Shown in pieces: positions 1-40,901 of a stretch of 40,901 nt of DNA. The notes beneath the pieces are model-generated. The model did no database searches. It saw only the letters and a program-made list of their open reading frames with translations, and was not told where the DNA came from. Position 1 is the first letter of the stretch. The number at the start of each line of letters is the position of its first letter. Location: the UHGV virus genome UHGV-1629914. The stretch is one strand, 5' to 3'. This stretch comes from a virus. A program made the position numbers and the translations under genes.

Positions 1-180
1 AAAGACACCTGCAGTGTCGCCTTTAGCAATATAACCGCTTTTCTCGCACATGTTACGCAAGCAGTCAATATATGAATGTTGCTCAGATTTGACTGCGCAT
101 AGCATTTGCTGTCTGCTAAATGACTCACCTACTGCAATGCTTGCTATGAATTGCTTGAATGCATCCCAACGAGTCATCAT
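1..180 (-). CDS. hypothetical protein, N-terminal portion; CDS runs off the window start
   Basis: ATG at 180-178 on the minus strand opens a frame with no stop down to position 1; this ATG overlaps the TGA stop of the upstream gene (ATGA). Confidence 0.3.
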   Translation of the reverse strand, partial: MMTRWDAFKQFIASIAVGESFSRQQMLCAVKSEQHSYIDCLRNMCEKSGYIAKGDTAGVF

Positions 181-632
181 AGATTCGATTTGTACGTTTC
201 ACAGCGTTTCCAATCTGTTGCAGCTTTCAGACCCTTCAAGTATTCTACATACATTGGATGCTCCCATGCAGGGTCATCAGTTACAGCAACATAGCCTTTG
301 CTGTGCTTATCTTTGTCAATAAGCATCTCTGCGTATTTTGGCGCAAGCAGTCGTTTGTTTGCAGCCCAAGCAAAATGACATTTGACAAAGTGTCGTGTAA
401 TTCTTGTGTATGCTGCTTTGACAGACTTTAACATGTCAGGGTCTGCAATGACATCAGCCAAATTCTGTGGCGCTGCTGCAATGAAAACTGCTTCACAGTC
501 TTTATGTTTTGCAGCAATTTGCTGTAGCAAGTCTTCATGTGAATTGAGATGCAGAATCGTCGAACAGATGACTACAATGTCTGTTGCAGGTTCGATTCGC
601 TTTGCTTGTTCTTTAAGAGATGGTCGTTCCAT
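177..632 (-). CDS. hypothetical protein (151 aa)
   Basis: ORF-track frame in the same orientation as the surrounding operon; no motif recognised. Confidence 0.5.
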   Translation of the reverse strand: MERPSLKEQAKRIEPATDIVVICSTILHLNSHEDLLQQIAAKHKDCEAVFIAAAPQNLADVIADPDMLKSVKAAYTRITRHFVKCHFAWAANKRLLAPKYAEMLIDKDKHSKGYVAVTDDPAWEHPMYVEYLKGLKAATDWKRCETYKSNL

Positions 633-638
633 GTTGTG

Positions 639-908
639 TCAGATTTTGATATGTCGTAGCAAAATTTTATGCAAATTCAGCAATGATTGTGCAGCATATG
701 CAGGATTTGGCTGAAGCTCTTTGCAGTTGTTGCATTTCAATGACTGTTCAGTTATTTGAGCATCTGTGTCAATGTCAATAGCAGTTTGGCAAACTACACA
801 TTGCCATTTAAGCGTATGTGTATGTAAGTTGTCTACGAACAATGTAGAGCCAAACTTGTCTTGCCAGTCTTCTGCGCATTTTGGATGAAACATTGTCAAT
901 GAGCCCAA
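639..908 (-). CDS. small Cys-containing hypothetical protein (89 aa)
   Basis: ORF-track frame with CVVC and CNNC pairs; overlaps the end of the upstream gene by 13 nt. Confidence 0.4.
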   Translation of the reverse strand: MGSLTMFHPKCAEDWQDKFGSTLFVDNLHTHTLKWQCVVCQTAIDIDTDAQITEQSLKCNNCKELQPNPAYAAQSLLNLHKILLRHIKI

Positions 909-1897
909 TTAAGCCATACATCATCAATTGATTGCGTAGTATATTCACAATCATACAAGAAATCTACAAGAGCATCATAATTGCGTCTGCCCCACAATTT
1001 GTGCTTCAGACTGCCAATTTCTTCGTCTTTTTTATAATTGTTGTAGATTCGTTCAAGCATTGCTGAAGAGCCTGCTTTTGTGTCGTACTCAGCCTCAAAC
1101 AAACAACCACAACTTGCTTTCTTAACAATTATGCGGTCATACATTGACACTACTGCTCGTAAAATGCTCTTTGACTGCAATCGTAGTGTGTCAAGTTTAT
1201 TGCATTGAGACTCCCATTTTTTGTACAACGTGTTGAACGATGGATTGTCAAGTAGCTTATCTGCAATTGCATACGCAAATGACATTGCATGCCAATCATC
1301 TGTTCTGAAGTCCTCTGTATTATGCTTGTTGTAATATGAGCCAGTCGGTGCACAGCCAATAAACGCTTCAAGCTGTCCAGAATCATTTCGTAATATGCGC
1401 AATGAATGCTTGTTGAAAAATGACACCCATATGCGATTATGCGCAACTATCACAGAATACTTATTTTCGCATTTTGCAGCAGCATCACTTATTGAACGAC
1501 AATCAATCTGCTTACAAATTGATGTTATGAATGCAGCAAACTCTTCATGCTTCTTGAGCTTGTTTTGTGTGACGTCATACAAATGCAATAGACCATTGAC
1601 AGCAGAGTCAAGCTTAGCTTCATCAGACTCAAAACTACCAAATGTTTCAAAGACTCGCATCTCTTTGTCGACAAGTGTTTCTACGATTGCGTCAATATCT
1701 TTGCTAAGTAACGTTTTGGGTTCCAACGTTGCATGCATAAATGTCAATTGGAGCAATGCATTTGCAGTTTGCTCAGACAATACGTCATTTGCACGTGCAA
1801 TGTCGATTGCAGCTTTAAGTTCTGTTCGTTTGACTTCAAAATATCGTTGCAGCTGTAGTTTAAGTTGCTGAGAGTAGACGTTATTTGGTCTGAGCAT
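896..1897 (-). CDS. hypothetical protein (333 aa)
   Basis: Long ATG-initiated ORF in operon orientation; no recognisable motif. Confidence 0.6.
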   Translation of the reverse strand: MLRPNNVYSQQLKLQLQRYFEVKRTELKAAIDIARANDVLSEQTANALLQLTFMHATLEPKTLLSKDIDAIVETLVDKEMRVFETFGSFESDEAKLDSAVNGLLHLYDVTQNKLKKHEEFAAFITSICKQIDCRSISDAAAKCENKYSVIVAHNRIWVSFFNKHSLRILRNDSGQLEAFIGCAPTGSYYNKHNTEDFRTDDWHAMSFAYAIADKLLDNPSFNTLYKKWESQCNKLDTLRLQSKSILRAVVSMYDRIIVKKASCGCLFEAEYDTKAGSSAMLERIYNNYKKDEEIGSLKHKLWGRRNYDALVDFLYDCEYTTQSIDDVWLNWAH

Positions 1898-2000
1898 ATT
1901 TGGGATGGACTCTTACGTTTATTTAAGAATAAAATACCACAAGTTGTCAAGTTTTGCTAACTTTGACGACTTGTGGTACGTCTATTTTGTACATGCATCA

Positions 2001-2420
2001 CTATTTGATTGCACGTTCAAACATTCTGCAGCACCAGTCTTTATACGCAGGATTGCCCTTGACATCTGCTCGGAATGCACAGTTGATAAGAGTCTTCTCT
2101 TCATCAACAAAGCATGCATAACGACAGTTTGCGCAACAACGAGCATCTTCTTGCTTTGTGCAAAATGCTGCACATGTCATGTCATCTTCTGTGTTGCGAA
2201 TTGTTTTTGTTGGCGTGTATTCATAAGTGCACTGACAAATGCCATTATGTTCACGATGAAAGAAGCAATTTTTGCAAACATGTGCAACTTCTTCAACTGG
2301 TGCTGATGCTGCATATGTTTGTTCTTGCTCTACTACAGGCTGTGTAGCAGCTTTAGTCTTTTTTGCCATTGTATCAAATGTTTGTATTTGTAAGTTGTTT
2401 TGATGCAAAATGCAAAACAA
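2001..2420 (-). CDS. Cys-rich putative zinc-binding protein (139 aa)
   Basis: ORF-track frame with many Cys/His (CKNC, CQC, CxxC pairs) beside the ligase gene. Confidence 0.5.
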   Translation of the reverse strand: MFCILHQNNLQIQTFDTMAKKTKAATQPVVEQEQTYAASAPVEEVAHVCKNCFFHREHNGICQCTYEYTPTKTIRNTEDDMTCAAFCTKQEDARCCANCRYACFVDEEKTLINCAFRADVKGNPAYKDWCCRMFERAIK

Positions 2421-2439
2421 TATAAAATTGTTTTGATAT

Positions 2440-4344
2440 CTACAAAGATTTGAACAATTCCTCGTATGTTACAATTTTCTTGCCTTTTGCAAGTGCTGCT
2501 TTCATTTTGTTCGACAGCTTGTTGACATCATTTGTGACAACATAGTCACATGCATCAATGTTTGCACCGACATCTTCAAGCTTACCATTTGTTGCATCAA
2601 TAAATGCACCTTTTGTCGCCCAAGTAGGCTTAGGCGAGCCTGTCATAACAACCTTGATTGTATCAGCGTTCGTAGATGCTTCTTTGTGCATTTCATTGAA
2701 CATTACGAAGCATTGCGGGTATTGTTTGAGCAATCTTTGAATGACATTCAACTTTATGAGCTTATCAATTGGCTCCATACTTAAGCCCTTAAAGTCATAT
2801 TGGCAATTGCTGAAGTACGCAGATAACTGATACGCTGCTTTGCTGCCAAGACCAGGAATCTGCATGCATTCAATGAAATGCGATAAGTGAATGCTATTGA
2901 AGCGTTCACGTAAGCCTGTAATGACTGCACAGTCATTTTTGCTATTTGTGTCAAACTGTAGCAGTTCAAACAATCTGTCATTGTCAACTTCTTGCACAAT
3001 GCAGAACAAGTCTTCAATTGTTGGCGCATCAGAGAATGTCAACATGACATCAAGATTGTCTTGTGCAATAAGCAAAGCCTCGCAAATTTTCGTAGCATAA
3101 ACCCAGCCAAGACCATCAATATTAAGCTTGCAAACGCCTTTGATAAACCTCGTGCATCTTGCAAATTCCTCAGGCATTATCAAGTGAATGCCATCGACAT
3201 ATGCATGTACAGGAATGTCAGCTTTGCTGATATCGCCAGGTTCAATGCATTCTTGAATGTCTGGTATGATGTCACCGCCCTTTTCAATACGAACAAGAGC
3301 ACCTGGCCAGATACCATTTGCATGCAAAAAGCCGTAGTGAAATGCAGATGCAGCCTTGACTGTAGTGCCATCAAGCTCAACAGGCTCAAGTTCAACTCTG
3401 GGAAAGAGTTCACCATTGATTCGTTGACGCCAATCAATTCGAGTTACTCGAGTTACAGCAGACATTGCGTCAAGCTTCAATGCAACCATGTTTGCATATT
3501 CTGCTGCATTTGCAAACTGCTGCTCAATCCACAAGTCATCTGCAAAAGGCTTGACTACAATGCCATCAATGCGATATTTGAATTCTGGGCGTTCATTAGC
3601 AATTTTTGTGCAAGTTTCTGCAAACTCATTGTAATCAGTGACTTCAAAGACTTCTGCAATGAATTCTGCAGGCCAGCCAACTTTAGCAAGAGCATCTGCA
3701 GGATTGGTTTGCTCGTATGTTTTGCCATCAAGTGTGTCAGTCAGCATGTATGCCATAGGGTCAATGTCTTCCATGCCACACATATCTAATGACTTCACAA
3801 ATGCCGCAGCAGTATTACGCTCATTTTTGTATTTAACTGAGCCATCAGAGTTGAAGTGATATTTTTGTGCAAAAATGTCTTTTGCAATGACAGCTTCAAA
3901 GCGAATCTGATATGGCTGTTCTGCTGCAGCAAGCTGCATCGGCACTTTGCCTGCTACAACAAATTTGCGCGTGACATCATAGCCCGTGTAGCCATCACCA
4001 CGAGTAACAACTTTCAGCAATCTGCCATCAGTGTCGTAATGTGCTTCACAGCCCATGCCGTCATACTTGTGCATAAGTAACATTTTATAACCAACAATGT
4101 TGCACACAATATCATGCAATGTGGTTGTAAACTGTGATTTTGTATGAATTGCAGCAAGACTCAATGCAGGTGTAAGATGCTTAACTTCTTGCTTATTTGA
4201 CTCTTCAAAGCGAATCTTATGTTTGATGTCGCTATTTGCAAGAAGCTGCTGTTCAAGAGCATCAAATGCCTCATCAGACATTATCGGATTGCCTGCATAA
4301 TACGCAGCTATTGCGTCATGGTACATATTGAGTGTATCAGTCAT
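2440..4344 (-). CDS. ligA: NAD-dependent DNA ligase (LigA family)
   Basis: 634 aa with adenylation motif KYDG, the LigA-typical VTRGDGYTGYDVT block, DGIVVK, and a C-terminal region resembling HhH/BRCT. Confidence 0.88.
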   Translation of the reverse strand: MTDTLNMYHDAIAAYYAGNPIMSDEAFDALEQQLLANSDIKHKIRFEESNKQEVKHLTPALSLAAIHTKSQFTTTLHDIVCNIVGYKMLLMHKYDGMGCEAHYDTDGRLLKVVTRGDGYTGYDVTRKFVVAGKVPMQLAAAEQPYQIRFEAVIAKDIFAQKYHFNSDGSVKYKNERNTAAAFVKSLDMCGMEDIDPMAYMLTDTLDGKTYEQTNPADALAKVGWPAEFIAEVFEVTDYNEFAETCTKIANERPEFKYRIDGIVVKPFADDLWIEQQFANAAEYANMVALKLDAMSAVTRVTRIDWRQRINGELFPRVELEPVELDGTTVKAASAFHYGFLHANGIWPGALVRIEKGGDIIPDIQECIEPGDISKADIPVHAYVDGIHLIMPEEFARCTRFIKGVCKLNIDGLGWVYATKICEALLIAQDNLDVMLTFSDAPTIEDLFCIVQEVDNDRLFELLQFDTNSKNDCAVITGLRERFNSIHLSHFIECMQIPGLGSKAAYQLSAYFSNCQYDFKGLSMEPIDKLIKLNVIQRLLKQYPQCFVMFNEMHKEASTNADTIKVVMTGSPKPTWATKGAFIDATNGKLEDVGANIDACDYVVTNDVNKLSNKMKAALAKGKKIVTYEELFKSL

Positions 4345-4576
4345 CGTCTTCTTCTGTTAAATCATTTTCTTCTACCAATGTGTCAGTTGTGTCAATATCT
4401 GGAAATTCGTAGTTGTTAGGTCGTTTTACGCTAATGTTATGCAAATGCTTCATAAGTTCATCACGAGTCATAAAGAACGTGTTATTATTGTCATTTGCAT
4501 ACATTAAAGGCTTTGCTGTAGATTCGTATGTAGTTGCCGTGCACACATACAACGGCGAGCCATTCAGTGTTGGCAT
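4337..4576 (-). CDS. small acidic hypothetical protein (79 aa)
   Basis: ORF-track frame with an acidic C-terminus (TEEDDD); overlaps the ligase start by 8 nt. Confidence 0.4.
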   Translation of the reverse strand: MPTLNGSPLYVCTATTYESTAKPLMYANDNNNTFFMTRDELMKHLHNISVKRPNNYEFPDIDTTDTLVEENDLTEEDDD

Positions 4577-4577
4577 T

Positions 4578-5021
4578 TCATTGCAATTGTTTTTGATACG
4601 CTATCAATTCATTAAGCAATTCATCTGCATGACATTGAACAAGTAGTTGCCATGTTTTTGAATCAATGTCTTCAGTTTGCATGTACAAGTCTACTACTCG
4701 TTTGTCAAACTTATTTATTGCATCTACAGTAGCATTACTTGTAGGTTTGTCAACTTTCTTACCGCTGATAAAAGACCATTTTGGTTGTCTTGCGTTGCCA
4801 AGTTCTCTATGATAAGCATTCATAACTTGTGTCATGTCCATACCGAGTTTGTTGAATGCTTGAGCAATCTGCGGAAAGGCTATGGCAACATTGCGATTTG
4901 TCATGAATGCATTGTCTGCTTTTTGTTTTGCAGTCAACTTATCATAATCGCTATCACGAACATACAGCAACTCCTTAAATTTGAAGAAGTCTACTTTTTG
5001 TGTGATGAATTGTTCTGCCAT
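4578..5021 (-). CDS. hypothetical protein (147 aa)
   Basis: ATG-initiated ORF preceded by a class A promoter-like motif at 5048-5078. Confidence 0.55.
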   Translation of the reverse strand: MAEQFITQKVDFFKFKELLYVRDSDYDKLTAKQKADNAFMTNRNVAIAFPQIAQAFNKLGMDMTQVMNAYHRELGNARQPKWSFISGKKVDKPTSNATVDAINKFDKRVVDLYMQTEDIDSKTWQLLVQCHADELLNELIAYQKQLQ

Positions 5022-5047
5022 TGAAGTTTATGTTATTATATAGTGAT

Positions 5048-5078
5048 ATTGTACAACAAAAATCTCAAATTTGCACAC
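5048..5078 (-). promoter_or_regulatory. class A promoter-like motif (GTGCAAAnTTTG ... TTGTACAAT on the coding strand)
   Basis: Motif lies about 27 nt upstream of the ATG at 5021; the same bipartite motif recurs at 18458, 20724, 20843, 28548 and 38529. Confidence 0.5.
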
Positions 5079-5575
5079 TACGATGGCTTTTTGTCATCAA
5101 ATTTGAAAATGACTGGCATTGCAGAATCAGGCTTTATGTCGCCTTTGTTAACTGCGTCATTTAAGCATTCTACAATCTTTTTGCCAAAATCTTTTACTTC
5201 TGCAGGAATTTTCTCGTATGGCACATTTGACGATAATTGAGGTTCATTTTGCTGAGGCTCGTTTTGTTGAAGCTCTGCTGTTTCAGATAGCTGCTTATCA
5301 ATTCGAGTAAACATCAATTCATCACGTGCATCAATGAATTCTTGAATTGTTTGCAGCTGCTCAATGCTGCATATTACAATGCATTGCAACAAATTTGACG
5401 CGTCATAGAATGACATGCCAACAATTCGTGTAGTATCATAATCGATGTCTTTCAATGTGTCCATAAACGACATTGATAAGTCTTCAATGCTTGATACATC
5501 TGCAATGCTGAATACAAATTGTGTGCTGCCGACACATTCATGCTTGTCTGAAAATATGAGCTTATCTACTGTCAT
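5078..5575 (-). CDS. hypothetical protein with QQNEPQQNEPQ repeat (165 aa)
   Basis: ORF-track frame in operon orientation. Confidence 0.5.
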   Translation of the reverse strand: MTVDKLIFSDKHECVGSTQFVFSIADVSSIEDLSMSFMDTLKDIDYDTTRIVGMSFYDASNLLQCIVICSIEQLQTIQEFIDARDELMFTRIDKQLSETAELQQNEPQQNEPQLSSNVPYEKIPAEVKDFGKKIVECLNDAVNKGDIKPDSAMPVIFKFDDKKPS

Positions 5576-5787
5576 TTCGTAGTTGCTTTTGTAATGATGC
5601 CCTTTGCAAGCATCTTTTTGTATGTGTCATAGCCGATAATGTCAATTGTTATGTCGTTTACTCGCCGAACAATCAACTCTGCTTTATCTGCAGCAGACAT
5701 GATGTTATCTGCAGCTTCTTTGTTTGCAGTGATAGCAGACCACTTACCATTACCGAGCTTGGTTATGTTTGCTTTGATTGATGTCAT
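5572..5787 (-). CDS. small hypothetical protein (71 aa)
   Basis: ORF-track frame; ATGA overlap with the downstream gene at 5572-5575. Confidence 0.45.
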   Translation of the reverse strand: MTSIKANITKLGNGKWSAITANKEAADNIMSAADKAELIVRRVNDITIDIIGYDTYKKMLAKGIITKATTK

Positions 5788-5792
5788 TGTTG

Positions 5793-7136
5793 TCAGAATT
5801 GAAACATGTTATTGATAAATGCATCGCCAAACTGTGCATCTGCAGCTTTTGACGTTGTGTCATATGTTGCTGCATTGATACCAAGTGCAGTTATTGTTGA
5901 TTGAGCATCTACAAGTTCATACACTTTGCAGCTTGGCTTTGTAATGTCTGTAAACGACATTGTGTACATGAAGTTTTCAAAGATATGTCTTGGTACTTCA
6001 CGTGCATTCAAACATGCAAGTTGTCTATTTTCTGCAAATCGCGCCTTGAGCCATTCAAAGTCATCTGCAGGTACTGAGTCAACATTCATGAATGTCTTAT
6101 ATGCTGCAGTCAAAAACATTGCAATGACTTCGTCATCATACAAATCTTCACCAAGCATATATCGCATGCCAGGTTCCAACTGTTTTGCATTGTTAGTTTC
6201 AATACCAAGAGACTTCAATGCATCGTAGATTTGGCCTACAGATAAATGCGACCAATTGTTGCCGCGTTTCTTGAGCTTGCCAAACAATTCTGGGATGTTG
6301 TCACCAGCATCACCAAGCACAATCTTGTAAAACAAGAAACTTGGCACATGTTCATGAATCTCAGCATCAACATACTCAAGCAATGCTGCATATGGGTTGT
6401 CAAGAATACGTGTTTTAACTTGAGCACCAGCAAAGCTGTCGAAGATGCTGCCGCCGACATTCTGCGACTTTTCACCAGCAAGTTCTTTGATGTGTTCAAG
6501 CACAAACTTGTCGCCCATCAGTACTCGAGACTTCTGCCACCCATTTGCTTTGCAGCCATTTTTGATGATTGCATACGCTGAACATGCGCCAGTATAAGTA
6601 TCGACACAAACACATTGAGTCAAGTCTTTGTCAGTGCCTTGATACAACACATTGCGGCCTTTTGATGTTGCATATCTGCTAAGCATGAATATGACATCAT
6701 CAGCCTCTGCTTCAGAAAGCTTGATATGACGAATGCCATGCACTTCTTGCATCAACTTCAACCATTCAAAGTATACACCATAAACTTTGAGCCAATTGAT
6801 TGTTTGGTCATATGTTCGAGTGCCTTTGTAACCAGCATCTTCACCTTGTTCAAAGCCCTCTCTTGTCAAGTATTGATGCTTTGAGCGCCACAAATTCGAC
6901 TTTTTGTCATCGACAGCAATAATGACATCATCAACGACATCTTCAAGTCTACGAAGCTCATTGCAAAGGTCGAGCGTTAGCTTTGATATCAAAGACAGTC
7001 TTGATGCATTCTCATTCTTTTCAAATGACAAGTCTGTGCCTGATTTTGCTAACACTGGCACTCTGCTCTTAAGCCACCAGCTTCCGTCAATTACGTAGAT
7101 GAACTTGTGATTATGAGTATTGTCAAGCTTTGTCAT
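5793..7136 (-). CDS. 5'-3' exonuclease / flap endonuclease (T4 RNase H / FEN family)
   Basis: 447 aa with N-terminal YVIDGSWW, then YKGTR, EAEADD, GTDKD and GDAGDNIPE, the ordered signature of 5' nuclease domains. Confidence 0.85.
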   Translation of the reverse strand: MTKLDNTHNHKFIYVIDGSWWLKSRVPVLAKSGTDLSFEKNENASRLSLISKLTLDLCNELRRLEDVVDDVIIAVDDKKSNLWRSKHQYLTREGFEQGEDAGYKGTRTYDQTINWLKVYGVYFEWLKLMQEVHGIRHIKLSEAEADDVIFMLSRYATSKGRNVLYQGTDKDLTQCVCVDTYTGACSAYAIIKNGCKANGWQKSRVLMGDKFVLEHIKELAGEKSQNVGGSIFDSFAGAQVKTRILDNPYAALLEYVDAEIHEHVPSFLFYKIVLGDAGDNIPELFGKLKKRGNNWSHLSVGQIYDALKSLGIETNNAKQLEPGMRYMLGEDLYDDEVIAMFLTAAYKTFMNVDSVPADDFEWLKARFAENRQLACLNAREVPRHIFENFMYTMSFTDITKPSCKVYELVDAQSTITALGINAATYDTTSKAADAQFGDAFINNMFQF

Positions 7137-7384
7137 TGTCTGAATGCTTTTGCAATTGCTGATGTTGAGAGCATTGGCACACTGTCATTTTTGAAGCGAG
7201 GCTTTTTGTTTGACAACGACCACTTTTGTTTATGCCACTTCGAGCAACTTGTGCCACGATTTGTTACATCTGCGCCGGACCTTGAGCATTTGAGTCGAAA
7301 GTCTTGTGCAGATGTACCATGCTTCTTTATTGAATGCTGACAATTATAGCAGCATTTATCGTGCGGTTCTACTGGATATCTCAT
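7133..7384 (-). CDS. small Cys/His-rich hypothetical protein (about 83 aa)
   Basis: Internal ATG (MRYPVEPHDKCCYNCQHS...) of ORF 7133..7492 starts just after the stop of the upstream gene; ATGA overlap with the exonuclease gene at 7133-7136. Confidence 0.4.
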   Translation of the reverse strand: MRYPVEPHDKCCYNCQHSIKKHGTSAQDFRLKCSRSGADVTNRGTSCSKWHKQKWSLSNKKPRFKNDSVPMLSTSAIAKAFRQ

Positions 7385-7385
7385 G

Positions 7386-7853
7386 TCATTCAATGATAAG
7401 TGTATGACCGACTTCTTTCGCAAATGACACAATGCAACCAAACAATTGCGGGTCACACCAAGGCTTGATGAACTGCTGCCACCAGTGAACATCAGATGAT
7501 ACCATCATTTCTTTGACAAGGTCTTCCTTTTCCCTGTCAAGATATGCAATGTCGCCCAACGCAAACATTGACTTCAAGATGTTATCATCACTCATGTCAA
7601 ACTTGCCAAGCCCTTGTTCGTCAACTTTTCGTGCAACCTTGATTGCATCAGGCAGCTTACATGCACCATTTGCGCATAAACATGCTGCAAGAATTACAAA
7701 TGCAGGCTTTTTGTCCTGTGCAAGTCTGTATGCCCAATTGCGTGTTGCAGGAAAGTTTGGTACCCTGATGTCTACACCTTGAGGCAGATTTGATTCTTTA
7801 ACTGCTTTGAGCTTGGCATCACTGCCAACCATGCCCATCTTTATTTGTGTCAT
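7386..7853 (-). CDS. hypothetical protein (155 aa)
   Basis: ORF-track frame in operon orientation. Confidence 0.5.
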   Translation of the reverse strand: MTQIKMGMVGSDAKLKAVKESNLPQGVDIRVPNFPATRNWAYRLAQDKKPAFVILAACLCANGACKLPDAIKVARKVDEQGLGKFDMSDDNILKSMFALGDIAYLDREKEDLVKEMMVSSDVHWWQQFIKPWCDPQLFGCIVSFAKEVGHTLIIE

Positions 7854-7980
7854 ATGTCAATCTTGGTCAAGAAATTGTTCTTCGTCATTTGGCTGTTTCT
7901 TTGTCGACTCATCGACATTGTCTGCATCAAGCCACTGGTCATCTTGCTTGACTGTTCCAGTATCTGGTACGTTCATATCG

Positions 7981-8376
7981 TTATCGATTCTTTGAAAATG
8001 AAACTTGTGTTGATTGCTGTGGTCGTATGTCAACAAACACTGAATCTACTGCATCAAACTTAAGCGTAGCAAGTGAATCAATTGTTTGTCTTGCTTTTTG
8101 CAAATTGCGTGCTTTGATGCCTGATACTGTTGCAGACTTTTCAAGCAGATATGCATCACGAGGCGTCCAGTAACGAGCTTGCCAACGCATATGCATAGAG
8201 TCGACAATCAGATTTTCTGCTGCAGCATCAATAATTGCTGCAGTTGATTGCTGAGTTGCATCAAGTCGTTGCTGTAACACCGCCAATTGTTTTGTGTGCT
8301 GTTGCTGTTGTTTGAACACTACGCTGATTGCGCCAAATAAAAGAAACCACGCAATAAAATGCAAAAATGACTTCAT
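7981..8376 (-). CDS. putative membrane/secreted protein (131 aa)
   Basis: N-terminal hydrophobic segment FLHFIAWFLLFGAISVVF; ATGA overlap with the clamp-loader stop. Confidence 0.5.
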   Translation of the reverse strand: MKSFLHFIAWFLLFGAISVVFKQQQQHTKQLAVLQQRLDATQQSTAAIIDAAAENLIVDSMHMRWQARYWTPRDAYLLEKSATVSGIKARNLQKARQTIDSLATLKFDAVDSVFVDIRPQQSTQVSFSKNR

Positions 8377-9347
8377 GATTGCTGCACGAATTTTGAGAGC
8401 TCGAATGATAATGCGAGCATTGTTATGAATTGGTCAATTGATTGTTTCGACTCTACGCCATATTTGTGAGCTGCAATGACAATGTCTCCAAGTCGTGCAA
8501 CAAAACCAGGCGTGTTCTTTGATAGCTTTGCATAGCACCAATTTGCAAAGTCAGTTGAGAGAGCATTGATGACTTCGGTTTCACGACCTTTGTATTGTGA
8601 CAGTGTTTGATAATGTGTTCTTGGGTCTTTGCAAGTCACAATAAATTCGTACAACTCTTCAAACTTTGCTGACATGCCCTTTGTGACATGCTCAAGTGTT
8701 ATGTGACGCTCGCCTTGATTAAAGACAAAGTAGCAAATGTTCAGAATTTTGCGGAAGTCTGGGTAGTTATCTTGAATGAGCTTGATGAGTGCCTCTTTTT
8801 CAATTGTGCATTCATTTTCTTTCAAGATATTGTAGACGCGAACCATACACTTCTTCATCAACTGTTCTGCAACATCATCAGAAAAGTCGAATGATAGCAT
8901 TTTGAGACGAGATTGAGCAATTGCATTTTCAATTCTGTCTGGATAATTACAAGTTGCAATGAAAAATGCAATGCCTGCAAACTCTTCAATGGTGCCTCGC
9001 AAAGCCATCTGACTTTGTGTCGATAGATAATCCATTTCATCAAGCAGCACAACCTTTACGCCACTTGACGACAATGACATATGCTGACAGAATTCTGAAA
9101 TTGTGTTGCGAACTGTGTCAATGCCAGAATTCTTTGAGCAGTTGATTTGCAAAATCGAACGTCTATCAGTCCACTTCAATGCCAATGCTCTTGCTGCGGT
9201 TGTTTTCCCACTTCCTGGTGCTCCTGCGAACAAATAATTTTGCGGTTGACCATTAAATGCTGCAGCATAATCATCAGGCACAATTAACTCTTCGACTTTT
9301 GTTGGTCGATATTTTTCAAGCCAAGTTCTATCTTTAAGGGATGCCAT
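8373..9347 (-). CDS. clamp loader ATPase (RFC-like AAA+)
   Basis: WLEKYRP box, Walker A GAPGSGKTT and Walker B VVLLDEMD. Start moved to the internal ATG (MASLKDR) because the ORF-track extension to 9380 overlaps the upstream conserved motif. Confidence 0.8.
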   Translation of the reverse strand: MASLKDRTWLEKYRPTKVEELIVPDDYAAAFNGQPQNYLFAGAPGSGKTTAARALALKWTDRRSILQINCSKNSGIDTVRNTISEFCQHMSLSSSGVKVVLLDEMDYLSTQSQMALRGTIEEFAGIAFFIATCNYPDRIENAIAQSRLKMLSFDFSDDVAEQLMKKCMVRVYNILKENECTIEKEALIKLIQDNYPDFRKILNICYFVFNQGERHITLEHVTKGMSAKFEELYEFIVTCKDPRTHYQTLSQYKGRETEVINALSTDFANWCYAKLSKNTPGFVARLGDIVIAAHKYGVESKQSIDQFITMLALSFELSKFVQQS

Positions 9348-9364
9348 TTGTTGTTTGTTATGAT

Positions 9365-9415
9365 ATGTGATATGATGCAAAATGCATATTCATATTGTAT
9401 ATGAATATGATACAA
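9365..9415 (-). promoter_or_regulatory. class B conserved upstream element (about 50 bp)
   Basis: Near-identical copy at 14415-14470 (ATGATGCAAAATGCATATTCA ... GAATATGATACAACA on plus); both lie just upstream of replication genes. Confidence 0.5.
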
Positions 9416-9423
9416 CAAACGTG

Positions 9424-10548
9424 TCATTTTTGCACAGCATGACCGCAATCGTACACAGGAACATAGCCTGCGTCAAGCATCTCTTGCGCATCTTGCCCGC
9501 AGTCTTCAATATGTTCTTTTGTCTTCAAATGACACCAGTGTTTGCGAATTGTTGACCTGTCATCTGACAGCTGCGGATTGAGTGCGAAGTCAGTTGAGTC
9601 TACTGGTTCACCTGCAAGATGCTTTCGAATGATGTCAATGATTTGGCTGTCGTCCATCCATTCGAATATCGTTATGCAAGTGTAGCCATGTTGAATAGCA
9701 AGTTGAGTTTTGTTAAAGTGATAGTCAAAAGGTCGCAACCAATTGCGTGATGATTGTTGACGCAAATATGAATATGAATATGCAGAATTATGAGAAAACG
9801 TCGGATTGATTTCAATTAGCACATTGTTAAAGTGCAAGTCGTATGAAAATCTGTCAAAATGCACATCATCATATGAAAAATCTATGCCAAGTGTATCAAG
9901 CAATTTATTATGCCATTGTATGTTAACATTTGATTTTGCTGCGCCTGCTTGTCTGCATTGTATTGTCATGCAATTCCATGGCACACCATATCGTTCTTCA
10001 CAAGTTTTAGACACGTCACTTGGCGCTCTAAACAAATGGCCGTATTTGTTCATTTTTGTAGTGACCATTTTATTGATATCGCCAAATGCATTGCCGTGCT
10101 TTTTAATTTTGCCGGCAACCATATTTGTAGTATTGCCATTAGACTTGCCATAGCGCGCTTCATTTGTTCGTCTACGTTTGTCTAAATCACCACAGCCATT
10201 GCCATAAATTTCAAGCTTTCGTTTTTGTGCAAGCTTAACGTTGCCAAATGCATTGCCGTATATGGCTTCTTTAGTTTTTAGCATTTTGTCTATGCCGCCA
10301 TGCCCATTGCCATATCGTGCATATTTTGTTGCAACGCCTTTTTGCACATGTTCATGCACTTGATTAGCATTTTCTACGCCATGTCTTTTTAATGTGCCAA
10401 TTTTGACATTGTAATGAATTTTAATACTACTATGTGATGTCTTGTATTTTGCATATCTCACAAAGGGTGTTTCTGCAAGCAATCTATCTCTTTCCTCTTC
10501 AAGCTCTTTAATTCGAGCTTCAAGAGCTTCTCCAGTTAGTGGTTCCAT
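9424..10548 (-). CDS. homing-endonuclease-like protein with seven tandem K/R-rich YG repeats
   Basis: 374 aa: N-terminal coiled-coil-like segment, about seven repeats of roughly 19 aa (K-x-YGN-x-G pattern), and a C-terminal region (LIEINPTFSH ... GYTCITIFEW) resembling the C-terminus of ORF 21877..22707. Confidence 0.45.
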   Translation of the reverse strand: MEPLTGEALEARIKELEEERDRLLAETPFVRYAKYKTSHSSIKIHYNVKIGTLKRHGVENANQVHEHVQKGVATKYARYGNGHGGIDKMLKTKEAIYGNAFGNVKLAQKRKLEIYGNGCGDLDKRRRTNEARYGKSNGNTTNMVAGKIKKHGNAFGDINKMVTTKMNKYGHLFRAPSDVSKTCEERYGVPWNCMTIQCRQAGAAKSNVNIQWHNKLLDTLGIDFSYDDVHFDRFSYDLHFNNVLIEINPTFSHNSAYSYSYLRQQSSRNWLRPFDYHFNKTQLAIQHGYTCITIFEWMDDSQIIDIIRKHLAGEPVDSTDFALNPQLSDDRSTIRKHWCHLKTKEHIEDCGQDAQEMLDAGYVPVYDCGHAVQK

Positions 10549-10567
10549 ATGTCATTTGTGTAAATAT

Positions 10568-10614
10568 CAACAAAAATAGCGCAGCAGTATAATCTCACGA
10601 CTAACTGCTGCGCT
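10568..10614 (-). terminator. putative intrinsic terminator
   Basis: 10-bp perfect stem AGCGCAGCAG/CTGCTGCGCT (10578-10614) followed on the minus strand by a T-rich run. Confidence 0.4.
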
Positions 10615-10784
10615 TGAACATTGTGCTATGAAAGAATGACCATCCCAAACACCCAAACAAGCACAAATGTTCCGACACAAGAAAACGGAAGAACCCGAAA
10701 GAAGCGAGGAGCACGCTTTGTTTGTGACTGGATTATGTTATCAATGTATGTACTTATAGGGTGTTTGTTCGTGGGTTCTTGTCA

Positions 10785-13700
10785 TCAAAAGCCTCGATTC
10801 ATCAGTTCATCAGCAAGTCGTTCAAGTTCAGTAGCAGCTTTTTGTCGCTTGGCTTCTCTTTCTGCTTCAACATCTGCTTTGCTTACTGGTGATTCCAAGT
10901 CTTTTGCAGGTGCATCTTCAATAACAGTCAAATTGCTGTCATCAAACTTGTTGTCAATGTCAACTCGTTTGAATGATATGATGCCTGATGACACCTGAGC
11001 TTCTGCTTGTTGTTTGTCAAATACAAGACTACTAATCGTTGATTGCAGTTTTGCAGATGCCAGCAATCGTTCTGTGTTATCTGCAAAAATGTCATCAGTA
11101 AACAATACATGCAGCATTTGAGCAATCGAATCACGACTTCTGCTGTAGCCACTGTCAAATGCAGGCAACTGCTTAATTGCATAGATGTCGCCATCATGTA
11201 CAGTAATTGCATTGAACATGCGCCTTGCAATTGATGCAACCGAATCAAGTACGTCTGGTGATTGTGGTGTGTAGCCTCGTGAATCAAAGTATATGAGTGC
11301 AGAGTTCTTAACAATTTGGTCGACAACTTCTGATGCAATTGAAACTGCATCTTTGCTATTGTTGAAGACATCATTCAGCATATATGACACAATCTTGATG
11401 TTTGATTCATGCATTGTGCCACTTGAGCCCGCATCAAATATTGACACTGCGTCTTTGATTGATTTGAGTCTTGCAAGTCGATACATGTCTTTGTTGTCAA
11501 TGACATACATATCGATAGTCTTCATGATTGTGTCAAACAAGTAATGATGTGACAATGTTCGCAATGCATGTCGCCAATCATCAAATACTCGTCTGTCTTC
11601 TACAAGATATGTAAGCTTGCCATTTTTCTTGACAAGTTCAAATCTGTCTGATTCTTGAACTTGCTCTGCTGGCAAATTCATGATGACTTCGAATGTGGCT
11701 TGATTGACAAATGATGCAAACATTTTGCCAATCTTGCTGTTCTTTTCTTGACGGTACTCTGCTCGAGCTTCTTTTGCTGCATTGAGAACTTGAGCAATCA
11801 TCATGTCATCTGCAACAACATCTTGTACGACTTTGCATTCATAGCCATATGATGACAACGTGTTTTGAATGATGACAAGCTGAGTAGCCCATTGTCGCCA
11901 TTTCTGCTCAAACATATTGAGCTTGTATGCAGTCAAGTGAATCTTGATTTCACCTGTGTACGGGTCACGATAGAAATACGGTGCATTGAATGCCCATTCA
12001 AAGAAATCAAAGAGACTTCTTGAGTCATTGCGCTTTGTCTGCATTTGCAAAATGTCCCAGAATGACAGCTTTTCAACATTTGTCAATGTCAAGTCAAGCT
12101 CATCATATGCAGTAATGTTTCGTGGGTCGCCATTCGATTTTGTCATACTGAAATACACATATGACTGAATGGATATTTTGCGAAGCCGTGAGTTAAATTG
12201 TTCGATTTCTTGACCTGTAAATGCCTCGTCATAAATGACATCGAATTCGTAGCTGTCATTGATATCAATGCCAACTGACAAGTAATTTGTGCAAAACAGC
12301 AGTTCAATATCACCGATTGTACCAGATTCATTGATTGATTGAACAAAGTCATGCATTGCATTATCACGCTTGTAATACTTGACTTTCGGATTTCTGCCAA
12401 GCATCATTCGAACTGCGCCTACAATTGCATGAGTAAATGCATCGCCTTTGTTTGTTGGGAACAGAATTCGTTTGCCTGCTTTAATTGCTGTTGAGATATG
12501 TGATGCAAGTTTTGTAATCTTGTCGCCGTCATGTTTGCAGCAGACAAATCTGACACCTTTGTTGTAATTAAGCGGCTTGTCGCAGAATATGACAGTGTCA
12601 AAATGACAGAACATGTGTTCAGCTACAGGTGTGCCTGTCATCAAAATGACTTTTGTCTGCAACTTTGTTAAGTTGTCAATTACATTTGCAGGCACAACAT
12701 CACGATATGCAGACATTGTCAACAAGTGTGACTCGTCGACGACAACGTAGTCATATAAAATTGATACTTCCTCTGGGTCAGCTAATGTAAACTTATCGAA
12801 TGTCAAAGCTACATTGACATGCTTAGACAATTCAAGACCGCGCTGACCAAATGAGCAATACATGCCAAGGTCTGACATCTCAATCTTTGATTGCAAGATT
12901 GATGTGTATGGTTCAATCAGCATGACTCGTTTTCCATCACGAGTAAGCTGTTTGATGAATTCTGTCTTGCCTGAGCCTGGCCGTGCAATCAAGTAATTGA
13001 TGCCAGTTACAAATGCTTCTTCAAGTTCATGCTTGTATGTTGACAAGTATTCATTTTCTGCAAGTTTGAAGACATGCGTATGTCGAAGTTCAAAGTCTTT
13101 TTGCTGTGCAACTTTCGACATAATGTACTGGCTGATTGCATCTTCTGTGTTGTGTTCAGCAATCAGTTCATTGACAGTTACAGATGACTTGTTAGCAAAC
13201 TTGAATTTGAAGCCATGCTTTTCACGAAGTTCTTTGACAGATGACCACACACATGGACAAGTACCTGCAGCATTACGTTCAACTGCAGACCTGAATGAGT
13301 TTGCCCAGCTGTTATGCTCTGCATTGAACTTTGGGTTGCCTGAACACATTTGCAAGAACATTTGCAACACATGTTCATATTGACCACCTGTAGTTGACTT
13401 CAAATCATATAAAAATGCTAAAGTATATGCAAGTCTGTATCTACCAGTGTTATCGTAGTTTTGTGGAGTGATTGTGAGCATTGTGCCCTCTTCAATCATT
13501 GTGATGTCGTCACGTTGAGTAAAGACTTGCTCGCCGTCAGTCATTGCAGTCATATGAGACTTCGGTGCATAATCAAAACGACCACGAAGTCTATCAAACA
13601 TTGTCTTCAGTTTGTCGATGCAGAATTTTGCATCAACTGAAGCATAGATGCTAACATCAAACTCTGGTTGCTCAATGAATTGCGCGTTTTGATTGATGAT

Positions 13701-14384
13701 GACATCTTTATCTCGTGCAACAAACAGTGGCTGACTAATTTTGCAAACGGATGCATCGACTACTCGAGATTCAGACATTTGTCCAGACTTTTCAAGTCGT
13801 CTTGACAACGTGTTATTTACAGGATGCACTTCTCGAGCCATGTCATGATTGCCCTCTGATTCAAGCTGGTCACTCAGCAACACAAGGCATTTCCAAATGA
13901 CATACAGTTTTGCTTCATATGCATCAAGATATGTTTTCTTTGCTGCAGAAGCATTTTCAGATGACACAAATACAGCGTCTTCAGTTTGAATTGACAGAGG
14001 CTTTGAGATTGTGTAGACGTGCAAGCCTGAACCAGAAGTTGACTTAAGCACAGCAACACACCACGGATATTTGCAAAGCATTGCAGCCAAACGTGGTTTG
14101 ATGATTTCTACGAGTTCTTTTGAATGGAAGTCCAAATCGACTGGCTGCAAGCCTGACCAAGTCAAGTAGTCATGAACTTGCTGTTTTGGTCGAGCAAACA
14201 TTGTCGATTGCGACACAAAGGGACGATGTGCTTTATCTACTGTGTCAAGTGACTCATCATTTGCAACTTTCATGATGAGGTCATACAATGAAATTTGTTG
14301 CTTATTGACAGTGTCTTCTGTTTTACGAACACTGTCGCCCATCATGAACTTTATGCCACTGAGCAAATCTTTGACGTTTGACAT
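10785..14384 (-). CDS. putative DNA primase-helicase (AEP-like primase motif plus SF2-type helicase motifs)
   Basis: 1199 aa: N-terminal KSTSGSGLHVYT (primase motif-II-like), then Walker A IARPGSGKTE, Walker B VVVDESHLL and TGTP motif III. Confidence 0.55.
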   Translation of the reverse strand: MSNVKDLLSGIKFMMGDSVRKTEDTVNKQQISLYDLIMKVANDESLDTVDKAHRPFVSQSTMFARPKQQVHDYLTWSGLQPVDLDFHSKELVEIIKPRLAAMLCKYPWCVAVLKSTSGSGLHVYTISKPLSIQTEDAVFVSSENASAAKKTYLDAYEAKLYVIWKCLVLLSDQLESEGNHDMAREVHPVNNTLSRRLEKSGQMSESRVVDASVCKISQPLFVARDKDVIINQNAQFIEQPEFDVSIYASVDAKFCIDKLKTMFDRLRGRFDYAPKSHMTAMTDGEQVFTQRDDITMIEEGTMLTITPQNYDNTGRYRLAYTLAFLYDLKSTTGGQYEHVLQMFLQMCSGNPKFNAEHNSWANSFRSAVERNAAGTCPCVWSSVKELREKHGFKFKFANKSSVTVNELIAEHNTEDAISQYIMSKVAQQKDFELRHTHVFKLAENEYLSTYKHELEEAFVTGINYLIARPGSGKTEFIKQLTRDGKRVMLIEPYTSILQSKIEMSDLGMYCSFGQRGLELSKHVNVALTFDKFTLADPEEVSILYDYVVVDESHLLTMSAYRDVVPANVIDNLTKLQTKVILMTGTPVAEHMFCHFDTVIFCDKPLNYNKGVRFVCCKHDGDKITKLASHISTAIKAGKRILFPTNKGDAFTHAIVGAVRMMLGRNPKVKYYKRDNAMHDFVQSINESGTIGDIELLFCTNYLSVGIDINDSYEFDVIYDEAFTGQEIEQFNSRLRKISIQSYVYFSMTKSNGDPRNITAYDELDLTLTNVEKLSFWDILQMQTKRNDSRSLFDFFEWAFNAPYFYRDPYTGEIKIHLTAYKLNMFEQKWRQWATQLVIIQNTLSSYGYECKVVQDVVADDMMIAQVLNAAKEARAEYRQEKNSKIGKMFASFVNQATFEVIMNLPAEQVQESDRFELVKKNGKLTYLVEDRRVFDDWRHALRTLSHHYLFDTIMKTIDMYVIDNKDMYRLARLKSIKDAVSIFDAGSSGTMHESNIKIVSYMLNDVFNNSKDAVSIASEVVDQIVKNSALIYFDSRGYTPQSPDVLDSVASIARRMFNAITVHDGDIYAIKQLPAFDSGYSRSRDSIAQMLHVLFTDDIFADNTERLLASAKLQSTISSLVFDKQQAEAQVSSGIISFKRVDIDNKFDDSNLTVIEDAPAKDLESPVSKADVEAEREAKRQKAATELERLADELMNRGF

Positions 14385-14414
14385 ATTTTGTTGTTGCTTT
14401 TTGTTTGGTCAAAA

Positions 14415-14470
14415 TTATATTGAATATGATGCAAAATGCATATTCAAATTATATTGAATATGATACAACA
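14415..14470 (-). promoter_or_regulatory. class B conserved upstream element (second copy)
   Basis: Near-identical to 9365-9415; about 30 nt upstream of the ATG at 14384. Confidence 0.5.
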
Positions 14471-14486
14471 CTTGTGACATTTTTGC

Positions 14487-15128
14487 TTAGAATGCGACAC
14501 CGACATGTGCGCCAATCATAGCAGCTTTTGAGTCAACTTGCTTCATGCAGCCTGCATCAAGACCGATACGCCATTGTAAACTACCCTTGCCAAATTGACG
14601 AGTGTATGACAGCCAATACATATCAATTGACTGTTTGTCAAATGTGCCAAATGCATAGTGAAAGTCTACATTATTTCGTGGTGCATCATTGTCAATGACT
14701 TTGATTGTCGTAGTCTGCACTTCACGAATAACTGTGTCTGCTTTGAACATCAAAATGTCCCAATCACGTTGCTTGATTGTGTTTTGTGTGACATAGTCTT
14801 TTATTGCTATTTGCAGTTTGTCTGACTTCAATGTGTCTGTGTACTCATATTGTGCAAAGTAGTCATTGACATATTGCATGAGCTTTGTTGTATCGATGTC
14901 AACTACAAGTGTAGTGTCACGATACACTGGCACTGGCACAGTTTTGCCTGGCAATCTTATTGTGTCATGCTTAATGAACGTATCTACTTTGAATGTTGGT
15001 TCTGCATTTATAGCATCTTGATATGTTTGCCAGTCTTTTGGACTAACAAAATGCCAATCTTTGAAAATCATGACAGCAGCCAATACAATGACTGCTGTTA
15101 CGACTATGATTTTGAGTGTCTTCAACAT
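14487..15128 (-). CDS. membrane-anchored hypothetical protein (213 aa)
   Basis: N-terminal transmembrane segment LKIIVVTAVIVLAAVMIF. Confidence 0.5.
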   Translation of the reverse strand: MLKTLKIIVVTAVIVLAAVMIFKDWHFVSPKDWQTYQDAINAEPTFKVDTFIKHDTIRLPGKTVPVPVYRDTTLVVDIDTTKLMQYVNDYFAQYEYTDTLKSDKLQIAIKDYVTQNTIKQRDWDILMFKADTVIREVQTTTIKVIDNDAPRNNVDFHYAFGTFDKQSIDMYWLSYTRQFGKGSLQWRIGLDAGCMKQVDSKAAMIGAHVGVAF

Positions 15129-15134
15129 GGTTAC

Positions 15135-16730
15135 TTATGCTTTTGCAGTTACAGATGATAAGACAATTCGTTGCAGGAAATTGCCTGCAGTGTCCATAAT
15201 GTCCCAAGTAGTGCTTGAGCCCTCATTGTTTGACAATGTGAATCTAATGTAATTCGATGTTCTTGTCAATTCATCACGAATGATATTGTTGCCTGAACGT
15301 GCAATGTAACTACCAAATTTTTGCAATGCAATTTGAGCATTATCTGTGTCAAGCAATGCAATTGATATGTCTACAGAAGAGCCCTTTGGGCAGTTGATTG
15401 TTTTGACAACGAACAATGATTGAGCATCATCATTTATCACAAGCTTGCTGATAAGTGTAGGCACTGGTCTGTCAATCTGCAAAACTCTATCTACACCTGT
15501 TTTTGCATTGTCAATGACAGTCTTTTGATTGATGACTTTATGCACAATGTCATATGATTCAAATTTGACTTGAGGCTTACGATGCCAGCAAAGCATTGCA
15601 ATGTCGTCTTCAGACAGAATCAATTGCATTGAACGACTTATGCGTACTTGTCCAAGAGTTGACACGTAATCAAGCACAGCAGTAACATACACAAGAGCCA
15701 TTTTTGGCTTGTTATCTGGATTGTCATCGTCTACAATGATAGGCGACCATTCAACTGCTTGTGTCGCGTTGTCAACATTTGCAAATTGCATATGTCGTAT
15801 GCTTGAATCTATGAGAACGCCTTCTGCATTGTATGCTTGCAAGATAACGTCATACATAACATTCGCGTCGTCAATAAGTTCAAGTCTTGAAATCCAATCT
15901 GACAATTGCATTGTGCGATGCTTCATCTGCATTTCGATACATGCAGGTGCGTATTCGGATTCTTGTCGTAGTACTACATCTGCGTACAAAGTCTCATCTT
16001 CATTGCCAGTCAATAGCAATGCTTGTTTGATTTCTCTAAGAGCAAACTGAGTAAATGTTCTGACTGCACCAGATACAAGCGACTGCTCAAATGAGTAAAC
16101 TTTGTCATCATACACAAGTCCAATCTCAACATTGATATTTGATTGCAATGCTCGTCTTGTAGATGTGCCAAACACGAACTCACGAACTTTAGACATTTCA
16201 TCACTGTTCATTGAACACAAAAAGTCAATATCAACAATTTTGAATTCAATTTCAGTAGTGAATTGCTCATTGTCAATGACAACAATTTTGTTCTTGACAG
16301 GTGTAAACAATGAACGTGCTTTGATGTCAAACAATGACATCAAACTGTACTTGACATCATCAATGTCAATTGACAGTCTAAGCCAAACGCCAATGACATT
16401 TGATGCATAACGAAATCCGCTGACTGCGTATAATCTGCATGTTAGATATTGCAGTTTGTCAAGCGATGTCGTTTTATATGCTGAATCTGCAAAATTTGCG
16501 ACAATTGTGTCTGTGTATGAGTCAGGTGTCAGATATGTCGGCACCTGATATGTAGTGTTTTGTGCAACTGAACTGTATTCACGAACATTGTGTGTTTCTG
16601 CACCATCGGCATTCAATAAATGCACAACACCACCACTTGCAATCTTATGCAAGGGCATATCTGTCATATCATAGACACTTGAATTACCAATCTCAAGGGC
16701 AAAATCTTCAGTCAGTCTCAGTCGTTGCAT
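15135..16730 (-). CDS. hypothetical protein (531 aa)
   Basis: Long ATG-initiated ORF in operon orientation; no motif recognised. Confidence 0.6.
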   Translation of the reverse strand: MQRLRLTEDFALEIGNSSVYDMTDMPLHKIASGGVVHLLNADGAETHNVREYSSVAQNTTYQVPTYLTPDSYTDTIVANFADSAYKTTSLDKLQYLTCRLYAVSGFRYASNVIGVWLRLSIDIDDVKYSLMSLFDIKARSLFTPVKNKIVVIDNEQFTTEIEFKIVDIDFLCSMNSDEMSKVREFVFGTSTRRALQSNINVEIGLVYDDKVYSFEQSLVSGAVRTFTQFALREIKQALLLTGNEDETLYADVVLRQESEYAPACIEMQMKHRTMQLSDWISRLELIDDANVMYDVILQAYNAEGVLIDSSIRHMQFANVDNATQAVEWSPIIVDDDNPDNKPKMALVYVTAVLDYVSTLGQVRISRSMQLILSEDDIAMLCWHRKPQVKFESYDIVHKVINQKTVIDNAKTGVDRVLQIDRPVPTLISKLVINDDAQSLFVVKTINCPKGSSVDISIALLDTDNAQIALQKFGSYIARSGNNIIRDELTRTSNYIRFTLSNNEGSSTTWDIMDTAGNFLQRIVLSSVTAKA

Positions 16731-16797
16731 ATTGTCGAAATCTTGTTTGTGTTATATGTACACAAAACTGCACCAGCAATTTTGCTGGTGCAGCTGG

Positions 16798-17049
16798 TTA
16801 ATTGTTGAGATACTGTTGAAGTTCTACTTCTGTTGCATGTCTGCATTGCTTAACATTGAACACTGTCATAGCATTGCAACTTTTGCATTTATGCCAAATT
16901 TCAGCTACTGCAGTTTGTTCGTTCTTTGGCAATGAACGTCTGTACTTGACAATATCTGTGGTACCGCAGTGTCTACAAGTACCAAGTACAACATACAGTT
17001 TTGAGTTAGTCGCGCTCAATTGTGACATGTCTAACTTCCGCTTCTTCAT
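16798..17049 (-). CDS. small zinc-ribbon-like protein (83 aa)
   Basis: Two CxxC pairs (CRHCG and CKSC); overlaps the downstream gene by about 44 nt. Confidence 0.4.
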   Translation of the reverse strand: MKKRKLDMSQLSATNSKLYVVLGTCRHCGTTDIVKYRRSLPKNEQTAVAEIWHKCKSCNAMTVFNVKQCRHATEVELQQYLNN

Positions 17050-18427
17050 AGCCGTGCTCTCTCAGTTTTTCAATGAGTGCTTCAACATCTGCTCGATAAG
17101 TATCGCGATTATCAGAACGTTCAACTATTTTGTACTCTTTCTTAAGTTCTACAATCTTTGCTTTTAGCTTTTTCTGCTCATCTTGAGTCAATCTACTAAC
17201 AGCAATTTCAAGAACTTTGTGATTGATTGAATGCTCATCAAGAATTGCTTTGACTTGCTTAGTTGTCATTTTATGCAGCACAATGACTTCATCAAGCACT
17301 AATTGAATGAACTTCATGATATCTTCATACCACTGAATTGTAGTACGAATGTCTTCAAGTCGTTTTTGCTTGCGAATTTCATAGAATTGCAAACGCCACT
17401 CGACAAATCGCATAATAAGTGAACCGACTGTTTTATATCGACGAATCTTGTCATCGAAGTCAATAACAGTCAAGTTGTCACGTTCAATTCTGCAGAACAT
17501 TGCAAGAGTCCAGTATAATGAATCTTTTGCAAGCAACTCAGCAAGTTTTGCTTTCGTAAACTTTATCTCATACAGAATCTTGTCTTTGTGAGAGTAATTT
17601 GTCCATGCTTCAATGATGTCGCGGTCAAGCAGCATATTGAGATGGTTTTCATAGCCATCGAATGTGTTATTGTATGGAATTGCAGTCACATTGACTGTGG
17701 TGTCATCAACAACTTCCATTCGACCATGATGCTCATATACACCATTGACAAGTCGCCATTCTCCTTGCAAGCCTTTGACATATGGCGTAATTTTACGTTC
17801 AGAAATATCTTCGCCATCAAGAGCATCAATAACAGCATTGCAAACTTCAATTGGATTACGATTGATAATTGTGCTTGAATAGCCAACCGCGATGCCCATA
17901 ATTGAGTTTAGCAAAATTGTGGGCACAATTGGCAGATAAAATTGCGGCTCAACCTCAATGCCCTCTTGCCAACGATTTGTAAGCAGCTCATTGTCTTTCA
18001 TGAGCAGCTCAAATGCATCTGATAATCGAACAAAGATGTATCGAGGCGCACCTGCATATGGGCTGTAGAACGTGCCAAATTGGCCTTCACCAATGAAATA
18101 TGGAATGTTCTGCTTAAAGTCCTGAGACATGATTGTGATATTGCCCTCAAGACTTGTCTGGCCATGTTCATAGCCGCCCTCTGCTTTCACATAACCCGCA
18201 AATGCACCTACAGTTTGCTTAACGCCGCCTTTAAGACGCTTAAGTGCAACATACATGATTTTTCGTGCAGTAGGCTTAAAGCCATCACGAACATCAGGTA
18301 TTGCACGTTCAAATGCTGTGTGTAATGCATACTCTTTATATCGAGTGTTCAAAAATTCCGCAATGGAAATTTGAATATCTTGTTCTGTCAATGGTTCTGT
18401 ATAGACTTCTTGTTTTCGTCGTGCCAT
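17006..18427 (-). CDS. type II DNA topoisomerase, DNA breakage-reunion subunit (GyrA/ParC-like N-terminal domain)
   Basis: ERAIPDVRDGFKPTARKIMYVALKR matches the GyrA signature. Start taken at the internal ATG (MARRKQ) because the class A motif at 18458-18486 lies inside the ORF-track extension. Confidence 0.85.
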   Translation of the reverse strand: MARRKQEVYTEPLTEQDIQISIAEFLNTRYKEYALHTAFERAIPDVRDGFKPTARKIMYVALKRLKGGVKQTVGAFAGYVKAEGGYEHGQTSLEGNITIMSQDFKQNIPYFIGEGQFGTFYSPYAGAPRYIFVRLSDAFELLMKDNELLTNRWQEGIEVEPQFYLPIVPTILLNSIMGIAVGYSSTIINRNPIEVCNAVIDALDGEDISERKITPYVKGLQGEWRLVNGVYEHHGRMEVVDDTTVNVTAIPYNNTFDGYENHLNMLLDRDIIEAWTNYSHKDKILYEIKFTKAKLAELLAKDSLYWTLAMFCRIERDNLTVIDFDDKIRRYKTVGSLIMRFVEWRLQFYEIRKQKRLEDIRTTIQWYEDIMKFIQLVLDEVIVLHKMTTKQVKAILDEHSINHKVLEIAVSRLTQDEQKKLKAKIVELKKEYKIVERSDNRDTYRADVEALIEKLREHGYEEAEVRHVTIERD

Positions 18428-18457
18428 TGTAGCTAATTTGATTTTATTTCCTATATT

Positions 18458-18486
18458 ATTGTACAACATGCAAAACGAGTTTGCAC
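18458..18486 (-). promoter_or_regulatory. class A promoter-like motif
   Basis: Coding strand reads GTGCAAACTCGTTTTGCATGTTGTACAAT, about 30 nt upstream of the ATG at 18427. Confidence 0.5.
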
Positions 18487-18507
18487 TGTTTTGATACAAC
18501 GATGTTG

Positions 18508-18681
18508 TCAGATTTGCATCATTTGAATATCTTCAAATCTGCAAAGCTGCGCAGTAGACTGAATACGGAATACTAAGAACACGCCACAATCAGTAACACA
18601 TTTAACAAGCGCGTCTTCATTCGTAGGCGTGTACAATACAACATCCCAAGGTTCAAGTTGTTTTGCTTCTTCTGCTGTCAT
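18508..18681 (-). CDS. small hypothetical ORF (57 aa), not in the ORF track
   Basis: Hand translation of an ATG-to-TGA frame filling the gap between two minus-strand genes. Confidence 0.25.
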   Translation of the reverse strand: MTAEEAKQLEPWDVVLYTPTNEDALVKCVTDCGVFLVFRIQSTAQLCRFEDIQMMQI

Positions 18682-18695
18682 ATGCGTGGTGTAGT

Positions 18696-19664
18696 TTAGT
18701 CAAGCCAATGCAGCATATTCTCGTCATCAAAACGAGATTCAAGCTCAGCTGTTGTAATGAATGCAAGTTTGTTCAGCATATACTGCTGCAATTCACGTTT
18801 GCGAATTGATTCAAATCTGACAAATGTTTCAGGCACTTCAAGTTCGCCATCAGCATCATATGTTGCAACAGACGTGTCAACATTGATGTTATGAATCTTT
18901 TCACATGACACTCTGTACTTTGTCAAGTCAAAGCCTGGCATGCCATCATTACGAGGCAGCAAACTCCACATAGCAAAGTTTTCTACAGCTTCAGCAACAA
19001 ATGCAAGAGCTTCATGCATGTCAACACTGTAGTCTTCTATAAGATTTGCGTATAGTGTAGCTACAATGTTTTGATGTGTCGCAAGGTCAAGCTTATTGCT
19101 AATTGCATGCTCAAAAATGTCTTTGAAGTTCTCATACATAGTGAAGTTCTTCAAGACTAGCCGTTGTAATGCTGTGCGGTCTTCAAGAGCTGCGTATGCA
19201 GTGTCATCATGCATTGCAGAAGCCGCTGCTTGCTGAGCATTCAGTACAACTGATACGTCATGAATAACAAATTTTGAGTCAATCAGCACTGACACTGCAA
19301 TAAACGGTGCAACAGACTTTGAGTCTTTTTGAGCAAAGTCAATTTCGATGTGAAATGAATTGCCTTGTCGCGATTGCACTGAATGATAAATGTCGTAGTC
19401 ATTAACATACAACTTAAAGTGTTGCTTAATTGCATCATTGACTGCATTGATGCCTGCATCGTAAATGTTGCCAATCACTTCAAGTGCACGAGTGTTAAGT
19501 GTATGCGCAAGAAATGCTACATTTTGATAGTTGACGAGTTTGTGAGACAAATCAGTCGTGTTGTTAAGTTGTCTCATCAAATCATGCAGTGCATCGTATG
19601 ACAATTTGATGTCATCTAATGTGTCGCACTCATGTATTGCGTTAATTTGCTGTGCCAGAGTCAT
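18696..19664 (-). CDS. hypothetical protein (322 aa)
   Basis: ORF-track frame in operon orientation. Confidence 0.55.
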   Translation of the reverse strand: MTLAQQINAIHECDTLDDIKLSYDALHDLMRQLNNTTDLSHKLVNYQNVAFLAHTLNTRALEVIGNIYDAGINAVNDAIKQHFKLYVNDYDIYHSVQSRQGNSFHIEIDFAQKDSKSVAPFIAVSVLIDSKFVIHDVSVVLNAQQAAASAMHDDTAYAALEDRTALQRLVLKNFTMYENFKDIFEHAISNKLDLATHQNIVATLYANLIEDYSVDMHEALAFVAEAVENFAMWSLLPRNDGMPGFDLTKYRVSCEKIHNINVDTSVATYDADGELEVPETFVRFESIRKRELQQYMLNKLAFITTAELESRFDDENMLHWLD

Positions 19665-19908
19665 TTTGTGTATGTTCTTGATTTGCTTGTTCTGCTAAAT
19701 TGTCTATAAAAGCTTTGAGCAATGTAATGATTGTTGTTAGCAACTGAATTTGAAACAATACAATGCTAAACACTACAATTGCTACAATGCAAATTGAAAT
19801 GAAGAGCATATTGATGTCAAATTTGTTTGCTATCAATGTTTGCAGCCAAGTTATGACTGCAAACATTGAAATCAGTATGAATGTTTTGTGCTGTGATAAC
19901 GATTTCAT
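19642..19908 (-). CDS. small membrane protein (88 aa)
   Basis: Two hydrophobic segments (FILISMFAVITWL and ICIVAIVVFSIVLF); ATGA overlap at 19905-19908. Confidence 0.4.
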   Translation of the reverse strand: MKSLSQHKTFILISMFAVITWLQTLIANKFDINMLFISICIVAIVVFSIVLFQIQLLTTIITLLKAFIDNLAEQANQEHTQNDSGTAN

Positions 19909-20624
19909 TTGAAATGTATGGATGTTGGATTAGTGTCGGTCATTCTAACATGCCAGTCATAAATGAACCATCTTGCGAGGTCGTCATTTTTGATGTTATG
20001 AGTTTTGACATACTGTTCAGGACCTAATGACTCGCCGGTTTCAGGATTGACTGCGAAGTGGGATTCATCTACATTAGTAGACTTGTTTTTGATGTTTGAG
20101 ATTCGGAGCTTTGTATGCAGTTCAGTGCCGTCAGATTGTAGTGTTTTGACATAGAATGCAGTTTTTGTTGTTGCTTCATTGTCAAGCCATACTCCAAACT
20201 TAACTCCATGTGATTTCCAATATGCATTGTCAGCATCCCTGATTGCTTTGAAGTTCGGGTCATCAAGCCAAGGCTTGAAGACGTATACAGCATGTTGTTC
20301 TTTTCGAGTGATTTCGCCTTTGCCTTCACAAACTGTATGATACAGCCGCATTGCAGTTTCTTCATCAAAATAGTAAGTCAGATTGCCTGGCTTATCGAAT
20401 GTGCCAAGCTGTTGACCATCGATTACGAGAATGAATGTGTAATGCGAATCCTTGAAGAACTCTACTCGTACAGGTTGTTTGTGCTGTCTGCTGTTAAGCA
20501 GTCTGTCAATTGTAATGACTGCCCAGTTGGTGCCTGTCTTTGTTTTGTTGCCATGAAACAGTTCAGGATATGAAACTGTGTAAGGCAATGCTTTGTACTT
20601 CCAATGTTCATTAAAGCTTTTCAT
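19905..20624 (-). CDS. hypothetical protein (239 aa)
   Basis: ORF-track frame preceded by the repeat- and promoter-rich intergenic region 20625-20975. Confidence 0.55.
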   Translation of the reverse strand: MKSFNEHWKYKALPYTVSYPELFHGNKTKTGTNWAVITIDRLLNSRQHKQPVRVEFFKDSHYTFILVIDGQQLGTFDKPGNLTYYFDEETAMRLYHTVCEGKGEITRKEQHAVYVFKPWLDDPNFKAIRDADNAYWKSHGVKFGVWLDNEATTKTAFYVKTLQSDGTELHTKLRISNIKNKSTNVDESHFAVNPETGESLGPEQYVKTHNIKNDDLARWFIYDWHVRMTDTNPTSIHFK

Positions 20625-20646
20625 ATGTAGAGATTTTTGTAGTTTG

Positions 20647-20700
20647 TATCAATTGCATTCTATATCAATTGCATTCTATATCAATTGCATCTTGTATCAA
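20647..20700. repeat. 16-bp direct tandem repeat, about 3.4 copies (TATCAATTGCATTCTA)
   Basis: Two exact copies, one variant copy and a partial, each containing the palindrome CAATTG, in the 5' leader of gene 19905..20624. Confidence 0.85.
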
Positions 20701-20723
20701 ATACATTATATTGATATATGATA

Positions 20724-20754
20724 ATTGTACTACAAAAATCCCAAATTTGCACAC
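20724..20754 (-). promoter_or_regulatory. class A promoter-like motif
   Basis: Coding strand reads GTGTGCAAATTTGGGATTTTTGTAGTACAAT. Confidence 0.45.
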
Positions 20755-20797
20755 TTTGATAATCAAAAGTGCAAACAAAATTCAAAGTTATATTGTA

Positions 20798-20829
20798 CAT
20801 CATAAAGTGCAAATTTGCACTTTATGATG
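20798..20829. repeat. 32-bp perfect palindrome CATCATAAAGTGCAAATTTGCACTTTATGATG
   Basis: Exact reverse-complement symmetry checked base by base; contains GTGCAAATTTGCAC, the core of the class A motif. Confidence 0.85.
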
Positions 20830-20842
20830 CTAAAATGTTGCC

Positions 20843-20871
20843 ATTGTACAACGCTTTGCGCTATTTTGCAC
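20843..20871 (-). promoter_or_regulatory. class A promoter-like motif (second copy in the same intergenic region)
   Basis: Coding strand reads GTGCAAAATAGCGCAAAGCGTTGTACAAT. Confidence 0.45.
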
Positions 20872-20975
20872 AAAGCAGCATGTTAAAATGTAACCATTTA
20901 TAACGCTGCAAATGTCTGCATAAAATAAGCAGCTTAGCAATCTAAGCTGCTGTCATTGTATGCATGCAGTCACTG

Positions 20976-21461
20976 TCATTTGTAGTGCTCAGTTATGTAT
21001 GCTGAGCATAGCAATACAACTGATATGCAAATGACAATGTATGTTGGTGTAATCAGTGTCACATTAAATAGCAATGCAGTCAATGCACATACTGTTACTG
21101 ATATGAGTGTTGAAATGAATGCTGCATATGTACTAAACTTGCTTTTGAATAGACGCTCAATGATGTACGTTGTCGCAACAGACAGTAAGACTACACATGC
21201 AAATAACAACAGCCAAGTTGAGTTTGACGTTGTCGGCTCTTCAATAAATTGCAATGTTGCAGATGGCACTTCAACGTTGTTTGGCGCTTGTAAAGTGCCA
21301 CTCACTGCATCTGCATACATCACAGTTAAGTAGTGTCGTTGAATTTCTGCTGCGTCTACTTTATAGATTCTATGCCATGCAACATCTGATATGATGTATG
21401 TTGCAGCCATAAATGCGGCAATGCATAGCATATAAGAGCCAAACTTTGCAATCGGTTTCAT
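20976..21461 (-). CDS. multi-pass membrane protein (about 160 aa)
   Basis: Several hydrophobic segments. The ORF-track start at 21509 is a TTG inside a terminator hairpin, so the start was moved to the internal ATG (MKPIAKFG). Confidence 0.45.
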   Translation of the reverse strand: MKPIAKFGSYMLCIAAFMAATYIISDVAWHRIYKVDAAEIQRHYLTVMYADAVSGTLQAPNNVEVPSATLQFIEEPTTSNSTWLLLFACVVLLSVATTYIIERLFKSKFSTYAAFISTLISVTVCALTALLFNVTLITPTYIVICISVVLLCSAYITEHYK

Positions 21462-21491
21462 GCAAATATATTTTTGTTTGTATATGTACAT

Positions 21492-21525
21492 AAAAGAGCA
21501 AGTTCTCAATGTGGAGAACTTGCTC
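21492..21525 (-). terminator. intrinsic terminator (12-bp perfect stem plus T-run)
   Basis: GAGCAAGTTCTC / GAGAACTTGCTC stem with a 6-nt loop, followed on the minus strand by TTTTATG. Confidence 0.55.
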
Positions 21526-21866
21526 AGCTGACCTGTTGCCAGGTGAAAGCGTGGTGCAGCACCTTGTGCTGCAATGGCTATGCTGCCATCGCCATAACGG
21601 GCTGAGCATTGCCCAGCATCATTACACGACCAGCTGCGTTAAGCATACGCTTTGCTTTGTTGAAAAATTTGCCAGTTATTGGCTATACACATCTGTTCGT
21701 ACACGTTCATAAGCCGTCAAATACCTGTCACCCCCAATGCTTGGACAGTTGTCAGTCAGTTGTCCAGCTGACTGCAGTCTTTCTGAGTGTATCAAGTTCA
21801 GCGATTCTGCATCTAAAATGGCAATGGTTCAAAATGTGGAGGTGCCGCCATCGAAGGCGGGTCCGT
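21526..21866 (-). ncRNA. candidate circularly permuted (two-piece) tmRNA, ssrA-like
   Basis: (1) T-arm-like hairpin CCGCC-TTCGAT-GGCGG followed by CACCTCC plus A at 21860-21837. (2) About 100 nt downstream, GGGGGTG (21735-21729) pairs with CACCTCC over 7/7 positions with G3-U70 and discriminator A. (3) GGGGGUGACAGGUAUUUGACGGC resembles the conserved tmRNA 5' region. (4) A short frame ends ...GNAQPVMAMAA-UAG, followed by a hairpin. (5) About 48% GC locally. (6) Terminator at 21492-21525. Confidence 0.45.
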
Positions 21867-21876
21867 GCAAACTACG

Positions 21877-22707
21877 TTACGACTTCTTGCTTTCGCAACT
21901 TGTCGACATGTATGGGTTTATATTGTGAGTATTACAAAAATCTTTATACCATGCAATAAAGTCTGCAATTTGCTGTTTACATAAGTGCTTAAATTTATGC
22001 GCATCCCAATATTGAATACGATACACAGTGTAACCTATCGATGACATAAATATATCGCGCTTAGTATCTCGTTCAATGTGTTCTGGATATCTATGCTGTT
22101 TGCCGTCAATTTCAAGGTCTACATTGCCAGGCAATCTAAAATCAAGAAAATATACGCCATGTGCAGACGAATCATAATCTCGCTTATTTATACGATATTG
22201 AAACTCATATGCAATATGCTCAATGTCAAGTACACCTTTCCAATATGATTCTGCAAATGTTATAGTATTTCTTGCAGCCCACGGCTTATTTCGGCCATCC
22301 TCAAAAGATTTACGAACTTTATCACCTATCTTTTTACGAGTATTTTCTGAATGTCGTATATTATGACCAGCAGCAAACCATTTGTTATTGGCTTTATAAG
22401 TTTCATCGGCAAATAATTGTTTCATTCTATTTGACTGACGCTTACGTGCTGCAGAAGACCATTTGCCTTTGCCACCCTTACTTTCCTGATATTGACGTTT
22501 TTGTTCTGCACGTGTAGGCACTTTATGCGCACGTGCTAACTTATTATGTTTAGAACGTCCAGCAGCAACAAATGCTGCGTTCATTCTTTTACGTGTCTCA
22601 GGATGTTTTTTGTGATAATTGTTTTGCAACATTTGAATGTGCACACCAATTGCAACAAAATCTACCGCTGCCATATGTGCCATCATGTTCTTTTCCACAA
22701 TTTTCAC
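21877..22707 (-). CDS. freestanding homing-endonuclease-like protein (NUMOD3-like motifs plus C-terminal Vsr/DUF559-like PD-(D/E)xK-type domain)
   Basis: 276 aa with HPETRKRM and HSENTRKKIGDK (NUMOD3-like) and C-terminal VDLEIDGKQH ... GYTVYRIQYW resembling the Vsr/DUF559 core; sits between the tRNA cluster and the tmRNA candidate. Confidence 0.55.
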   Translation of the reverse strand: MKIVEKNMMAHMAAVDFVAIGVHIQMLQNNYHKKHPETRKRMNAAFVAAGRSKHNKLARAHKVPTRAEQKRQYQESKGGKGKWSSAARKRQSNRMKQLFADETYKANNKWFAAGHNIRHSENTRKKIGDKVRKSFEDGRNKPWAARNTITFAESYWKGVLDIEHIAYEFQYRINKRDYDSSAHGVYFLDFRLPGNVDLEIDGKQHRYPEHIERDTKRDIFMSSIGYTVYRIQYWDAHKFKHLCKQQIADFIAWYKDFCNTHNINPYMSTSCESKKS

Positions 22708-22735
22708 AAATATGCATAAGATATTAAAAGTTTTT

Positions 22736-22811
22736 GCAGCGCACCGAGATTCGAACTCGGACTCCCACCACTACAGTGGTACTCTACCGTTAAGCTACAC
22801 GTCTTTACAAG
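22736..22811 (-). other. tRNA-like element: clear T-arm plus 3' acceptor strand, 5' half does not fold canonically
   Basis: CCGAG-TTCGAAT-CTCGG then TGCGCTG-C at 22760-22736; no complementary 5' acceptor strand or cloverleaf found by hand upstream. Confidence 0.25.
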
Positions 22812-22889
22812 TGCCAAACACTGCAATATTTGACAAAAGTGCCAACATCAATCTACGTTCAATTGCAGTTGAATTAGTAGATATCGTTG

Positions 22890-22973
22890 AGCCAGTGGTC
22901 AGATTCGAACTGACGTGAGGCAATGCCTACCGGGTTACAAATCCGGTGGAGTCGACCGCTGTCCCACACTGGC
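22890..22973 (-). tRNA. class II (long variable arm) tRNA, anticodon ambiguous: loop UUUGUAA gives UGU by canonical register
   Basis: Perfect 7-bp acceptor GCCAGTG/CACTGGC, D-arm GGA-CAGCGGTCGAC-TCC, anticodon stem CCGGA/CCCGG (one A-C mismatch), variable arm AGGC-ATT-GCCT, T-arm GTCAG-TTCGAAT-CTGAC; 84 nt, no encoded CCA. Confidence 0.6.
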
Positions 22974-23044
22974 ATAAAGTCGTTGGGCCATTGCAACCCA
23001 AACCTATCATCTTTGCCTAACCAAAGATGCAAGCGCTCTCTTAC

Positions 23045-23116
23045 ACCACGACTTGTAGCCGAACTTGGAGTCGAACCAAGCTTTCGAGAATGAAAATCTC
23101 GCGTCCTAACCGATAG
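23045..23116 (-). tRNA. tRNA-Glu (anticodon UUC)
   Basis: D-arm GTCT-ATCGGTTA-GGAC, anticodon arm CGAGA-TTTTCAT-TCTCG, T-arm CTTGG-TTCGACT-CCAAG; acceptor GGCCGTT/TTCGGCT has two U-U mismatches. Confidence 0.6.
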
Positions 23117-23314
23117 ACGAAACGGCCAAGAGCAGTTCAAGTCTGCAGCATTGAACTGCGGAAGCAATGCCTGTACGGGCAGCAAATTGTGCAGATACAG
23201 CGACATTGCAAAATCACACCGAACCAAGTTTGTGCTTTCGAATATCAATTTGTATTGACCGCAGTCATTATACTTGGCACCAATGACTACTGATGTAAAA
23301 ATCGGTGTGTTACG

Positions 23315-23399
23315 CGGAGAGTAAGGGATTCGAACCCCTGGTACGTTGCCGTACAGTGGTTTTCAAGACCACCGCCATCGACCGCTCGGCCAACTCTCC
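23315..23399 (-). tRNA. tRNA-Ser (anticodon UGA), class II
   Basis: Perfect acceptor GGAGAGT/ACTCTCC, D-loop GAGCGGTCGAT, anticodon arm GTGGT-CTTGAAA-ACCAC, variable arm GTACG-GCAA-CGTAC, T-loop TTCGAAT. Confidence 0.8.
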
Positions 23400-23592
23400 G
23401 TAAAACATTGCATAAGCATTCTTATCTCTTGATGAGACCAAGTAGCTAATTTGGCAAGTTTGTTATATCTATCGTGACTGCTGCAGTTTGTTTGTCACTC
23501 AATACACAAAACTTTCGAACATTCATTGACAGCACTGCAATATCGCTTTTTAAGCTCAGCCATCAATGTATTTATGCAATGTATAACAATTC

Positions 23593-23674
23593 GTAGCCAA
23601 ACCGGGACTTGAACCCAGACTCCTAATGGAACAACATTTTGAGTGTTGCGTGTCTACCAATTCCACCATTTGGC
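23593..23674 (-). tRNA. tRNA-Leu (anticodon CAA), class II
   Basis: Acceptor GGCCAAA/TTTGGCT, anticodon arm CAACA-CTCAAAA-TGTTG, long variable arm, T-arm CTGGG-TTCAAGT-CCCGG. Confidence 0.8.
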
Positions 23675-23778
23675 CATTTGCAAATGCAAGCTGTTTCACA
23701 ACTGTTTGCATTTGCTGTCGTAAATTCGTATTGTTTAACTTCTAAAACAGAATTCATCTAATTAAAACCAGAGAATTG

Positions 23779-23851
23779 TAGGGAAGACCGGACTCGAACC
23801 GACGACCACTTGCTCCCAAAGCAAGCATGCTACCAACTGCACCACTTCCCT
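23779..23851 (-). tRNA. tRNA-Pro (anticodon UGG)
   Basis: Perfect acceptor AGGGAAG/CTTCCCT, D-loop AGTTGGTA, anticodon arm CTTGC-TTTGGGA-GCAAG, T-loop TTCGAGT. Confidence 0.8.
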
Positions 23852-23857
23852 AAATTG

Positions 23858-23929
23858 TTGAGACGGCAGAATTCGAATCTGCATTACAGGAACCAAAATC
23901 CTGGGTCTTAACCATTGGACGACGTCTCA
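23858..23929 (-). tRNA. tRNA-Gln (anticodon UUG)
   Basis: Perfect acceptor TGAGACG/CGTCTCA, anticodon arm CAGGA-TTTTGGT-TCCTG, T-arm GCAGA-TTCGAAT-TCTGC. Confidence 0.75.
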
Positions 23930-24061
23930 ATCAAATGCAAATCTTTGTAAGGCGTTTGCAATCCTGTAATTTGTTTATGTATTTTTGTTTATTTAGTAAT
24001 TATATGAATATATTACTACAAACATTTATGATTTGCACAATATACTGCAACTTTGTATCAC

Positions 24062-24424
24062 TTAATTGTACAATGTTATTCTGTCTTTGATTTTGTGCAT
24101 ATGCAGTGCACTTGCAATATCTACTGGCAACTTATACGACCCATCAGATATCGCAAATGCAGCAAGTTGCATAATCAAATCTGCATTGTCTGTAAGAACT
24201 TCTGCAAATTTACTGGTATCACAACATGCGTAGTATTTGCGAATTGCTGCTGCTTGCTTTTGTATGATGACACGCACATACACAGTCTGAGCAATGATTG
24301 CGCGTCGTAAATCGACTTTGACAATACACATAGTGTCATCATGGTCATTTATGACATGTCGCCATACGCCGTCATTGCAAATGCCATGCTGTGCTATAAG
24401 TGTTTTCGTGATATCAGACATCAT
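24062..24424 (-). CDS. hypothetical protein (120 aa)
   Basis: ORF-track frame in operon orientation. Confidence 0.45.
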   Translation of the reverse strand: MMSDITKTLIAQHGICNDGVWRHVINDHDDTMCIVKVDLRRAIIAQTVYVRVIIQKQAAAIRKYYACCDTSKFAEVLTDNADLIMQLAAFAISDGSYKLPVDIASALHMHKIKDRITLYN

Positions 24425-24469
24425 CTCTGTTCAAATATAATTTTTTGATAATAAAATTCCATACAAATA

Positions 24470-24859
24470 TCATTCGATGTTACCAGATAATATCCGAATG
24501 GCATCCAATGCATTTTCTCGTATCAAGCCAAACTTACCTATAACTTGAACAAAATGTTTGTCATTTTCAAATGTTGAGTCATCAAGAATGACATACTGCT
24601 TGATGTTGTGTTTCTCAACAAGTGCAGGCACTGCAGCAAATCTGTCATGAAAGCCCTCAGCATAAATTGATGGCAACAAATAGCCTGGCATATTACGCTT
24701 AAGCCACATTGTCTTGCAGTCATCAAGAATAGCCCAGCTACTTATCAAGCATATTGCACCAACATCTGACATCTGACAAATGTATCTCAACCAGCCAACA
24801 CCATCAATGTCCAAGAATATCACTTTGTCAGGCCAAATCACTTTGCTTGCTGTGTTCAT
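24470..24859 (-). CDS. possible HAD-like hydrolase (129 aa)
   Basis: N-terminal VIFLDIDGV resembles HAD motif I and VILDDS a later Asp motif; weak. Confidence 0.35.
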   Translation of the reverse strand: MNTASKVIWPDKVIFLDIDGVGWLRYICQMSDVGAICLISSWAILDDCKTMWLKRNMPGYLLPSIYAEGFHDRFAAVPALVEKHNIKQYVILDDSTFENDKHFVQVIGKFGLIRENALDAIRILSGNIE

Positions 24860-25703
24860 GACGATGTTTTGTTATGTCTTCTACTGTCAGCTTGAGTTCA
24901 GGCCAAGCGTCAAACACTTTCTGCAGCTGCTCATCTGACTTGTTAAGAAGCTTCTTGTATGTAGTGCTCAATGACTGATAATTAGCATCAATAGCTTTGC
25001 TGATGTGCACAAGTGGTATTTGCAAATGCACAATACAATGTAGCACAAATGCTTGTTTACGAAGTCTTTGAACACCACCATCCAAACGCCAAATTTGTAG
25101 TACACCTGCATTCAGTGCGTCTTCATACAATGACTGTACAACTTGTATGTTATGCTCTGCTGTAGCACGTCTGTTATCGCGCTTTGCTATTACAAGCGAC
25201 TTACGTGAATCTGGGCGTTGTCTTGTGTGCTTAGTAGTCTGTACTGTGACATTATTGATATGACTATGAGTTTTCTCAACATCAATGAATTCAGTACGAT
25301 GTTCTTTTGCTGCAGTTTTTCGTCTGCCAAGTATATGTTTGTCATACACTTGTTCTTGCAGTCGTTCAGACAACTCTGCTTGCAAATCTGCAACTTGTTT
25401 GCGTAATGTAACATTCTGCGCAGATTGCTGTGCTGCAATATCTGCAACAGACATAATATCAAAGACGGTGTTGAGCTGCAGCCATACGTTATATGCGCAT
25501 TCTACAATATGACGTTTGGCTGCATCAATTGTTGCAAATTGCTCACGAGTCTTAAATGCATCAAGCATTGTGCTTATGACATACGTATGCTCACGTTGAA
25601 TTATGGTGACATTGATGCTGCCAATTGTTGCAGTCCATTGCATTGGCGCAGATAACTGCACATTGACAGATGCATCAATAGACTTGCGCAATGAATCAAA
25701 CAT
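24828..25703 (-). CDS. hypothetical protein (291 aa)
   Basis: ORF-track frame; a C7 tract on the coding strand lies about 10 nt upstream of its ATG. Confidence 0.5.
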   Translation of the reverse strand: MFDSLRKSIDASVNVQLSAPMQWTATIGSINVTIIQREHTYVISTMLDAFKTREQFATIDAAKRHIVECAYNVWLQLNTVFDIMSVADIAAQQSAQNVTLRKQVADLQAELSERLQEQVYDKHILGRRKTAAKEHRTEFIDVEKTHSHINNVTVQTTKHTRQRPDSRKSLVIAKRDNRRATAEHNIQVVQSLYEDALNAGVLQIWRLDGGVQRLRKQAFVLHCIVHLQIPLVHISKAIDANYQSLSTTYKKLLNKSDEQLQKVFDAWPELKLTVEDITKHRHEHSKQSDLA

Positions 25704-25722
25704 GGTTGCTTGTGGGGGGGCA

Positions 25723-26232
25723 TCATAACATTATGAGTTGTTGACGTGCTTGCATCTGCTCAATGCAATCATCACCTGTTATGCACAAATACTGAGGCAA
25801 CTTGTCAAGTGAAATGAGCGTGCAAATGTATGGGTCAAAGAACTTATTTGTTGATGCAAGCAAATCGTAAAATAGACATGCTTGTTCTGCGTCAAGTCGA
25901 GTAACAACAAGTCTATTGTATCCAGGCGCGTCAAACCCGCATTTGAGCAAATGTCTACCGACATGTATGTCATTGCCCATTGTCAATGTGGCTGCAAGCA
26001 TGCTGTCGCATTCTACTGTAGGTTCTGAGTAATGCCAGTTAATTGATGCATATGCAGTTAGCACATACATGCCAGCAGTCACATCCCATTCAGACTCTGC
26101 AATAATTGCCCATGTGCGCTTGCCATTATGTTCAATTTCGACAAAGTCACCTCTTGTGAATGAATCTACAAGCTTTGCAGTTATCAGATACTGCAGTTGT
26201 TCTGTGCTATTGTATTTGATGCAAGTTTTCAT
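25723..26232 (-). CDS. hypothetical protein (169 aa)
   Basis: ORF-track frame in operon orientation. Confidence 0.5.
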   Translation of the reverse strand: MKTCIKYNSTEQLQYLITAKLVDSFTRGDFVEIEHNGKRTWAIIAESEWDVTAGMYVLTAYASINWHYSEPTVECDSMLAATLTMGNDIHVGRHLLKCGFDAPGYNRLVVTRLDAEQACLFYDLLASTNKFFDPYICTLISLDKLPQYLCITGDDCIEQMQARQQLIML

Positions 26233-26527
26233 AATCTGTCAATATGAAACATCTAACAAGTTTTGAAACAAGTCGTCTATGACCCGTCTCAACTCGTATC
26301 ATATGCTTGGTGAATAGTGGCCCTGTTGCTGTTGCACAATGTCTGTCAAGGGCATTTAGTACTTTATTCATTGCAATCAATGGGTGCAAATGACTATTCG
26401 GCCAGCATTCTTCTGCAATGTATGTCAAAATGCCATCGCCATATGACACGACTGCGCATTTATCTGCAATAAGATGCTTCTTAGCAATCTCTGCAACTTT
26501 CTGTGTAGAACAACGCATTACAATCAA
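26207..26527 (-). CDS. hypothetical protein (106 aa)
   Basis: ORF-track frame; ATGA overlap with the topoisomerase gene stop at 26524-26527. Confidence 0.4.
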   Translation of the reverse strand: MIVMRCSTQKVAEIAKKHLIADKCAVVSYGDGILTYIAEECWPNSHLHPLIAMNKVLNALDRHCATATGPLFTKHMIRVETGHRRLVSKLVRCFILTDYENLHQIQ

Positions 26528-28518
26528 TCATCTGCAGCATCACCATCGAAGCCCATGAGTACTTTGCGTACATGTGCATTGCCGCCAAGCCATGCATTGA
26601 TTGCATCCCATGAGTCTTCTTTAGCGACCACTTGTTCGAGTACTGGCGCAGACATAATGTCTTCAAACTCTGTAGAAGTCAATGATGCAAGACCTTTCTT
26701 ATGATTGACTTCCCAGTCTTTGCTGCCATTGAATTTGTCTGCGACTTTATTGTAATCATCATAGAAGTAGAACTTTCGTTCTTCACCAGTTTTGCGATTG
26801 TTACAGATGATGATTGGCGTGACTACATTGTACACAAGGCCCATATCAAACAACTCTGGCCAGAACTTGTAGAAGAACAACTGCAGCAATGATGAAATGC
26901 TATAGCCATCGACATCTGCATCAGTCAAAATGCAAATCTTGCCATAGCGTAATTTGCGTGGGTCTGCTTTTTCATTGAATCGCAAACCAAGTGACTGCAT
27001 CAAACCTGCAATTTCAGGCTTTTCTATGAGTTTCTTTGGATTGTCATAGTAGCAATTGCCAATTGACTTACCACGAATACAGTAGAAGCCTTGGGTCAAT
27101 GCATTTCGATTGACTCGAATGCCTTGTGATGCAGAATCGCCTTCTACAATGAATAGCATGCATTCATTACGATTTGTCTTTTGTGCAGCATCTACAAGCT
27201 TATTGACATGAAACTGCTTTGTCTTGACTTCAAGTTTCTTATTGAGCTCCTTGGCTTCTTTGGCTTTCTCTTTCTCTTCTTCAATCTGTTTCTTGATTTT
27301 GCAGTCCATCAAGATGCGGTCAAGAATTTCAGTTTTTGTCAAGTACTTCTTGAGCTTATCTGAAATGAGAATTGGAAAGCCAAACTTTTGTGTTTTTGTA
27401 GCCAATTTGTCTTTGACCTGCGCATCGAATTCAGGATTGGGGATTTTCCACATCGACAAAATTGACATGTGCTTAAATACGTCTTTCTTTGCAGGTTCAA
27501 ACCCATATTTGTTTTTGATGTGACTAATCAAAAAGTCTGCGCATACATTCGCAATGAAGTCCATGTGCGTGCCATAGTCACATCGAATTGAGTTGACTAT
27601 GGCAAAACTTTCAAAGAAGCCTGCTCTACTTGGGCCAATCTCGAAACTGTAGTTCTCGTTTTCATCACCACGAAATTCTTTTGTGTGTTCCCACAAGTCT
27701 TTGTACTCCCAGAAGTGCTTGAACTTGAATTCATAGTTTTCGCCAGTAGCTTCATTGTGCCATTCAACTACAAGTGGATTGTTTACATCGCAGCCCATAA
27801 CTGCGACTTCGATTGCTCGTGACAGCCACTTATCTACTGTGTCATCTGGGATATGGTCAAGTGGCGCTGCATTAATCCACTCCCATCTGCCAAGGTCAAG
27901 ATGCGCCTCGATGTATGTAAAATGTTCAGACTTACGACATTTGCTGACTTTTGCATCATCATGTCGACCCATATTGTCATACCAGCAAATTTCAAGTTTT
28001 TTGCCATCTTTTGCTGTGATGACTTTGAATGACTTAGACATCACATTGACAAGTGATGCACCAAGCCCATTAGTACCAGACAATGCACCACGGTCAGCAA
28101 CAAAATTTGAACCAGACCTCAATGAGCCAAATACCATCTGCGGTATGTACTCATTGTATTCTGGATGCATCACTACAGGAATACCGCCGTTGTCCCATAC
28201 AGCAAGCTTGCCTGTTTTTGGATTGACTGTGACTGATATGCGATTGACTACTTCTTGTGCATGACTTTGAATGTTACGTTGACGCTCATCAAAACTATTA
28301 TTGATGCACTCATTAAACATTGTATTCAAGCCAATTGACTGATATGTGTCATAGACACGTCGAATCGGTCTTTCAGCATCTTCATATGGACGATACAACT
28401 CACATTCTTGTTCCGCAAGAAATTCGAGTGACCCAATGTACATACCAGGCTTCAGTAGACAATGCTCGCGCGATGAAAGTTTTTTGAATTTTTCTGTCAG
28501 ATTGTTTATGTCAGACAT
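26524..28518 (-). CDS. type II DNA topoisomerase, ATPase/Toprim subunit (GyrB/ParE-like)
   Basis: N-terminal EHCLLKPGMYIGS (GyrB signature) and Toprim motif FIVEGDSA. Start taken at the internal ATG (MSDINNL); the ORF-track start at 28632 appears to be a non-ATG codon upstream of the class A motif. Confidence 0.85.
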   Translation of the reverse strand: MSDINNLTEKFKKLSSREHCLLKPGMYIGSLEFLAEQECELYRPYEDAERPIRRVYDTYQSIGLNTMFNECINNSFDERQRNIQSHAQEVVNRISVTVNPKTGKLAVWDNGGIPVVMHPEYNEYIPQMVFGSLRSGSNFVADRGALSGTNGLGASLVNVMSKSFKVITAKDGKKLEICWYDNMGRHDDAKVSKCRKSEHFTYIEAHLDLGRWEWINAAPLDHIPDDTVDKWLSRAIEVAVMGCDVNNPLVVEWHNEATGENYEFKFKHFWEYKDLWEHTKEFRGDENENYSFEIGPSRAGFFESFAIVNSIRCDYGTHMDFIANVCADFLISHIKNKYGFEPAKKDVFKHMSILSMWKIPNPEFDAQVKDKLATKTQKFGFPILISDKLKKYLTKTEILDRILMDCKIKKQIEEEKEKAKEAKELNKKLEVKTKQFHVNKLVDAAQKTNRNECMLFIVEGDSASQGIRVNRNALTQGFYCIRGKSIGNCYYDNPKKLIEKPEIAGLMQSLGLRFNEKADPRKLRYGKICILTDADVDGYSISSLLQLFFYKFWPELFDMGLVYNVVTPIIICNNRKTGEERKFYFYDDYNKVADKFNGSKDWEVNHKKGLASLTSTEFEDIMSAPVLEQVVAKEDSWDAINAWLGGNAHVRKVLMGFDGDAADD

Positions 28519-28547
28519 GTCTGTAAATTGAGATGTTTGTATATGTA

Positions 28548-28576
28548 TATTGTACAACAAGAATGCAAAACTTGCA
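28548..28576 (-). promoter_or_regulatory. class A promoter-like motif
   Basis: Coding strand reads GTGCAAGTTTTGCATTCTTGTTGTACAAT, about 30 nt upstream of the topoisomerase ATG. Confidence 0.5.
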
Positions 28577-28594
28577 CTGAAAATATACACATTT

Positions 28595-29632
28595 TCACAT
28601 AGTTGCAAGCATAATGCCAAGCAGCACTGCAAGACATATCAAACCTATGCCAAGAACAATAAAGTCCAGTATAGAATACGTGTCATTAGACTGTTTAATA
28701 AGTAGTGATCGCAATTGATTCTTTGCAATGAATGCATTGATGTGCTCTGGCTTGCATACAGCACGATAGTAGAGTTCAAATACTCGTTTAGCAGATGGCA
28801 ATTTGCATGCAGTCAAATCTTTATCTTGCATTACAACACCAGTAATGTACTTAATGTCATGCAGCTCAATGTCTGAACAACGACGCTTTGCTGCAAACTC
28901 AAATGCTTGTTTGACAATTTTTGAGCACTCTGCTGTAGTACATTGCTGAAATGCTGCGCAAAACTCTGCATAAGTACTACAGTCATTTTGCAGATGCAAC
29001 GCAACAGACGATTTCAGCATTGCTTCTGTTAAGTATTTTGGCAACTTGCACAAAATTTTGACATATCTGCACTTGTCATCTGTCACATGCACGTAGCCAG
29101 ATACTGCAAGCATTCTAACATATCGAACAAGTTCTCTATGCTGTAGCACTGTGCGCAATATGACGTTGTTTTGCAGCAAAATCTCATTGTCAACTGTGCA
29201 GTTAAGTGGCAATGTGTTGTATGCTACTTTAAGATACGATAACTTCGTTAATTGTTGTAAGCCATCATAGCCAACAAAATCTGCTGGCACAATCAGTGGC
29301 AGACTGGCAACGACTTGTCGATTATTTCTGTCAACAATTGTGATTGCTGGGTTTTGCAAGTCAAGCACAGATTTTGAACAAAACACTTGCATTGTGTCTT
29401 GAACTATGACAAATCCAAAGTTCTTGTGCAATTGCATATTGCATGTACGAGCTTCTGCTGCGCTAATTGTTGCAATGGGCAACTGTTTGTCGCTACACAC
29501 ATGCATCGGAGTTGACCATATTGGGTCAGCTCTCAATACAAGCACATGTTTGTTGCAGTCATATATTGCAGCAAAATCTGCAAGATTGCTGATGCTTCTT
29601 AAAGTAGTGTTACAAATCCCATTCATATGCAT
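28595..29632 (-). CDS. hypothetical protein with C-terminal transmembrane anchor (start uncertain)
   Basis: ORF 28595..29848 overlaps ORF 29610..30443 in another frame, so an internal ATG near 29632 is the more likely start; C-terminus ILDFIVLGIGLICLAVLLGIMLATM is hydrophobic. Confidence 0.4.
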   Translation of the reverse strand: MHMNGICNTTLRSISNLADFAAIYDCNKHVLVLRADPIWSTPMHVCSDKQLPIATISAAEARTCNMQLHKNFGFVIVQDTMQVFCSKSVLDLQNPAITIVDRNNRQVVASLPLIVPADFVGYDGLQQLTKLSYLKVAYNTLPLNCTVDNEILLQNNVILRTVLQHRELVRYVRMLAVSGYVHVTDDKCRYVKILCKLPKYLTEAMLKSSVALHLQNDCSTYAEFCAAFQQCTTAECSKIVKQAFEFAAKRRCSDIELHDIKYITGVVMQDKDLTACKLPSAKRVFELYYRAVCKPEHINAFIAKNQLRSLLIKQSNDTYSILDFIVLGIGLICLAVLLGIMLATM

Positions 29633-30443
29633 TGTCTTGTACAGGTCCGCTAATTTGAACATCGAGGCCAAAGCGCTCAAGATAGCCATCGCAGAAATCA
29701 AGCCCATATTTGTTGCACTGTCTGAATGCATACTGGAACTTATCCAAGATTGCCCATAGATAAGGCTTTGAGCCTTCTGTGGGATATCCGCCCTTTCTGT
29801 AATGCCACCAGCGCATGATATCATGAAACTCCCAATCTTCTGCTTCACATTCTACTGTAAAGCAGTCATGATATTTTGCCATCTGAGGCCAGAGTTCAGT
29901 ATTGATGCGTTGACGAGTTGCTGCGCAGTCATCAAGCAACTCAAGAAACTCTTCAGGCGCATCAATCATGGGCAGATTTGCTTCATTGACATCGATTTCT
30001 GCATCATTCGACAGCAGCTTTGTGATACGACCATTGTGCTCCGCGATGTCCTCGTAGACTTTTTTGCGTGTTGCATCCATAGTCGCAGTCCACTTCGTGC
30101 CCTCTTCAATTTTCGGAAGTTGCTTGTCTTTGTTTTCATTCCATTCAGGTGACTGGTCGAATATTGCCTTGCGACGAATATCGACAAGCTCCAAAAAGAA
30201 GGGCTTCGTCAACATAACAGTGTCACCCAGAATTTCTTTTGCTTGTTCAAAGCCCTCAATTTTGATTGAGTCTGCTGCAGCACAAATCTGCTCCTGAATT
30301 TTGTCTGCAGCTTCAAGAATGATGCGAGCTTTTGTTTTGATGTCGTAAGATGCAGAATGTAAGCCAAGCTGCTCTGCAATTTCTACGGAATTTTGAAGAC
30401 GAGCCTGCATGGCTTCTTCATTGTTCTTCTTTCCTCGTGCCAT
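29610..30443 (-). CDS. hypothetical protein (277 aa)
   Basis: ORF-track frame in operon orientation. Confidence 0.55.
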   Translation of the reverse strand: MARGKKNNEEAMQARLQNSVEIAEQLGLHSASYDIKTKARIILEAADKIQEQICAAADSIKIEGFEQAKEILGDTVMLTKPFFLELVDIRRKAIFDQSPEWNENKDKQLPKIEEGTKWTATMDATRKKVYEDIAEHNGRITKLLSNDAEIDVNEANLPMIDAPEEFLELLDDCAATRQRINTELWPQMAKYHDCFTVECEAEDWEFHDIMRWWHYRKGGYPTEGSKPYLWAILDKFQYAFRQCNKYGLDFCDGYLERFGLDVQISGPVQDNAYEWDL

Positions 30444-30458
30444 AATGTTATTGTTTTG

Positions 30459-30707
30459 CTATATGAGACTTGTTATGACTTCAAGCACATGTTCTTTTGA
30501 ATAGCACTTATCAAACTTATGCTTGAAGTCAATTAGCGACTCAAGCTTTGTTAAGTACCATTGATTGTCGTACTTGAACCAGACTCGAGCATTTGCCGAA
30601 CATATTGCATGCATTGCAGCATTCTGGTTTTCTTCAGGATTACGCCACTTAGACCCAAAGTGATATTGCAATGTAATGCCGCATTTATGAATTTCGTGCA
30701 ATTTCAT
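30459..30707 (-). CDS. hypothetical protein (82 aa)
   Basis: ORF-track frame. Confidence 0.45.
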   Translation of the reverse strand: MKLHEIHKCGITLQYHFGSKWRNPEENQNAAMHAICSANARVWFKYDNQWYLTKLESLIDFKHKFDKCYSKEHVLEVITSLI

Positions 30708-30716
30708 GTGTACTTG

Positions 30717-30917
30717 CTAAAATGTTAACTGTAATGACTTGATATTGACGCATTCAATTTTTAACATGACAAGCTTATCATGTGCAGCCATTGCGTCATA
30801 TTTGATGTTTGCAATTTCGAGCTTTTGTGCAATTTTGTATGCAGTGGCGCCATCAGTAGATATGCAGATGCAATTGCCAATGACAATATTTGCTGCATCT
30901 GTTATATTACTTTGCAT
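30717..30917 (-). CDS. small hypothetical protein (66 aa)
   Basis: ORF-track frame; weak. Confidence 0.3.
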   Translation of the reverse strand: MQSNITDAANIVIGNCICISTDGATAYKIAQKLEIANIKYDAMAAHDKLVMLKIECVNIKSLQLTF

Positions 30918-31142
30918 GCATTATCATTGTTATCAATGACTTCTATGCATTTGATTGAGTTAAAGTCCATATTGCAGAGATTTTACTATATTGTGTTCGA
31001 ATATATGAGAACATATATTATTTATAGATATATAATACTACACACTTGCAGATTTTGCACTTAGTTGATAAATAATTTGTAAACATTTTCACAAACTTTT
31101 AACAGCTCTTTCGCTTATGAAAACTACTCAACTCTGGTTTGA

Positions 31143-31868
31143 ATGCCAGCAGTCAATCGCGGGGGGGCTCTTCGTGCTCCTATCACTACTATTGATGTCA
31201 GACTGTATGACTACGATATGCCGACAAAGGCATACACAACTGGGACTCATAGCATCGTAGTATACTATGATGGCGGAATTGTTGCAAATGGCAACACACA
31301 AAATGGGCGTTGGTACTCATCTCAACTTCAGCTTCAGCAATCAAAGGGCGCAGTTATCACTATAGCATTGCAAGATGCAAGCATTAGCAGCGTTGGTTGT
31401 GCTACTGTGTCATTTTACGCAGATGACGCAAAGATACAAAATGGCACTATACACGTCAAACTATATTGTCGTACACAATATGCGTTTGTATGGCCACAAG
31501 CATACATGACTCAGTATGTGAATGATTTAATGTATGCTGTTTGTGTAGAGCCAAATGACATAAGCTTTAATACATCTGCTTTTGTCAATTTTTGCGGCTG
31601 CGGTCAAGCATTGATGGACAACTTTAATGGAGAACTCTGGGATAATGGCTATTCAATTGAAGACACTGACATTATGCAAGATGACGCAGACGAATGGTGG
31701 CTAATGATTAGTAATAACAGTGCAGAATTCCCATACACTGTCATAGCATCAAACATTCCGAAAGAGTCTATGGCATCTGGACTTGCAGCTTTTCTGCAAA
31801 GTGCTGGTGTTGGCCGTGTTTTCTATGTACAAGCATTGCAACTTGGTGAACTTGTAAGTTCATTTTAG
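31143..31868 (+). CDS. hypothetical protein (241 aa), the only plus-strand gene in the window
   Basis: ATG-initiated ORF opposite to all neighbours, preceded by an AT-rich divergent region and followed by a bidirectional terminator; a G7 tract lies in its first codons. Confidence 0.5.
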   Translation: MPAVNRGGALRAPITTIDVRLYDYDMPTKAYTTGTHSIVVYYDGGIVANGNTQNGRWYSSQLQLQQSKGAVITIALQDASISSVGCATVSFYADDAKIQNGTIHVKLYCRTQYAFVWPQAYMTQYVNDLMYAVCVEPNDISFNTSAFVNFCGCGQALMDNFNGELWDNGYSIEDTDIMQDDADEWWLMISNNSAEFPYTVIASNIPKESMASGLAAFLQSAGVGRVFYVQALQLGELVSSF

Positions 31869-31881
31869 ACTGCAGCATGAC

Positions 31882-31926
31882 ACAAAAAGAAAAGCCGAAC
31901 TGAATTTCAGTTCGGCTTTCTTTTTG
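31882..31926. terminator. bidirectional intrinsic terminator between convergent genes
   Basis: 13-bp perfect stem AAAGCCGAACTGA / TCAGTTCGGCTTT with a 3-nt loop, flanked by an A-run upstream and a T-run downstream on the plus strand. Confidence 0.65.
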
Positions 31927-31943
31927 CATACGCTTATGCTATG

Positions 31944-34900
31944 TTAGAACAGAGCAATGATGTTGTCGACAAACATAAAGCATGCATGTAGCAATTCAGC
32001 TGTCGGCGCCATCTCATATGCTTTGCCATCATACATAAATCGCACAGTGACAATTGGTGATACTTCGTCTTTGAATGCAAGTACTGGAACGTCTACACCT
32101 GCAGTCAATTGCACTTCAACGTCCTTGTCAGCTGCTACATCTTTAGCAATCACTGTGATATCTTGACAACGACCTGCAGCCACTGCATATCGAACATTTG
32201 TCAATGCTGCAGACATATCAACAAGAGCTTGCATGATTTGCTGTTGAGTAAATTGCTCGACTGACTTCTTTGCAGCCTTGACTGCTTCGATATCTTGCGT
32301 ATTTGCAAGAATCAATGCTACCACTGCAGGGTCAGAAGTAGTCCACCAACGGCCATCAATTGCAAGCCACAGTCGATTGCCATTGACGTCAATTGCATAT
32401 GCATATTGAGTGTTTGGTGCCAATGTGACTTTTCGAGTGTTCTTTAAGAACTCTGCTGCATCAGGAGCTGCAACAATGTTCTTGACAAATGACGGCAGCA
32501 TTTCAGCTTCAAATGTTTGTGTAGCTTCAAAGACACCGCCACGTGCATCGTCATCAATTCTGCCTGCAAAGCGTTTGCAGATTTGAATGATTGTAGACAT
32601 GCCTACTGTTGGAACGACTTGACGTTTCATTGCAGGCATTTGCAGAGGCATTATATCTTGCGCAATGTACAATGATGTCGCATCAACAGTGTCAAGTACT
32701 CGTGCAATGTCAGCAATGTCAACAATTACAAACCAGTCGCCATCATGGCAGACAATGAGTTGCTTGCTGTCATTTGCATATGTCAGCAATACTGCAATGT
32801 CATTTTTGATTGAGATTGCAGGAATCCATGCTTGTTGCAGAGGCAAGTCAAGATTTGGTGTGCCGCATGGATAAAGCGCAGATGGCTGCATAATTGAGCG
32901 GCAATCAAAACCTATTGAACTTACAAGCTGCAGAACTTCGCCACGAATGCAAGCATTACTTTGATTCTGTGTCATGTCATATGCAAGCCAACTGCAAATT
33001 GCTTTGATTGATGACACTGGAAATGCTACGCCAATTGTGCTGTACGCAATCTTGCCGTCTGCTGACAATGACTCATCAACTGCAATGCCAGCATCATTGA
33101 ACAATGACATATCAATTGAACAATGGAATTCGCCACCAGGCATTGGACCTGCAGCAATGCCATAGCCAGAACCAAGTGACAGCCATTCTTTCATTGCATC
33201 TGAATTGTATGACGAGAACTTGTACAACACATATGACTTATGCGGGTCACTAACTGACTTACGAATCTCCATCTTGGCGCCTGCTTTCTTTGCAATTGCT
33301 TTAATGTTATCGGCGTGCTTCTTTGCCTCAGACTTGTCAAATTTGCCTTCATCAAGTTGAGCAATCTTGCCAAGCGCATAAGCAGTCCATGCAATTGACA
33401 ATTGATTCAGTGCACCAACTTCTGACCACGACTTTTCTGCAAACCATGAACCAAGACCAGATTTGTCAAGAGTTTCTTTGCGTTCAGCTTTTGTTGTGCT
33501 GTCCCACCACTTGCCAGTCGCAGGCAATACAATGTCTTTGATTTGCTCCTTACGAAGCTCATTGACGCCGATTTTGCCTTCATGAACATGCGCATTTGCA
33601 TGATATGCTCTAAGAGCAGCCAACGCGGCATCATATGAGTCATAGTCTTGCGGCCAGAATTCCCCATTCTTGCCAATGATGCCCCATACGCCCTTTGACT
33701 TTTCTTGGATGACAGAGTCTTTGTCACCGGCAGCTTCATTGACAAATGCCGTGTTAAGATATGCAATGACATGCTGAAGCTCTTTGTCGTCTGTAGACTC
33801 ATTGACGTTCTTAGCGTAATCACCAAGAATTGATTCAACTTTGCCACGCAAATTGCTTGGCATATCATCAAGGTCAAGATTGCCATACTTCGTAACTTCT
33901 GGTTGAGACAATCCAAGCAATTTCAACACCTTATCACGGTACTTGTTTGCAAGCTTCTTCCAAATCCAGCGGAATGTTACAGCGCCAATCAAGAATTTGA
34001 TGAGGCCCTCATCAAGTACATGTTGTTCACGCAAATATGCTGTAATGCATGAACGTTGACCATCAGTCAAGTCAACCCACATTTTATCAAGCAATATTGA
34101 ATCTGGGTTGCTTGCAATGCCTGCGCCGCTGCGGTTGTACACATTCATTCTGTCAATTGCTGGTGTTGCGTCATTGTCCCACCAAGCTTGTGCATATAAA
34201 CATCCAGCAGGATTTGAGATTGCCTCATCAATGTACATGACATTGAAAATTTCGCAAAGACGCTTGCGACATTCAGGTGACATAACTTGCCATTGTGCTG
34301 CAATTTTGTCTTCTGACCACTGCAACAGCATGTCTGCAAATTCTTTACCTGCACATTGCTCAACTGCGCCATGTTTCGAACGCCAATAATTGTCAGGCTC
34401 AATCTGCGCAATTGCATGAACAAATGAAGTCAGATTGTATGACGCAGATTCGCAAATGCAATGCTGTTCAATGTAGCTACGAACAGCAAGTGCAGTGTTT
34501 TCCGGCAAGTTGCTATATGGTGACTCATAGATGTTTGCTTGCTGATTGAGCATATGTGGAGCAACTTCTGCAATGATTTGTTTGCGAACATTCAATGGCC
34601 ATGCATTCCATGAAGATTCTACAGATTCATCAAGATGCATGCCAATTGCATCCATAACTGCATCAGCATCTTTGCCCGACAGTTCGTCAAACAATTTGTC
34701 TACTACTGCATAATCATATCGCAAATTTGGCTGAGCCTTTGCAAGAGCGTCCATCATTGCTTTGCGTTCTTGTTTTGACGCATTATTCCATGTGCCAGCA
34801 TACAATTCTGCTGTCGCGCTTTCACAGACAATATCTGCAGCAGCATATGCTTGCTTCATAATGTCCATGAAGATTGACTTCATTTTTGGATGCATCACAT

Positions 34901-35150
34901 GATACTTTTCATTGTAGATGTCAAGTACGCCATAAACATCTTTCAATGGTCGAATGCTTTCTGATGAGCCGAATGATGGCTTCAAAATTGAATTGCATAC
35001 ACGTTCAACGGTGCCACGCATAAACTTGACATCACTTCGCTTGTCACTGATAGACATAAATGCATCAATGACAGACTTGATAATGTCATCTGCAGCTTCA
35101 TTAACAAAGCCTACTGGTCGACCGCCAAACTTGTTCGTTTGTGTTGTCAT
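31944..35150 (-). CDS. large hypothetical protein (1068 aa)
   Basis: Long uninterrupted ATG-initiated ORF; no polymerase, helicase or nuclease motif recognised by eye. Confidence 0.6.
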   Translation of the reverse strand: MTTQTNKFGGRPVGFVNEAADDIIKSVIDAFMSISDKRSDVKFMRGTVERVCNSILKPSFGSSESIRPLKDVYGVLDIYNEKYHVMHPKMKSIFMDIMKQAYAAADIVCESATAELYAGTWNNASKQERKAMMDALAKAQPNLRYDYAVVDKLFDELSGKDADAVMDAIGMHLDESVESSWNAWPLNVRKQIIAEVAPHMLNQQANIYESPYSNLPENTALAVRSYIEQHCICESASYNLTSFVHAIAQIEPDNYWRSKHGAVEQCAGKEFADMLLQWSEDKIAAQWQVMSPECRKRLCEIFNVMYIDEAISNPAGCLYAQAWWDNDATPAIDRMNVYNRSGAGIASNPDSILLDKMWVDLTDGQRSCITAYLREQHVLDEGLIKFLIGAVTFRWIWKKLANKYRDKVLKLLGLSQPEVTKYGNLDLDDMPSNLRGKVESILGDYAKNVNESTDDKELQHVIAYLNTAFVNEAAGDKDSVIQEKSKGVWGIIGKNGEFWPQDYDSYDAALAALRAYHANAHVHEGKIGVNELRKEQIKDIVLPATGKWWDSTTKAERKETLDKSGLGSWFAEKSWSEVGALNQLSIAWTAYALGKIAQLDEGKFDKSEAKKHADNIKAIAKKAGAKMEIRKSVSDPHKSYVLYKFSSYNSDAMKEWLSLGSGYGIAAGPMPGGEFHCSIDMSLFNDAGIAVDESLSADGKIAYSTIGVAFPVSSIKAICSWLAYDMTQNQSNACIRGEVLQLVSSIGFDCRSIMQPSALYPCGTPNLDLPLQQAWIPAISIKNDIAVLLTYANDSKQLIVCHDGDWFVIVDIADIARVLDTVDATSLYIAQDIMPLQMPAMKRQVVPTVGMSTIIQICKRFAGRIDDDARGGVFEATQTFEAEMLPSFVKNIVAAPDAAEFLKNTRKVTLAPNTQYAYAIDVNGNRLWLAIDGRWWTTSDPAVVALILANTQDIEAVKAAKKSVEQFTQQQIMQALVDMSAALTNVRYAVAAGRCQDITVIAKDVAADKDVEVQLTAGVDVPVLAFKDEVSPIVTVRFMYDGKAYEMAPTAELLHACFMFVDNIIALF

Positions 35151-35207
35151 ATATCAACTATTTTGATTGTCAATCAATTGATTTGTTTGTTATATGTATG
35201 CAACAAT

Positions 35208-35248
35208 GCAAAATGAACCTGCAAATTTCTTCGCAGGTTCATTTTGAG
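35208..35248 (-). terminator. putative terminator/attenuator hairpin
   Basis: 8-bp stem GAACCTGC / GCAGGTTC with a 10-nt loop and flanking A/T runs, just downstream of the reductase stop. Confidence 0.35.
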
Positions 35249-35265
35249 TATGTCATGCAATATTA

Positions 35266-38200
35266 TCAGTTACATGCTGAATGTCCACAGTTGGTGCATC
35301 GAACACAGCCATCAAACTTGACCATATCACCACCACATTCAGGGCACTTTGCATACATTTTTGAGCCATCTTGAATATGCAGTTTCAATGCACGACCAAT
35401 TGCTTTGCAGAATGTTCCGACAGATGCAAAGCTTTTTGCAGTTTGGTCGACAATTTCGCCGAGGTCAATACCATTGCGAAGCATCGTTGAGTACAGTCGA
35501 GTAATTGTCTGCTGCTCATCTGAACCAAGACGTTCTGAGATATTGTCATAGTGCTGCAAGAATGACAAATTATCACTAAGCTTGTAGTGTTTCTTATCAG
35601 TCTTTGTGATTGTCGTTTGTTCAATGCCTTGCAACTTGTCGAATTCATCTTTGTCAAGTTCAAATGCAAAGATTTCATAAGGTCGACCGTCATCACAGCC
35701 TACAAGAATACACCACTTGCGCTTATACACTGACACGCAATACACTGCAGCAGGCAATACTGGTTTTCGTTTTGAGCGATGACCAGATTGCAAGATGTGC
35801 GACTTGTCTTTTGACTGCTTGTCATCTTTTACGAGAACACCTGCACGTGAGCCGTCTCGATAAATTGTGCAGCCCTTGCAGCCAGATTTCCATGCAGTCA
35901 TATAAATTTCACGAACGAGTTCTTTTGTTGCAGAGTTTGGAATGTTGACCGTTACAGAAATTGACGAGTCAATGTATTTTTGCAATGCACCTTGCAGTTT
36001 CACCTTGCCAATCCAGTCAACATCTTCAGTAGTTGCCTTGTAGTATGGTGATTGAACAAGCAACTCATCAATGACTGCTTGCGGAGCATTTGATAACCAA
36101 GCTTTGATGCGAGACATTTCTGCTTCTGACCATTCAATGCCAGTATCTTTGACAAGAGTAAATTTGCCATCGCCAAGCTGCACTCGTTTACAAATCCACT
36201 GCATCAATGGATAATGAACTACAGCATATTCAATGAACTTATCGCCAGTAGTCTCATCAATGAAGTTGATGTCAGCTTCATTATCAACTGCAGTAGGCTT
36301 TCGACGACGTTTGTGCAGTGGCATAAAGACGGGCTCAATACCAGACGTCGTCTGAGTCATCAAAGCTGTAGTGCCTGTTGGCGCAATTGTGGTCGTGTTG
36401 ATGTTTCGACGACCAAATTGCTGATAAGTTTTGATGTGCTCATCATCAATCAGTTCAGATAGCATACGCTGGACGAACTTTGACTGCACATCTGTGTCAT
36501 AGTCAAATATTGCAAATGAGCCGCGAATCTTTGCCAAGTCAATTGATGCTTCATAAGTAGCCTTTACAAGCCATTGCTGCATAGTGACTGCGAAGTCAAT
36601 TGACTCTTGTGAACCATAGCGTAAGCCAAGCATCGCCATTGCATCGCCAAGTGCAAGGAAGCCCATACCATATCGACGAGTATTTGTCAGTTTGTCATAG
36701 ACTTTGTGCCACAAGTCAAGTTCAGTCTTTTTGATGTCAAAGTCTTCTTTGTCTGACCGTACCTTTGCAATGATTCGTTGCACTGCTTCAATTTCAAGCT
36801 GTACAAGGTCATCCATGATGACTGCGCAATCATACGTGTCTTTATAGAATGTCTCAAAGTCAAATGACGCATCAGCAGTCCAAGGATTAAGCACGTATGC
36901 AGTCAAATTGCGATGTGACAAAATGCAGCTTGCATATGCTGCAAGAGGTTGTTCACCACAATTTAATGTATTGACGACTTGCTTGTCATTGACTGCAATA
37001 AAGAAATTGTGGAAGTCTTCTACTGTACCATTGTACACATCTGCTTTGTTCATGTGACGTGTTGCGACAACTTTGACAATTGCATCACCAGTAGTGTCAA
37101 TGTCTGCATATTTGCTGTAGTCACCTAACGCTGCGCAAGCATCACAGCAATACGCTTGTTCACGATTGTCATAAGAAACTTCGAATTCTTTACCACAATA
37201 TTCGCATCGTTTAATGACTGTGTTTCGTTCTGTTTTTACAAGTTCGTCAGTCTTCAATGCAATTGATAGCTTATCTGTGCTTGGCATATCAATTGCCCAC
37301 AATGAGTCATTTGTTGCAAGGTCAATTGCATACTTGAAATCGCCATTAGCAAGTCTAAACTCATGATTTGCTGTACAATTGATGACATGACCATCATCAA
37401 GCACAATCTGAATGATTTGTGCATTGTGTGCAGTCAATCTTGGTCGACGCATTGTACGCACAACAAGCTTGCCATTAGCGTCAAGACAATACACTGGAAT
37501 GTCTTCGCCGTTATCAGCAAGCTCTTTGAATGTCTTCAAACCTGAGCCATCAGCAACAAGCACTTTTGTATCACCTGTGAAGCATGGATTTGTTGAGCGC
37601 TCTTCATACATTTTGCCATATGCTTTCGAGTTCGACTCTTCCATAATGCGGTCCCAGAAGAACACACCAGGTTCTGCAGATGCCCATACATTATCAACAA
37701 TTTTGTCGAACAATGCTTTTGCATCTGATGTCTTATGCAGCTCTTGGCCATCAGAGCCACGCCAAACATGCTCAAACTGTTGTTCTGCAAGTACTGCACG
37801 CATAAATGCATCAGTAAGCTTGATAGAAATGTTTGCGCCTGTGATTTTCGTCAAGTCTTTTTTTGCGTCAATGAACTTATCTGCGTCAGGATGCTCAATT
37901 GACAATGACAACATCAATGCACCACGCCTGCCATTTTGTGCAACTTCTTTTGTTGATGTTGAAAAGCGTTCCATAAATGACACTACACCAGAAGTTGTAA
38001 CAGCACTGTTATGCACTTCTACGCCTTCTGGGCGAATATGTGACAAATCATGGCCAACACCACCACGACGCTTCATCAACTGAACTTGCTCTTCATCTGT
38101 TTTGAAGATGCCGCCATATGAGTCTGCATCATTGCCTATTACGTAGCAATTTGACATTGATGTGTAACCGCCAAGACCAATACCAGCCATTGGAGAACCA

Positions 38201-38487
38201 CCAAGTACAAATCGCTTAAATGGCTCAAGCAAATATGCAAGTCGCTCTTTTGACAATACACGTTTGCCTGTCTGTTCTTCAAATTGTGATTCTATACGGT
38301 CAAATTCATTGACCCAGCGTTCATGCATGTCAGACAATGAGTGTTCATACAGATTGTCTTTGTCGTGATGCAAGTATTTTGACATGCATATGTCAGCAGC
38401 CATTGAATCACCTGTAAATTCATGTGTCAGTGCAGTATGCACTTCGGCATATTCAGGCGACCCAATTTGAATGGGATGTTTTGTCAT
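35266..38487 (-). CDS. ribonucleotide reductase catalytic subunit (class II-like NPCGEQ site) interrupted by an intein
   Basis: NPC / GEQPL active-site motif split by an inserted block; C-terminal Cys cluster CPECGG ... CVRCTNCGHSAC. Start taken at the internal ATG (MTKHPIQ), about 45 nt downstream of a class A motif. Confidence 0.75.
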   Translation of the reverse strand: MTKHPIQIGSPEYAEVHTALTHEFTGDSMAADICMSKYLHHDKDNLYEHSLSDMHERWVNEFDRIESQFEEQTGKRVLSKERLAYLLEPFKRFVLGGSPMAGIGLGGYTSMSNCYVIGNDADSYGGIFKTDEEQVQLMKRRGGVGHDLSHIRPEGVEVHNSAVTTSGVVSFMERFSTSTKEVAQNGRRGALMLSLSIEHPDADKFIDAKKDLTKITGANISIKLTDAFMRAVLAEQQFEHVWRGSDGQELHKTSDAKALFDKIVDNVWASAEPGVFFWDRIMEESNSKAYGKMYEERSTNPCFTGDTKVLVADGSGLKTFKELADNGEDIPVYCLDANGKLVVRTMRRPRLTAHNAQIIQIVLDDGHVINCTANHEFRLANGDFKYAIDLATNDSLWAIDMPSTDKLSIALKTDELVKTERNTVIKRCEYCGKEFEVSYDNREQAYCCDACAALGDYSKYADIDTTGDAIVKVVATRHMNKADVYNGTVEDFHNFFIAVNDKQVVNTLNCGEQPLAAYASCILSHRNLTAYVLNPWTADASFDFETFYKDTYDCAVIMDDLVQLEIEAVQRIIAKVRSDKEDFDIKKTELDLWHKVYDKLTNTRRYGMGFLALGDAMAMLGLRYGSQESIDFAVTMQQWLVKATYEASIDLAKIRGSFAIFDYDTDVQSKFVQRMLSELIDDEHIKTYQQFGRRNINTTTIAPTGTTALMTQTTSGIEPVFMPLHKRRRKPTAVDNEADINFIDETTGDKFIEYAVVHYPLMQWICKRVQLGDGKFTLVKDTGIEWSEAEMSRIKAWLSNAPQAVIDELLVQSPYYKATTEDVDWIGKVKLQGALQKYIDSSISVTVNIPNSATKELVREIYMTAWKSGCKGCTIYRDGSRAGVLVKDDKQSKDKSHILQSGHRSKRKPVLPAAVYCVSVYKRKWCILVGCDDGRPYEIFAFELDKDEFDKLQGIEQTTITKTDKKHYKLSDNLSFLQHYDNISERLGSDEQQTITRLYSTMLRNGIDLGEIVDQTAKSFASVGTFCKAIGRALKLHIQDGSKMYAKCPECGGDMVKFDGCVRCTNCGHSACN
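36961..37584 (-). mobile_element. intein (about 208 aa) within the ribonucleotide reductase
   Basis: Begins CFTGDTKVLV (intein block A) right after ...STNP; ends VEDFHNFFIAVNDKQVVNTLN with terminal Asn followed by extein Cys (CGEQPL). Carries a CEYCGKEF ... CCDAC zinc-ribbon-like insert; no LAGLIDADG or HNH block seen. Confidence 0.6.
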
Positions 38488-38528
38488 TGTAACAGTGCAT
38501 TTAAGTGTTTTAACTGTTTTATGTATAA

Positions 38529-38556
38529 ATTGTACAACAATGCGCAAAATTTTGCA
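38529..38556 (-). promoter_or_regulatory. class A promoter-like motif
   Basis: Coding strand reads TGCAAAATTTTGCGCATTGTTGTACAAT, upstream of the reductase ATG. Confidence 0.5.
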
Positions 38557-38557
38557 T

Positions 38558-38603
38558 CAACTCAAAACAGCCAAGCAATGAATTGCTTGGCTGTTTTGAG
38601 TTG
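38558..38603. repeat. 21-bp perfect inverted repeat (stem-loop, 4-nt loop)
   Basis: CAACTCAAAACAGCCAAGCAA - TGAA - TTGCTTGGCTGTTTTGAGTTG; no adjacent U-run on either strand. Confidence 0.8.
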
Positions 38604-38614
38604 ACGTGTGCCCG

Positions 38615-38773
38615 CTATTTTACTTGAACAGTTTCTGCAAGAATGAACATGCAATCTACTACATCGTCTTCTTCACATTTAGAATTGAAGTACTGCTGAG
38701 CGTCCTTGGCATTGTCAAATGACTCATACCATCGATGGTCAATGTAGTCTACTAATACAAGATAGTGTTTCAT
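38615..38773 (-). CDS. small hypothetical ORF (52 aa), not in the ORF track
   Basis: Hand translation MKHYLVLVDY...; its ATG overlaps the TGA of the upstream gene (ATGA at 38770-38773). Confidence 0.3.
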   Translation of the reverse strand: MKHYLVLVDYIDHRWYESFDNAKDAQQYFNSKCEEDDVVDCMFILAETVQVK

Positions 38774-39237
38774 AGTTGATTTGCTTTTGCTTGTGCAGTG
38801 TAATACGTGATTGCGTCAATATAAGGCTGTTCTTTAGACATTAGCCAATCAATGCCAAATACTATATCTTGACGAAATCTTCGTTGTGCAATCATTTGAA
38901 CTTCGATTGGCATATCTACATCCTTGCCAAATCTGATTGTATTTGCAAGTTCTGTGATTGCATATCTGAGAATTTTATCGGTGCTCATTGTTAAAGTGCT
39001 TTCCGGCAATTGACAGTAACGTTCCTGGAATGCTCGATTTGCTGAGTAAGTCCAAAGTTCAAGTCTTGCATTTCTGCAATCGTATGAAACAATGAGACTT
39101 AAACCCCTTGTCCAGCAATGTGCTATCTTGATGATAGGGTTGCTATCATTGATAGATGACATTGCTTGCAGTTTTTCGAAATCTTTAACATATCTGTTAT
39201 CATTCGAAAGCTGTTCCATTATTTCACCGTAAGTCAT
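38770..39237 (-). CDS. hypothetical protein (155 aa)
   Basis: ORF-track frame; an upstream element resembling the class A motif lies at about 39255-39290. Confidence 0.5.
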   Translation of the reverse strand: MTYGEIMEQLSNDNRYVKDFEKLQAMSSINDSNPIIKIAHCWTRGLSLIVSYDCRNARLELWTYSANRAFQERYCQLPESTLTMSTDKILRYAITELANTIRFGKDVDMPIEVQMIAQRRFRQDIVFGIDWLMSKEQPYIDAITYYTAQAKANQL

Positions 39238-39323
39238 TGTAGTAGAGGTTAAAATATATTAATATATAATAATTATATTACAAAGTTGTCAGATTTGCAC
39301 CAGAATGTATAACAAGTTCACAC

Positions 39324-39369
39324 AAAATTACAAACAAAAAACAAGCAGACTGCAATTACAGCCTGCTTG
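39324..39369 (-). terminator. intrinsic terminator
   Basis: Stem CAAGCAGACTG / CAGCCTGCTTG (one mismatch) followed on the minus strand by TTTTTTGTTTG, just downstream of gene 39417..40856. Confidence 0.55.
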
Positions 39370-39416
39370 CGCAAAAACAGAAAAAGATGATAACTTACTA
39401 ACCCAAAAACCTAATT

Positions 39417-40856
39417 TTATCTACTTGCAGAATCTCGCATTGAAATCATAACTTGCTCTTGAATTGATGTAGGTATGACATTGAAGTCTGACACTTCAGC
39501 AATATCGTCAACATCAAGAGCTCTCAATGTATCTGTGGTGCAACAAGTCACAATGATTGACTTGCGAACAAACTCATCTGCGACATTCCACAATAGTTGA
39601 CAAATTGCTCGATTGTCAAGACAAATTTCATTAACTGTACGAACAAGACTGTACCATGCAGTCACATTGTTGCGTTTCAGAGTTTCAAGCATATATCGTG
39701 CAAGTCCAAAACCTGCTACATATGACCCAGTCTGCTTGTTGAATGACTCGATTGCATATGCATCAAACAATGCTTCTGTCATCAAAGGCATTGCAGCTGT
39801 CATTCGGTAGTATCGATAGTCAACACATACAATCAACCAGTTAACATATGAATTGACTGCATATGCATGTGCTTTGAACCCAAGGTCATTCAAGATTTTG
39901 CAGATGGCATTGTAAGTAGATTCATCAGCATTGCCAAAATTTGCGAGCAGTTTGACTTTAAGAATGTCTTCACCAATTGCATTTCTTGTAGCAGTGAATG
40001 ATGGCATACATGCAAAGCTTCTTTTGCAGATGTCTGTAATAAGTTGCTGTGCATCATTTACAAGTTGTCTTGCAGCCTCAGCACGTTTTTCAGACTGTGC
40101 TTGATATTTTGGTCGCAACTGTGATGAGCCAGTCGCAGCGCCATATCGCATAGCAGCTTGCCAGTCCTTGAGATTATTTTGCAATTCACGAACATAGTCT
40201 GCAGCAACCATTGCAGATGGAGTTCTTTGTTGCTCGATTAGTTTGTTGATGTTTGCAAGCACATCTGATGCAAACATATCTTTTGGCTTGACTCTTGCAA
40301 TTTCAGCAAGCACTGCCGGTACACGAGCAATACCGCGAGGTTCATTTGAAACTACTACTGCATAGTCTACAAGTGCCTCACATACAAGCTGCTCATCAAC
40401 AAAGTACTCAGGATTCTGCACAGCATCTTCAACAACTGCAATCAATGTTGCTCTACGATTGTCATCAGGTTTGTTGCCAAACAGCTCAATGTACAGCATG
40501 TCTGCTTGCTGGTCTGTCATTGAACCTGCGATGTCAATTGACTTTGCAAGTTTGTTAAGCAGTTCAGCTTGCTTACTTGACAATCTGACTTTGTATGATG
40601 ACTCTACGGCTTCTTTGACTGCTTTGAGTTTTCTGTCAATGTCAAGGCTGCTTTCATTGACATTCATGCCGACAATGCCTGCAGCATCAGTATTAAATTG
40701 CTCAACAGTTTCTGCTGCAGTTATTGGCAATGACACAATAGATTGTTTTGCATTTGCTGCAAGCTGATTGAGTCGAGTGACTGCTTCAGAATCTTGCGCA
40801 ACTGCAAGATATCTTACGCACAGCTCATCAATCTGTGAAAGATAACTTTGGGTCAT
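39417..40856 (-). CDS. hypothetical protein (479 aa)
   Basis: Long ATG-initiated ORF; no motif recognised. Confidence 0.6.
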   Translation of the reverse strand: MTQSYLSQIDELCVRYLAVAQDSEAVTRLNQLAANAKQSIVSLPITAAETVEQFNTDAAGIVGMNVNESSLDIDRKLKAVKEAVESSYKVRLSSKQAELLNKLAKSIDIAGSMTDQQADMLYIELFGNKPDDNRRATLIAVVEDAVQNPEYFVDEQLVCEALVDYAVVVSNEPRGIARVPAVLAEIARVKPKDMFASDVLANINKLIEQQRTPSAMVAADYVRELQNNLKDWQAAMRYGAATGSSQLRPKYQAQSEKRAEAARQLVNDAQQLITDICKRSFACMPSFTATRNAIGEDILKVKLLANFGNADESTYNAICKILNDLGFKAHAYAVNSYVNWLIVCVDYRYYRMTAAMPLMTEALFDAYAIESFNKQTGSYVAGFGLARYMLETLKRNNVTAWYSLVRTVNEICLDNRAICQLLWNVADEFVRKSIIVTCCTTDTLRALDVDDIAEVSDFNVIPTSIQEQVMISMRDSASR

Positions 40857-40901
40857 GTTTATTGAAAAATTGTTGTTTCTTGACGAATAGCTGTTGGATG
40901 C

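What the first reader, a model, noticed from the sequence alone, without database searches (positions are those of the whole stretch)
35266..38487. Intein in the ribonucleotide reductase active-site region, carrying a zinc ribbon instead of an endonuclease domain
The active-site motif is split as ...STNP | CFTGDTKVLV ... NTLN | CGEQPL.... The inserted block of about 208 aa (36961-37584) starts with Cys in an intein block-A context and ends with Asn followed by extein Cys, with VEDFHNF resembling block F. Inside it is CEYCGKEF...CCDAC rather than a LAGLIDADG or HNH module. Splicing would restore a contiguous NPCGEQ motif.
Basis: partly seen in the sequence, partly recalled or inferred. Interest (0 to 1): 0.6.

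Follow-up and report, generated by a model that had tools for sequence, protein, structure and literature searches.

The report
Nuclease-less RNR intein keeping a zinc finger
A phage B12-dependent ribonucleotide reductase gene is interrupted, just before its catalytic cysteine, by a 208-residue self-splicing intein that has lost its HNH homing nuclease but kept that nuclease's small zinc finger, a reduced layout that recurs in many uncultured relatives and that I did not find described.

Summary
The gene lies on the minus strand at 35266-38487 and encodes a 1073-aa class II reductase (NrdJ). It carries a 208-aa in-frame block at 36961-37584, between ...STNP and CGEQPL. The block is a class-1 intein:
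- It passes an intein N-terminal profile.
- Its predicted Hint fold matches solved inteins.
- It has Cys1, a TxxH block B, a terminal Asn and a +1 Cys.
- Removing it in silico gives a protein that passes the NrdJ equivalog model in one stretch.

The interpretation needs refining. The Cys4 motif is not a substitute for an endonuclease. It is the surviving middle module of a composite HNH homing endonuclease. A phage with a 93-96% identical host gene carries, at the same site, a 463-aa family member with HNH_3, the same finger and a further module.

I extracted 156 family inteins at this site, and 139 keep the finger. Twenty-two, including this one, have lost both flanking modules, apparently many separate times.

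The finger looks like an FCS-type or treble-clef finger, not a classical zinc ribbon. It is under purifying selection (omega about 0.1), and its ligands are invariant. Its present role is not settled: it may be structural, DNA-binding or regulatory. This is a new variant of a known kind, of moderate interest.

The parts
35266..38487 (-). nrdJ gene (adenosylcobalamin-dependent ribonucleotide reductase) including the intein; 1073 codons plus a stop at 35266-35268
   Evidence: ORF list and translation. Pfam Ribonuc_red_lgC E 3e-75. The spliced sequence passes TIGR02504 NrdJ_Z, 468.9 bits against 399.95.
37585..38487 (-). N-extein, residues 1-301, ending ...ERSTNP
   Evidence: Translation. 95-96% nucleotide identity to L002 and L004. 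dN/dS 0.044 against L004.
36961..37584 (-). Intein, 208 aa (protein residues 302-509), from Cys1 to Asn208
   Evidence: profiles. AlphaFold2 mean pLDDT 89.7, pTM 0.85. Foldseek probability 1.00 to the Ssp DnaB, Npu DnaE, Mtu RecA and NrdJ-1 inteins.
37285..37584 (-). N-terminal splicing half of the Hint domain (intein residues 1-100), with block A starting at Cys1
   Evidence: TIGR01445 covers residues 1-77. It matches inteins in other phage reductases, terminases and helicases over residues 1-100.
37363..37374 (-). Block B motif T71-A-N-H74 (TxxH)
   Evidence: T71 and H74 are invariant in the 22-sequence alignment of reduced inteins, A1.
37222..37284 (-). Linker 1 (intein residues 101-121). 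It occupies the place of the ~218-aa HNH-containing segment of full-length relatives.
   Evidence: Lowest-confidence stretch of the model, pLDDT 61 for residues 101-110. The segment before the finger is 28 aa here and about 218 aa in full-length members.
37126..37221 (-). Cys4 zinc-finger domain (intein residues 122-153). The ligands C127, C130, C146 and C150 lie in 37135-37206. It is FCS-type or treble-clef-like.
37084..37125 (-). Linker 2 (intein residues 154-167). It occupies the place of the ~88-aa module that follows the finger in full-length relatives.
   Evidence: The segment after the finger is 20 aa here and about 88 aa in full-length members. It is the most variable stretch among 16 population variants, 36% of sites.
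36961..37083 (-). C-terminal splicing half (intein residues 168-208): block F VYNGTVEDFHNF and block G ...VVNTLN, with a terminal Asn and a penultimate Leu
   Evidence: V183, Y184, G186, T187 and H192 are invariant. Family-wide the last residue is Asn in 78 and Gln in 78 inteins, and the penultimate residue is His in only 1 of 156.
36958..36960 (-). +1 Cys of the C-extein, the Cys of the NPCGE motif (thiyl-radical cysteine of the reductase)
   Evidence: Sequence. Its identity as the radical site comes from Dassa et al. 2009 (PMC2677866) and from established knowledge of RNR motifs.
35269..36957 (-). Rest of the C-extein (residues 511-1073), including the reductase's own C-terminal Cys4 finger at 35269-35346
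   Evidence: Translation. dN/dS 0.03 against L004.

Best explanation
This is a splicing-competent class-1 mini-intein in a phage nrdJ gene, inserted directly before the catalytic Cys.

**Mechanism (inferred from the canonical pathway).**
1. The precursor folds its Hint domain.
2. Cys1 makes the N-S acyl shift.
3. The +1 Cys, the reductase's own radical cysteine, takes over the N-extein.
4. Asn208 cyclises and releases the intein.
5. An S-N shift leaves a contiguous ...STNPCGEQPL... reductase.

**Origin (shown by comparison).** The intein belongs to a large, mostly metagenomic family specific to this site. Its full-length members are about 475 aa and have this layout: N-splice, ~218 aa with an HNH_3 nuclease, an FCS-type Cys4 finger, an ~88-aa module, C-splice. 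The window's intein has lost both modules flanking the finger. It therefore cannot cleave DNA or home on its own. It persists by vertical descent, and only a precise deletion could remove it.

**The finger (partly shown, partly inferred).**
- Shown: it is still under selection.
- Inferred: it was most likely the DNA-binding or positioning module of the ancestral endonuclease.
- My best guess for why it survives: it now acts as a folded, zinc-stabilised bridge between the two Hint halves, and losing it would disturb splicing of an essential enzyme.
For: **It is an intein.**
- Profiles.
- Hint-fold model at pLDDT 89.7, with probability 1.00 and target-normalised TM 0.74-0.82 to solved inteins.
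- C1, T71, H74 and block F invariant.
- 86 of 120 homologues have a contiguous NPCGE.
- The spliced product passes TIGR02504 in one stretch.

**It derives from an HNH-plus-finger intein.**
- P0002 has 93-96% identical exteins at nucleotide level and a 463-aa intein at the same site. That intein scores Intein_splicing 67.9 bits and HNH_3 34.3 bits, both above their cut-offs. It carries the same CEHCGSEF...YCSAEC finger.
- 139 of 156 family inteins carry the finger.
- The inteins fall into four states: full 94, segment before the finger lost 5, segment after it lost 6, both lost 22.
- Reduced forms are scattered over a neighbour-joining tree, with Fitch parsimony giving >=12 changes. Many have a full-length nearest neighbour.

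**Selection.**
- Against L004, dN/dS is 0.08 for the whole intein, 0.12 for residues 101-165 (12 synonymous, 7 non-synonymous differences), about 0.09 for the finger and 0.03-0.04 for the exteins.
- In 16 population variants the four ligands, E128, R141 and E142 never change.

**Site.** The position directly N-terminal to the thiyl-radical Cys is the most frequent intein site in class I and II reductases (PMC2677866).
Against: - Splicing was not observed.
- Block G is atypical, with a penultimate Leu instead of His. The block F position that is usually Asp is Asn here. No intein C-terminal profile matched, and Pfam PF14890 falls 1.8 bits short of its cut-off.
- These block G traits are family-wide, and inteins without a penultimate His, or ending in Gln, are reported to splice (references listed in PMC4031507).
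- The structural-bridge idea is weakened by P0251. This is a 178-aa family member with no finger at all. P0228 also has a degenerate second ligand pair.
- The finger has about twice the variable-site density of the splicing blocks, 19% against 10-12%.
- The family sample is biased toward finger-bearing inteins. It is the top 150 hits of a query that contains the finger.
- The neighbour-joining tree rests on 186 columns and has no support values.
- dN/dS for the finger alone rests on 11 differences.
Confidence: 0.8

Rival explanations
1. The finger is a functionless relic. Deletions removed the nuclease segments, and the 30-residue finger simply has not decayed yet. Its apparent conservation reflects short divergence times and search bias.
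For: - A fingerless family member (P0251) and a degenerate one (P0228) exist.
- The finger varies faster than the splicing blocks.
- The sample is enriched for finger-bearing hits because the query contained the finger.
Against: - Twenty-two reduced inteins at <=50% mutual identity keep all ligands plus E128 and R141.
- Two separate deletions flank the finger, and intermediates of both kinds exist.
- Omega is about 0.1 for the central region.
- No ligand changes in 16 population variants.
Confidence: 0.2
2. The finger has acquired a role of its own in nuclease-less inteins. It might bind the homing-site DNA, for example to assist a nuclease supplied in trans by co-infecting phages that carry the full-length allele. 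Or it might make splicing, and so reductase activation, depend on zinc or redox state.
For: - Purifying selection without a nuclease.
- Repeated independent retention.
- Full-length and reduced alleles coexist in one phage lineage.
- Zinc fingers act in DNA binding in the HNH endonuclease I-TevIII and as a distance determinant in I-TevI (PMC1865063).
Against: - There is no direct evidence.
- Constraint through splicing efficiency explains the same data more simply.
- A finger-free relative exists.
- An intein-occupied allele gains nothing obvious from binding its own disrupted target.
Confidence: 0.15
3. The block is a native reductase insertion or a dead intein, and the gene is not functional.
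For: Atypical block G, and Pfam Intein_splicing slightly below its cut-off.
Against: - Intein-free homologues are contiguous at this exact point.
- Hint fold.
- TIGR01445 is passed.
- Strong purifying selection on exteins and intein.
- The same 1073-aa protein recurs on dozens of contigs of up to 177 kb.
Confidence: 0.02

Closest known systems
Contiguous inteins at the reductase site directly N-terminal to the thiyl-radical Cys, described as the most frequent intein site in class I and II RNRs (Dassa et al. 2009, PMC2677866)
   Same: Same insertion point (NP|CGE), the same use of the catalytic Cys as the +1 nucleophile, and a class-1 Hint splicing domain.
   Different: The GenBank phage examples I read have other insert types, and none has the Cys4 finger:
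- Dickeya LIMEstone1 NrdA, Synechococcus S-CBWM1 NrdA and the uncultured phage LR756501 carry an HNH-type insert and end in ...VHN or ...VKN.
- Thermus phage G20c carries a LAGLIDADG-type insert and ends in ...SGN.
HNH_3-type homing-endonuclease inteins (first noted by Dalgaard et al. 1997; gyrase B and dCTP deaminase inteins form group 22 of the His-Me finger classification, PMC5714182)
   Same: Full-length relatives of this intein, such as P0002 and P0005, carry an in-frame HNH_3 domain between the splicing halves.
   Different: The window's intein has no HNH domain. I found no description of the FCS-type finger and the ~88-aa module after it as parts of HNH inteins.
Modular phage homing endonucleases with zinc fingers: I-TevIII (HNH plus two fingers that bind DNA, encoded in the nrdB intron) and I-TevI (a finger acting as distance determinant) (PMC1865063)
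   Same: A nuclease domain tethered to a small zinc finger, targeting a ribonucleotide reductase gene of a phage.
   Different: Those are intron-encoded free proteins. I-TevIII's fingers are CX2CX12-13HX3C. Here the finger sits inside an intein and survives without the nuclease.
Natural mini-inteins (for example the Ssp DnaB mini, Npu DnaE, Mtu RecA splicing domain and NrdJ-1 structures: 6frg, 4kl5, 2imz, 8ubs)
   Same: Same Hint fold, target-normalised TM 0.74-0.82. No nuclease.
   Different: Those have only a short linker or a split site where the endonuclease was. This one keeps a folded Cys4 domain there. The best solved and viral models cover only about 0.6 of the query.
FCS-type zinc fingers (Pfam zf-FCS PF06467; L3MBTL2 finger 2w0t), part of the treble-clef group
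   Different: Scores are below the Pfam cut-off (18.9 against 22.4), and only 10 of 101 family fingers hit zf-FCS at E<=0.01. The window's own finger reads YCCDAC rather than FCSxxC.

Membership tests
Intein (class 1, Hint superfamily) | N-terminal nucleophile (Cys or Ser) as first residue, in block A | tested here: met
   Cys1 in CFTGDTKV follows STNP directly. C1 is invariant in A1.
Intein (class 1, Hint superfamily) | Block B TxxH | tested here: met
   T71-A-N-H74. Both are invariant in 22 reduced relatives.
Intein (class 1, Hint superfamily) | C-terminal Asn (or Gln) followed by a Cys, Ser or Thr +1 residue | tested here: met
   ...NTLN208 | C. In the family, 78 inteins end in Asn and 78 in Gln, all followed by Cys.
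Intein (class 1, Hint superfamily) | Penultimate His (G:6), a common assisting residue that is not obligatory | tested here: not met
   It is Leu207 here, and His in only 1 of 156 family members. Splicing without this His is reported (Chen, Benner and Perler 2000, listed in PMC4031507).
Intein (class 1, Hint superfamily) | Curated profile match | tested here: met
   TIGR01445 intein_Nterm scores 46.3 against 24.5. Pfam PF14890 scores 34.0 against 35.8, just below. No C-terminal intein profile hit.
Intein (class 1, Hint superfamily) | Hint fold | tested here: met
   This rests on a predicted model: pLDDT 89.7, and Foldseek probability 1.00 to more than 40 solved inteins.
Intein (class 1, Hint superfamily) | In-frame insertion at a conserved host site, absent from homologues; removal restores the host protein | tested here: met
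   86 of 120 homologues have a contiguous NPCGE. The spliced sequence passes TIGR02504 in one stretch.
Intein (class 1, Hint superfamily) | Protein splicing activity | not testable with these tools
   Inferred only, from purifying selection on a gene whose active site is interrupted.
HNH homing-endonuclease intein | HNH (His-Me finger) nuclease domain between the splicing halves | tested here: not met
   No HNH family appears among the Pfam hits at E<=1 for the 208-aa block. Only 28 aa lie between the N-splice half and the finger. The sister allele P0002 does meet this feature, with HNH_3 at 34.3 against 24.8.
LAGLIDADG homing-endonuclease intein | LAGLIDADG domain(s) | tested here: not met
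   No LAGLIDADG endonuclease family among the Pfam hits. Hom_end_hint appears only at E 0.035 over residues 1-15. There is no room for such a domain in 208 aa.
FCS-type / treble-clef zinc finger | Four zinc ligands, CX2C ... CX3C, with the second pair at a helix start | tested here: met
   C127, C130, C146 and C150. The model shows strands 10-14 and 21-25 followed by a helix from residue 36 of the 52-aa segment.
FCS-type / treble-clef zinc finger | Profile or fold match above threshold | tested here: inconclusive
FCS-type / treble-clef zinc finger | Zinc binding | not testable with these tools
   Needs metal analysis.
Classical zinc ribbon | Two zinc knuckles on beta-hairpins forming a three-stranded sheet | tested here: not met
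   In both models the second Cys pair lies at the start of a helix. Pfam Zn_ribbon_8 scores only 13.4 bits against 34.4.
Class II ribonucleotide reductase (NrdJ) | Equivalog profile and NPCGE active-site motif | tested here: met
   TIGR02504 scores 468.9 against 399.95 on the spliced sequence. Homologues are annotated as vitamin B12-dependent RNR.

The most novel reading that the evidence does not exclude
The FCS-type finger has been co-opted in nuclease-less inteins as a working part. It would act either as a zinc- or redox-sensitive switch that makes maturation of the phage reductase conditional, or as a DNA-binding handle that lets a reduced intein use an HNH nuclease supplied in trans by co-circulating full-length alleles.
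Probability: 0.12. Interest if true: 0.75.

Novelty: new variant of a known kind. Interest (0 to 1): 0.45.

Why it matters
Inteins in reductase active sites are well known. Mini-inteins are usually described as bare splicing domains left behind once the homing endonuclease has decayed.

Here the decay seems to stop repeatedly at the same point. The nuclease and a downstream module go, and a 30-residue zinc finger stays and remains under selection. That has three consequences:

- It gives a defined anatomy for a large, essentially uncultured HNH intein family: HNH, FCS finger, third module.
- It shows that different intein alleles of one site turn over within a single phage lineage.
- It raises a testable question: does a non-nuclease part of a homing endonuclease contribute to splicing, to DNA targeting, or to conditional activation of an essential enzyme?

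A natural mini-intein with a built-in metal site could also be useful as a controllable splicing tool.

Tried and rejected
- **Word-indexed protein search with the 208-aa intein alone.** It found nothing. That was a limit of the index, not absence: the exhaustive HMMER scan found 2738 relatives.
- **tblastn of the finger plus C-half against 50,697 GenBank phage records.** Both the window's segment and a more typical family member gave only marginal hits, E>=0.01. The P0002 full-length intein matched only through its N-splice and HNH parts.
- **Reading the matched phage inteins.** LIMEstone1, S-CBWM1, LR756501, G20c and CL131 all belong to other intein types without the finger.
- **PDB sequence profile search with the finger alignment.** Only weak, non-diagnostic hits: the archaeal AlaRS N-terminus, C2H2 fingers and L24e.
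- **Co-conversion tracts.** I looked at the extein flanks between the window and L002. Differences are spread evenly, so there is no clear signal.
- **In-situ deletion from the L002 intein.** Rejected. The two inteins are only 50% identical in the N-splice block, while their exteins are about 95% identical at nucleotide level. They are separate family members.
- **AlphaFold database fold library.** Not available. BFVD showed no model that matches the Hint domain and the finger together.
- **Literature.** Four of six full-text searches were aimed at zinc fingers or zinc ribbons in inteins, and none found a description of a zinc-finger-only mini-intein.
Full report
**1. What is in the sequence**

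The feature lies on the minus strand. The ORF list gives 35266..38547 (-). The ATG at 38487 yields a 1073-aa protein starting MTKHPIQIG, the same start as its closest database relatives.

Pfam finds the ribonucleotide reductase barrel domain across residues 112-876 (E 3e-75), with an Intein_splicing match inside it. The block runs CFTGDTKVLV...VVNTLN, is preceded by ...ERSTNP and is followed by CGEQPL. It contains CEYCGKEF...YCCDAC at intein residues 127-150 and VEDFHNF at 188-194.

**2. It is an intein**

- **Profiles.** The block passes NCBIfam's intein N-terminal model (46.3 bits, cut-off 24.5). It falls 1.8 bits short of Pfam's Intein_splicing cut-off.
- **Relatives.** An exhaustive HMMER scan of 1.84 billion representative proteins found 2738 relatives at E<=0.001 and 852 at E<=1e-10.
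- **Fold.** An AlphaFold2 model built on 22 reduced relatives has mean pLDDT 89.7 and pTM 0.85. It matches solved inteins (Ssp DnaB, Npu DnaE, Mtu RecA, the NrdJ-1 split intein) with Foldseek probability 1.00 and target-normalised TM 0.74-0.82.
- **Catalytic residues.** Cys1, Thr71/His74 (block B) and the block F residues are invariant in the alignment. The last residue is Asn and the next is Cys.
- **Host protein.** Of the 120 best reductase homologues, 86 have a contiguous NPCGE. So does the closest GenBank phage relative, at 44% identity. Deleting the block in silico gives an 865-aa protein that passes the NrdJ equivalog model TIGR02504 in a single stretch (468.9 bits, cut-off 399.95).
- **Site.** The position directly N-terminal to the thiyl-radical cysteine is described as the most frequent intein site in class I and II reductases (PMC2677866).

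Block G is atypical, with a penultimate Leu rather than His. This holds for the whole family. Among 156 inteins extracted at this site, the last residue is Asn in 78 and Gln in 78, and the penultimate residue is His in one. Splicing without the penultimate His, and with a C-terminal Gln, has been reported (references listed in PMC4031507).

**3. What the zinc motif really is**

The decisive evidence came from the closest relatives:

- **P0001** is 98% identical and has the same 208-aa intein.
- **P0002** comes from a 181-kb contig (L002). Its exteins are 93-96% identical to the window at nucleotide level. At the same site it carries a 463-aa intein. That intein passes Pfam Intein_splicing (67.9 bits) and HNH_3 (34.3 bits, cut-off 24.8). 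Downstream of the HNH domain it has the same finger, ICEHCGSEF...YCSAEC.
- **Saprospiraceae reductases**, such as P0005, have the same layout.

I extracted 156 family inteins at NP|CGE from the 270 retrieved proteins. The finger is present in 139 of them.

The full-length form is about 475 aa. It consists of the N-splice half (~98 aa), a ~218-aa segment with the HNH domain, the finger, an ~88-aa module, and the C-splice half. For 138 finger-bearing inteins I measured the segments before and after the finger, which gives four states:

| State | Count |
|---|---|
| Both flanking segments present | 94 |
| Only the segment before the finger lost | 5 (plus partial cases) |
| Only the segment after the finger lost | 6 |
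| Both lost | 22 |

The window's intein is in the last group, with 28 aa before the finger and 20 aa after it. So the finger is not there instead of an endonuclease. It is the middle module of a composite HNH endonuclease, left standing after two separate deletions.

**4. The fold of the finger**

Both the whole-intein model and a separate model of the 52-residue segment (101-sequence alignment, pLDDT 81, core >=90) give the same picture. There is a beta-hairpin with the CX2C knuckle, then a helix whose start carries the second Cys pair. That is treble-clef-like, not a two-knuckle zinc ribbon.

- Pfam's best family is zf-FCS, at 18.9 bits against a cut-off of 22.4. Among 101 family fingers, 10 hit zf-FCS and 10 hit the VATC treble-clef family at E<=0.01.
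- Most family members read (F/Y)CSxxC at the second pair. The window has YCCDAC.

Membership of the FCS family is therefore plausible but below threshold.

**5. Is the finger still constrained?**

Three lines of evidence say yes, moderately.

- **dN/dS against the 93-96% identical allele L004 (Nei-Gojobori).**

| Region | dN/dS |
|---|---|
| Exteins | 0.03-0.04 |
| Whole intein | 0.08 |
| Intein residues 101-165 | 0.12 (12 synonymous, 7 non-synonymous differences) |
| Finger | about 0.09 (7 synonymous, 4 non-synonymous) |

- **Population variants.** In 16 distinct variants of this protein, the four ligands, E128, R141 and E142 never change. Variable-site density is 19% in the finger, 10-12% in the splicing blocks, 8-9% in the exteins and 36% in the linker after the finger.
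- **Reduced relatives.** In the 22 reduced inteins, which are <=50% identical to each other, C127, E128, C130, R141 and C146 are invariant and C150 is >=90% conserved. These reduced forms are scattered on a neighbour-joining tree of the shared blocks, with Fitch parsimony giving >=12 changes. Many have a full-length intein as nearest neighbour.

Caveats:
- The tree has 186 columns and no support values.
- The sample is the top 150 hits of a query that contains the finger, so it is biased toward finger-bearing inteins.
- A 178-aa family member without any finger (P0251) and one with a degenerate second ligand pair (P0228) exist. The finger is therefore not indispensable for the family.

**6. 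Intein turnover in one phage lineage**

Three alleles were found:

- The window and L004 share the reduced intein.
- L002 and L003 carry the full-length HNH form in a ~95% identical gene. The two inteins are only 50% identical in the N-splice block, so one is not an in-situ deletion of the other.
- P0003, whose reductase is 69% identical, carries a reduced intein of a different family that ends ...LVHN and has no finger. P0079 carries that family's HNH-bearing form.

No intein-free allele appeared among close relatives. I saw no clear co-conversion tract in the flanks.

**7. How it most likely works**

The inferred mechanism is canonical class-1 splicing. Cys1 and the reductase's own catalytic Cys act as nucleophiles, Asn208 cyclises, and an active NrdJ is released.

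Without a nuclease the element cannot home. It is inherited vertically and is hard to lose, because only a precise deletion restores the active site.

The finger was most likely the DNA-binding or positioning module of the ancestral HNH enzyme. Zinc fingers have these roles in the phage homing endonucleases I-TevIII and I-TevI (PMC1865063).

Why it persists is not shown. My preferred reading is that it is now a folded bridge between the Hint halves, and that disrupting it would impair splicing of an essential enzyme. The alternatives are a slowly decaying relic, or a new role in DNA binding or conditional splicing.

**8. Context and novelty**

The window is a replication and nucleotide-metabolism module of a large uncultured phage (related contigs 176-181 kb). 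It encodes:

- an NAD-dependent ligase;
- topoisomerase II subunits;
- a clamp-loader-like ATPase;
- a 5'-3' exonuclease.

The finger-bearing intein family has no member among 50,697 GenBank phage records. No BFVD viral model reproduces the Hint domain together with the finger. Four of six full-text literature searches were aimed at zinc fingers or zinc ribbons in inteins, and none found a description of a zinc-finger-only mini-intein or of this three-module HNH intein layout.

**Verdict.** The intein itself and its site are ordinary. The retained-finger architecture and its recurrence make this a new variant of a known kind, of moderate interest.

Noticed in passing
window 21877-22707 (-): This 276-aa ORF matches Pfam DUF559, a Vsr-like endonuclease fold, at 22.8 bits against a cut-off of 20.6. 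It may be a free-standing homing endonuclease in the replication module.
   Followed up: no
window 35269-35346 (-): The reductase ends in its own Cys4 motif, CPECGGDMVKFDGCVRCTNCGHSACN. This belongs to the extein and is unrelated to the intein finger. Most homologues retrieved have a similar C-terminal motif.
   Followed up: partly
L002 10001-13987, the nrdJ gene of a 181-kb contig (protein P0002): A near-identical phage gene (93-96% nucleotide identity in the exteins) carries a different, 463-aa intein with HNH and finger at the same site. The two inteins are only 50% identical in the N-splice block. This is intein allele turnover within one lineage.
   Followed up: yes
P0003 and P0079 (reductase homologues; the window protein is 69% identical to P0003 and 38% to P0079): A second, unrelated intein family occupies the same NP|CGE site. 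It ends ...LVHN, has no Cys4 finger, and also comes in a reduced form and an HNH-bearing form. The Dickeya LIMEstone1 and Synechococcus S-CBWM1 NrdA inteins belong to this type.
   Followed up: partly
156 family inteins extracted from proteins P0001-P0270: The C-terminal residue is split exactly 78 Asn to 78 Gln. The penultimate residue is Leu, Arg or Lys in most and His in 1 of 156. The block F position that is usually Asp is mostly Asn (VYNGTV).
   Followed up: partly
finger alignment A2 against PDB entries 2ztg and 3wqy: The finger profile weakly matches the extreme N-terminus of archaeal alanyl-tRNA synthetases ([23 protein letters not shown], E about 1e-3). This may be the same finger type. 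It is unexplained.
   Followed up: no
window 10785-14384 (-) and 31944-35150 (-): Two very large ORFs (1199 and 1068 aa) in the replication module have no Pfam or PHROG match. The second is conserved next to nrdJ in L002 and L004.
   Followed up: no
window 31143-31868 (+): This is the only sizeable plus-strand gene in the region (241 aa). It is conserved in the same opposite orientation in L002 and L004. Its only hit is a sub-threshold match to a CorA-like copper-binding domain (21.1 bits against 27).
   Followed up: no
window 2440-4344, 5793-7136, 8373-9380, 17006-18499, 26524-28632 (all -): These ORFs encode an NAD-dependent DNA ligase, a 5'-3' exonuclease, a clamp-loader-like AAA ATPase and two topoisomerase II subunits. 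The window is the replication module of a large phage whose reductase is closest to those of crAss-like and Bacteroides phages and gut Bacteroidota.
   Followed up: partly
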